Part shown: positions 1 through 64,000 of the stretch, piece after piece
Numbering within the stretch: position 1 is the stretch's first letter
Layout of the letters: the number at the start of each line of letters is the position of its first letter
Assembly (NCBI RefSeq): GCF_964204645.1
Contig: NC_134026.1
Location: forward strand, 13,266,050-13,330,049
Direction: 5' to 3'
Length of the DNA: 64,000 nt
Source of the DNA: Tubulanus polymorphus
Taxonomy: Eukaryota > Animalia > Nemertea
Program-made: the position numbers and the translations under genes
Notes under the pieces: generated by a model
Told to the model about the DNA's origin: nothing
Seen by the model: the letters and a program-made list of their open reading frames with translations, nothing else
Database searches by the model: none

Positions 1-3000
1 AAAGATGATAGTATAAATGGAACAAGTTATATTAAACTACCATTTAAAACTAATGCTGTAATAAATGTACAAAATTTTGATAATAAATGTTTTCTATGGG
101 CTATAATAAGTTGTTTACATCCTGCAACTTATAATATTTGTAGATTAACTCATTATAAACCATTTAAAAATAATTATAAGATAGATAAGTATCCTGTTAG
201 AATTAAAAATATTCCAAAAATAGAAAGAGATAATAATCTTAAAATAAATGATTTAATCAAATTACCAAATAAAAAAGGTAACAATATAAAACATTATACA
301 TTAGAACCTTTATACCTATCAAAAGATTATGATTCAAATAATGTTATAGATATACTATATTATGAAAATCATTATATGTGGATTAAACAAATCGATTTAT
401 TTTTCAAATCAGAAAATGATCACCATAAAATATATCTTTGTAGAAAATGTTTACATAGATTCAGTAATGAAAGTACGTTATTAAATCATAAACAATTATG
501 TGAAAATCATGATTATTGTAAATTAGTTTTACCAAATGAAAAAGATAAAATATTAGAATTCAAAAAATATGATTACAAAAATAAAGTACCATTTGTAATA
601 TATGGAGATTTTGAATCATTAAATAAAGAATTAACAGATAAAGATAGAAAAGAAATATATTATAAAAGAAAGAAATTAAATTCTAATGAAAGTGATTATT
701 CAGAAGAACCACTAAAAACAAATACTATTAAAAAGATTCATCAATCAGCTGCAGCTTTCGGGTTATATATTAAATCTAATTATCCAGAACTAATTAAAAG
801 TGAATATTATAATTATAGAAATGAAAATGTTATTAATCATTTTTGTGACTTATTAATTGAATATGAAATAAGATTTAGTAAATTATTGAATACAAATATA
901 GAAATTATAATGACAGAAGAAGATAAAGAAGAATTTGAGTTTGCAGATAAATGTTATTATTGTAATCAAGTATTCTATTCATCTGATAAAAAGGTAAGAG
1001 ATCATGATCATTTGAATGGAAAGTTTAGAGGCGCGGCGCATGAGAATTGTAACTTACAAGCTAAGAAAATCAATTTTGTTCCAGTAATATTTCATAATTT
1101 ATCAGGATATGATGCACATTTATTTATCAAACAGTTATGCTATAAAATAGAAGAAATCAATAATGAAATAGAAATATTAAATTCAAATAGATCAAAAGAT
1201 AAAATACCAACTTATAAATTTAGAATGTTAGCTAGAACATCTGAGAATTATATATCATTCCAATTTGGTTGTCTAAGATTTATAGATTCATATAGATTTT
1301 TAAATAGTTCATTAAATAACTTATCAAAATCATTAGTTGATGATGAATTAAAGATATTAAAAGAATGTTACCCAAATAATGATGATTTTAAATTAATGAG
1401 ATATAAAGGAGCAATTCCATATTCTTTCTATAAAATTCATAATGATTTTAACATAACTGAATTATTGAAAGAACAATTTTATGATGAATTAAAAAATGAA
1501 TATGTTAAAGATGAAGTCTATAATAGAACATTGAATATTTGGAATCATTTCAAAATAGAAAATCATGGGCAATTAGTAGATTTATATTTAAAATCAGATG
1601 TATTATTATTAACCGATATATTCGAAAGGTTTAGAGATGTAAACCTAAAATATTTCAATATTGATCCTTGTCATTGTTATTCATCGCCAGGATTAACATG
1701 GGATTGTGGATTAAAATTTACAGATATAAAAATGGATTTGTTAATCTTTATGGTTGGGCAATGATGGAACCACAACCTTATGGGATGTTTGAAATAACTG
1801 AAGTTTTACAAATTGATAAATTTGATTGGAAGAAAAGAATCCTAGATATTGCAGATGATTCAGATATTGGTTACTTCTTCGTTGTAGATTTAGAATACCC
1901 TGAAAATATTAAATTCAAATCTAGAAATCTAGCATATTGTCCCGAACATAAAATTGTTAAACATGAAGAATTATCAAATTATCAAAAAAGAATTAAACCC
2001 GATAATCATATTCATACAGAAAAGTTAATGGTAACTCAAGAAGATAAATATAATTACGTTGTGCATTATAGAATGTTAAAATTCTATTTGAATCAAGGAA
2101 TGATATTAAAAAAAGTACATAGATATATTTCATTCAGTCAATCTAAATGGTTAGAAAAATATATAGATTTTAATACTACACAGAGAACTAAATCTAAAAC
2201 TGATTTTGAAAAAGATTATTTTAAATTAATGAACAATGCGTTCTATGGTAAGACTTGTGAAAATATTAGAAATAGAAATGATATTGAGTTAGTTAGTAAT
2301 GGTAAAAGGATAAGGCATTTACAATCATATCCTAAGTTTATAGGTAACAGAATATTTGATGACAATTTAGCAGCAGTTAAGATGAGAAGAACTTCAATGA
2401 AATTTAATAAACCGATTTACGTTGGTGCTTCAGTTTTAGAATTATTAAAGTTATTAATGTATCAATTTTACTATAACGTATTACAACCTCATTTTGGAGA
2501 AAAGCATATAGAAATTTATAGAAACTATACTTTGATACCGACAGTTACATATTAAAGATAAAAACTAATAATATAACTGATGATTTAAAAACATTAAAAC
2601 ATCATTTTGATTTCAGTAACTATCCAAAAAATCATGAATTGTTTACCAATGATAATAAAAAAGTTCCTGGGAAGTTTAAGGATGAATTAGGTGGTGAAGA
2701 AATGATAGAGTTCATTGGTATTAGATCTAAAATGTATAGTTATAAAACTAAAACTCATGAAGCTAAAAAGTTAAAAGGAATTACCAAAAGCGTTGTTGAA
2801 AAGAATATTCATTTCAAAGATTACATCAATTGTATATTCAAAGAAGAAGTTAGAAAACAGAAGATGAGATGTTTAAGATCTGAAGATCATGAAATGTATA
2901 TTGAAGAGATAGAGAAGATAAGTCTAAACCCATTTGATGATAAAAGATATATTTTAGATGATGGAATCCACACAGTCGCCTATGGTTGCAATTTAGATGA

Positions 3001-3067
3001 ATATTTAAAATTCAAAAGAGAAGAAACAAAAGAAAATGAGATTATGAAAAGGATTCTAACGTGTTAA
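1..3067 (+). pseudogene. Protein-primed family B DNA polymerase (pPolB) with inserted endonuclease VII-like domain; disrupted
   Basis: Frame open 1-1764: ExoI YGDFES, endoVII-like CYYC...VRDHDHLNGKFRGAAHENCN, ExoII FHNLSGYD, ExoIII YLKSD. Jumps from KMDLL directly to NLYGWAM at ~1742 (motif A Asp region deleted, frameshift). Motif B KLMNNAFYGK. A ~10-bp tandem duplication (atagaaattt/atagaaacta, ~2508-2527) shifts frame before motif C YFDTDS; then KMY motif and stop at 3067. Confidence 0.93.
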
Positions 3068-3095
3068 TCAATTTCAATAAAAATTTGTATAATAA

Positions 3096-3437
3096 ATGGA
3101 GAGTAAACAAGTACACAGTGAATTCTTAGATAACATTAAAGATACTTCAAGCGTCAAATCTGTAGATTATAAATTTAAAAAACTAACTGAGTTAACAATT
3201 CACAAGAAGTATTTAATTACTAACATTGAAACAATTACTAATAAATATGGAGATAAATTAGTAATTCATTTAGAATATGAAGGATTAAAAGGAAATAAAT
3301 ATAAATTCAGAACTTATTTACCAGATAGATTTCATAGATTATCAAGTGAAGATCTAGAAGAATTATATTCTGGTGATTTCTATTTCATATATAAAGGTAA
3401 GAATGAAAAAGGGCACCATGAAATAGATTTCGAATAA
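3096..3437 (+). CDS. Conserved Polinton hypothetical protein, 113 aa (possibly OB-fold/ssDNA-binding)
   Basis: Intact ORF with TAAATG start; decayed homologues at ~22650-22958, 29077-29404, 35470-35770 and 47573-47927. Fold guess is inference from the beta-rich NKYGDKLVIHL...TYLPDRF pattern. Confidence 0.7.
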   Translation: MESKQVHSEFLDNIKDTSSVKSVDYKFKKLTELTIHKKYLITNIETITNKYGDKLVIHLEYEGLKGNKYKFRTYLPDRFHRLSSEDLEELYSGDFYFIYKGKNEKGHHEIDFE

Positions 3438-3454
3438 GAAAATATGTAAAATAA

Positions 3455-4216
3455 ATGGCGGAATTAAAAGAATACAGAATATTTATAGATTCTAGAAAAC
3501 TTACAAATTATAAATCACATAATTTACTAGTACAATTAGATAGAGAATTCAAGAATTGTGTAGATTTAAAATTAGTTAATATAGGTTTATGTAATTCTTT
3601 TTACAATATATCGAATAAAACTATTGAACATAGAGCTTTTTTAATTTTTAATAAAAATAAAAATGAATGGGTCTATATATATTTAAAACCGGGGTTATAT
3701 AATTTAGATACATTAGCACAAGAAATTAATAGAAAAGCCTGGCACAAATTAGGTAGTAGTTCTGGGTTTAGTATTAGATTTTTAAAAAGTGAGAGTTCTG
3801 ATAGAATAAAGATAAGGTTGTCTTATAGTGAAAAACATAAATTTATGGTAAAAAAACCTATAGCTAAACTGTTAGGAATTCTTCCAGATAGATATTTTAC
3901 AAATATTGACGCTACTACACCAAACTTAATACCTTACACACATTTTTATATTTATTGCAATTTAATCGATCCTACAAAAACATTCGAAGCAACTAAAGAT
4001 ATAACTTGTAATTCTGGTTTACTAAACATTTTACCATTGAAGAATGTTAAAGAATTTGGAACGCAAATAAATTATAATTTAACAGAATGTGATTTCAAAC
4101 CATGCATTCCTCGTTTTAATAATTTTAGATTAGAAATTAGAAATCATAATGGATACTTAATTGATTTAAATAATTTCCCCGTAATTTATGAATTAGTTAT
4201 AAGATGTAAAGAGTAA
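3455..4216 (+). CDS. Minor capsid protein (penton, single jelly-roll)
   Basis: 253 aa; N-terminal IFIDS, central FYIYCNLI and C-terminal FRLEIRNHNGYLIDLNNFPVIYELVI patterns typical of Polinton/virophage pentons. Confidence 0.75.
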   Translation: MAELKEYRIFIDSRKLTNYKSHNLLVQLDREFKNCVDLKLVNIGLCNSFYNISNKTIEHRAFLIFNKNKNEWVYIYLKPGLYNLDTLAQEINRKAWHKLGSSSGFSIRFLKSESSDRIKIRLSYSEKHKFMVKKPIAKLLGILPDRYFTNIDATTPNLIPYTHFYIYCNLIDPTKTFEATKDITCNSGLLNILPLKNVKEFGTQINYNLTECDFKPCIPRFNNFRLEIRNHNGYLIDLNNFPVIYELVIRCKE

Positions 4217-4232
4217 TTTTTCACTTATATAA

Positions 4233-4574
4233 ATGAATATAACTGTTGGACCGAGTATATGTTTTGGGTTTGATTTTAAACATGGTAAAGAAATGAGAAT
4301 TAAACTAAATGATGTAATTACTGATATAAAAAGTAAATCATTTAACAATGCATCAATGATTGATAAAGAAAATTATAATATAGAAAAAGTAATTGATTTA
4401 ATTAAATCACCTTTAGAATATTATGAATTAAATGAAGATGGAATTATTGATGATATTAAAAACATATTAACCAAAATATATGATAATCATATAAGTAGTA
4501 ATGAAATAAATGTTGAATTAATCATAAATAAGATAACTAAATATTTTGATGATAGTAATTTTTTTGATAAATAA
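4233..4574 (+). CDS. Polinton hypothetical protein, 113 aa
   Basis: Intact ORF with TAAATG start; decayed homologue at ~30129-30445. Confidence 0.6.
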   Translation: MNITVGPSICFGFDFKHGKEMRIKLNDVITDIKSKSFNNASMIDKENYNIEKVIDLIKSPLEYYELNEDGIIDDIKNILTKIYDNHISSNEINVELIINKITKYFDDSNFFDK

Positions 4575-4796
4575 ATGAGTGATAATAAGTGGATAATAAC
4601 TGGATTATATAATGGCGCATTACTATCAGTTGGAACGGTTGGTTATTCAATGGTATTAAAAAAAGTATTCAAAATGGGAAGTGTTAATGTTGATAGATTT
4701 GATATCAATGATATCTTAAAATTAACATTAGCACTTACTTTATCTAATTTAACTATTGATTATTTGGAAAAACAAAAATATATTCCTCCCATATAA
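4575..4796 (+). CDS. Small hydrophobic/amphipathic Polinton protein, 73 aa
   Basis: Intact ORF; upstream stop TAA abuts its ATG; two hydrophobic stretches; homologue at ~30450-30660. Confidence 0.6.
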   Translation: MSDNKWIITGLYNGALLSVGTVGYSMVLKKVFKMGSVNVDRFDINDILKLTLALTLSNLTIDYLEKQKYIPPI

Positions 4797-4820
4797 ATGC
4801 TTAATTTTTTTGCTAAATAA

Positions 4821-5243
4821 ATGGCTTCTGCAATTATAACTATTATAGGATCGGCAATTGTTAACGCTTTAGCATTTACTGGTGGCGGTTATTTATTTAA
4901 ACATATTGATAAAAATAGTTCATTAGGAGAACAAAGAAGACATAATTTAGCGTTAGAGAAATATAATAAAGCTGCAGAAGAATATAGAGAAAAGAGACAA
5001 AACTATATGGATTACATCAATAAAGAATTATATGATCAGAAGATTTCACACAGAGATTTTCAATCAGTTGATGATGCAATGAGTTTATATAACGCAGTAA
5101 CAAATAAAGAAAAATTACATCTATACAAACCTAAATTATCAGATTATTATACCCCAAGTAAAGAACAACAGAAATATGAAATAATATGGATTTTAGGTGG
5201 AACAGTTATTGTTATATTTGTTGCTTATAAATTTACTAATTAG
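4821..5243 (+). CDS. Predicted membrane-associated Polinton protein, 140 aa
   Basis: Hydrophobic Gly/Ala N-terminus (MASAIITIIGSAIVNALAFTGGG), coiled-coil-like middle, C-terminal TM (IIWILGGTVIVIFVAY); homologue at ~30685-31090. Confidence 0.65.
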   Translation: MASAIITIIGSAIVNALAFTGGGYLFKHIDKNSSLGEQRRHNLALEKYNKAAEEYREKRQNYMDYINKELYDQKISHRDFQSVDDAMSLYNAVTNKEKLHLYKPKLSDYYTPSKEQQKYEIIWILGGTVIVIFVAYKFTN

Positions 5244-5262
5244 TAATTTTTTTTCTAAATAA

Positions 5263-5697
5263 ATGGAAGATAAAGTTGATAGTATTGATATTATTCCTCA
5301 TGATATAAATAAAACTAAATTAAAAACATATTTAGAAAAACAAATATTAGAATTTGAAAGTGACTTAAAGATAAAAAAGAAAAAATATTTAAAAAGTAAA
5401 ATTATATATTATTTGATTATAAGTGGTTCGGTTACAATTAGTTCTGTAATAACATTTCTAGCAATATTCAGCCCATTAACACCTTTAGCTATATCAATTG
5501 GTGTATTAGGATTAAGTTCAAGTGTTTTAACTGGTATAAAGTCAAAATTAAATATAAAAAGTAATAAAGAAAAAATTAAAACTAATATAAAAGAAATTAA
5601 TAAATTAAAGAACACACTAGATTATATAATAAGTTTAAATGGTCATATAACAGTTGAAGAACAAGATATATTATTAAAAGAATTAATAAATTATTAA
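5263..5697 (+). CDS. Predicted two-TM Polinton protein, 144 aa
   Basis: Two adjacent hydrophobic helices flanked by Lys-rich coiled regions; TAAATG start. Confidence 0.62.
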   Translation: MEDKVDSIDIIPHDINKTKLKTYLEKQILEFESDLKIKKKKYLKSKIIYYLIISGSVTISSVITFLAIFSPLTPLAISIGVLGLSSSVLTGIKSKLNIKSNKEKIKTNIKEINKLKNTLDYIISLNGHITVEEQDILLKELINY

Positions 5698-5713
5698 TTT
5701 TTTAATTATATAA

Positions 5714-6412
5714 ATGGTAGATAGTTTTCCAAAAGCTTTCCAATATAATAAATCAATTAAATATTATATTCCAACAATAGATTTTAATAAAGATATTACA
5801 TATAGAAATGAAGTTTTAGATTCATTAACTAATTTAGAAATTTATGTTACTGAAACTAATAATTTTAATGCAAAGATGGAAAATATATTTCATGTATATT
5901 TAATTAATTTTAAAAAATTGAAAGATGAAAAACAATGGTTATTAAAATCTAATATGAAGTATTGGCAGAATCAATTAAATTTTGCTGTTTATTGTGCAAC
6001 AACAGGTTGTGGAATTAGTTGGAATGATCATTTGAATAATTCTAAATATAAATTAATTCAAAGTTTATTTAGATTTCATACATACTTTCAAATCAGAATA
6101 ATATTAAATGAATTAGAGTGCGCTTTACCAGGATCTAGGTATTTCAAAGAATTAGATAATAATATTAATTTATCAAAGTTTTATAAAATTTGTAATGAAT
6201 TTAATATAGATATAAATAATTCTGATTTTAGAACAAAAATTGGAACAATAAGATCACTTCCTTGCCCTAAAAAGATTGCAGAATATTGTGCACTTCCCAT
6301 ACCATCTAATAGTTTTTATAATATCTATAATAATAAATTAGGTTATGGTAAAATAGAAACAAAGGATTTAGAAACATTAAATTTCAATAAATTATTATGT
6401 AAATGGATGTAG
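5714..6412 (+). CDS. Polinton hypothetical protein, 232 aa
   Basis: Intact ORF with a distinctive WQNQLNFAVYCATTGCGIS block; TAAATG start; function not recognised. Confidence 0.65.
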   Translation: MVDSFPKAFQYNKSIKYYIPTIDFNKDITYRNEVLDSLTNLEIYVTETNNFNAKMENIFHVYLINFKKLKDEKQWLLKSNMKYWQNQLNFAVYCATTGCGISWNDHLNNSKYKLIQSLFRFHTYFQIRIILNELECALPGSRYFKELDNNINLSKFYKICNEFNIDINNSDFRTKIGTIRSLPCPKKIAEYCALPIPSNSFYNIYNNKLGYGKIETKDLETLNFNKLLCKWM

Positions 6413-7872
6413 AAGGTGGAGAAGATTATGAAATGGGAGAAATGGGAAATAATAATGAAGGATATATTGATAATGAACCACAACCTAATTTTAATGAAAC
6501 TAATATTGATAATGATGATGAATCAGCATATAATTCTAATTTAGCAGATAGTGGTTCTAAAGCCCCATCAACAGATGAATTTGATAGAAGAACTAGATCG
6601 AGAATAAATCCTGAAAATTTAAATCAAGGTTTATCAAGACAAGATTTAGAATATAATAAAATAATTTATAAATTCAAACCTGTATTTGAAGAATCTGGAT
6701 ATAATATAAATGACAGAGGCGCCAGATTTTTAGTAGAAAATTTAAAACTTTTTAAAGGTAAATATTATTATCATTTGGATGGTGATTATTATATTGATAT
6801 CACTAATCAAAGGACAAGACTAACTAAAATATTAGCGGAATCAACTTTGCTTAAGTTAGAACTAGATAGAATAAAGAGAATAAGTAATAGTAATGAAATA
6901 ACTGATGTTACACAAGAAGAAAGAGATGATAATATAAGAGTATTTAGTCAAAGAATTGATGACTTATTTGAAATAATCAATGATAATTTAGAAACAGAAA
7001 CAACTTCTGAACAGAATATAACTTCCAAAACTAGTAAACTTAAATCGAATAAAGTTCCAATTGAAAAACTTTTACCGAATGGGTTACTTGATGCAACAGA
7101 TCAACAATTAGAAGATTTAAATATATTTTCTGACAAAGCAATTAGAGAAATTATTAGTATAAGACTTGCATCTGATAAAATTACACATGATAAAAGTATA
7201 AGAGATTTTAAAATTAGAACTTTAGAAAAAGAATTAACTGATAAAAATAAAGAAATAGAACAATTAAAGTCTGATTTAGATCATCAAGTAATTGATGAAA
7301 TAGAATATAGGCAAAAAGAATTACGTTTAGAAAAAGAAAAAGATGATTTAGAATATAACATAGAATTACAAAAAGAAGAAATTAAATTATTGTTAAAATC
7401 ATATGATTATAATATTAATAGATTAAAAGTTATTTTTAAAGATTTGTTGATTAAACCAAATTCTGAAATATCATTAAAAGACAGAATAAGATTATTATTT
7501 AAATTAGAAGGAATAACAATTCTTTCAATTCTAACAGCTGTAACTATGTTATTTACAACAATTGGTTTAGCAATATCAAATGCTTTGAAATCTACTCCTA
7601 CTCCCAATAAACCGGATAAACCTCCAGGCAATAATTCTATACAAGATAAAGTTAAGGATGGTTTAAAGAAATTGGCAAAATATTTATGGGAACTATCTAA
7701 AAAATCTGCTGCAGCATTACCAGGAGTTATTGCATCAATTGTTGGTTTTATATTGAAATCTGCAGGTAATATTCTTAACTTTGCTGCCGAACATATTATT
7801 TTATTTTTAATTACAGTTGTAAGTGCTATTATTTTTGGGTTAGTAAATATGATATCAAAAAATATCAAGTAA
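6403..7872 (+). CDS. Coiled-coil protein with C-terminal hydrophobic helices, 489 aa (possible membrane-active virion protein)
   Basis: Acidic N-terminus, long heptad-like segment, then ITILSILTAVTMLFTTIGLAI, ALPGVIASIVGFIL and IILFLITVVSAIIFGLV; directly upstream of the capsid gene. Confidence 0.68.
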   Translation: MDVEGGEDYEMGEMGNNNEGYIDNEPQPNFNETNIDNDDESAYNSNLADSGSKAPSTDEFDRRTRSRINPENLNQGLSRQDLEYNKIIYKFKPVFEESGYNINDRGARFLVENLKLFKGKYYYHLDGDYYIDITNQRTRLTKILAESTLLKLELDRIKRISNSNEITDVTQEERDDNIRVFSQRIDDLFEIINDNLETETTSEQNITSKTSKLKSNKVPIEKLLPNGLLDATDQQLEDLNIFSDKAIREIISIRLASDKITHDKSIRDFKIRTLEKELTDKNKEIEQLKSDLDHQVIDEIEYRQKELRLEKEKDDLEYNIELQKEEIKLLLKSYDYNINRLKVIFKDLLIKPNSEISLKDRIRLLFKLEGITILSILTAVTMLFTTIGLAISNALKSTPTPNKPDKPPGNNSIQDKVKDGLKKLAKYLWELSKKSAAALPGVIASIVGFILKSAGNILNFAAEHIILFLITVVSAIIFGLVNMISKNIK

Positions 7873-7911
7873 ACATGATAAAAAATAAATAATTAATTTT
7901 TTGTTAAATAA

Positions 7912-9159
7912 ATGAGTGGGAGTTATATCAATCCTTCTAAGAATCATAGAATATCTAATGCTATTAAAGCAGAAAGATCACATCATATAATTACTCATAA
8001 CCCTTCAAATATTAATCCCGATGAAACTTTATATGTGAGGATTCCTCGATTAACACAAAATACTTTTTATGTTCCAAATAGTATTTATTTATCAGCTGAT
8101 ATAAAAGTATCTGGCAATAATAATAATTATGTTGTTGATAATGTTGGAAGATATTTGATTAAAAAGTTAACAATAAAGATTGGTCCAGAAACAGTTTTCT
8201 CATTAGATGATTATAATTTATTTTCACATTATAAAGATTTATGGTTAACTAAAGAAAATAGAAATAATATGATATTTCAAGGAATTCAATCAGAAAACCA
8301 AAATAAATTAAGATCAGAAGCTAATAGCGCAATATTAACTAATGATGTAGATAAATTGATAAAAAGTATATATGGAAGCAAATATAAAATTCCATTAGAC
8401 TTTGAATTGATAAATAATAATGCACCTTTATATAAATACGCAATTCAAGAAGATATTATATTTGAGATAACATTTGCTCCTGTAAATGAAATTGTATTAT
8501 CTAGCGTTAATAAAGATATGAGTTATAAATTATCGAATATATGTTTAGAATATGATACAGTAACTGATGAAAATATTTCAAGTATAATTCAAACTAAATA
8601 TAATCAAGGGTTTTCATTATTATATGATTATATTGATAAATTTAAAACTGTAACTATTAATGCAAATGATGAAATAATTAATGAGAATATTAACTTTCCT
8701 AGAAGATCTATTAAAGGTATATTAATATTTTTTACCATTGGAACGTATACTAATGGCGCAATAAATGTTGACAATTATTATAATCCTGAAATATCAAAAG
8801 TAGAAATAACTATCGAAGGAATAGCAAATAAAATATTTTGTCAAGGAATGAGAATGATAGATCAATGGCCAGAAATTAGAAAACATTTTATGAATGAAAA
8901 AGTAAAATCATCTGAAAATTGTAACATTAATCAAATTGATTATTATACCGGTAATAAATATGCATTATGGTTAGATTTTAGAACAACTGAAGATAATTCA
9001 TTACATGGTTCTGGGAAAAAACTACAAAATACAAAAGATGGAATACAATTATTCATGAAAAAGAATAAAGGAATCAAAAAATTTAAAATGCATATTTATA
9101 TTATATCTGACGCGCAATTAAATATTGTAAATTCACAATTAGATAGTGTTATGTATTAA
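7912..9159 (+). CDS. Major capsid protein (double jelly-roll)
   Basis: 415 aa beta-rich ORF; size, position and motifs (LYVRIP...SIYLSADIKV...NVGRYLIKKLTIKIG...LSNICLEYD...ALWLDFRT) fit Polinton major capsid proteins. Confidence 0.8.
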   Translation: MSGSYINPSKNHRISNAIKAERSHHIITHNPSNINPDETLYVRIPRLTQNTFYVPNSIYLSADIKVSGNNNNYVVDNVGRYLIKKLTIKIGPETVFSLDDYNLFSHYKDLWLTKENRNNMIFQGIQSENQNKLRSEANSAILTNDVDKLIKSIYGSKYKIPLDFELINNNAPLYKYAIQEDIIFEITFAPVNEIVLSSVNKDMSYKLSNICLEYDTVTDENISSIIQTKYNQGFSLLYDYIDKFKTVTINANDEIINENINFPRRSIKGILIFFTIGTYTNGAINVDNYYNPEISKVEITIEGIANKIFCQGMRMIDQWPEIRKHFMNEKVKSSENCNINQIDYYTGNKYALWLDFRTTEDNSLHGSGKKLQNTKDGIQLFMKKNKGIKKFKMHIYIISDAQLNIVNSQLDSVMY

Positions 9160-9181
9160 AACAACAATCAAGCATTATTGT

Positions 9182-9220
9182 TTTAATACGTATTTAATAC
9201 ATATTTAATATGTATTAAAT
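9182..9220. repeat. 11-bp tandem repeat (TTTAATACRTA) forming a hairpin just after the capsid gene
   Basis: tttaatacgta/tttaatacata/tttaatatgta; 9193-9203 is the exact reverse complement of 9209-9219. Confidence 0.75.
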
Positions 9221-9264
9221 TGAAATATTTCAAATTTTAACTTTGATAAAAATTTATATAATAA

Positions 9265-10064
9265 ATGGAAGGAGGTAAAGTATATAAACATATTCCATAC
9301 ATCGATACACATGAAAATAATGATGGTTTATATTATGTAATACCTTGTAATATAGCTTTGATATTTGATCCTATTTTTAAAAATTATAAAACTAAACTAA
9401 TAGAAATCGATAATAATAAAAGTGATGTTGTTGATAATTTAATTAATGAAATTGATAATAATGTAATACCTACTACATCTGTAATACCTACTACCTCTGT
9501 AATACCTTCTACATCTAATAATGCAATAATATTGAATGTTGGTGAAAATAGAAATTATTGTGGATATTGTAATGGTGAATTTCAAACGCTCCATCAAATT
9601 GGAATAATCATATGAATACAAGTTCACATATTAATAATGTTATAAAAAGTGTTGGTATGAGAGAATTTATAGAACACCCATTTAATTATGTTACAAAGTT
9701 TGTTTTAAATAAAAAAGTAGATGGTAAAGATTTATATAAAGATTTATTAGGTGAATTTTTATCTAAGGAACCTAGTAATGATGAATTAGATTTATCTGCT
9801 GCTAAAAAAATATTAGAATCAAGCGTTGTAAATATAATATTAAGGTTAAACACTAAGAAAGGTGATAATGAAAATGGCGCCATATGGCACCCACATGGTG
9901 ATAATAAAGATTCTATGAAACTGAAATCAGAAAATGAAGATATAGTTGAGATGACTAATAATTATATCAATAAACCAATTATTGCGAATAAAGTGTTAGA
10001 GTCTGATGACGAAATAGAGTCTGATGATGAAAGTGATTCAGAAAGTAATTATCTAACACTCTAA
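9265..10064 (+). pseudogene. Zinc-finger protein split by a 1-nt frameshift (ORFs 9265-9615 and 9612-10064)
   Basis: Restoring one base at ~9580 joins CGYCNGEF to SNAPSNWNNHMNTSSH, a C-x2-C-x13-H-x5-H finger; also a VIP(T/S)TS x3 repeat and an acidic tail. Confidence 0.65.
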
Positions 10065-10131
10065 AGTAATAAAGGTTGAAAATTGTATAAAATAATAGTA
10101 AATAAAAAAGGGGGTTTTAAGTATTTATACA

Positions 10132-10175
10132 TCTAATACGTATTTAATACATATTTAATACGTATCTAATACATA
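10132..10175. repeat. Second array of the 11-bp T(T/C)TAATACRTA repeat where the + and - gene blocks converge
   Basis: tctaatacgta tttaatacata tttaatacgta tctaatacata, between the stop codons at 10064 and 10189. Confidence 0.75.
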
Positions 10176-10188
10176 GGTATACAAATAG

Positions 10189-10803
10189 TTATTTTATAAA
10201 TTTATATTCATATGGAAATTGTAGTCTCAGAAGTAATTTGGAACCTTTATTATTTTTTAATTTATTCATATATTCATCATGTAATTCAGGAGGTATAATT
10301 TGATTTTCTTCCAATGATTGTTGCATAGATTTTCTATCTTTGTTGTAGAATAAAACTAGAAATCTTATATTCTCTCTAAAATCTTTCACAATTGAATTAT
10401 ATTTTTGATTTAAAACCCATGTTGTTATCCCAAAATGTCTACCAGAGAAAGCTAAATAACATAACTCACTTTCTCTAATTTTAGAATCATGTAAATTTGC
10501 GCAATCATCGATAATAAATAATGTATTAGATCCTTTATAAATATCTAATGCAATTTTTATACAATTATCTAAATTATCTTTCACTGTTTTAGAATTTAAT
10601 ATAATAAACTTTTTATCTTTAAAAACTATATCTCTACTATACGTTTCATTCATTTCATAAGTTGGGCAGAATAATATTATATTATCGAAATGATTTTTAT
10701 AAATAGTTTCTAATAAATATAATATGAAGTGTGTTTTACCACAATTTGTAACTCCAGTAACTAACATATTATGTGGTTCAAATATAAACAAATCTTTATT
10801 CAT
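10189..10803 (-). CDS. A32/FtsK-like genome-packaging ATPase
   Basis: Walker A GVTNCGKT, Walker B FIIDD, SGRHFGIT arginine motif, downstream LNQ and FRENI; 204 aa intact. Confidence 0.92.
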   Translation of the reverse strand: MNKDLFIFEPHNMLVTGVTNCGKTHFILYLLETIYKNHFDNIILFCPTYEMNETYSRDIVFKDKKFIILNSKTVKDNLDNCIKIALDIYKGSNTLFIIDDCANLHDSKIRESELCYLAFSGRHFGITTWVLNQKYNSIVKDFRENIRFLVLFYNKDRKSMQQSLEENQIIPPELHDEYMNKLKNNKGSKLLLRLQFPYEYKFIK

Positions 10804-11896
10804 TTATTCTTTTAATTTTACTAGATAAAATCCATTCATTAAATTTATCATCATATCCTTTATATTTCACCAGAGAATATTTCTTACCGCGTAATGTTTT
10901 AGTTTTCAATACCTTTTCTATTTTGTATTCTATTTCATCTGGATTTGGTACTAATGAAAATTCTTGTTCATAAAAATAACCTAATATTTCTTCATCTTTT
11001 AAATCAAACAATTTATAAACAAATGGTTTAGTTAATATTATCTTTTTAATTTTAAATATTTCTTCAGTAAAATTAGGGGTATAACCTTTATAAAATGTTT
11101 TTCGATATTTAGAAATTCTAACATGTTGTCCTATTTTAAATTTAGGTTCTCCAAAATCATGTGTAACAAATGCTCCATATAAATTATTCCAAACTATTTC
11201 TGAATTTTCTTCTTTTCTAGCTTGTATAGGTTTCATATTTATAGAACTATGTTTAGAATTATTATAACCTTTAACTAAATCATCTAATATATTTTTAGAC
11301 TCATCGATATATTTATATGTTTCATTAGCGGTGAAATATTTCCACATTCTAGTTTTCAATGTTTTATTAAATCTTTCTATAACAGATGCTTTTTTATCTG
11401 AATGTGTTGAAAAATATTCTACATCGTTATCAGTTAATAGTTTTTTAAAATGTTTGTTATAAAATTCTTTACCTTCATCAAATTGTATTTTATCTGGGAT
11501 AGCTTCTTTAAATATTAATTTGAAAGAATTTGTAACTTCTATACCAGTTTTATTTTTAATCGGGATACTCCATGCGTATCTACTGAATATATCTATAACA
11601 TTTAGTATCCAAAAATATCCTTTGTTATATTCTTCTAAGTTTTTCACATCAATTAAATCAGCTTGCCATTGTTGGTCAATATATGAAACCATTACTTTTC
11701 TTGTTAAATATTTTTTATCCATCTTTTTATGAATTTGATATGTGGGTTGATTTTGTAACCATGATTTTAATTCACTATATTTTATTTTTTCTTTATCAGA
11801 TTTAATTTTATCCCATAATTCCGAAACACTTGAATATGAAACTTCACTTTCTGGGTTATAATGTAAATCTCTTAAATATTGTTCTTTTTTCATCAT
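10796..11896 (-). CDS. Retroviral-like (rve) integrase with C-terminal chromodomain
   Basis: DDE triad WQADL / IQFDEGKEF / VIERFNKTLK; chromodomain YKIEKVL...LVKYKGYDDKFNEWI; intact 366 aa. Confidence 0.95.
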   Translation of the reverse strand: MMKKEQYLRDLHYNPESEVSYSSVSELWDKIKSDKEKIKYSELKSWLQNQPTYQIHKKMDKKYLTRKVMVSYIDQQWQADLIDVKNLEEYNKGYFWILNVIDIFSRYAWSIPIKNKTGIEVTNSFKLIFKEAIPDKIQFDEGKEFYNKHFKKLLTDNDVEYFSTHSDKKASVIERFNKTLKTRMWKYFTANETYKYIDESKNILDDLVKGYNNSKHSSINMKPIQARKEENSEIVWNNLYGAFVTHDFGEPKFKIGQHVRISKYRKTFYKGYTPNFTEEIFKIKKIILTKPFVYKLFDLKDEEILGYFYEQEFSLVPNPDEIEYKIEKVLKTKTLRGKKYSLVKYKGYDDKFNEWILSSKIKRINE

Positions 11897-11899
11897 ATT

Positions 11900-12283
11900 T
11901 TAATCCATTAATAATAATTTAGATTTAGTTTCAATGGCCTTATGATTTGACTTATTTTCTGGTATGATAGGTTTACTGTCCGGATAACTAAGTTTCCGAT
12001 TGTCATCTTTATCATTAGATTTGAATTTTGATTTATATATTACACCGGATAATATAATAACTGTTACTAATCCAATTGTAATATATAATTTATAATTACT
12101 TCCAGCATTAGAAGAATCAGATGGATTATTATTTGAATCAATATCAGATAAAGTCTGTGATTCATTTATATCAGTTAATTTCTTTTTCTTAGCTTTTTTT
12201 AATTCTGAAGATCTTTTTCCTAATTCTCTTGCCCATCTAATTTGTTTCTCGGATCTAGCCTTTTTCTTAACTCCATCACTCAT
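11900..12283 (-). CDS. Single-TM Polinton protein, 127 aa
   Basis: Basic N-terminus (KKARSEKQIRWARELGKRS), TM LYITIGLVTVIILSGVIY; homologue at ~32740-33120. Confidence 0.65.
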   Translation of the reverse strand: MSDGVKKKARSEKQIRWARELGKRSSELKKAKKKKLTDINESQTLSDIDSNNNPSDSSNAGSNYKLYITIGLVTVIILSGVIYKSKFKSNDKDDNRKLSYPDSKPIIPENKSNHKAIETKSKLLLMD

Positions 12284-12887
12284 TTATTTTAGTTAATTTT
12301 TGTTCTGATTCATTTTCTGTTTCACTGTTTGGTTGTAGTACAGCGTCATCTGTTTCGTTCTTACCTAATTTATATTCCATAGGCTTGATATTCGAAAATG
12401 TTATAACTCCAGTAGAAATCAATGTCATAACCGATCCTAATTGAAATGAAGCATATCCAACCCATTCTTGTAATTCAGTCATAACTAAGTAGTCATTTTT
12501 CAAATCACTATATAATTTATTTTCATCATCAATTGGTATTAACTGGTTACATAACTTAGAATAACATTTGACAATACCATTCGAAATAGAATCATTTATT
12601 TTAGATAATCTTGCCTCTTCATAAATCTTAAAATATTTGATTACTTTGTCTTTGTTCATATTATCTAATTCTTGAAAAGTTATTGTTTTACCAATAAACT
12701 CTTTAGATTTGCCACTCGCAATCAATAGTTCGAGTTGATGCTTAGAATATAAATAGTACTCGTAATCGATATTACTATCAATTTTATTATCACATTTAGT
12801 TGCCACATTATCATTATCATCTGTTAGACCTAAATCTTCCAAAGTTTTTTCAACTTTAACATTATTCTTATTCGATTTCTTAGACAT
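12276..12887 (-). CDS. Polinton hypothetical protein, 203 aa
   Basis: Intact ORF with TAAATG start; homologue at ~33215-33495. Confidence 0.65.
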   Translation of the reverse strand: MSKKSNKNNVKVEKTLEDLGLTDDNDNVATKCDNKIDSNIDYEYYLYSKHQLELLIASGKSKEFIGKTITFQELDNMNKDKVIKYFKIYEEARLSKINDSISNGIVKCYSKLCNQLIPIDDENKLYSDLKNDYLVMTELQEWVGYASFQLGSVMTLISTGVITFSNIKPMEYKLGKNETDDAVLQPNSETENESEQKLTKINE

Positions 12888-13134
12888 TTATTTCAGAGAA
12901 ATTTAATAAGAATAGTATTATAAGTATTCTTCAAATGATACTAGATAGTTAAAGTTAAAGAATTCTAGTATTGACTACTGATACTAGCTATTTGAATTTA
13001 AAGAATTTCTATTTGAATCTATTCAAAATATAAAGTATTCTTTTTTGAAAAGAAAATATTAAAAATATAATAGAAATAATAGATAGTTGAAGGTGTGTAA
13101 TTTTTATTATATTTTATCTAAAATCTATTATTCT

Positions 13135-13899
13135 TTAACCACTCATTAAAGACTCAACGTATTGTTCATTATGTGTTGAATTCCATAATTCAATAATTTT
13201 TTTTGCTTTTTCCAGTTGATTCAAATATAACTGTAAATCTAGTTTATTAAATTTTATTTTATTTTCTTTCTTTTCAAGAGGTCTTAGATTCTTCCAATTC
13301 CATATTAACTTCTGATTGTATTCATCATTCATGTCAAATTTAGATATTGGTAACACATGATCAATATGAAAATAATTGCCATAATTATTTATATTCATTT
13401 TATCATCGAATTGAAATATTATCCATGATTTGAAGAATTCATCCGAACAATCTAGTAAATTAGATAATGTGTATGAGTGACTGTCTTTACTGAATAATTG
13501 TGTTAATCTAGTCCTTAAGCATTGTTTCAATCTAAAATTAAGATCTGTTTGATATTTTTCATTTTGATAATTGTTAATATTCTCTCTATTATTTTCCCTC
13601 CATTCTCTCATATATTCTGGGTGATTTTCTCTCCATTGTTTATTATAAACTTTCCATTTTTCTGGATTATTTTCTCTCCATTGTTTATCTTTTTCTTTAT
13701 ATTTTTCTGGATTATTTGCTCGATATTGTTTATTATATAGTTTATAACAAGTTTTGCAATAACAACTTTTACCATCTTTAGTTTTTTTATGATTATGAAA
13801 TTCTGTTAATGATTTATTCAATTCACACTTATTACATTTCTTATAGCATATATTTATTACACCATTATTGTTTATATTTATAGTTTGTGTACTTTCCAT
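13135..13899 (-). CDS. HNH-family endonuclease with N-terminal Cys zinc ribbon and basic repeats
   Basis: CNKC...CKTC; repeated KQWRENNPE; C-terminal HIDHVLPIS...WKNLRPLEKKENKIK HNH-type motif, an architecture common in large-DNA-virus nucleases. Confidence 0.8.
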   Translation of the reverse strand: MESTQTININNNGVINICYKKCNKCELNKSLTEFHNHKKTKDGKSCYCKTCYKLYNKQYRANNPEKYKEKDKQWRENNPEKWKVYNKQWRENHPEYMREWRENNRENINNYQNEKYQTDLNFRLKQCLRTRLTQLFSKDSHSYTLSNLLDCSDEFFKSWIIFQFDDKMNINNYGNYFHIDHVLPISKFDMNDEYNQKLIWNWKNLRPLEKKENKIKFNKLDLQLYLNQLEKAKKIIELWNSTHNEQYVESLMSG

Positions 13900-14033
13900 T
13901 TAAAATATATATTTTTATTAAATTGGTTAATAATTTTAGAATCCTCTTCCATTTCTTCGACCAACATCATCCTTTTTCATTCCTCGCTGCTTTTGATAAG
14001 TCAGTTTCAATTCCTTGATATCTAAATAATACC

Positions 14034-14353
14034 ACTGGGCAAAAACGCTCGGGTGAGAGCGAGTTGGCTTCTGCGCATGCGCTAATCATAATTATATATT
14101 CATTCCATAAATTCTGTAAAATAGAAACGACCGACATAAAATATCAAAACGTGTTCGCACTAGGCAAAACCGCTCTATTAGGAGCGTTTTTGCTTAATGC
14201 GCATGCGCTAATTATAATTATATATTTATTATTGAAACGACCGAACATAAAAATTCAAACACATGTGCACTAGGTAAAACCGCTCTTATAGTAGCGTTTT
14301 TGCTTAATGCGCATGCGCTAATCATTATTGAAACGACTGAACATAAAAATTCA
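14034..14353. repeat. Three ~115-bp tandem repeats, each with a GCGCATGCGC palindrome
   Basis: Repeated CACTRGGYAAAA(A/C)CGCTC...TGCGCATGCGCTAAT...GAAACGAC blocks upstream of the HNH gene; GCGCATGCGC is the NRF1-type core. Confidence 0.75.
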
Positions 14354-14799
14354 CAAATCAGATTTACACAATACATTATACAAGTTATTCAGTCATTTCT
14401 TCTAATACATCATTTGATTTCTATAAATACAATTTATAATTACAAACATTTTTTCAATTGCTGGTAAATATTTAACTATATCAATAAATGTTAAACTTAA
14501 TCATTGGAGTTTTAATGTTTTTGAAATTCTTGTATTTCTTCTTCGATCTTTTGGTGATTCTATTGGTTTGATATCCATTGCTGTTGATTCCTCAGTCAGA
14601 AAGAGTATCTTGAGTTTCTCTATCGCTTCTTGATGCGTATGACTTTTTATTAATCTAAAAGATATTAGCGGCAACTCTAGCCATCTAAAAGATATACTAA
14701 ATACACTTAAATATATCTAAAGGTTTCATATTTAATAGCCTTAATAACTACAACAAACAGTACTTACATATTTAGATTTATAATTGTAAACTATAAACT

Positions 14800-14985
14800 C
14801 CTAATTTCGTTTCGAAAGATAGAATATCCTGAGCACAATATTACAGCGTATATTCATTTCCGGGGCGATTTCTAGAATGACACGTCGTTAATTATGCCAC
14901 GTCATCTAGTTCCGGTTCTAGAGTGTTCTCTCTCTCTCTCTGCATGTTTGTAATAATGAGTCATAATGTCTCGGCGTCATAGTAA
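14800..14985. promoter_or_regulatory. GC-richer island with clustered stress-response-like motifs
   Basis: TTTCGTTTC 14805 (IRF-like), TTCTAGAA 14870 (HSE-like), GCCACGTCA 14896 (UPRE/CRE-like), TGAGTCA 14957 (AP-1). Function inferred. Confidence 0.35.
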
Positions 14986-15094
14986 CAGCTGTAACAGCTG
15001 TGAATTTATAGATTTATTCCATAGCTCTGTACATTGAATGTATATAGGCTCAAATATAATCATGTTCTAGTATAAACATCAGATCCTTGATATC

Positions 15095-15301
15095 AAATTC
15101 CTCAACGTATTGTTGATTATTTGGATCATTATTCCATAATTCAATAAATGTCTTTGCTTTTGTTAACTGTTCTGAATATAACTGTAAATATTCTAGTTTC
15201 AATTTATTCTCTAAATGTGTTATAGTTTAATTGTGTCTTGCTTTTTGAGACTTATCTATATCGATATTACATGTTGGGCAGTAGTACTTATTTGCTTCCA
15301 T
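15095..15301 (-). pseudogene. Chimeric remnant: first ~37 codons of pPolB joined to the 3' end of an HNH paralogue
   Basis: Minus strand MEANKYYCPTCNIDIDKSQKARHN*..HLENKLKLE matches the PolB start at 47967; 15100-15190 aligns with 13153-13238. Confidence 0.65.
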
Positions 15302-15381
15302 TTTAATATCAAATTTTTTATTAAAATTGATTTTAGAAGTTCAATGATTTAAATGTTATTCATTTATATGAATATTTTAAG

Positions 15382-15785
15382 AGTAATAGGGGTAATGGGC
15401 TTTCGGGTTAAAGGTTGAATGGTCGAGTTCATTAAAAAACATATATTAAAAGTAATTAAAAACTATAATATATTTTCATAACCGTGTGTATTTCAGTTGA
15501 ACAATAGAATAATTATTATCATTTGAATATATTTGATTATATGAATTTGTGTATTGTAAATAAATCAATTGGTCGCGGAGCGGAGCGGTAGCGAAGCGGA
15601 GCGACCAATTGATTTAATACAATATGCTTTTTAGATTATTGATATCTTAGAATAAATATTTAGTTTTAATATAAAATACACACGGTTATGAAAATATATT
15701 ATAGTTTTTAATTACTTTTAATATATGTTTTTTAATGAGCTCGACCTTTCGACCTTTGATCTGAAAGCCCATTACCCCTATTACT
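15382..15785. repeat. 404-bp fold-back palindrome, right terminus of copy A
   Basis: ~110-bp outer arms AGTAATAGGGGTAATGGGCTTTC... / ...GAAAGCCCATTACCCCTATTACT, inner stem TAAATCAATTGGTCGC / GCGACCAATTGATTTA, loop GGAGCGGAGCGGTAGCGAAGCGGA. Confidence 0.9.
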
Positions 15786-16156
15786 AATTCATTTTGTGTT
15801 TCATTACAATTGAGTAATATAAATATATAATATTTTAAAAACATGATCTTTTGGTTTTGTTTTCTTCAGGTATTCACTTAAATAACTATCATGTTAAATG
15901 TTCTGGGCAATATGGTAAGTTTCTTGTTTTAAACTTTTTGTTATCAGGATATTCTAAATCAACTACAAAGAAATAACCAATTGGTGCTTCATCTTCTAAA
16001 CTCATTGCGCTTTCCCAATTAGTTTTATCATCATTTTCAACTTCTGTTAATATAAAATTTGTGTACGGTTGAGGTTGCATCATTGCAAGTATTTAAGTAT
16101 AAATCAACTTATTCACCATGATTTTTTATCTTAAAGTGATTCCAAATATCTAATTA

Positions 16157-19100
16157 GGGTCGCGGGGGACAAAACCAAAATAATGAATTGTCGCGGGCGA
16201 TAAAACCGTTATAAAGAATTGTCACGGGCGATAAAACCAAAATAATGAATTATCGCGGGCGATAAAACCAAAATATTGAATTGTCGCGGGCGACAAATCA
16301 AAAAAAAAAATTGTCGTGGACGGCAAAAACAAAATATAAAACCAAAATAATGAATTGTCGCGGGCGATAAAACCGTAATAATGAATTGTCGCGGGCGATA
16401 AAACCGTAATAATGAATTGTCGCGGGCGATAAAACCAAAATGATGAATTATCGCGGGCGATAAAACCAAAATATTGAATTGTCGCGGGCGACAAAACCAT
16501 TTTGGTTTTGTCGCCCGTGACAATTCATTATTTTGGTTTTATCGCCCGTGACAATTCATTATTTTGGTTTTGTCTACCCAACAATTCTTTTTTTGGTTTT
16601 GTCGCCCGCGACAATTCATTAGTTTGGTTTTTGTCGCCCGCGACAATTCATTATTTTGGTTTTATCTCCAGCGACAATTCATTATTTTGGTTTTGTCGCC
16701 CGCGACAATTCTTCTTTTTGCTTTTGTCGCCCGAGACAATTCATTTTTTTTTTTAAATATTTTGTTTTTGTCGTCCGCGCCAATTTTTTTTTGGTTTTGT
16801 TGCCCGCGACAATTCACCATTTTGGTTTTGTCGCCCGCGACAATTCATTAGTTTGGTTTTGTCGCCCGCGACAATTCAATATTTTGTTTTTGTCGCCCGC
16901 GACAATTCATTACTTTGGTTTTATCTCCAGCGACAATTCATTATTTTGGTTTTGTCGCCCGCGACAATTTTTTTTTGGTTTTGTTGCCCGCGACAATTCA
17001 TTATTTTGGTTTAATCACCCGCGACAATTCAATATTTTGGTTTTATCGCCCGTGATAATTCATTATTTTGGTTTTATCGCTCGCGACAATTCATTATTTT
17101 GGTTGTGTCGCCCGAGACAATTCATTATTTTGGTTTTATCGCCAGCGACAATTCATTATTTTGGTTTTATCGCCCACGACAATTCATTATTTTGGTTTTG
17201 TCGCCCACGACAATTCACCATTTTGGTTTTATCGCCAGCGACAATTCATTATTTTGGTTTTATCGCCCGCGACAATTCATTATTTTGGTTTTGTCGCCCC
17301 GAAAATTCTTTTTTGGTTTTGTCGCCCGCGACAATTCATTAGTTTGGTTTTGTCTCCCGCGACAATTCAATATTTTGGTTTTATCGCCCGCGACAATTCA
17401 TTACTTTGGTTTTATCTCCAGCGACAATTCATTATTTTGGTTTTGTCGCCCGCGACAATTCATTATTTTGGTTTTATATTTTGTTTTTGTCGCCCGCGAC
17501 AATTCATTATTTTGGTTTTATTTTTTTTTTGTCGCCCGCGATAATTCAATATTTTATATTTTGTTTTTGTCGCCCGCGACAAATCATTATTTTGGTTTTA
17601 TCGCCCGCAACAATTCATTATTTTGGTTTTGTCGCCCGCGACAATTCATTATTTTGGTTTTGTCGCCCGCGAAAATTCATTATTTTGGTTTTATCGCACG
17701 TGACAATAAAATATTATGTTTTTGTCGCCCGAGACAATTCATTACTTTGGTTTTATTGCCCGCGACAATTCATAGTTTGGTTTTATCGCCCGCGAAAATT
17801 CATTAGTTTGGTTTTATCGCCCGCGACAATTCAATATTTTGGTTTTATCACCCGCGACAATTCAATATTTTTGTTTTATCGCCCGCGACAATTCAATATT
17901 TTCGTTTTATCACCCGCGACAATTCATTAGTTTGGTTTTGTCGCCCGCGACAATTCTTTTTCAGTTTACTTGGGACTTTAGTCCCAGCGGGCTATTGCGT
18001 TCACTTTTCGTCCGTCCGTCTGTCCATAGACGGAATCCAGTTATTTCGGGAAGTTTTGAAGACGCTTCAAGGTAATGTCTTGATACTTGGTTTAAACATG
18101 TATCTACCCTAGACACATCGTCAGCCCAAAAACTGGCCCTGTCAGATTCAAGATGGTCGACTGGCAGCCATTGTTGTTTGCCATAATCAGCACTTTTTAA
18201 ACATTTTCGAAGTTTTCGTGGGAAATTTTGAAGACGCTTTGATCAATTACCTTGATCTTTCGGATATATGTGAATCCCCCCAGGCCCAATCTACCAAAGG
18301 CCCATCAGCATAAGAAAATTGGGTCGATCTGACTCAAGATGGCCGTCCTATGACCTTTTTAGTGCCCAAAAATGTCAATTTTGGCCAGAATTCTAGGTCC
18401 TGTAGCTTCCTACTGGTTTGCCATTTCTCATTGCAATTGCTGATGGGTATTCTTTAGAGAGGGATGTTTTATACCTGGGACAGGTATTTTGATCAGACAA
18501 TTATGACGCAATTGGCGGCCATCTTGGTGTCATCAGTACTCATTCGTAGGTGGGAAAAAGTTTTTCCACATTAAATTGATACCTAAGCATATTGTGTTAC
18601 TATATTCAATTGGAAAGTTGTAGCCCATAACGTGTTCTATGATTTTGGTGAGTTTCAAGGTCATTGGTTTTTGTATGTGGCCATCAGGGGGCGTTGAATA
18701 ATACAATAACTTAATATCGCTATATTATATTTGTACCAAGGCATATTTTGTTACCATGATCAATTGCAAAGTTGTAGTTCATGACATCGTCTATGATTGT
18801 GGTGAGTTTTTAAGGACATTAGTTATTCCATATAGTCACCAGGGGGCGTTGAATAGTAGAAAAGCTTAGTTTTTCCTTATTAGATTGGTACCTAGGCATA
18901 GTTTGTTACCATGATCCATTGTTAAGATGTAGTTCATGACATCGTCTATGATTGTGGTGAGTTTTTAAGGACATTAGTTATTCCATATAGTCACCAGGGG
19001 GCGCTGAATAGTAGAATGGCTTAGTATTTCCTTATTAGATTGGTACCTAGGCATATTTTGTTACTATGATCAATTGCAAAATTGTATTTCATGACATGTA

Positions 19101-19685
19101 CTACGATTCTGGTGAGTTTTAAGGTCATTGGGTTTTGCATCTGGTCACCAGAGGGCGTTGAATAGTAGAATAACTTAGTATTTCCATATTAAATTGGTAA
19201 CGAGGCATATTTTGTTATCACAATCAATTACAAAATCATAGCTGCTCACATGTTCTATGATTGTGGTGGGTTTCAAGGTCATTGGTTTTTGTATATGGTC
19301 ACTAGAGGGCGTTATGTATTTAAATTGTTAGATAGTTGAGCATTTGAAACCACTTCCCAAGTGAGCATGGTGTCCCTGGACCCCTAGTTTGGTTTTGTCG
19401 CCCGCGACAATTCATTATTTTGGTTTTGTCGCACGCAACAATTCATTATTTTGTTTTTGCCGTCCGCGACAATTCATTATTTTGGTTTTATCGCCCGCGA
19501 CGATTCAATATTTTGGTTTTAACGCCCGCGACAATTCATTATTGTGGTTTTATCGCCCGCGAAAATTCATTATTTTGGTTTTATCGCCCGCGACAATTCA
19601 TTATTTTTGTTTTGTCACCCGTGACAATTCAATATTTTGGTTTTGTCACCCGCGACAATTCATAATTTTGGTTTTGTCGCCCGTG
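16157..19685. repeat. 31-bp minisatellite (TTTTGGTTTTRTCGCCCGCGACAATTCATTA), orientation inverted at ~16500 and split by an insertion at 17960-19389
   Basis: Dozens of near-identical units; 16157-16499 are the reverse complement of 16501-17955 and 19390-19685. Confidence 0.95.
17960..19389 (+). mobile_element. Helentron-associated (HINE/DINE-1-like) non-autonomous element, family 2, copy 1
   Basis: Subterminal IR ACTTGGGA...TCCCAAGT, (GTCC)n microsatellite near the 5' end, five ~155-bp internal repeats, 3' hairpin GGTGTCCCTGGACCCC, inserted in a T-run; inverted copy at 42088-43347. Confidence 0.8.
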
Positions 19686-22344
19686 GTTTTGTCGGAACAT
19701 TAAGTTTTTTGGTCGAACAGTGTGTTAAGGTCGTTTTGGAAATTTACTCGGTCTGGTATATTTTGGATTACTGTGTATGTCATTTGTCAGGAGATTAAAC
19801 AGAAGACGACTTAGGATACTACCTTGCGTGACTCCACTAGTTAGACCGTCTCATTCCAAGATGAGGCGTTCCGTTGATTTCGGTTACAAGTTTCCGTTCA
19901 GAGATAACTGCTGAGCCATTTGGGCGACCTATCATTGATACTGTTTCCTAATAGCCTGTTTAGTAATGGCTGATGTTGAGCCTTATCAAATGCTTTGTTG
20001 AAATCCACCGTTGAACAGGATTCTAAGACTGTGCAGAAAACCCGTTATCGCTGCTTTGCAGCTATATTGTTCTATTAAAAACTTCATCTTTCACATGCTC
20101 CTCTTTTAATTGATCATAAAATTGTTCTGTTAATAATTCTGTTACATTAAAATCACCATAATATTAAATCATTTTTAATAAAATGAATAAGGAATTGCGC
20201 CTTTATATCTCAATAATTTAAAATAATCTTGAGTTATTATAAAAATCATTATCAACTAAACTTTTTGCTAAATTATCTAATGAACTTGCTAGAAATCTTT
20301 AAGAATCTAAAAATCTAATGCAACCAAGTTGAATTGAAATACAATTTTCAGAGGTCTTAGCTAATAATTTAAAATCATACTTTCTTACATTTGCTTCATT
20401 CATAGCATTTAAAATCTTGTTCATTTGGGTAATAATGTCCTGATAATTGTTTTATAAATAGATGGGTATCATAGCCTGATAGATTATGAAATTATATTGG
20501 TACGAAATTAACTTCTTTAGCTTGTAAATTGCAATCTTCATGAGCAGCTCCACAATATTTTGAATTTAAATGATCATGATCTCTAACTTTTTTATCAAAT
20601 GAATAAAAACGTTTTTCACAGTAACAACAATGAGTTGCATAATTAAAATCAATTTCATCTTTTGTCATAAATATTCTTTTATTTTTGTTTAATAATTTTG
20701 CAAAATCATTTTCTACTTCAATTATTTTATTACAAAATTCATAAACTACATCTTCACCTCGAAAAGAAATTAATTATTGAAATTATTGACTTTGATATAA
20801 TTCAGGATAATTTGATTTTATATGAATTCCATAAGCAGCAGCTCTTTGATGAACTTTTTTTATTGTGTTTATAATTGGTGGGTCTTGAATTATATCTTTA
20901 TTTAGTTCATTTCCTTTACACATTGATTTTAAAAATTGCTTTTGTTATATATTTCTTTTCTATCTTGATCAGTTAATTCTTTATTCAACGATTTATTTTT
21001 TGTAATATAACAAACCTATAACATTTTCATCATCATAATATTCTGTTAAATATAAAGCTTCCAATGTATATAATCTTTAATATTTTCACCTTTTGTCTCT
21101 GGTAATTGCATTAATTCGAATACATTTATTTTTAAATTATTAACTTTTTCTATTTTAGGAATCATTTTCATAGTTACAGGATATTGATCAATTTTATGTG
21201 ATGTTTCATATTTCCGGTAATCTGTTATTCTATAAACATGTTCTTCTGTTGGATGTAAGCAACTAATAATTGACCATAGAAAACATTTATTATCTTCATT
21301 TTGAACATTTATTACTGCTTTTGTTGTAAATGGTAATTTGATATAACTTGTTGCTTTAATATCCTTTTCTGTTGTAAAGTTTGAATCATTTTTAAACATT
21401 GTTTTACTTTTTGATGCTTTATTTCTCTTTGTATTATAAACATTTAAATCTAAAAATATAATTTCATTCAATGTTAAACCAGAACCCTCAAAATATCTTT
21501 CCTCAATATGACGTTTAAATTCATTAAATATTTTATCTAACTTCTTTTATTTGTGTTTTTGAAATTATTTCTTCAGAGTGTTTGAATATTATAATCCATT
21601 TTTTCTTCTGATTTTCAAAACTTACTTTCCCAGAGATACTAATTTTTGGGTATTCAACATCTGTAATAAAGTCCATTATTTTTTCCATGATTTCAGTAAA
21701 TTTACGATAATCTTCTATTGTTGCTCCTTTAAAAAATCTAAATATAATAGCCGCAGGTCAAAATTTTACTGCGTAATGTTTCTAAAATTTCAATCTTTTA
21801 ATTCTAGTGAATCGATATAATTTCTAACATTTTCCATGTAAGGTTTATTTGAAATAGATTTAGTTTTTGAAACTGGTTATTTTACTTGTTCAGGTTTATC
21901 ATCAAAATAATCTGTTCCTAAAACATTATTACTTAAATTTTGTATGTGTTTTAGCGATTCGAGATGTCTTTTACAATTCCTTTTTGCTATTAATTCATTA
22001 CAAACTTCACATTTTATTTCATCGACGTTCATATTTTCTAATTGTTCCTTTCTTTCATTGGAATTTTCTGGAGTTTCAAAATCTATAACATTTTTTATAT
22101 GATTTGCAGTTTTTTCATGCCGAGATTTACTTGATTTTTCAATGTATTTTTTTACAATATGTAAAATATTATTGATATTCATTAACATCATTGTTTCCTG
22201 TCTGTAACTCTCTATCTCCAATTTATTTGGAAAAAAAATTACTTGTAGTGATGAGTGATTAAAAAAAGCAAAAAAAAAATTTAATTCGTTAAATGAACCT
22301 GGATCATATGAGCGCGGTCACCTTCCCCCTATATATAGCGAACA

Positions 22345-22550
22345 CGTAAATAACCGTTCTCGTCCAAGCCTCGCTGCATTGATCTATCCGAGCACAGCTG
22401 GTACACAATCACTGTACTACTATATATAGCAACGTACTGTAGACCGTTCTCGTCAATGCCTCGCCACGTCGATCTATCCAAGCGCAGCTGTTGTTACGCG
22501 CACTCACTGTATAGCACAACGCAATCGACTGTTCTCGTCAGTGCCTCGAT
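22345..22550. repeat. Three ~85-bp GC-richer tandem repeats upstream of copy B PolB
   Basis: Repeated ACCGTTCTCGTC.A.GCCTCG; the first two units continue ...GATCTATCC.AGC.CAGCTG, with TATA-like (TATA)TATAGC between units. Confidence 0.65.
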
Positions 22551-22649
22551 CAATCAAATTGTCCAGATAAGTCATTTCGGATTCTTGATATTCATTTTTT
22601 TATTTTTCTTATTATTTTATTTCTTAATTATTTAGTCAACAACTTCTAA

Positions 22650-22958
22650 ATCATGATGCCCGTCTTCATTTTCCCCATGGTAAATTATTTTAAATCCTTC
22701 TAAAACTTTTAATTCCTCTATACTCAATAAAACCCATTTATCAGGTAAAAATACTTTAAATTCTCGCGTTGTACTAACAATTCAGTAACTTGAATTTGCT
22801 GTTACTTTACTGTTATATTTAGTTTTTATCTTTTCTAATTTTAATATTTTGTGTTCAATTTCTTTCGTAACATCGACTAACTTTTTTATTTCAAATTGTT
22901 TTTTGTTGGTTTTATTTTGTTATTTATTGTTGGTAAGAATGCTTTTCCCATCTGCCAT
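22650..22958 (-). pseudogene. Diverged homologue of the 113-aa gene
   Basis: TAAATG start; IKKLVDV...HKILKLEK...FKVFLPD(K) pattern resembles 3096-3437; disrupted. Confidence 0.5.
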
Positions 22959-23094
22959 TTATTGTGGGGAAAAATTACTTGTGGTGATGAGTGGTGTGTC
23001 GTCCTCTCGTCCTCTGGCCTGAAAACGCCATATTACAATTACTCGTACGATACCTAGTCGAATAAAATGCTCACCATTTTGTTTTGGGTTTCAC

Positions 23095-23210
23095 ATTAGG
23101 CTTTCCCAATGGGCTTTCCCAATTACATCAGAAACGCCGAAATTCCCGGAATTTCCCCGTATATCCCACAAACAGCCAATCACATTCATTGTAGCTCAGG
23201 TTACAAGGTC
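23095..23210. promoter_or_regulatory. Cluster of NF-kB/STAT/ATF4-like motifs upstream of the copy B gene block
   Basis: GGGCTTTCCC 23111, ATTACATCA 23122, TTCCCGGAA 23143, GGAATTTCCC 23148, CCAATC ~23177. Function inferred. Confidence 0.4.
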
Positions 23211-23559
23211 AACTCAAATAAATAGAAGCGAGGAAATTTAGGGTGTTTATAAAGTGAGGGCCTGTAGGTCGAAAAGTACATTGAGATCAGTCGAACTAAA
23301 AACGGCGACACTTCCAGGGAGGATTTAACTTTTATATATTTCAATTCCAAGCATGCAAATTGTCATATGTAAAAACGTGCCATTACTTAGTGCTAAAAAG
23401 CGGGGTTTTTTGTGTGTTTTTCAAGAATAAGTCCCCTCAAAATAACTCGATCACTATGAAATTTTTGTGGGCTCGGGGACTCATTAAGCCAAACCATGAA
23501 ACCAAAAATCAACACTATTGGTTCAACAGCCAAAGTTTTTGCCTTGTTGACACACCGGT

Positions 23560-24667
23560 ACTCTATTCATTTTCAATGAAAACTGCTTCATCAGACCGTT
23601 TACATAGGCAAACCTACGGTTCGCCAAAAAGGTTAAGATTTAATATTATATCTCCTTTTTAAATCTGTAAAATTAATTTAAGTTTCACGGAATTCAAATC
23701 TAAATATTAATTCATTTAATACTGAAAACATCGAATTAGTGGAAGATATAACAGTTGATCCGTCAGTTTCACTATTTTTTGCTTCAATAATGAACTCTGA
23801 TTTATCATCATTTTGGTTAATTGTGGTGTATAAACACGGCATATTTTGAAACGTTAACATTAATAAGATTAGTAAAAAAACGATTCTTCAATATTTTGAC
23901 TTATTCTAGATTTATATCCTTTAAATTTCCTTGCTTATATATCACCGTAAAAACAGAAATAAAAGCATCTTTAAATCAAATCATAAATACACACAGTCTG
24001 TTATACCTTATCAAATAACGATTTCAGTTGTATATATGCAGGTAAATATTTGCTTTTTTCAAATATTGTTTTATTTTTTCCATCATTTTTAATCCTCCTT
24101 TAAATGATATACTAGTTGTTCGATTATAATTAATCCTATTTCAATTGATTTTTCAAATGATTCGTTCGACCTTTTTTGATAAAAATTTAGGTAACTCATT
24201 AAATTTGAACCAAAATTTATATTTACACCAGGAGACAAGCTGTTTTATTATAAATTTTTTTTATCATCCTTATTTAATGCCGAAACAGAACTATTAGAAA
24301 ATTCCTTTAGAACTTCATATTTTCTAATTTCGAACATTAATTTCATTTCATCTGAATTGAATAATCCTTTAAATTCTTGAGTAACATTGACATGTAATGT
24401 ATTATATTATAATTAGTTAAAAGTAAGTTATCTAATATAATATTCCCTTGATTAAAACATTCTTTAATTTCATAATGTGTTATCTTTCTCTGATTTACGT
24501 TAAGAAAAATTGTTCTATGATCTTTGATAATTTCGTTTTCTAACATGATTTAATATAGCATTATTTTATCGCAAAATACATCCGAAGTTTCAATTAATCC
24601 ATTATTATCTGATTTATAAACTTATTATTGTTTCCTCCCGAAATATCAGCTAACTTACTCCCCTCAT
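23560..24667 (-). pseudogene. Decayed AT-rich Polinton gene of unknown function
   Basis: T-run plus TATAAATG start at 24667; fragmentary ORFs 24343-24546 and 23678-23860 with viral-like composition. Confidence 0.4.
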
Positions 24668-25254
24668 TTATATACTAAATTTCCAAAAAAATTAAAAAAT
24701 TGAAAGAGTTCGGTTTAGAGTTCCCTGAAACCATTCGCTCTAAAATGTTTTTTTACCCTTATTGGTTATTGTTTACTCTCCATTTATTATACATAATTAT
24801 TATATTATATTTTGCTAATTGAAAAATATAGATAAATTAATCATTATTGAAAAATATGAATATAATTTTATAATATTGAAATCGTTATGAAATTAAAATA
24901 ATAATAATATGTTTAAGTTATTCTTATATTTTTCCAAGTACTTTAATATTCTTTATGTACTAAAACTACTAAAACCACTAAGGAGATAAAGATACAGGGG
25001 GTATATTATATATTATATCTCTCATATTTATAATTTATACCATTTTTAATATTATAAAAATTATGAAATATAAATATAATAACATTTTAATTGCTACATA
25101 TCGAATGATACTTATTGATTTAATGAAATATATATTTTTTTTAATTTCATTTATTTTATGTTTTCATATTCTAATATTCATTTCAATATTTTAATATTTA
25201 TTTCTTTGTATCTTTTTAAAATTATAAAATTAAAATATTTAAAAAAAATATAAA

Positions 25255-25400
25255 AGTAAGTGTGTAATTATGTTTTCAGATTGAAGATTGAAAGTTTGAG
25301 TGAATGAAAAAAAAAATAATTCGAGCCAGCGAGAATTTATTTTTCTTTTTGAGTTCGGCCTTTCGACTTTTGATCTGAAAACATAATTACACTCTCAACT
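25255..25400. repeat. 146-bp fold-back palindrome, terminus of copy B
   Basis: AGTAAGTGTGTAATTATGTTTTCAGAT...ATCTGAAAACATAATTACACTCTCAACT with central CGAGCCAGCG; shares CCTTTCGAC.TTTGATCTGAAA with 15745-15767. Confidence 0.75.
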
Positions 25401-26392
25401 CAATAAACATTTCAAGCGGCCTTGAAATGATCTCCTATCACCCGCGTTATCGAAACACTGAATCCGAATATCAAGCGTGAGTCCAGCTTATTGATAATAA
25501 TATGTTATATACAGGTATTTAGTTAATATCCCGTGGATTTGGAAAAGAGTATGCACTGTACGAGCAGTAGAATATTGATACATCGTTGAAGTCCACAGCC
25601 AAATCACTAGGAATAAATTCATATATTTTGATACCTCATCAACACTACGGCTTTTCTCCGCCGCATCTGTTCAGTGGGTTTAGTTTTGGCGTACGACTCG
25701 CCGGAACTTACAGATTTATCATAGTAAATATATAATAATAATCAACAGAATAACAAGAGGAATTCCGTGAAGCAGCAGAAACCCTAATAATAATCAGCAG
25801 AACTGCAATAGGGTTTCAGCGGGAGCATCAGAAACCCTAATAAAACTGACTGTGATGTGTGTCCAGTGCGCGTTGTATTATTGACTGTGTGCTTGAATGC
25901 CACGAATAGCAAGAGTAGTTCTTCAAACCTACATATTTATTCCTGTCTTGTGCAAATGAATAAGCAAGAATTGTCAATAAAGATAATGGAATTAATGCGA
26001 CTAACAATTTACTAAGATATAAGATTGACTCGATGTTTGATATAGCTTCCATTTTTATTTTGTCTTTTATGACTAAGTTGGCTTGATTATTGGCTTGATT
26101 ACGCTTATAATAATACATTGTAACAATAACAATAATCGAAAGTAGATGGAATACAGGCTAGCTACGCACTTGAATACATTTGGAATTGCCGATAAAAGCA
26201 GCTACGTATGTATCTTTGCTGATGATACTCTTCTGCAACTTCGATTTGGATGCGATATACTGATATTCTGGTAGCAATAGGGTAGATTCTTAAGCTGTCT
26301 TCCTTCATGATTTATGTTAAATCACCATCGCAATCGATGGTTATCGATAGTCTAGTCTGAACCCTTAGTACACGGATAATTCATATACGGTA

Positions 26393-27210
26393 CAGTAGAC
26401 TCCGCTCCACCTAAACTAGTTAAGTCGGAACCTTAAATTTTTGACTGAATCATGCGGGTGCCAGTTCAAAGAACTGGCAATATCGATGGAAAAATATGGA
26501 TTTACTGAAATGAAATAAGCTCTTCACTTGTAGTTGAAAGGTAGGTAACTTTTGCTGCCATACCATTTGCCGTATAGCATATTTTTGGGCTTCAGGTGCG
26601 TTTAATCGCGATTTTGATTAGTGAAACGTTATCAAATGACATACATGAATTTAGAATATAAAGGATGTTTGAAAAACTTTAAAAAATATTTCATGGAAAT
26701 CCTTTAGATATTTTAGGAGCTATAGCAGATTTTAATGGAAGTGTCTGAATACGAGGTGTCACCCATTTCTTCTTTTTATATATTTAGTACCAGGGATGAT
26801 ACCTGGGATGATAAGCTACAGTTCACCCCAAACTTCAAATACGAGCTCCTGTGCTTTGTTGAAACTCTGCGACAACTTGTCTCCGTTTCTTTGCGTTATG
26901 GTGCACTTGAGTAAAAATGCAAGCACCGGTCAATAAGGTCAATGAGTGAATGCATTCTCAGTATTACACGCGGGATAAAAGATCAATAGTGTTACATTGT
27001 TGACGGAAGTTCGTTACGCTATACCAGTTTACAGGCTTCATACACGGAAATGAAGTCAACATTTTACCGAATTCGACGGATTGCCGATTAAAGCGATATC
27101 GGACTAGGCAAAATATGTGTATTGCAAAACAGTAACTAATGGAAATTTTATATTAATTTTACTGAATTGAACGGATTACCGGATAAACCGGTTTAGGCGG
27201 AGCATAATGT
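26393..27210. mobile_element. Tc1/pogo-like MITE
   Basis: Imperfect TIRs TA|CAGTAGACTCCGC..CCTAAAC and GTTTAGGCGGAGCATAATG|TA. Confidence 0.45.
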
Positions 27211-27410
27211 ACTACAATACATTAAAGGAAGACATCTTAGTAAAAATGTCAATGATACGTTTTTGGAACATTAAGGATTTCCAGTGAGATAAATATGCAT
27301 AAGATTTCCTTGTGTTCAAGATCCATAGATATCACTCTAGAAAAAAAAAATCAAATTAGTACAGGTAGATATTTTCATACACACTCAAAGGTACTTAATA
27401 TATTCTATAC

Positions 27411-27566
27411 CTATTGTGCAAAATCCTATTTGTCGTTGAGCTACGTCAGTATAACACCAGGGACGAATCTCACTGAACTGGACACAGTTATAGTAATTAG
27501 CTCCTTTAAAATTGAACGGGAACACGCACACTTTCCCATCAACGGTTTTCCGGTTGATATTTGCCA
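27411..27566 (-). CDS. Host gene exon encoding a fibronectin type II domain (4th seen)
   Basis: tttttag| ...KTVDGKVCVFPFNFKGANYYNC...PWCYT...GFC |gtatag; 156 bp, phase 1-1. Confidence 0.8.
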
Positions 27567-27637
27567 CTAAAAATATAGTCAACTGCGATTGTAAAAATTG
27601 AAAAGAAACAAAATAACAAAGAGTGACGATAACTAAC

Positions 27638-27817
27638 TTTTACACTTTTCCATTTTACTGTACTGCAATTTGGCCGTGGTTGAACACCACGGATCAGCAT
27701 ACCCAGCTCGGATGCATTCATAATACTCCTTGCCTTTCCAGTAAAAGGGAAATACACAGGGAATCCCGTTCACAGTCACCTGTGGACCACTTTCGTACCA
27801 TTTTGCCTCCTTTTTAG
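27638..27817 (-). CDS. Host gene exon encoding a fibronectin type II domain (3rd seen)
   Basis: tttaag| ...VTVNGIPCVFPFYWKGKEYYECIRAGYADPWCSTT...C |gttagt; 180 bp, phase 1-1. Confidence 0.8.
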
Positions 27818-27908
27818 CTTAAATATCATAACAAATTATATTTTAGGTTACAATAACCTGATGCATGTAACAAGAAAAATGAATCTGCTTGATTATTCGG
27901 TTTCCATA

Positions 27909-28960
27909 AGTAAAAGTGAATATACGTTTTTCAAATCAAAGGTCGAAGGTCGAGAAAATATGAAACATAACTCTAATCTGAAACATATTGAAAATCAAAT
28001 TAATTAGTCGCTCGGCCGTTCGCTTCGCTCCCAATACGGGATATCGACAAATTCAAGTTCTTGAATAACTCGTTTGATGGCGGTATTCAGAACCGGAAAT
28101 TGGAACCTAAATCCTCCGTGCTCTAGTTCATTTGCAATGAAATTCTCTCGCTTCAAGTTTTCAATGAGCGATATTTTACTTACTATATATCGTCAGGTGT
28201 AATCCTTTAAATATGTTTTCCTACCGCTAAGTTGGATATGATAACACCTCACTGCAACGGCTAGAAATCACTATTAGTGTCTTAAAATTATCAAAAAATT
28301 TTTGCTACAGCGGAAGATGTAAAGACTGGTGGCCATGTATCACATGGTGGCAGCACTTGACGGCCCAATTTCGATTGTTGGTTCGAGTCCTGGTACTTTT
28401 CATATTTTTATTATGAATCTACGAGTGTAGGTCTTCTAAAATCAATTTTATTTCTTAATATTATCTCATATTTATCAGAGTAGCCTGCAATGAATTCATC
28501 TCAGAGTCTTGAACTCAACAACAAAGCGATGCCACCTGGCACCAGTCATTACTTCCGTTAGCTGCTTCGAGCGTCATCGCTAAATTTGTGATTTTTGGTA
28601 GTTTTTTGACATTTCTAGTGATCCTTAGCGTTCAAAGTGAGGTTTTATCGAATTCAACACATTGTCAGGTTATCATACTTAAAGGATTATGCGTGCCTAT
28701 GTATAGTAAGTAAAATATCGCTAACTAAAAACTTGAAGCGAGAGATTTTATTGCAAATGAACTAGAACATGGCGGATTTAGGTTCCAATATCCGGTTCTG
28801 ACTAGCGCCATCAAACAAGTAAATCAAGAAATTTGTCGATATCCCGTATAAATTTAATTTTCAATATGTTTCAGATTAAAAATTAGAATTATTTTTTCAT
28901 ATTTTCTATTTTCTCTCCTCCCTTAAACCTTTTATTTGAAAATGTATAATCCCTATTACT
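27909..28960. repeat. Left terminal fold-back palindrome of copy C (~240 bp without the MITE near its centre)
   Basis: AGT start, ACT end at 28960; arms TAATCTGAAACATATTGAAAAT / ATTTTCAATATGTTTCAGATTA; GC-rich centre GTCGCTCGGCCGTTCGCTTCGCTCCC. Confidence 0.75.
28037..28846. mobile_element. MITE with long TIRs and TA duplication
   Basis: TA|CGGGATATCGACAAATT ... AATTTGTCGATATCCCG|TA; inverted similarity extends more than 120 bp. Confidence 0.85.
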
Positions 28961-29076
28961 CTAATAATTTTATATATATGAATATCATTCACATGAATAT
29001 CATTTATATGAATATCATACTTATGAAATTTGATATTTCTAAAATCAATTTTAATAAAAAAATGTGTATACTAAAA

Positions 29077-31213
29077 TGGAGAGTAAACAAGTACACAGTG
29101 AGAAGTACAAATCGTTTCTAGCTAAATTTAAGATACTACAAGTTAACAGAACTAACAATTCATAAGAAATATCTAATTACAAATATTGAAATAATTACTA
29201 ATGAATATGGTGATAACTTAGTAATTCATTATATATAAGAATATAAGGATTAAAAGGAAATAAATATAAATTCAGAACGTATTTACTAGACAGATTTCAT
29301 AGATTAGTGAAGATATTAAAGAATTATATTCTGGTGATTTCTATTTCATACATTTCATGTCATATAAGAATGAAAAAGGATGTCATGATATAGATTTCGA
29401 ATAAGGAATATGTGAAATAAATGGTAGAATTAAAAAAATATAGAATATATGTTGATTCTACAAAACTTACAAATCATTAATCTCATAATTAACAATAAAA
29501 ATTAGATAGAGAATTCAAAAACTGTTCGTGATTTAAAATAAGTAAATAAAAGTTTATGTAATCCTTTTAATAATATATCGGATAAAACTATTGAGCATAG
29601 ACTGTTTATGATTCATGTTAGAAATACGAATAGATGGTATCATCTATTTCTAAAACCATGATTATATTTAGAAACATAAGGGCAAAAAAGAGAAGAGGTC
29701 GGACAGAAATGGGTGGACCCACTGGATTTGGAATTACATTTTTAAAATGTGTTATAGATAATTAAGTGAGGATAAAGTAAGCTAATGATGAACAACATAA
29801 TTTTTTTTAGTAAAAAACATTAGCTAAACTGTAAGGAATTAGTCCAGATAGAAGTTTTTCAAATATTGATGCTACACTAACTTTAATACCTTTTACTCAT
29901 TTTTATATCTAGAACAACTTGTAATCAAAGTATATTAAATATTTTACCATTTAAAATGTTAAACAATTTGGAACACAAATGAATTATAATTTATCTGAAT
30001 GTGATTTTAAACCTTGTATTCCACAATTTAATCATTTTAATTTAGAAATCAGAAATCATAATGCATACTTAATTGATTTAGATAATTTTCCTGTAATTTA
30101 TGAAATAGTTATAAGATGTAATATAAATATGAATATAACTGTTGAACCGATTATATGTTTTGGATTTGATTTTAAACGTGAAAAGAAATGAAATTTGAAA
30201 TTAATGACGTGATAACTCACATTAAAAATACTACATTTGATTATATAAAAACAAGAAATAAAGTAACATATACTGTAGAAAACATTACTGATTTAATTAG
30301 AAAATCTTAAAGATTTTATTATTGATGATATCAGAAACATTATAACTGAAATATATGATACTAAAAATGATAATGTTATAATTGTTATACATGTTGAATT
30401 AATTATTACTAAATTATCTAAATAATTTGAAGGTAATTTCTTGATAAATGAATGGATCAAAAGTAGATAATAAATGGATTATATAATGGAGCATTATTAT
30501 CAGTTGGAACTGTTGGATATACAATGTTATTGAAGAAAGTATTTATAAAATGGGAAATGTTAATGTTGATAGGTTTGATATAAATGATATTTTAAATTAA
30601 CATTAGCAGTTAATTTGACTATTGATTATTAAAAAAACCAAAAATATATTCCTCCTATTGATGCACAAATTCTTTATATAATAAGTGGCATCTGCAGTTA
30701 TAATTTGTAGGATCGGAAATTGTTATCGTATTGGTATTTACAGGTAGTGGATATTTATTTAAGCATATTGATAAAAATGGTGCATCATAAGAACAAAAAA
30801 GACATAATTTAGCATTAAAAATGCTAATGAAGAATGTAGAGAAAAAAGACAAAATTATATGGATTATATTAAAGAAATATGTTATCAAAATATTTCACAC
30901 AGCGATTTTAAATCAGTTGATGAAGATATGAATTTACTAATTCAGTATCAAATTCTGAGAAATTACATCTATATGAACCAAAATTATCAGATTATTATAC
31001 ACCAAGTAATGAACAGAAGTAACACGAAATAATTTGGTAATAGGTGGGACAGTTCTTGTATTATTTTTAGCATATAAATTTACAAATTGATTATATATTA
31101 TTTTTGGTAAAATGAATGGATATTTAAGATAAGATATATAAGATAAAATGGGTGGTATTGATATTATTCCGCATGATATAAATAAATCTAAATTGAAATC
31201 ATATTTAGAATAA
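29077..31213 (+). pseudogene. Decayed 113-aa gene, penton and the following four small genes (copy C)
   Basis: Collinear nucleotide similarity to 3096-5340 with many stops and indels. Confidence 0.85.
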
Positions 31214-31819
31214 AAGACCGAGAGTCCAGTGGCTCGCCAAACTGGTGTAGTGAGGTTAGAAATTTGTCATGTAGCCTACTGGTACGCAAAAATTCATTTC
31301 ATTGAAAATTGAAATAGAAAAAAATATATGAAAAGGACTCAATTTTGGTTAGTGTTAATTTTAAATTATATAATTGAAAAATTCATGATGGGCCTTTTGT
31401 ACAAACAAATTTTCATAATTCTAATACATTCCTTGAATGACGTAAAGAAACTAAATCTATGAGTGACCCGTTACGGTACAAACTTGGAGAGAGCCTGGGT
31501 TTCATCGGAGGTTTTTCATTATCATATACGAACCGATCAGGACAGAAGCTCCCATGTTCTTCAAATTTGTTTCGTCAGTAACCGCTCAAAGTTCATCGAC
31601 TGACATGGTTTTTAATAATTTAATTTCCTAAACGCTAAATAGATGTAATAATGAATTATTCTCGAGAATAAGCTATTAAGCAGCGAGTAAAACGACGTTT
31701 CGTCCTCCACGAAACCAAGTTTTCGTTTTACCGCCACCTAACCGCCATCTTTTCTCGCTGCTTTGCGAAATATACACGTGTTTACCGAGTAGAAAATATA
31801 AGTACTAATCTAGTACTAA

Positions 31820-33495
31820 CTCCTGTTGATGAAAATATCCTAATATCTCTTCATCTTTTAAATCTTCTAATTTACATACAAAAGGTTTAGTAAATATTAT
31901 CTTTTTTAATGCGAAAATCTCTTGATAAATTTTGAATATAATCTTTATCGAATACCTTTCTTTATTTAGAAATTCTTACATGTGGTCCTGGTTTGAATAT
32001 ATGTTTACCAAAATCATGCGATACAAATGGTCCATATAGATTATTCCAAACTTGTTCTGAATTTTCTAATTTCCTAGCTTGTATGGGTTCATACCAGAAT
32101 ATTTAGAATAAGTCTAAGTTTTTACTAAATCATCTAATATATCTATATATTTATAAGTTTCATTTTTAGTAAAATATTTCCACATTCTAGACTTCAATGT
32201 TCTATTAAATCTTTTAACAATACTAGCTTTCTTATGTGAGTGCGTAGAAAAAAACATTGTACATCGTTATCAGATAACAATTTTTCAAAATGATTGTTAT
32301 AGAATTCTTTACCTTCATCAAATTGTTTTATCTGGAACAGCTTCTTTATATATAAACTTAAAAGCATTAGTTATTTCTATGCCAGATTTATTTCTAATTG
32401 GGATACCCCTTAAATATCTACTCAATATATCAATTAAATTTAATATCCAAAAATTTCCTGTTATATTCTTCTAAATTCTTCATTTCAATTAAATCTGCTT
32501 GCCATTGTTGATCTATACACGATACCATAACTTTTCCAGTTAGGTAATTCTTATTTATTTTCTGATGAATTTGATATGTAGGCTGTTCTTGTAACCATAA
32601 TTTCAAATCATTTTATTCCATATTTCCTTTATCAGATTTTATTTTTTGCCATAATGATATGATATTAGAATATGATATTTCACTTTCAGGATTATAACAT
32701 ATATTCCTCATATATTGTTCTGAAGCCATTTATAGATTTAAACAGAATGAGTATTTTTATATGAATAGATTAATAATAATGTAGAACCATTTCTTATGAA
32801 ATTATCAATATTAATATCATTTTTGGAAATATTCTTTTTATCATCATGATTATCATCATTATCGTTAAATTTGAATTTATATTTATATATTACACCAGAG
32901 AATATAATTACTGTGATTAATCCCAATTGTAATGTATTGTACTTATTACTTCCAGTATTAGAAGAATTAGATAAATTATTATTCGAATTAATATCAGTTA
33001 ATTTCTGTGATTCATTTATATCAGATAATCTTTTTTCTTAGCTCTTTTCAAATCAGCACATCTTCTTACTAATTTCTTAGCCTACGCAATTCGTTTCTCA
33101 GATCTTGACTTTTTCTTAATATCTACTTTTATTGCAACACTGTTTTTTATCATACATCTATACTTAAATGCTTTCCATCAATCTATTATGTGAATAAATA
33201 TTTATACTTTTCATCACTCATTTAATTTTTGTTATCAAATCTAATATCTGATTCATTTTATATTTCGATATCTGATTCATTATCTATACCTTCGAAAGAT
33301 TCGATATTTGAAAATGTTATGACACTAGTAGAAATTAATGTCATAACTGATCCTAATTGGAATGAAGCATATCCAACCCATTCTTGTAATTCATAACAAA
33401 ATACTCATTACTTAAATCAGTATATAATTCATCTTCATCATTAATTGGTATTAACCGGTTACATAACTTGGAATAACATTTGACAATACCATCAA
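31820..33495 (-). pseudogene. Decayed integrase, 127-aa and 203-aa genes (copy C)
   Basis: Collinear with ~10970-12580 (e.g. DQQWQADLI, FDEGKEFYN). Confidence 0.85.
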
Positions 33496-34409
33496 AAATA
33501 GAACCATTTATCAGGCCAGCCATACAAATGGAGCGAATTTAAATGACATGGTTTCCAGAGTAAAGGCTCTTTGAGTGTGTAACTGAGCATATATTCATAC
33601 AAATCATTCATTAGAGCAATATCCATTCTCCAACCCCTATGAAGCAGAACTTTGAAAAAGGTACTCGTTAAAATTTTTATCTTTTTCGCGACAATCTGAT
33701 CGCAAAAATATCTGTTTTGAAAAGCCAATCAGAAAGCAAAGACTTCTCTGTGATTGGCTTAGCCGCAGAGATCAGCAGGTGTTCAGGTGAACCCGCGGTA
33801 TCGTCTACCGTTTTACTTCCGGGTTTTATTTTAAGATCTAAAATTGTATTTAAATATCGATTTCTGTGAAATCTTAAATTGATTTGGCTTTTGGGAGGAA
33901 TATTTTTATTTGAACTACAGAAAATATCATTGAGAATTGTGCAAAGTCCCGGAAAAATAGCTTTTTCTCAAATCGGATGGATGACCTTGATATTCTAATT
34001 AGCCATGAGCTCAAACTCCAAATTCAAGTTCAATCACATTTTATTCTGCAAAAAAATATCAAATGCAATTCAATTTTGTTTTATTCGGCAAATTTCAGAA
34101 AATTCAATTCCATTCCACATTCAAATCAATAAGACTAAGGGAAAAGATCTATCTTAAAAGGCATCTTCCAGCTGTTTGCCAGCTCCAGTCGCTGTCTGTG
34201 ACTGTGCTACTTATCAAAACACGATTGGATTGTGTAAATTATTAGCCCGGGATTGACTATAGCTGGTCTATAAGATGGGAGTGTAGGACAAATTTAACCC
34301 ACAGAATGCATCATTTGCCATTTTATGAAAAGCTGACAGGTTGGTCATAGTGCCCCTTGGGGCTCATGTTCTAGCTAATCTAGCTTCCTCATACAAAATT
34401 ACAGCTATA

Positions 34410-35215
34410 AGCAACTGTATGGATTTACATCTAAAATATATCTCTTATCATCATAATGATTTGAACATATCTTTTCAATTTCTTCAAAATACATTTAATG
34501 TTCCTCAGATCTCAGACATTTCATCTTATGCTTGCTTGTCTTTTCATTGGATATACAATTGATGTAATCTTGGAAATCAATATCCTTTTCAACAACACTC
34601 TTTGAAATACCTTTTAATTTTTCAGATTCATGCTCTTTAGTTCTGTAACTATACATTTTAGATCTAATTCCTATAGACTCTATCATTTCATCGAAACCTA
34701 ATTTATCTTGAATTTGCCTGGCACTTTTTTATTATCAGTATTATAAAAAGAATGATCTTTAGGATAATTACTAAAATCAAAATGTTGTTTAAATGTAGTT
34801 GAATCATTTCTAAGATTATGTAAGAATCAGTATCGATATATAATAGTTCTATATGCTTTTTTCTCCAAAATTCGGTTGTAATACATTATAGTAAAATTGA
34901 TACATTAATAATTTTGATATTTCTAAAACTGATGCTCCAACATAAATCGGTTTATTACATTTCATAAAAGTTCTCATTTTAACTGCAGCTAGATTTTCAT
35001 CAAATATTGTTACCCATAAATTTAGGATATGATTGTAAATGTCTAATTCTTTTACCATTACTAGCTAGCTCAGTATCATTTCTTTTCCTAATATTTTACA
35101 AGTCTTACCGGAGAACGCATTATTCATTAATTTAAAAATAAATCTTCCTCAAAATCAGTTTAAGATTTAGACTGATGTACTTCATAATTATATTTATATA
35201 ATTGATATGATTATA
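34410..35215 (-). pseudogene. C-terminal pPolB remnant (copy C)
   Basis: KLMNNAF, KPIYVGASVLE, YIDTDS and GIRSKMYSY; collinear with 2190-2990 but inverted. Confidence 0.85.
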
Positions 35216-35817
35216 CACTTTTATAATTAATATATATATATATATATAAATATAATTTTCTCTATATTTGATAATATTTGATATCATAAATCTAAATTAT
35301 TGTGCTAACACTTTAATCACTCTTTTATAATACCCCTCTGTCTTTCAGTATTTTTGTCTTTAGTTGTTTTAGAAGTTCTAGTACATAAGGAATATAGAAG
35401 TAGTTCAGAAATTTAAAAAAAATAATAATAATTTGTAAATATTGTATCTATAAATAACGGATTGTTTTCAATTCGAAATCTATATCATGACATCCTTTTT
35501 TATGCTTACCTTTATATACGAAATAGAAATCACCAGAACATAATTCTTCGATATCTTCACTAGATAATCTATGAAATCAATCTGGTAAAAACGTTCTTAA
35601 TTTATATCTATTTCCTTTTAATCATTCATATTTTTCATCCTTCTTTAATGTATCACTAATTTATTACCATGTCTAATAGTAATTGTTTCATTTTTTTGCA
35701 AATTTCAAATTTTTCTTATAAATCGTTAGATCCGTTAACTTTTCTAATTTATAATCTACTGATTTGGCACTGATTTGAGATTCATATATATGAGATGCAT
35801 ATATATGAAATCATTAT

Positions 35818-36058
35818 AGCAATAGGGAGTATACTTTTTCAAATTAAAGGCTGAGGGGAGGGAAAATAAAAAAATATGAACAATAATTCCAATTTTTGAT
35901 CTGAAACATTAAATAAAATGGGAGCGAAGCGAACAGCGGATCGACTAATCAATCTAATTTTCAATACGTTTCAGATTAGAAATGAGAGTTATTTTGCATG
36001 TTTTACTATTTTTCTCGATCCTCGACCTTTGATTTAAAAACGTATATTCCCTATTACT
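35818..36058. repeat. Right terminal fold-back palindrome of copy C (241 bp)
   Basis: AGCAATAGGGAGTATACTTTTTCAAATTAAAGG ... CCTTTGATTTAAAAACGTATATTCCCTATTACT; centre GGGAGCGAAGCGAACAGCGGATCGAC. Confidence 0.8.
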
Positions 36059-36229
36059 TCCATTCTATAAATAAGACATGGTGGCAGATGGGTAAATTAT
36101 GCCTACAGACTAAAATGTATCGTTTAACGAGATATTTTATTAAAACGATTCTCAACGATTGAGTATTTTTTTTTTCATTTTTACCACAGAACATCATAGC
36201 ATTATTAAAATGGTAGTTATAGTTCTTAC

Positions 36230-36409
36230 CTTGGCAGTAACCCCATCTATTGTATCGTGCATACATTTTGTGTGTTGCACACCATGTCTCTCCTTGGCGA
36301 GTGGAACTCGGAATACATTTACTGTTGTAACGTCCAAATGCTTTGAATGGAAATACACATGTTTTTCCGTCAATGGTCTTAGTTGTATTAGTCTTCTGAG
36401 GCGCTTGAT
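36230..36409 (-). CDS. Host gene exon encoding a fibronectin type II domain (2nd seen)
   Basis: ttaccag| ...KTIDGKTCVFPFKAFGRYNSKC...TWCATH...WGYCQ |gtaaga; 180 bp, phase 1-1. Confidence 0.82.
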
Positions 36410-36499
36410 CTGGTAATAAACCAACGTAAAACGACTCGAATAAGAGACATGAGCTATAAACAAAGCAAAGCGAATGCCATATTGACAAAATTTCCTCAC

Positions 36500-36673
36500 A
36501 CAGACAAAACGCCCAAACCGGATCTATATCGAAATTTGGAACTGTAGCACACCACAATTTATCGAATCCAGTCATTGTGCAGGAACCATACTTTTTACCA
36601 CCGTAAATGAACGGGAAATAGCAGAAACTTTTTGCTGGTGCCGTTCCGCCCCATGTTTTCCGATTGGCATCGC
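36500..36673 (-). CDS. Host gene exon encoding a fibronectin type II domain (1st seen)
   Basis: tttgtag| ...TWGGTAPAKSFCYFPFIYGGKKYGSCT...KLWCATVPNFDIDPVWAFC |gtgagg; 174 bp, phase 1-1. Confidence 0.85.
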
Positions 36674-38429
36674 CTACAAATGACCGTTTATTCTTTGTTA
36701 TCCTTTTGACAAATCATTTTTGTCAAATAGAAATAAAGTACACAGTGATAGGTTCCATACGTACTCTTCGGTATTGGATATCCAATTTTGTTATTTTTTT
36801 TAGTGGCTTCGCAGTAGCAAGAGAAATACTCTATTCCATTCACTTCACAAGTGAAATTCATTTTAGTCCGAGGTAGTACACATTCACCCCACGTCGCCAA
36901 GCAATCTAAAAAAAACATAACTATGGTCGCTAAATCGGAATGGTGCATTGAATATGGCGAAGTGACAAAATGCTATCCTTAGAGATTACAAAAGGCCTAG
37001 TCCTCCCAGAAAATACATCATTTCGGGTGTACTCTTAGAAAACGCCTAACACCGAATGGAAAAGCCCATTTGTGGCTGTTAGTATGGCTGTTTGATTCGA
37101 GGAATCATATTTCCTTTTCCTTTAGCCCATAGTCCTGAAATTCTTCCTTGTTATAGCCCTTTGTTACGATATATAGATTTAGATAAGATAGGTTCTTATC
37201 TTTAGGATACTTTGTAAATACATAGGATCATAATATTAGGTATAGTCATAGGGGTTCTTGGTGAGGCTTTAAGGTTCTTCAGCAATATGGAATGCTGATT
37301 GGGGTTATTCGAGACATTAGGGTTTTTGACGACAAGAACCCTTAAGTGGTTAAAATTGTCAAATATAGCTGCATAGCAGTGATAACGGGTTTCTGCCTAA
37401 TTGGTTCATATGTCGAACTGAGAAGCGTACGAAGATTTCTTCGAAAAAATTCTAGCCCATAACATGACTATTGCCAAGAAGCGCAACCTGGGTCAACATA
37501 ATGCTGGATATGTGGATATTAGGAGTCCATTTGTGAAAGCATCGAAGCAATACAGTCCAACTTGTTAATGCATCAGATGGAGCGCGCGGGGCAGGGTGGT
37601 CATTATATTGCTGACTTATCCAAATTACATTGACACAGCGCAACGTTTTTCAGTGTGTAAACTCCGTCGTACTCGGCATTATAGGAAGGTGAGGAATTGA
37701 ATTTTAGACACCTGGGCCCTTGGCTTGATTCGAGCAAAAGACCTTAAATGACTTCACAGGATCTGATTATGAGTCAAGGATTTTCTATATTTTTGAAGAA
37801 TGCTTTCTCTGGTTTTGAGATCAATTAAAATTCACTCCTGAATACATTAGTAAAAAATTAGTCAAATAGATTCTTATTTTATTGAAAGAAATTCTACTGA
37901 ACACAGATTTTGAAATGAATTATGTGTCGATTGATCCAGATGAAATAATAACAGCTAAATCAACTGACGATCAACAAGGTGGAGTTTTCATTTATCTTCG
38001 GATAATTCGTCTACCCCTGATGATACAAGCATTTTGGCGACATCTTTTGAAACCTCAACGCTTTATCTGCGCGTCAATTAGTCAGCCACAGTCGATTTTC
38101 ATGCCATCTGACCTCTTTCCACCTGTAATTAAGTAATCTAATGTAAGAATTACTCAATTATGTAATAACATAATAGAGGAGTGAAAGAAAGTATAATAGA
38201 TATTCAAATCGTGCGTTTGTCGTGAAACATCTATTACTACTGTCTCGCAGAGCATAGACACCGACCGTTAAGCCATGTGGAATTGGTATTTTAAGGGCTT
38301 TATCTCGCTGCGTGGCGTGGCAATTTCAGCGGAAGTAGCCACTTCGTTTTCGGACACCGGTCATAGCGGACGTTTCTTTTTGGTCTTGTCTATACTCGTG
38401 TTGGTGAGTATAAGTTTCTTTTGTATAGG

Positions 38430-38770
38430 AAGACTGTGCATGTAGGTTTTAGTCCTTTAGACTAGCCTGCGGTAGTACAGCCATAGCTATTGCAAGGGCT
38501 ATGCGTTGGAAGACCGTGTTTGGGACACGGCCATAAGTCTGGGACTTATGCGGAAAGCCTGTGCTTGTAGGCCTTTGTCCTTATGACGGGCCTACGGGAG
38601 TACAGCCATGGCTATTGCAAGGGCTATGCGTTGTAAGACCGTGTACGGGATAAGTTTGGGACTTATGCGTAAGACTATGATGTAGGCTTTAGTCCATAAG
38701 ACGGGCTTACGGGAATACAGCCATGGCTATTTCAGGAGCTATGAGGAAGGCCGTATCTGGGATGCAGCCA
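38430..38770. repeat. Three ~120-bp tandem repeats in the 5' part of the DIRS element
   Basis: Repeated TGTAGG...TACAGCCATRGCTATT...GCTATG blocks, the first two ending GGGACTTATGCG. Confidence 0.7.
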
Positions 38771-39095
38771 AGTCGTTTTACAGCATTTGTATGCGGGTAA
38801 GACATGAGCGGGTACTATTTTGTTATATGGCTGGCTTATATTTAGACTGTACTGGTACTTTGTGGTACACTTGCAGGGTCGGTTTTAATCGTTGGTAGCA
38901 TACATACATGTTTCGCCATGCATGATTTTCCGTGTTGAATGTCCTCGTAAATTTAATGGTGTATTTTCGGCCACCGGTCAGATTTTGTTTGTATTTGTGG
39001 CCATGTATACTGGTATCTCTATCGTTCTCCGCTTCGGTGAACATTTGTTGGGACAGATTGTGGGCAATAATGGTAAATAAGTTTTCTGCCGCGCA

Positions 39096-40868
39096 TTGAA
39101 GTATGGTTCTCTTTGTAGGGAAAACGTCTCAGGATCTCATGCACGTTCTTGGCTGGGAGGACGAGCCTGCCCGGCTTACGACGTTGGCGATCAATCTCAT
39201 TGTTCACCATTCCTTGTTATGCTACTCACGGTTGAGCCCAGTAAACCCCGCCTGTGCCACGATGAGCGGTTCCTTAACCTCTGGACTAAAGACTCGCCGT
39301 TTAGCCTTGAAACTATCAATATGGTTCCTCGCATATGCGATCACGCGTATTACATGACAACGATCGATGACAAGAGTGGATACGATCACGTCCGGGTATC
39401 GGACGAAAGCGAGGCCTATTTAGGCTTTGAATGGGACGGTTACTACCACGCCTACCGTGTTATTCCGTTCGGCTGGAAGGGCTCGGCATATGTATATCAA
39501 ACCGTTGGCTTAGTGGCGACGGGGTACGCAGGTTCCCTCGGGTTAACGGTCCTACAGTACATAGACGACCGCTTCATAGGTGAATTTAACTGCCGGCTAT
39601 ATCTGGCTACGAAAGGTACGCGCTTGCGGGATATATTGTCTGCCAGATTCTCATCCGTTTGGGTTGGTTCATAAACAAAGAAAAGTCTGTCTTCGAGCCC
39701 GGCAATTGGGCAGTTTGGTTGGGCATGATAGTAGATTCCATGGAATCTTGTTTTCGTTTGCCGGAGGTAAAAAAGAGAAAATTTGCTGTGCTGAGGGAAT
39801 TTATTCTCTCTTCCACTGAGGTGAACATAAAAACGATGCAAAGGTTCACGGGGAAACTCATTTCCTTCTCTCTGGCAATACCCGCCACAATACCCGGTTG
39901 TTTTCTAGAGAGGCAAACCGCGCAATCTCTAGAGCAACAAAAAACTCGAGACCAATTCCAATCGCGGGGCCCCTCAGAGATGAGGTAATATATTGGCGTT
40001 TCCTAGACGATTGGCACGGACAAATGAAGTGGAGAGGAGAGTGTCATAAGGCCGTCACCCTTCAATCAGACTCTTCAGGGTACAGATGGGGTGGTTTCAT
40101 GGAGTCGGAATGGGAGAAGATGGAAATCGGGGACTACTGTAATTCGGCCGATATAGGTAAATGCATAACGACAAAAGAAACTCTGGCTTTAGCGCATGTG
40201 TTGCAGTCGTTTTCAATAACTTTTTCCGATAGTCGCGTCGATGCATTCGTCGATAATACAACCTTGATGCACGTATGGGAGGGCCAGGGTTCAAAGTCAA
40301 AATAACTTAATGACGCAGTCAAGACTCTCTTCTCCGTGGTATCGAACCTCAATATATATTTGAAGCTGCACCACGTATCTTCCACGACAACCTAGCAGAC
40401 GCCCCGTCCCGCTCCCTTTCAAAGAGGGATGCATCTCTTACGCCACACAGTTGCGACTGGATTCAACGATGGTTCGGAGGCCCAACGGGACACACGGTAG
40501 ACTTAATGGCCCTCGACTCTAACGCGATGTCAGGTTTGAAGGGTGGTACACTTCCACATTACACACCGTGGTCGACTCCAAACTCGTCGGGGGTGGACAT
40601 GTTCGCTCAAACGCTTGTAGCGGGGGAAAATTACTACGTTTTCCCTCCTTTCTCACGGGTGGCCGCGGTTATTAGATACCTCATGACACAAAAAGTTCCC
40701 GTGTCTGTAGTCGTGCCCGGCTGGACCCATGTCCCTTATTGGTGGCCTTTGCTGTGTGGCCTCACATCAGATATTAGGTTATTAGGGAGGAAGGGTGACA
40801 AAGAAATTCTTATGTACCCAGGGAGAGAGGGTTTCCACCCAGATAAAAAAGGGCTGCCATTTGATTAA
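39096..40868 (+). pseudogene. DIRS pol: reverse transcriptase, RNase H and adenine methyltransferase-like domain, frameshifted
   Basis: RT: DDKSGYDH, IPFGW, YIDD, WLG. RNase H: SDSSGYRWGG, KETLA, FVDN, NLADAPSR. MT-like: MALDSN, DMFAQ, YVFPPF. Confidence 0.85.
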
Positions 40869-41754
40869 TACGTCGCGAGGCTACTGTGGTGATATACACC
40901 ATATTGATGCATTTACCCCATCATGTTAAGTTATAGTATGATAATAAACGTATGTCATACATGCAACTTTGTGTTAGTAATATTTTGGTTATTTTGGATT
41001 CAGTTCAGCGAAACACGCAATTTAATAGATGATCGAATGACCAAGCAAGACGGGCTCATGTTCTCTTCAAAGTATGGGAAGCAAAAAACCGGTCTAGCAA
41101 ACGAGTTGGCGTCCTTTCTCCAACTGGAAGATCCAAGGAAAACCCTGTTTAGTGCAACACCCCGTGATATATGCGGTCTTCTAATTCTCACGGACCGTGG
41201 CGGTAAAACAATTGTCGACGACATTTTCTGCCCATTCCGGGGCACCAAGGATAAGAAGCCACTTTGCTCGTGCCCCCCGAGGCTAGCCGCGGGCACTGTT
41301 GATCCATACATCGGGAAGTTGAAAGCGTTCTTTAATGAATTGGGGCGGGTTGGACAGTGGCAACCTTTCACTGGAATCGGAAACCCTGCTTCATCAGTCC
41401 AGATAAACAGGTACCTAGGAGCTATAAAAATGGAGCAATCGCGTGCTGCTATCGTGCCCGCCCAGGCCTCGCCCATGCTACCGGGGAAATTCAGGAGGTT
41501 AATCGTCCATCTAAATGAACAGTTCTACATGTCGAATTCCTCCTCACAACAGTTTGTCTGTTTACGAGATATAGCCTTCTTTAAGTGCCTTATTTGGGCC
41601 GGCCAACGAGGCTCTGATTTCAGCAACGTGATGTTTAACGACGTCCTAATAAACAGGGAGGGTACTGAAGTGATTATCAACCTAACCTTTGGGAAAACTC
41701 TTAGAGGCTCGGTCAAACCAGTGGTGTTGCAGAGGTTAGAAGACCCTATTCTGT

Positions 41755-43646
41755 GGTTATTCGAATACAGCGGAAACTCAAACACTGGAAACTTGAACAC
41801 CGGACACCGTTTCTCAAGAATCAGCGGATACCAATTCAATTCGATTCATTATATTGGCACAGTGTATTTCTATTACAGCCGCAATAAACAATTTTGGACG
41901 TGCAACACAACATGACTTCAAATCAAGACAAGTTAGACATATTTTTGAATTCATAGATTGCACGCACTTAGGGTACTCAAAACTTTCATCACTTTCATGA
42001 GATCGCACTCACTTACAAAAGTGCAGTTCGCCCATTACATTCGTTTGTGCATTTACGATAGAATGAATTTGTTGAACAATATTGATGAAACTAGGGGTCC
42101 AGGGACACCATGCCCACTTGGGAAGTGGTTCCAAATGCTCAACAATCTAACAATTTCAATATTCAACGCCCCTGGTGACCATATACAAAAACCAATGACC
42201 TTGCAACTCACCACAATCATAGAACATGTCAGCAGCTACGATTTTGTAATTGATTGTGATAACAAAATATGGCTCGTTACCAATTAAATATGGAAATACT
42301 AAATTATTCTATTATTCAACGCCCCCTGGTTACCATATTCGAAACCAGATGACCTTGAAACTCACCATAATCAAAGAACATGTCAGGAACTATAACTTTG
42401 TAATTGATCATGGTAACAAAATATGCCTAGGTACCAATATAATAAGGAAATACTAAGTTATTCTACTATTCAACGCCCCCTGGTGACCATATAGAATAAC
42501 TAATGGCCTTAAAACTTGCCACAATCATAGATGATCTCATGAGCTACAACTTTGCAATTTATTGTGGTTACAAAATATGCATTGATAGGAATATAATATA
42601 GAAATACTAATATATTGTATTATTCAACGCCCCCTGGTGGCCATATACAAAAACCAATGACCTTGAAACTCACCACGATCATAGAACACTTTATGAGCTA
42701 CAAGTTTCTAATTGATTGTGGTGACAAAATACGCTTAGGTATCAATATAATGTGGAAAAAATTTTTCCCACCTACGAATGAGAACTGATGACACCGAGAT
42801 GGCCGCCAATTGCGTCATAATTGTCAGATGAAAAATACCTGTCTCAGGTATAAAACATCCCTTTTCAAAGAATACCCATCACAAATTGCAATGAAAAATG
42901 ACAAACCAGTAGGGAGCTACAGGATTCAGAATTCGGGCCAAAATTGACATTTTTGGGCACTAAAAAAGGTCATAGGACGGTGATCTTTAGTCCGATAGAC
43001 CCAATATTTGTTATGCTGATGGGCCCTGGGGGGATTCACATTCATCCAAAAGGTCAGGGTAATTGATCAAAGCGTCTTCAAAACTTCCCTCAAAAAGTTC
43101 AAAAATGTAAAAAGTGTTGATTTTGGCGAACAACAATGGCTGCCAGTCGGCCATCTTGATCTGACAGGACCAGTTTTTGGGCTGAAGATGTGTCTAGGGT
43201 AGATACATGTGTAACCCAAATATCAAGACATTACATTGAAGCGTCTTCAAAACTTCCCAAAATAACTGGATTCCGTCTACGGACGGACGACGGTCGAAAA
43301 GTGAACGCAATAGCCCGCTGGGACTAAAGTCCCAAGTGGGCTAAAAATGAGTTGTTTTTGAGAAGTTACGATAAAATAAACAAATTTTCATACAAAAAGA
43401 TTGAGTTGGTTACGTTTGATGGTGATTTTTATTTGGTGGTGGTTCTTGTTGAGTGAAGAAAGACGTTTCCCTGTGTAGACTAAAACGGCACTTTAAAATA
43501 ATTAAACTTGTCCTAGGAAAAACATTTGATGTCTAAATACTCCCAGGAAAAATATGCCAATGTACGGCCGTATCTGCACGTTGTTGAGAAAAGGTGTCAG
43601 GTGTTTAAGTTTCTAGTGTTTGAAGTTCCGCTATATTCGAATTGCC
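41755..43646. mobile_element. Mutator-like MITE (9-bp TSD)
   Basis: ~60-bp TIRs GGTTATTCGAATACAGCGGAAACTCAAACAC... / ...GTGTTTGAAGTTCCGCTATATTCGAATTGCC; flanks CTATTCTGT / CCATTCTGT. Confidence 0.78.
42088..43347 (-). mobile_element. HINE family 2, copy 2
   Basis: Inverted homologue of 17960-19389 with four ~154-bp repeats. Confidence 0.82.
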
Positions 43647-46600
43647 CCATTCTGTGTCCTGTCGGAAGTTTAAGGGAATATTTTTTATTTTGTAAGGATG
43701 CTGGCATAACCATTAGGAATGGTTTTCCATTTAGGGTTACCGCGAAAGGAGGGAGTATCTTAAACAAACCTTTAACCTCGTCGGCCGGAAACAGTAGGCT
43801 TAGATCTTGCCTCACCGCCTGCAATTGCTACGAAGGGGAAACTTTGCATAGTTTCCGAGTCGGAACTTCAGTGATCCTGGCCATGGCTGGCGGCGGCGCA
43901 CCTGCAATAGCGGATTACATTGGTTGGGCAAAAAACTCAGGTATGCCAAAATATTACACGGCTATGGATAGAGTCATGGCAACCAGAGCGTCGGCCACCA
44001 ACGTGGCGGAAGCCTTGGGCAACGATTCTTCCCAGAGATACATCGATTCAAACAGCACCCTGGGTTTTGTAAATCTCGATATTCATTAAGTAAAATTATG
44101 TGGTCTTTCCATAAAGCAAATGAACGAACAGACAGCTATTCTTATTTATTTCGGAGGATCGACTTGGTTGGTTTTGGGGTGTTGGGTGTTGGGAAAGAAT
44201 GGTGTTCGTATTCCGCCGGGCATAGAGGAAGTGTACTTCTGGGCTATATCGAGTTTCTTCCCATCACCTATATATCTGGAGCTGAAACCGCATAACAGGA
44301 GTGGGAATAGTATACTATATCTCGCTGCGTGGCGTGGCGATTTCAGCGGAAGTAGACACTTCGTTTTCGGAGCACCGGTTGTTAGGCATTTGACTGGGCG
44401 AGTCTCTTGGCCGAGTTGGGCCTGTGTAGAGACTAAGAAAAAAAAATGAAACGAAAGGCTCCCGTTTGCGCTTCAAGGGTATATCGTAGGACTCTTAATG
44501 CTCATGAATTATCATCCCACAATAACAATGAATCCAATTCTGCATGTACACTAGCACGACTGATTACTGATCCAAATATTTAAACATGACATAAGAAAAA
44601 AACAATTACACAAAACGTCAAGGACTTACAGCATCTGTGACGCTTAATTTGAAACGTACGATTGCACACTGTGGTTTGAATATATTCCCACCAGCTGCAA
44701 GAATCGGCAAAGGAATTGAAGACCGTAGTGACCAGTTCATTCCACGATTAATAGCTGGAAAGAAAGTAATCGAAATAAACAGTCGTATACATACGTGTAA
44801 ACCAGTCCCTTACTAACTGCTAAGGCTTTCCAATGGCTCTACGCACTACATTAAGGGCCTAAATCTATTCTAGGGGTAACCCCCAAAAAGCTAGGCATTA
44901 GGCAAGTAGGTAGCCAACAATGATCATTGCTTTACCGAGTACTCATTTGATATCATATGTACTCATATCTAGCACCACCCAGTGGAAAGGTAGCCTTAAC
45001 TGCAGTTAGACCAAGAAATCATGTCTAACATTCCCTGGTTAGTGGATTCTCACCTTGCATAAACTCTGCTGTCGTTGTCATCGATCCGAGTCGTCAAGTG
45101 AACGCGGAAGTAAAATTCCATGGGGAAATCCCTTATATTCCAGACCATATTACGTTGATTTGAGCCAGAAATCTTCAGGAAATGTAGCCAACGTAAATTG
45201 ATTTACTAATAGAATTAATCAATTGACTCATTTAGGGATCATAGTTCATTAAAGTCCTAAAACTCGCCATAAATCTTCGATAAATTTAAGCTGAAAATGA
45301 TCTCAACCATCCGCCATGTTGGCTGCATATTGTTCGCAGTAAATGACGGATTCGGACTAATTGTAAGTCTGAATTCGTGATATACGGTTGAGTTTGACGC
45401 TCGAGGTCGTCCGGTAATTTGTAAGCTTTTCGGGATATACTTTTATCAATGGATGACAATGATTTGCATTATTCTTGTCGCTGTTTAGACCCGGTAATTA
45501 CACGGGATTAATTCATAATAAATCACTATATGCAAATTCGAAATGGTCAGACGCTGAGTTATATTTCTGACAGAAATGAAAATTACGTTTATAAGCTGTT
45601 AGTGGTCGAATCTGAGAGGAGTTTCATTTTTTGAAAAAATTTTGGCTGGAATGTGGAAAATTTATAATAATAATAATAATCAAGAGAACTACAAGAGGGT
45701 TTCTGCGAAAGCAGCAGAAACCCTAATTAAGAATTAAATAGACCTACAACAGAGAATGATTAGTATAGCTGATGAATATAGCCGATTTGTTTATGTGGTG
45801 TAGGTCAATACAAAACATTTTGACTGGAAATTAGAATTGGGTTAACTTTGAAAACAATTAACTATGTATCATTATCACAATATTCAAAAATTGGTAACCG
45901 TGTGCGATAACGATACATTTTTAGATGAACCTTTTTTTGATTCGTCCTTTAAAATTTAAAATGTTGTACGTTTAAAATGTGTGGTGAACCCCTTTAACTT
46001 TTGATAATATGTAGAGAGACTGAATAACTTGATTTGCTAGTCTGAGACATCGACTAGGTTTAATGGGGAGACGACAGGGGGGGGGGGGGGAAGAACATTT
46101 AATGCTTTAAAAAACAATTAAACTGTTCCAAACTCTATGCGTTTCATGATAGACTGCGCAGTTTAAAAAGAACTAGTAAATTCAAAGTTCTAATACAACT
46201 CAAAAAAGAGAATTGTGTGTATTATCGGCTCAATTTTTATCAAAACATTCAGTTGAATTGATTGCAAATTGTTTGTTGGATAAAAACATAGAGTAGTGAA
46301 CATTCAAAGTAAAGTAATGCTTTGGGCCTAATTATTATCGTGATATTGTAGTTTCGAGCCTATAGGGCCACGTGTACATGATCAGGCAATTATTCCTTTG
46401 TTCATGCAACTAACTGTCGTATAATTATCTGCCACCACTACTCATACAAACTTCGCTCAGTGCATGCTGCATAGTATATGGACTCGTTCTTTTCGTTGTT
46501 TTGTAAGGTGGAATATTTGGAGCTCGGAAATGTGAATTGACTCTGGTAAGTATCATTCATTGAATGTATATAACATTTGTAATATTTGAAATATATGAAA

Positions 46601-47489
46601 TATAGGACATAAAGCCTGAGTGACTCAGAATCGGATCAGCCATAATTATTGTTTAAAACGTTCCCATTACTTTTGTATTTGTTATAGAAACTGTTCCATG
46701 GAAGTTGACCATAATGTGAGCGCAGTGCAAAAGATCTTTTCCAATCTCGGACCTATGGCGGAAAAAATTAAAGAAATGTACAAAGTCTGTACATTTGGCA
46801 ATCGTGTCGCTTCGAAATAGCGAAATTGCAGAAACAGGTTAGTTGATCTTGACTCATAGCCTTTACTGTGTGACTGTATTTCGATGGAAGATAATCATTT
46901 TCAATCTATATATTCACTGGTTTTCAGATATGATGATAACAGCAGAGCCTCACGTATTACCAAGGATTTTGAGAGAGAATGCGAAAGAATTGAAAACCGT
47001 TAAAAAGGTTCGTATTTTTTCTGAATCAAATTTCACTGTTAACTTTGTTTGTCTTTTCTGTTGACAAATGTATTTGGAACTTATGCATGTTATATTATAT
47101 GTATGTAATATTATATAGTGTTTAGATTTACTCGCAGAGTATGCATCATCGCAAAACATAATCGATTTTGTTACACCATTAATTGTTCTCAATATTATTT
47201 ATATTTCAGGGAAATATACGACCATCATCTGGGTGCTGCGGTTGAAAGGTTGCGAGGGTGGCAGCTTGTTGAAACATTTTATAATATTTTTATATATCAT
47301 TTTATGATATTGAAAGGGGGTCTTACGAGAATCCATTATATGAAATGGTTCTTCAAAGAACCTCTACTAGGGGTTCTTCAAGGAACCCTACAAAAAAGGT
47401 TCTTTGAAGAACCTTTAGGGGTTCTCCCTGGGAGGCAAGCCCAAGAACCCCTAAAGGTTCTAAGGTAGAACCCTTTGTTCTAAGAGAGT

Positions 47490-50125
47490 ATATGAATAAC
47501 ATATATAAATGAAACTCACATTCATGAATAATATATAAATGATCAATTTTAATAAAAAATTTGTTATTAAAATTGAGAGTAAACAAGTACACATTGAGAA
47601 CAACAAATCATTCTTAAATAGAAGCAAAGATACTACAAATGTCAAATCTGTAGATTGTAAATTCAAAAAAAGTTAACAGAATTAACATTACATAAGAAAT
47701 ATTTAATTACAAATATTGAAACAATTACTAATAGATATGGTAAAAATTAGTTATTCACTTAGAATATGAAGGATTAAAAGGAAATAAATATAAATTCAGA
47801 ACATATTTACCAGATAGATTTCATAGATTATCTAGTGAAGATATTGAAGAATTACATTCAGGTGATTTCTATTTTATATACAACAAGGTAAGAATGAAAA
47901 AGGAGACCATGATATAGATTTCGAATAATGTAAAATCAATTTTAATAAAAAAAATTTGATATTAAAATGGAAGCAAACAAGAAGTTCTACTATCTCAAAA
48001 AGCAAGACATAGCGATACTAAATCGCACTTAGAAAATAAATTGAAATTAGAATATAATAATGATATATTAGAAACTAAATTAGATGAATTAAAGAATGAA
48101 AAAGAAAATATATAAATGTGATACATGTAATCAATCATTCAGAAACAAAAGATATTATAAAGAACATTTAAAATCTAAAAATCATATTAGAAATATTAAT
48201 AATGATATTTTAGGTCAAGAATATTTTGATTAAGATATTAATAAGAAACAAAGCACGATTAAAAGAATAAAAAAATAACTTAAACAATAAGAGACTATAC
48301 ATGGAAGATGTAAGAAATTATATTAATTCATTAAATATTAAAAAAAGATATTGAAATTACTGAAGCATTTAAAAATGGTATTGGACCAGCTGCAATTGAA
48401 TTTAAATTTCATAAAGGCAAAACATTAGGAGAAAATAAAAAACATTTAGAAAATATGAAAAATATTATAAAAGTAATTCCAGACATAGAATATCCTAAAA
48501 TTAGTATATCTGCTAAAGTTAAATTTATAAAATCTGAAGATAAACCTATATATAATATAAATTCTCATTTACAACATATTAGTTCAAAACAACATATGGA
48601 TGATAAATTAAATAAATGTTATAATGAAGTAAAAAATAAAATAGAAGAGAAATATTTTGAAGGAACTGGTTTAATATTTGATGTAATAATATTTATGACG
48701 ATACATGTATACAATACAAAATATAATAAATTAACTAAATCAAAACCAATTGATGAAAATAATTTATCATATTATACAGATGATAATATAAATGCATTAA
48801 GTTATATCAAACTACCATTTAAAACTAATGCTGTTATAAATATACAAAATGAAGATGATAAATGTTTTTTATTGTCAATTATTAGTTGCTTACATCTAAC
48901 AGAGGATTTTATACATAGTTTCAGATTAAAGAATTATATAACATTTGAAAATAATTATAAGATAGACAGTTATCCTGTTAGAATTAAAAATATTCCGAAA
49001 ATAGAAAGAGATAATAATGTAAAAATAAATGTATTCGATTTGATTAAATTACCAAACACAAAAGGTAATAATATTAAACATTATACATTAGAACCTTTGT
49101 ATTCATCAAAAGATTATGATTCAAATGGTGTTATAGATATATTATATTATGAGAATCATTATATGTGGATAAAACAAATCGATTTATTTTTTAGATCTGA
49201 AAATAATCACAACAAAATATATCTATGTAGAAAATGTGTAACTAAATTCAGTAATGAAAGTGCATTATTAAATCATAAACAATAATGGAATAATCATGAT
49301 TATTGTAAATTAGTTTTACCAAAAGAAAAAGATAAAATATTAGAATTAAAAAAATATGATTACAAGAATAAAGTACCATTTGTTACATATGGTGATTTTG
49401 AATCATTAAATAAAGAATTAACTGATCAAGATAGAAAAGAAATATATTATAAAAGAAACCAATTAAATACTAATGAAAATGAATTTTCAGAAGAACCACC
49501 AAAAACAAATACTATTAAAAAGATTCATCAATCAGCTGCAGCCTATGGATTATATATAAAATCAGACTATCCCGAACTAATTAAAAGTTAATATTATTAT
49601 TATAGAAATGAAAATGTTATCAATCATTTGTGTGACTTATTAATTGAATATGAAATAAAATTTAATGAATTGTTAAATAAAAATATAGAAATTATAATGA
49701 CAGAACAAGATAAAGCAGAATTTGAGTTTGCAGGTAAATGTTATTGTATTGCAACTTGTATTGTTAATGTATTGTTACTTACAAGCTCAGAAAATCAATT
49801 TTATACCAGTTATATTTCATTATTAATCAGGGTATGATGCACATTTATTCATTAAACAACTATGTCTAAAAATAGAAGAAATCAATAATGAAATAGAAAG
49901 ATTAAATTCAAATAGATCAAAAGTTGTTGCTAAAATACCAACTTATAAATTTAAAATGTTAGCTAAAACTTCTGAAAATTATATATCTTTCCAATTTGGA
50001 TGTCTAAGATTTATAAAAAATTATCAAAAATGAATTAAACCCTGAAAATCATATTCATACAGAAAAGTTAATGGTGACTCGGGAAGATAAATATAATTAT
50101 GTAGTACATTATAGAATTTTGAAAT
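47490..50125 (+). pseudogene. Polinton fragment D: 113-aa gene remnant (47573-47927) followed by pPolB 5' remnant (47967-50125)
   Basis: High similarity of 48780-49990 to 1-1285 and of 49995-50125 to ~1975-2085; N-terminal CDTC...HLKSKNH finger; stops and deletions. Confidence 0.88.
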
Positions 50126-50886
50126 TGTGCTGAAGAGAAATCTACGATAGGTATCGACCCTACTTGACCTTAATTTTTCAATAAGGGGTAGACATTTCAC
50201 CTACCAAAATTCGTACACCTAGTATAATGAAAATGCATCGAGAAAGCAGGCTGATTCGTGCTATATATCAAAATGGCTACCCTGGCAGCAATATTTAAAA
50301 CCCTCCATATACAATAGGCATAGACAGCTTACCTACCCTGATCCTCATACCAAATTTTGTGAACTGCATCGTGCAAACAAGAAATTCAAGACGGCCACCC
50401 CAATGGCAGCCATATTTGATCACCAATGAACTTTTTCACAATAGGGGTGGACATCTCGACAAACCCCGAATCTTCAAGCTAATTTTCGAAAAGATTCAGG
50501 CGAATTACTGTGTTGAATTCAATTCAATTCCATAGTGCCTGGCTTAGGCCTGTGCATTAAGGAGTCAATAAAGATTCGACTTTTTGAAAAACCAGCACAG
50601 ATGCCTATTCAAATCACATGTAATTAAAAAATACAGTGCTTCTTAGTTTGATGTCCCTGTTTTCATCGCGCACGTGGTTTAAATTGTTGTTTACATCGAA
50701 CGTCTTCAACAGCTGATAAAACCGCACCCGTGTCTGTCAATCATCTTAATTGATTCATATACTAAAATGCTAAACAATGTGTTGGTGCTGTGAAATGTAT
50801 GCCTATACGGCAGAATTATACGTGCATGTCAATTTCTCTTTGATACAGTCCGTTTATTATAAGGCCTTATCGTTCTATTGTACACG

Positions 50887-53800
50887 TGTCACGTGGGGGT
50901 GCACGTACGAGTAGTTTTTGTCAGTTTAATAAATTTTGGGACGTCTCGTCGTTTATAGTATGGATTTCCTGGGAAGAACCGAATTGTGGAATTCCACGAC
51001 ATTTCTGGTCCCTCGAACCGGATCCAGGACCACGAAAAGACAGCAATGAATAAGCAACAGCGGAGCCGTAATGCTCATAGAGGCCTTGTAAAGGTAAATT
51101 TTGATAGTATTCGAACATTTATTGCTGCCCAGGACTTTGCGTCCGCCAACGACAATTTAGAAGAGCTAGAATTCCGCCTTGATCTCATTGCTCAGTTAAA
51201 CTCAGACATTGCTGACGGTCTAGACGGCGATGAGTTCGTTAAATTTTTTGAGCCGTCGGAGACTGAACTTTCTGCGTGGCGTATAGAAGTCAAGAAAATG
51301 AGGCGCCAAATCGGAGATGTTTCTCGTGAATTGCCTAAACCCAACCCACAGGCGGAAGCCAAAGTTCACCTGCCTAAAATAGTTTTGCCGAAATTTTCGG
51401 GGGTGATTTTGAAGTGGCAAGGATTTTGGGACTCATTTCATGCTGCTAACGATTCATCAAAAACGTTATCCAACGTACATAAGTTCAATTACTTGAAGTG
51501 TCAGTTATCTGGGGAGGCGTTAGAGTGTGTTTCCGGCATTCCTTTGACGGACACGGGATACAAAGAGGCTGTTGAAATTTTACAATCTCGCTATGGGAAG
51601 TCGCATAAAGTGATAAGTGCGTACACTAAAGCTATTCTTGATCCCCCGAAGCCGTCATATTCTCGCGGAAGCATGCGTTGCTTCCATGATAAATTATGTA
51701 TGTATGTCCGTTCCTTATCGACTCTCGGTAAGAACGACGATATTTTTGGTGGAGTTTTGATTCCAGGGATACTGGGTAAGCTCCCTCCGGATGCTAGAAA
51801 GAGTTTAGTTCGCATTTATGGTGATCGTGAGTATCAGCTGCGTGAAATTATAATGGGTATAGCTCAGGAAATTGTTGTGCTGGAAGCTGGGGAAGATCCG
51901 GGTTCCAAGTTCAAACAGTGTGATGATCCAGGGTCAACCATGGTCGCTGTCAGTCTCACAAAAAATACCGGTAGACCTAGGCCTCCAATGCCCAAACCGA
52001 AAACACGCCATTGTGATTCTGGTAGCCACATAGCCTTAAAGTGTGACACATACAAAGATTACGATTCTCGTTAACCCTATGCTAAGAGTTAAGCCTATGT
52101 TACAAATGTTTGGCGCGTTCGCACATGATATCACGTTGCGCTAGTACGCGCGGTTGTCGCGAATGCAGTGCTAAGCACCATACTTCGTTATGTAAAAAAT
52201 TGTTAGAACCTCCAACGGGGGTAAAGTCCGATGATGTTAGTTTTGTAGGTCCCGCTCAACCGCAAATTTCAGCGCCACCTGTGGGTAACGGGCAGAGTAC
52301 TTCAACTACTTTTATTGAAAACCGCCGTTTCTCAAATAGTAAATCATTCTAAAGATAGTTGTGCTGATTGTGGTATTATGCTGGACGACGGGTCACAGAG
52401 GACTTTCATTAAGCAGTCACTTGTTAATGCTCTGGAGTTGGTGCCATTTCGGAAAGAGTCCATTAGACTTTCTTGTTTTGGGTCTCAGTCGTCTGGTATT
52501 AGAATTTTGGATGTAGTTAAATTCAAACTGCGTTGTAAGGATGAATCTTTATTCGATATTGAGGCTTTAGTTGTTCCTGAAATCGCGGCACCTATCAAGA
52601 CGAGCATTGATGTGGCTTCTTATGATTACTTACGCAACTTACGTCTCGCTAATCACGTTACAGATGATCCGTTGCAATTTCTCTTCTCGTAGGCTCAGAC
52701 TACTATTATGATATAGTTTTAGATAGCATTGTTCGAAGTGCATCAGGTAACAGTCCTGTAGCTGTAGACTTTAGGTTAGGTTATCTTTTATCTGGTCCGG
52801 TACTTGAGACTCGAGATAATCGCGATGTAACCATGCTCAGTGTGCTAGTTGGTCGTTCGGATACTTTAGATTCGAACAGTTTATGGGACCTCGAAACGTT
52901 AGGTATAGAGCATCCCCAAGATGATGATCCGCTGATTCCTTCGCTTACCGTCGACGAATATTGTGAGAACTATATTCGATTTGAGGACACTCGGTACATT
53001 GCCAAGCTTCCTTGGAAGTCCGACCATGTTAGTCTGTCATCCAATTTTGAGACGTGTAAGCAAAGGACGGTTCAGCGTCTTCACAAACTCGGGCATCTTG
53101 GTGAATACGCGAAACTTTTAGCAGATCAAGAAAAGTGGAATTTTATAGAGAAGGTTCCGGATGCTTCAACAGCCGATGCGTGTCACTACTTGCCACATCA
53201 CGCTAATACGTGAAAGTTTTCCCACTTGTAATTTTCACTTGTGGTCTGATAATCAATCGGTTTTGTATCGAATCTTGAATTCTAAATCACTCAAATCCTT
53301 CGAACAGAGAAGAGTTTCGGAGATTAGAGATCTGACAGGATCCGATTCTTGGGGTTATTGTCCTTCTGATTCGAACCCAGCCGATTTGTTATCGCGTGCT
53401 TGCTCTTACTCTGATATTGTGTCTAGCGATTTATGGTGGAAAGGGCCGCATTGGTTAATTGATGGGGACTGGCCCAAGTGGGATCCTAAATCTATTGTAA
53501 ATAGTTTACTTGTGAATGTTGATCTATGTACTGATAATTCGGACGAGAGTTCGATTGATTACTGTAAAATCGATTCGGTTGTGAACATCAAAGTTATCAA
53601 GATTACTCCGTGTTACCGCTTATGTTTTGCGGTTCGTTGATGTCTGTTTAAAACGGAGAAACCGTGGTGATTTCTTGCATCATCGTGAAATTGAAAACGC
53701 AGAGACCGTTTGGGTTAAATGCGTGCAACATGATGTGTTTCAAAATGTTTTTGAAAGTTTATCGAAGGTCAAAGGCAAATCGCCACCTATCGTAACGCAA

Positions 53801-54452
53801 TTGCGTTTGTATATAGATGATAGCGGTGTACTGAGATGTAGAGGAAGACTTGATTTCTCTCAGTTGCCGCAACCGGCTCGTAGTCCGATGTTGAAGTCAG
53901 GGTTGACTGATCTCGTTGTTTGGGCTTCGCACGTTGAAGTGAAACATTTGTAAGTTAATCCTACGGTTGCGTCGATTAGAGAGAGATTTTGGATTCCTCA
54001 GATTCGCCAATGCGTAAAACGCGTCATTGGTCCTTGTTGTAAATGTCGAAAATTAGACGGAAGGTCGTATGGGTTACCAGAACCACCGCCCTTACCTGCC
54101 CTTAGGGTTGCCAAAATTCCCGCTTTCCAGCACACAGGGGTTGATTTTTGCGGTCATTTCAATGTTACCTTGCCTGATGGAGATTTCGTGGTAAAATGTT
54201 ACATTGCGCTATTCACTTGCGCTGTTAGTCGCACTTTACACCTTGAAGTTGTTGAAAACTTAGGTACGGGTTCTTTCATTCGGGCGTTTCGCCGGTTTGC
54301 AGCACGACGCTCATTACCCCATAAAATGCTTTCGGATAATGCGAGTACTTTCTACTCTGCGTCCGATGAGTTGATTTCTATTTTTGAATCTGTCGAAGTG
54401 AGAGAATATTTGGTTAACAAGGGAGTAGAGTGGAAATTTATTGTGAAGCACG
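50887..54452 (+). mobile_element. BEL/Pao LTR retrotransposon, internally deleted and 3' truncated
   Basis: Short TGTC...GACA LTR-like segment 50887-51001; PBS TGGTCCCTCGAACCGG at 51006 (tRNA-Tyr type); gag LPKIVLPKFSG..WQGFWDSF plus Cys/His knuckles; protease MLDDGSQRTFI; YLPHH then RT missing; RNase H WSDN..NPADLLSR; integrase GVDFCG, SDNA. Confidence 0.9.
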
Positions 54453-54454
54453 TA

Positions 54455-55110
54455 TCGGTTCCTCGTTTTGATATCCCGTTTTATTTGGTCGTTTACCCAT
54501 GGAAAATCCTCATCAGTAAGTACATTTTTTTTTACTGCTCAATGATAGTTTTTAACTGTTCATTGAACGAGACGACTGCTTCGTCGATATTACCATTTCT
54601 AATAATCTATTGCCAGTCAGTTTCATTAATTACCACGTTTAAGCAATTTGCATTACATTTGTCATGCATCCGGACCGTTTTTGCCTTTTTAAAATCGGTA
54701 GTTCGGGATTTAGATATTTGGCAGGAGATAGAGCAATGATTAGTTACCTAGAGGAGGATGAACTCTATCTGTGATTCTTCCAGGAGAATCTGTTAAAATT
54801 AGGTCGATGCATGAAGTCGACGAAGCAGTTATCCTCGTTAGTTGGTTAAAGACTTGATTCAGTGCCGTGTCCATGATGATCTGGTTGAGTTCACGACCTG
54901 GTGTACCAGTTGAATCTGATGGACACCATATATAGTTTTTAGAATTGAAATCACCCATTATGATGGAGGTTAACATTTTTCATATTGTTGATTTGAGAGA
55001 ATTAAGAAAGTGACCTCTTTCAGTTGGATTCTGAGATGGCGATCTGTAAAAGAAACCTGCGATAATTTTTTCGTAATTTTGAAAACCAAAGTCAAGCCAG
55101 ATCGTGTCAG
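54455..55110 (-). pseudogene. LINE apurinic endonuclease fragment
   Basis: FYRSPSQ, IMGDFN and SCIDLILT motifs on the minus strand. Confidence 0.75.
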
Positions 55111-56764
55111 GTGGTCGTGTTGTGAACGTAAACCAATAATCCGCGGGTTTCAGGTGTATAATAATCTATATTGTAGTTTTTTAAACTGAATTTATGAGTA
55201 TTATATGTGATGACACCAACTTCACTTGGCTATGACTTTAAACACCTCGGTACTAGCAATATTTCCTAAGAAGTTGAAGCGTAGCCCGCCGTCAGCAGTC
55301 AAGCTATCTATGTTGCTGTACAGAATTGAATCGCTGTCAATCGGACCTGCATTGAGTTCAACATCGCTGCTCAGAAGTAATAGAGAATTTTGGAAAATAT
55401 AAAAGATACAAAGGTGACCAAAGTCTATGTACGATCAATGTAGTTAAACAAAGAAAGCAGTTGAGATATACAGTATTTAGATTTAGCATAACTCGTTTAA
55501 CGCGATACAGTAAACGAAACCACGAGTAAATAATTATTAGGTACACCATACCAAGGCTATACAAGGCTAATATCGTTACAATTATGAGAATAGAGTACCA
55601 TAGCCTACCTAAAATATTAAAAGTATATATTGCAGTAAATAGACACAAAACTGTCGGGTGAAGTGACACAATTTCGAAAACGAATGTTCCCTTTGGAAGA
55701 GCCCGTTGCTGGTGGGGACTTACGGACAATTTTAACAACGCCGGCCGAAGCCCGGTGGTGAAGATAATCAACTGGCATAACCAACTCCAGCTATATCTTA
55801 TCCAGAACAGAACATGTAAATGGCGCTACTCAGAAGGAAAGTTGAAATTAAGATGAAATAGTGGGCATAGTACACATTATGTATATACATGGCGGTTGTT
55901 TTTGGTTAGAAGAATGAGAACCTAAGCTATCGTCAAGTTGCAGTCATGAAGTCACGTGACAGGAACGGAAGATTTTTTTTTTCAGATTGAGTGATACGCC
56001 TCAATGAAATAGGTCCACATACGTAATTCGCTTGTATTAAGAATATTATAAGATAGATATATTCAAATACTGTGAATAATATCATTTTCTAAAATCCTGC
56101 GTAATGAATGCCGATTTAGCGGTTGGTTAAAACAAATCATTACATCTACTCGCGCATAAATACACCATCAATGCTGAGCCTGTTAAAGCGCCAGTACCCA
56201 TACGTACAGCCATATACACGTTGATGCCGACACCGGCTTCCACTTCAAAAGTTAAGAACAAAATATTAGAAATATTTGTGATCCGATTTACACCAAATAA
56301 ACCTTTAAAGTAAGGTATTTAGCATCGGATATTGTGCCGAAAATTCTATATTGATACACTACATATTTTTTCAAGTAAGCGCATTTTTAGTGTAAACCAA
56401 TTATGTTGATTGACAGGCAGGCTCAGCAGCGCGCCTCATTTTATCGATGACGTCAGATGTAAACAATAACATTACCACGTGCGCAATGCAAACGGAAAAC
56501 AAATTGAATTTTTTTAAACAAACTTCTCCGATGGAATATCAATTTCTCATAATTTCATAATTTCGTGATTTATAATTTTTACATCAGACTTTGCTTCTTC
56601 GAACCCCAGGACTTTGAAGTCCTCTTGTAGTTTACGCCAACACGTCTAACATACAGGATTTAATCATCGTCGGTCGATGCAGGTGGCGGGATAACTTTCT
56701 GAACGACTGACTGAATAACGTTATGTGCATAGATACCAATAATATATGGAAAACCTAATTGATT

Positions 56765-57190
56765 GTACAATTCAACAGTGCCTGGTGACCATATAAAAAA
56801 GCCATTGAAACTCACCAAAATCACAGAAAACGCCATGCGCTACAAGTTTGCAATTGATTGTAGTTACAAAATATAGTTACCATTATAAGTAGACGAATTG
56901 TATATTAGTCAATATCTAACTCTAACCTTGTGGCAAGAACAAAGAAGTGATCGAAAATACCATATGAGGAGATTAATCATGTGACTGTGCAAATATTGAT
57001 CGAATATAAAGGCTATAATTTCACCACTGCTGTTATTTCCATAATCCAATTATCAACATTAACTTGCAGCGTCTTCAAAACTTCTCAAAATAACTGGATT
57101 CCGTCCACGGACGGGCGAACGGACAGACGGACGTCGGACGAAAAGTGAACGCAATAGCCAACTGGGACTAACGTCCTAAGTGAGCTAAAA
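56765..57190 (-). mobile_element. HINE family 2, partial copy 3
   Basis: 57070-57190 matches 43240-43347; 56770-56880 matches one internal repeat unit. Confidence 0.7.
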
Positions 57191-57730
57191 TGATTACGAT
57201 CATTAATGGCACTGGTACTCGTGAGGCTTATATGAACCTTCTCAGATGATAATGAGTACATATGAAAAATTGATACTTTTTCATATATTTGGGGACTTGC
57301 TAAGGATATATTTCCATTATGTTTAAACTCTCAAATCAATACAAGACATGTTCTAAAGGTCATATCTTCTGACAAGTAATCCTGGTTAAGCACGTTGACT
57401 TCCTATTGATTTCATTAAACGGTGAGTCAATGTAAGATGAGGCAAGTGACGGAATCAGATGTCTTTCTTTAAAGCCACTGTACACAGACATATGCGAAGG
57501 AAATTACAATACAGCGGTATCATTTTTAGTAATTAGAAGACCATGCATAGAGATACTATACAAAGAAGCGATAGAGGTACTATGAAATATTCGAATGTTT
57601 TTGTGTAGAAATTGAATATCAGTTACTGTGAGGAAAGTAACATCGGAATCAAACTTTACATCTTTTCGACAATGCACCAATTGGTAAGCCTTCAAAAGAA
57701 AATTCGTAATCTGTATTGTTTTTTACAAAC

Positions 57731-57853
57731 CTGCTTTTACAATAGCTACGGTGTAAGCGTCCCCTGCCTTTCTGCATTCTAGAGTTGTACAATTGTGCTT
57801 GGTTGTCCACCTATCGCCTGCTTTTCGGCAAACCCCTTTATCATCAATGCAGC
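57731..57853 (-). CDS. Probable host exon, Cys-rich extracellular module
   Basis: aacacag| (G)CIDDKGVCRKAGDRWTTKHNCTTLECRKAGDAYTVAIVKA |gtttgt; 123 bp, phase 1-1. Link to the FN2 gene is unproven. Confidence 0.55.
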
Positions 57854-59404
57854 CTGTGTTAATGAAAAATAAGCATTTAATGAAATATCATCTAAATCAT
57901 CCTATGGGCGCTATTGATTAATTTACCATTACTAATGAAATTCGGCACATATCCTCTTTTATCCTCGAGACATACAAATACTTGACAGTTCTCCTCCCAC
58001 GTTGCATTAACATTGACACATGTCTTGTTATTTGTTTCGCATCCTAAACATAAATGCGTGAAATGATGTTCAAGTTATCATGCAATTATATTTTCAATTG
58101 GAAAAGTTCCAATGACTAAAATAAAAAAATAAAATAATAATAAAAGAAACTCTAAAAATGGGCTTGCTGACATGATTGTACTGAAAGCTTGCTTGGTGGT
58201 TTTGTATTTCTGTCGTATAATTAATCGAAATTTGAACTGATTACTTTTTAACGAGCTAATAGATAGGTGTTCTCTGACATCGTTCCCTTTCATGTACACC
58301 AGGGACTGGGAATCGGAATGGTTTTATTGTAGACGTGGCCCAAGTTTTTGGATAGTTGTTATTTGGATATTGTGGTGGCTTAACGGGTTCTATCATATGC
58401 TGAAAATTGCTAGATTACTTATCGGATTGTGACTTGTGTTGAAATAAATTTGCTGTAAACCTGACTAACTCAAGTGACTTCAGGTGAGGAGATGCGAACA
58501 CGAAAGTAGATAGGAGCCACGATTTTTCTTTCCACATAAAGACATTAAGCAAGAATATGCTTCAATGACAATCCACTACGATCATCTGATTAAGTTTAAT
58601 GCCACCTGTCAGGGACAGAGCCCTCGTGATAACATATAAGTAACTGCAGAAAACGGTTTTAACAGGAATACTTTATTGAACTTCCATTAACTGAAAATAC
58701 AAATTACATATCTGACAAACAACAAATAGATAACGTTTAATTACTCAGATATCTATCTATGTATTAGGAATTCACGACTTTGGCTATTTCGCCGCGACGC
58801 GACGTAAAAAGGGGATTACGTACACTTCGACAACAATAGTGTTACGAGTTAAACCCTTAGTTATCAGATTTTGATAAACGGTTTGTGACGTGGCGCCCCT
58901 AGACGCAATCTTAAGTAAATTCGAGTAAACAAACCTTTGACGCTGGTCTCAAATACGAGCCACGCGCATATTCAACCCGAACAGCTCTTACGTTTCCGTC
59001 TTTCCCTGGATAAATCTCGCCAATTCTACCAAGGCTCCATTTCCCACGAGGAAGAGTCTACCATGATCACCAAGATCACCAAAAACGCAGTCTCAAATGT
59101 TTTGTGACTTTCTTAAAATGTATCAAAAATTTAAGTAATTTTTAGTTCATAAGTCTTCAAATATTCATAAATGAACAGTTAAAAATTGTTGAAACATGTC
59201 GACTCAGCCGTAAAATCAACCCATTCACAGTCCCGAATGTGGGATAATGTCGGGCTTTAGAGAACATAATGCCCCCGAGGTCTTCACATTTACAGATAAG
59301 ATCATGTAAGCGTGTCGCGCGTTACACCGGATAGGCACACAATAGAAATATGAGCCGCACGTTCATTTGATCATCACCAATTAAGAGGACCGCTATTGTG
59401 AAAA

Positions 59405-59700
59405 TTGACTGCGGGAGGAATACTCCTCCCAAAGTCAATCGATGGAAACTTGACCAAGGGGTCTGATATTCAAACAATTGACTTTGGGAGGAATATTCCT
59501 CCCAAGGTCAAACGAAGAGAATTTGACCTTCAGTTCTGATATTCAAAGTATCGACTTCGGGAGGAACATTCCTCCCAATGTCAATCGATGGAAACTCGAC
59601 CAAGGGGTCCGATATTCAAACGATTCCTCCAAAAGTCCAACGAAGAGAATTTTACCTTCTGGTCTTATATTTAAAGTTTTGACTTAGGGAGGAATATTCT
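59405..59700. repeat. 73-bp tandem repeat with palindromic core and A/B alternation
   Basis: GACTTYGGGAGGAATATTCCTCCCAANGTC cores at ~59407, 59480 and 59553, partial at ~59625 and 59681. Confidence 0.75.
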
Positions 59701-60870
59701 AAACGTTATAACATGAACTTTTAGAATTATAGGTATTGATGCGTTGGGTGTTATTTGTTTTTCTTTTTAAAAAACAGTACCCAATGAAGCCAGGTAGATT
59801 TAGGAATTTCAAATGTTACGATACACAATATCCTAGAGCATGAGATGGTATGACGCTTACATATAATCTTAGAAAACTAACGGATAGATTTAGTATTTTC
59901 TTTCTCTAACAGTAAATTGCTGTAACTTTTTCGACAATCTGTTGAAATCAGATCTAATCAGTGCGCTTCTCATTATAGAATAAACACGAAGTTGAGAAAT
60001 CGTTATTAAATCACGTGTATAATATAGAAATTGAGTTTAGATTTTACAGGGGACTATATAAAGATTGGTTATAAATTTTCACAAGACAACTGCGATAAAT
60101 CTAAATAGTAATATGGCTCGAGTTTAGCTAATTTCATTTTCAATGGACGTAATTTGATAAATGCATTCTTTAAATGGAAATTTCATTTACCGATCGATAC
60201 AAATCATTGAAGTTACGCGTACATAATCGTCATTCAATTATAAAGCTGATACATTTAATTCGTCTGAAATTTTCTCTCATTATTAGAGTAATTAGGAGAT
60301 TCGCGTGTCGCGTGTGATAAAAGAAATTCGAGTCTTTCTTTCATTTTAAGGTGCAAATTAGCCATTGTCCTAGTGTGCATTTTCTCATTTATACAAGTGT
60401 ATTCGGTATAAGGGTTGATGTTTCACTCTTCACTCTTTTATATATAATTCCGAAAGTTAATTAGGAGGTTTATACTGCTAACCGAACTCAGTTTCAATTC
60501 AGTTCAGTTTTAGTTTATATGCATTGTGATTTATGAAATAAGAGAAAATACAATCCAGCCTACTAGCCACTGAACGTTAGCACCCAGAAAACGTCCGGAA
60601 TTTACGGAGAGAGAGAAGAGAGAAAAACATTGTTATAAAAATATCGGATAAAATTTATTCTAAACATAAGTTACTAAGCCCAGGACTCCGGATATCGGGA
60701 TGAGATGTCTGAGGCAGATTTCTCCCATTGTCACACATCCAATAATTACTCATGTGACCATTGTGTTTAAACAACTCTCACAATCAAGCTTAGGATTAAG
60801 TGACCTGCGGTATACATGCTTTCGTATTGATTCATGTAGCCTTATATAGTCCTTACATTGAAATTAGTGG

Positions 60871-60922
60871 ATAGAATCATGGACTCTAAACGAATCAATC
60901 CTTTTAGAGTCCATGATAGAAT
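60871..60922. mobile_element. 38-bp P-element-like remnant or excision footprint with 7-bp TSD
   Basis: ATAGAAT | CATGGACTCTAAACGAAT CA ATCCTTTTAGAGTCCATG | ATAGAAT. Confidence 0.6.
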
Positions 60923-63900
60923 GCATCTTACTTTTTCTAGACGAAGATCTGTCTTGATTGACATACTATGGGTTCGGAAACTAGTTGACTTAAAAGCACA
61001 TACACAATAAGTCGCTATCCTAGTAATTAATTCGACTATTGATTATTATTGAAATAAAGAAAGATGAAAAAGAAAATCATCGTTTTTAAGGATAAATGTT
61101 TCGTTGTTCGTGATATTCAGCATACACCAATTTCCAGTTGAATTTGAAAATTCAAAGTTATTACAAAAGGAGCAAATTCTAATAATATTCATTTAGCGGC
61201 AATTTTTCCCTAGGCCATTTTTTCCGTTCACCCAAAGATTGATATACTTCATTAATACTAAATTAATACTAAAAGTTATTGCACAGGACAAATATATCGC
61301 TAGGAAGTTCAAATATATTACACTAGCTTTGATTTAAGCGATTTCAAATTAAAAGTTTTTTTATTTTCAATAATTTTCGCATCGCACAGCGAAATATATT
61401 TTTGATTTACGGGTGCCTCATAGGCCTGTCATCGCTACATTGTTCATCATAATGAATTCTCTTTAATTGAGCAATATTTACTTAGGGCTTAATCACTGAC
61501 TTTCTATAGATAAAGAGCTATACAAAGACTAACCCCATAAAATTCAGTGGCTTGTTATTGTCAGCCTGCTTGTATACCAAGCTTCGCTAACATAAACGAT
61601 AAAGTTGCCCTTTTTACTGAAATCTTGACGTATCAAACCATAGATAATAATACTAAAAAAATTGCTACAATCATTATTTCGCAATCGGAATTTATCCTGA
61701 TTTGAAAGGCACTTGTTGACATGTGGGGAAAAATTGAAAATTTTCACAGAAATCAATTTAAAACGATTCCAGTTAGTTTGGACTAAATTTTGCAATACAA
61801 ACGAAAAAACAGGCCAACAGCAGCAAATCATAACCTCTTCAATGGGATTTCTCGGGGGATTCTTAACGGGGAATTTCGACCATTCCCATGTAAACGAGCC
61901 AGTAACAAAAACCCTTTGGAAATATCAATTATTCGCATGTATCAATTTACGCTTCTTCTGATTATACTGCCTAATCAAATATTGCAATGGCAGCTGATGA
62001 TGTGTGATAGAAATCATGGAGATGACGAGTTGATTGAGCCCGAGGCGCACAGTCAATAGAAGTTGAATAGAAACTACAAACATAATGCATTTTCTTTAAA
62101 ATTGTTTCATCTATAGAGATTTATTGCAACTTGTCAACAGTTTAATTTCTATAATGTAATGACCTATGTATGGATATATTTTTTTTTGTTTTACGCGTGA
62201 AACTGGAGCATAATACCTCCGCCCAAACATTCCACGCCCATGATACCATTTAATGAATCCGAAATATATCCAGGCCCAACATCTAGAGTTCATGCTAAAT
62301 GATGAAGACTAGGAATATCTTAGCAATATAATTTTCGGAAAGAGTTTAGAATAGCAGGCCAGACTCATTGTTAGGATCCACCATAGTTCTATAGTGAATT
62401 GATTACAAGTAGTTAATTCAACAAAACAAAGTAAATTGTTCATAATTAGTGCATTGCCAAGACCATTATTCAAAATTACTAACTACATCTATGGTTAGCG
62501 GCAAAAATCATCTCGGTAAAAATCCCCGATTCTTTAGTGTAGGTAGAAATCCCCCTCCTTTTGAATGGATTGTAGATACAATCTTAAGGTCAATTAATTC
62601 ATATCAGGGAGGTGGCACCTCCCTGTTCATATTATTGATTCATATATCCAATTTATTCATATTTTACTGTGAAACACCATAATGATATCATGAGTATACA
62701 AACTATAGTATATACTATTTGAATTAAAACGTACTACAAAATTAACATTGTTCATTACTACTAAATGGGTAAATCAAGTGATCGCACAGCTTAATGAAAG
62801 GGTTCATCGCACATTTCAAATATATTACACTAGCTTGAATCTAAAATATTTCAAATCAAAAGAACATTATTTCTAATAATTTTTGGCATCGCACAGCTGA
62901 AATATACCACAGTTAAAAGTCCGCAGTTCAAAAATACTCCTGTTCGAATCTTTAGATATTACAAAATAAAAATTTATTATTCTTATCAATTCTAACAATT
63001 TATTTTATGCTAAGAGTTTTACTTAAGAATTTATCGCAACGAAAGATTTCATTGCACAGTTCTAACATATTTCAGTCTCATAGCAAATTAATAAAATTGG
63101 AGAAACATTTTGCTTTGAAATGTCTTTGAAAATCACCGAGTGGGGATTTTTACCTACTTTGAATATTTTCGGTTTAACACAGGGGATATTTACCTAGGGG
63201 ATTTTTACCAGGGAGATTTTTACCTACAACCATATTCCTATGGTTTTTTGAATGGTTGAAGGTTTTTTGAGGGAGATATTTTGGTTCAGATATTCTGGAT
63301 ATGGGACTCATTATCATCTCTAGCTACGGTAGATACTTTTCTCATTGATTATTCGCTACGATATTTATTACATATCACGCAAATCCGCATATACGCTTGA
63401 ATTCATACTGTTAGCAGATATAACAAAGTTTGCTCATTTTGTAATAATTTTGAAATCGTCAAATTTTATTGCAGAGATTCCCCGATATATCACGAGTAAT
63501 GAAACAGATATCTCATTTAAACGTAGATTTTTCTTTTATTTTGAAATCCATAGCAAACATTTATAGGAACCTAATGTTATTGAGCATAAAGCTTCTGACC
63601 CTCCTTGCATTTATACATCGGGAAATCCAACTCTAAACTATAAAAGGCTTTTCATCATGGTGTAATATAGCTTGTGCAACAGGACGCCACTCAGTCATTA
63701 CGTAAATTGTGAGAGGTGTTTATACATAATAGTTCCCTGTGCAATTCATATATTGGGATCACAATCGGAAAAGATCTGCTTAAAACACTTTATCACCTTA
63801 GGGAGTTTGTGCTTCTTGATTACTCGATTAGCAGTGACACCGCAGATAAAATCCCCCCTTCAAAATCGCCCTTTCCAATATTTAATTAAAAGCCATTGAA

Positions 63901-64000
63901 AGCAAGATATTTTCTCAATTCTTTTTGAATTTATTCATAATTAATAGCTAATTCTTAATAGTAATACATGTAATATCATTAGGAATCTGATTTTATGCAC

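Follow-up and report, generated by a model that had tools for sequence, protein, structure and literature searches.

Among the closest described systems are mavirus and the EMALE type 4 elements of Cafeteria burkhardae. In the parts of the two papers available to us (PMC8547959, PMC10945749) these are integrated, multi-copy elements with a DNA polymerase B of the protein-primed type (pPolB), an rve integrase, a capsid and an ATPase, and the one promoter motif at their genes recurs in the late promoter of a cytoplasmic giant virus. The host is a protist, the motif is TCTA and the Mimiviridae-type helper is proven experimentally; which of the integrated virophages are woken by the giant virus could be predicted from the promoter they share with it (available sections of PMC10945749). 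Poxvirus-associated Polinton-like viruses (PLVs) are already in print as well: AHEV_PLV1, AHEV_PLV2, CBEV_PLV1 and Ca_PLV1 are small AT-rich Polinton-like genomes associated with entomopoxviruses by co-purification and proposed to be parasites of animal poxviruses, and one relative sits in the chromosome of a beetle (Barth et al., 2024, PMC11296320). Their genes include those for a cysteine protease and a pX-like protein, joined in the three moth elements by a PLA2-like lipase; an rve integrase is not reported for them (PMC11296320). They belong to other lineages than the element described here, however, and were published without promoter analysis, the word promoter being absent from the main text and the readable part of the supplement (PMC11296320). 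In vaccinia late promoters, a conserved T precedes TAAAT(G) by about 10 nt, and the core lies 5-7 bp away (PMC11980589, PMC5294985, available sections). The yeast cytoplasmic linear plasmids pGKL1 and pGKL2 share pPolB with our element and express their genes from a TAAA(N) initiator, which gives rise to transcripts with 5' poly(A) leaders; they differ from it in lacking capsid and integrase, in the RNA polymerase carried by pGKL2 and in an early-type upstream element (PMC6211774, in the portion available).

Here we analysed a stretch of 64,000 nt (the window) from Tubulanus polymorphus (Nemertea; GCF_964204645.1, NC_134026.1: 13,266,050-13,330,049, forward strand). The element in it, copy A, belongs to a multi-copy, chromosome-integrated Polinton-type virus of an animal. 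The features of copy A and of the other family copies are as follows; ORFs are named by their start positions.

1..3067, plus strand: protein-primed DNA polymerase B with endonuclease VII-like domain, in three ORFs (376, 1698, 2702)
3096..3437, plus strand: 113-aa ORF; TAAATG start with A-run
3455..4216, plus strand: 253-aa ORF; TAAATG start with A-run
4233..5697, plus strand: four small ORFs (4233, 4575, 4821, 5263); T-run TAAATG start at each
5714..6412, plus strand: conserved gene with no assigned function; T6-N7-TAAATG start
6403..7872, plus strand: 489-aa coiled-coil and membrane protein; TAAATG within the ORF upstream
7912..9159, plus strand: capsid gene (double jelly-roll, from AF2 and Foldseek); T6-N6-TAAATG start
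9265..10064, plus strand: split gene, ORFs 9265 and 9612; TAAATG with A-run at 9265
10189..10803, minus strand: A32-type packaging ATPase (PF04665, E 9e-12); TAAATG inside the integrase end
10796..11896, minus strand: rve integrase with chromodomain (PF00665, above cut-off; PF00385)
11900..12887, minus strand: two conserved ORFs without assigned function (12283, 12887); TAAATG starts at both
13135..13899, minus strand: HNH / endonuclease VII-like nuclease (PHROG 1035, E 1e-17); TAAATG with A-run
14002..15083: segment of about 1.08 kb, absent from other copies, with a (CT)n tract and 110-bp repeats richer in GC
15382..15785: imperfect palindrome of 404 bp at the likely right end (repeat analysis and reads)
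20065..25400, minus strand: copy B, decayed; polymerase remnants and a 3096 paralogue; TAAATG at 22958, 24667 and 24783
28900..36060: C region, decayed family copies; TAAATG at 29421 and at the integrase start 32729
47500..50130, plus strand: copy D, decayed; 3096 homologue, then the 5' part of the polymerase behind an A-run TAAAATG

Like animal Maverick-Polintons and the protease-less Polinton-like elements of animals, copy A has pPolB, an rve-chromo integrase, a double jelly-roll capsid, an A32 ATPase, convergent gene blocks and high copy number. Three of its genes are broken: the polymerase, which lies in three pieces with its 5' end beyond the window, and two others. The polymerase matches PF03175 (E 1.3e-5) and PF02945 (E 1.5e-4) in Pfam, both below the curated cut-off, and is homologous to that of locus L102 (28-38% identity). 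ORFs 9265 and 9612 each align to the same single ORFs in L001 and L004, and ORF 5714 is shortened to 232 aa (395-442 aa in relatives). The AF2 model of ORF 7912 (pLDDT 87) finds by Foldseek the SGIV capsid (E 4e-16), the PBCV-1 capsid (9e-16) and mavirus (3e-11); iridovirus and chlorovirus capsids rank ahead of mavirus, although such ranks are not phylogeny. ORF 3455 is a putative minor capsid protein by its size and beta-rich pattern; its single-sequence fold was of low confidence (pLDDT 33). The product of ORF 3096 is possibly an ssDNA-binding protein, a lead suggested by its homologue P0189, whose nearest named Atlas match is the phi29 SSB cluster (score 0.84, family on 44% of members). Several of the four small ORFs are hydrophobic, and ORF 5263 weakly matches SLATT 2TM (E 0.007).

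Searches with the capsid and ATPase found no relatives among viral contigs or in the phage collection, nor did the capsid among genome contigs; the HNH nuclease fell into a huge unnamed family in which no donor was found, and the dNK search gave no named viral neighbour. No adenain or Ulp1-type maturation protease, as is typical of group 1 Maverick-Polintons, was matched in the 19 ORFs of copy A, whose left end lies outside the window, nor among 20 ORFs of L017, L026 and L048 from the same capsid family. The protease, PLA2-like lipase and pX-like families of the entomopoxvirus PLVs likewise gave no profile match in the copy A ORFs, and the PLV capsids in the available part of table S2 of PMC11296320 resemble ours in no way discernible by eye. 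The first-pass annotation had noted that the element encodes no RNA polymerase in the window; this holds for the part of copy A in the window, which has no match and no unassigned ORF above 489 aa, and it is a trait in common with virophages (Maveriviricetes / Virophaviricetes). The left end, beyond the window, may hold a further gene.

The right end of the element is likely at 15785, where 1,504 reads have unlike continuations and the sequence reads AGT inward; a (CT)n tract at about 14930-14942 had been considered as the end and was rejected on these reads. Polinton ends are terminal inverted repeats that begin with AG, beside a target duplication of 6 bp. Inward of the palindrome lies an A-run promoter module on the minus strand (about 15297-15333). 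The segment 14002..15083 is skipped by 60 reads (read set X6) and is likely a later insertion. The family numbers tens to about 150 copies in the genome, mostly 90-99% alike. In X1 the contig depth of the element is very high, but this was dropped as a sign of amplification: it is about 29 times the raw-read ratio, as would result where very short contigs overlap in a polymorphic repeat.

The first-pass annotation had reported TAAATG at 14 of 15 gene starts in copy A, and every one of the 14 was confirmed. Downstream of the polymerase pieces, 16 ORFs of at least 70 aa have the motif at 14 starts, with 9612 and the integrase as the misses; since the single-gene matches of ORFs 9265 and 9612 in L001 and L004 make 9612 one piece of a split gene, the count of 14/15 is fair. 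The integrase, said to be the only gene without the motif, starts at TAAAAT-ATG in copy A and at TAAATG in copy C, L001 and L002. Also correct were the T6-N7 arrangement at 4821, 5263 and 5714 (4575 fits too) and T6-N6 at 7912, the position of starts 6403, 10803 and 12283 within the upstream ORF, and the motif in decayed copies at 22958, 24667 and 29421, some other decayed starts having drifted (e.g., TAAAATG at 29078 and about 47967). The T-run said to precede TAAATG stood only in part, as a long T-run is found at about half of the starts and an A-run at the others (the ATPase start is of the A-run type in five of five orthologues); common to both types is a T at -9 (13/14 in copy A). By comparison, TAA precedes 13 of 194 out-of-frame sense ATGs within the copy A ORFs (binomial p 4e-15 for 14/16).

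The enrichment over other genes and other Polintons, proposed earlier as a check, was clear. TAAATG is present at one of 28 non-element ORFs in the window. It stands at 48 of 58 starts in 13 related loci (capsid identity at least 50%), at 7 of 374 in 64 more distant animal Polinton loci, and at 2 of 54 in the 10 AT-rich loci among the latter; 12 of the 13 related loci and none of the 64 reach 40% TAAATG starts. Clade and window together have the motif at 62 of 76 starts, and at five of the starts without it TAAA(A)T still occurs no more than 11 nt from the ATG. In a quick tree the motif-bearing loci form one clade (SH-aLRT 98); L049 has a long branch, and the tree leaves out L030, L047, L050, L079 and 17 other loci lacking a capsid ORF of 300 aa. 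The motif is limited to one capsid clade plus two small groups. It persists at 44% GC in L006, and it is sharp even where capsids share just 50-57% identity and gene order differs, which argues that it was kept by selection over long times. Neither AT content nor stop-start coupling accounts for the motif.

The signal has two parts. Upstream of TAAATG, T occupies -9 at 56 of 62 sites (90%) and -10 at 74%, and the core from -13 to -9 contains G or C at 8 of 310 positions (vs 20% nearby). Forty-seven internal TAAATG sequences lack this pattern of T(-9) and G/C-free core. Immediately before the ATG, TAA occurs 69 times, TGA once and TAG never, against 57/13/7 among the stop codons (p 2e-8).

The near-universal pox-type start signal suggests that a large DNA virus likely supplies the machinery that transcribes the element, in which case the element would be a virus's parasite that an animal inherits. 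We consider it probable that it depends on some large cytoplasmic DNA virus as helper; that this helper is of the pox type is an even bet. The signal agrees with a post-replicative promoter of the leaderless type on which a viral RNA polymerase acts. In our preferred reading, to which slightly better than even odds attach, a cytoplasmic large DNA virus co-infects the cell and its RNA polymerase uses the signal as a post-replicative promoter; this virus would most likely be a poxvirus or an undescribed relative. The genes each begin at an A/T-only core (-13 to -9), a short spacer and TAAATG; under the preferred reading transcription would initiate inside TAAAT, and slippage would add a 5' poly(A) leader, giving an mRNA with A, not T, at -3. 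Element copies would be silent in uninfected cells, and upon helper infection the element's own polymerase would copy it, its own capsid package it and its integrase reinsert it, as in mavirus. The T-run and A-run flavours may perhaps represent late and intermediate promoter classes. No helper sequence was found or tied to the host, and a family of this size and similarity could also arise by spread without a helper. The element differs from mavirus and EMALE in its animal host, in TAAATG fused to the start codon and in the absence of a detected protease.

The poxvirus late promoter and pox-like helper named in the first-pass annotation were retained with qualifications. The architecture fits: as in vaccinia intermediate and late promoters, TAAAT(G) lies over the start codon, an A/T-rich, often T-rich core stands one helical turn upstream behind a relaxed spacer, and T-rich and A-rich flavours occur. 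The element's T peak is at -9, one base nearer than the -10 of vaccinia, its transcription starts are predicted ones, and it is more uniform than the two poxvirus contigs sampled, which have the same G/C-free window (3.3%). TAAATG itself is not poxvirus-specific: 10 iridovirus-like loci have it at 54 of their 166 starts, behind an A-rich core at -13 to -10 and a relaxed spacer, with 37 further sites in distant relatives, and other giant-virus contigs have it at 25-67% of starts, a figure inflated by their selection in pattern scans (the first such scan of contigs found nothing element-like). The strongest alternative, though a rather unlikely one, keeps the mechanism but makes the helper a large DNA virus outside the poxviruses, iridovirus-like or other and either free or itself endogenous, with late genes that begin at (A)ATAAATG. 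The commonest form in the element, AATAAATG (29/62), is nearly universal in iridovirus-like sites (52/54; 3/24 in pox). Iridoviruses are known from many aquatic invertebrates. Poxviruses are known only from insects and vertebrates (PMC4542343). Against a non-pox helper, TATAAATG occurs at 21 of 62 element sites and 13 of 24 pox sites vs 1 of 54 iridovirus-like ones, whose core is A-rich where that of the element is T-rich and has T at -9 in only 21 of 54. Element sites average -1.9 bits under the iridovirus-like matrix. The pox matrix beats the iridovirus-like one at 46 of 62 element sites, only 38 of 62 when the distant iridovirus-like set is used, and with three matrices the sites divide into 27 pox, 23 other large-virus and 12 iridovirus-like; this matrix was built from 24 sites of mixed class on two contigs and is itself nearly uninformative (mean of -0.33 bits on leave-one-out), and pox sites score -1.2 bits under the element matrix. 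The element thus appears closer to poxvirus promoters than to iridovirus-like ones, but not decisively. Depletion of TTTTTNT, considered as a sign of a poxvirus early terminator, was rejected: it is halved in clade coding strands (26 vs 53), but all T-runs and A-runs are depleted.

It is improbable that the motif is a lineage-specific RNA polymerase II initiator, or a translation signal for near-leaderless mRNAs, in an autonomous nuclear element as supposed for other Polintons. G at +4 (69%) and C at +5 (37%) do look like translation selection, coral polintoviruses (clade unspecified) are transcribed without a known helper according to the available part of PMC11131425, and the copy number is high. 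The rarity of TAAATG in non-element ORFs and AT-rich relatives speaks against it, no TATA-like peak was found 25-30 nt upstream, and in seven head-to-head gene pairs the ATGs are only 14-30 nt apart, which leaves no room for two ordinary promoters. The TGCGCATGCGC repeats near the right end of copy A, which resemble a host NRF1 site, would favour nuclear expression, but they sit in the segment missing from other copies. As a test for nuclear transcription, internal AATAAA gave no contrast (O/E 0.97 in the clade vs 0.99 in AT-rich relatives), and trans-splicing was dismissed since there is no AG acceptor ahead of the ATG.

Still less probable is that the promoters are a relic, the clade ancestor having needed a helper while the copies here now spread or merely persist without one. 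The broken genes of copy A, the decayed copies with some drifted starts, and the small share of reads at least 99% alike (2,046 of 59,526) all agree with a relic; the long-term selection on the motif does not, and this reading alters the date rather than the mechanism. That TAAATG is a by-product of tight packing, an upstream stop codon or AATAAA poly(A) signal fused to the next start, is largely refuted and very improbable: the TAA at 4574/4575 is the stop of the upstream gene and AATAAA overlaps 30 of 69 starts, but a true stop-start occurs in only 1 of 14, TAG and TGA are not used, 39 of 69 starts have no AATAAA, and the motif also stands at divergent pairs and at the first genes of blocks, which have no upstream gene on that strand.

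To our knowledge, inducible virophage defence has been shown only in protists. More speculatively, and at less than even odds, the genomes of animals may hold virophage-like Polintons, inherited and multi-copy, that are wired to poxvirus late transcription and would stay silent until a poxvirus infects (in a host group with none yet known) and would then wake and curb it; the promoter would reveal the large-virus target of each lineage, and the switch would have occurred more than once (main clade, L047/L049/L050 and L102). The clade bears on how animal Polintons are expressed and on whether any of them needs a helper virus. As evidence it offers promoter anatomy in a germline family, and it gives a sharp test: a 30-bp promoter for which both the start site and a 5' poly(A) leader are predicted. 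Since the signal divides one capsid family into lineages with and without it, promoter scans can sort Polintons by likely lifestyle. A further prediction is that the host animals harbour a large cytoplasmic DNA virus that has gone unrecognised.

The window opens on the right-hand part of a Polinton-type element, and the features of this copy (copy A), of the family's other copies and of the flanks are listed below.

Features of the element, its copies and its host flanks
1 to ~15785: right-hand part of the element (copy A), 23% GC
copy A: protein-primed DNA polymerase, in three pieces
copy A: rve integrase with a chromodomain
copy A: A32-type ATPase
copy A: double jelly-roll capsid (AF2 pLDDT 87; Foldseek)
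copy A: HNH-type nuclease
copy A: about ten ORFs, small or of unidentified function
15382-15785: 404-bp palindrome, imperfect, with a GC-rich centre
25334-25380, 28920-28990, 35818-36058: decayed remnants of the palindrome at other copies
15297-15333 (-): single A-run promoter module just inside the element end
29042-29078, 47933-47967, 3066-3096: the same A-run module, ahead of first genes that differ per copy
14002-15083: segment missing from other copies according to the reads, with three 110-bp repeats carrying TGCGCATGCGC and a (CT)n tract
36054-36575 (-), 39219-44089, 51046-52074, 16100-19650, 42169-42834: host-side features, namely a fibronectin type II exon, a DIRS-like retroelement (RT, ALOG, tyrosine recombinase), a DUF1759 retroelement, and tandem repeats of 31-bp and 154-bp units

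All 14 gene starts of copy A that the first-pass annotation had listed as TAAATG read so (14/14). The starts lacking the motif are ORF 9612, which represents the second part of a gene that is split in two, and the integrase, which begins TAAAAT-ATG. Within the same ORFs, TAA precedes 13 of 194 out-of-frame sense ATGs (p 4e-15), and among the non-element ORFs in the window, TAAATG stands at 1/28. The TAAATG feature of the element is real, strong and clade-wide. When capsids were aligned and the best 80 of the 250 loci confirmed in metagenomes were kept, TAAATG was found at 48/58 starts in the 13 loci with at least 50% capsid identity, which are not independent cases since some are near-related (L007/L008, L010/L011), and at 7/8 starts in three divergent loci (L047, L049 and L050; 34-36% capsid identity). 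The other 64 of these 80 loci have it at 7/374 starts, and the ten AT-rich loci among them at 2/54. Twelve of the 13 loci reach 40% TAAATG starts, versus 0/64 of the others in the best 80 of 250. A quick tree was built from 60 capsids, taken from the window and the loci, and 21 database proteins. In it, the motif-bearing loci form one clade (SH-aLRT 98) whose sister groups are without the motif; L049 has a long branch, and its position is unsure. The motif is kept where gene order changes and at GC contents of 20-44%.

Several observations concern the wider family. The three divergent loci, whose tree placement is unsure, contain head-to-head gene pairs separated by 14 and 29 nt. A second Polinton-type contig (L102:1-9034) has TAAATG at 7/7 starts, two of which the search pattern itself required. 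Both the integrase and the polymerase of this contig are similar to those of the element, its ATPase gave no match, and the sequence upstream of its starts has a different profile. In a close relative, a gene for deoxynucleoside kinase, an enzyme that would suit cytoplasmic replication, is found with a T-run TAAATG start (L002:10343-10981, minus strand). The AT-rich wider-family members L014, L018, L022 and L023 use AAAATG instead (6/9 in L023), which is ordinary translation context. Capsid homologues of 54% identity in the P0046 cluster are labelled Bartonella, on contigs below 2 kb; the label is probably contamination.

The signal extends upstream of the start codon. Among the 62 TAAATG starts of the motif-bearing clade, the window included, 56 have T at position -9 from TAAAT and 46 have it at -10, and G or C occupies 8 of 310 positions from -13 to -9, versus 20% farther upstream and in the spacer; internal TAAATG sites (n=47) have no such upstream pattern. 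A poly(A) signal is largely ruled out, AATAAA being absent at 39/69 sites. A mere stop codon is likewise ruled out, as the triplet before starts is TAA in 69 cases, TGA in one and TAG in none, versus 57, 13 and 7 among real stops. Five misses retain TAAA(A)T immediately before the ATG, which fits a transcription initiator and not codon context. In seven head-to-head pairs the motif is present on each strand and the two ATGs lie 14-30 nt apart; one of the seven is an L010 pair in which one partner ORF is only 71 aa. The capsid and small membrane genes have the T-run flavour, and the ATPase (5/5) and ORFs 3455 and 9265 the A-run flavour; consistency among orthologues is modest (permutation p 0.026) and inflated by shared descent. 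Coding-strand T runs of five and six are depleted in the clade, at 0.53 and 0.24 of expectation, and stand at 0.87 and 0.82 in AT-rich relatives; the clade's T-runs are concentrated at promoters.

Vaccinia late promoters, according to the available text of the sources, place TAAAT(G) across the start codon and conserve a T ten bases upstream, and the intermediate promoters combine TAAA with an A-rich core (PMC11980589, PMC5294985, PMC12917281). Slippage at the initiator yields a 5' poly(A) leader, as the portion available describes (PMC6211774), and such a leader would explain T at -3 in the DNA alongside G at +4. The pox sample consisted of two poxvirus stretches with Pfam NPH-II, G9/A16, E10, L1R, L3 and intermediate factor. 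The first-pass annotation had called the promoter pox-type, and the element does share with this sample a G/C-free core and the TATAAATG form. TAAATG is also found outside poxviruses: it stands at 24/44 starts in the poxvirus stretches and at 54/166 in ten iridovirus-like loci, with a slight bias because one record of each kind was first found via the TAAATG pattern. We take these ten to be iridovirus-like from the family distributions of MSV199, DUF5757 and DUF5850, without a tree. With them the element shares the AATAAATG form. Contigs L242, L244, L249, L253, L256-L260 and relatives have strict AATAAATG in 52/54 sites and an A-run at -13 to -10, and a third of their genes start at AATAAATG, a start motif not seen in the available parts of a promoter review and the literature searched. 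Start-site matrices built from fetched viral contigs favour pox over iridovirus-like at 46/62 element sites, and over distant iridovirus-like contigs at 38/62; a three-matrix comparison splits the sites into 27 pox, 23 other large viruses and 12 iridovirus-like. With these scores and a weak pox matrix, a pox-type helper leads but is not established, and we rate it at even chances. The motif itself is probably a promoter for the late machinery of a helper, which may be any large cytoplasmic DNA virus.

Neither an RNA polymerase nor a protease turned up in the 19 copy A ORFs within the window; the left end lies beyond it. Three more regions of the window hold decayed family copies. Depth in X6, a run of raw DNA reads, is 290-980 in most element bins versus 5-10 in host single-copy bins, which gives a family of some tens to ~150 copies; 2,046/59,526 reads are at least 99% alike. 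By the reads, the element's right end falls at 15785, where the palindrome lies; the palindrome could form a hairpin, and 1,504 reads continue past 15785 into unlike sequence. Reads also link 3079 and 3437 to the opposite-strand A-run module, and therefore shortened copies retain the end and its promoter. The TGCGCATGCGC stretch in the 110-bp repeats resembles an NRF1 site. The flanking fibronectin type II exon and retroelements point to an animal host.

PLVs (Polinton-like viruses) have been reported in entomopoxvirus occlusion bodies by Barth et al. (PMC11296320), with gene sets, in the available portion, unlike that of the present element, which is classed neither as a virophage nor as an entomopoxvirus-associated PLV. 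The word promoter is absent from the main text and readable supplement tables of that paper, from 10.64898/2026.10.13.758929 and 10.1101/2024.03.23.586382, and from the available parts of PMC8502044, PMC11131425, PMC11161782 and 10.64898/2026.06.19.733378. Among the matches listed, which scarcely cover subscription journals and bioRxiv supplements, a TAAATG motif in an animal Polinton is unreported. In Cafeteria, the accessible text of two reports indicates, only the integrated type bearing the giant virus's late motif is woken by that virus (PMC10945749, PMC8547959), and this precedent of a shared late motif is why we read the helper from the promoter. Beyond the motif, its spacing, its clade restriction, the gene set and the copy number, all of which are shown here, we propose that the helper polymerase would start within TAAAT following helper DNA replication, that leaderless mRNAs with an A-leader would be translated, and that the element's own polymerase, capsid, ATPase and integrase would finish a mavirus-like cycle, the integrated copies being presumably silent otherwise. 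The feature is most likely a case of virophage-style promoter sharing in a germline-integrated animal Polinton lineage, for which a role in defence is possible.
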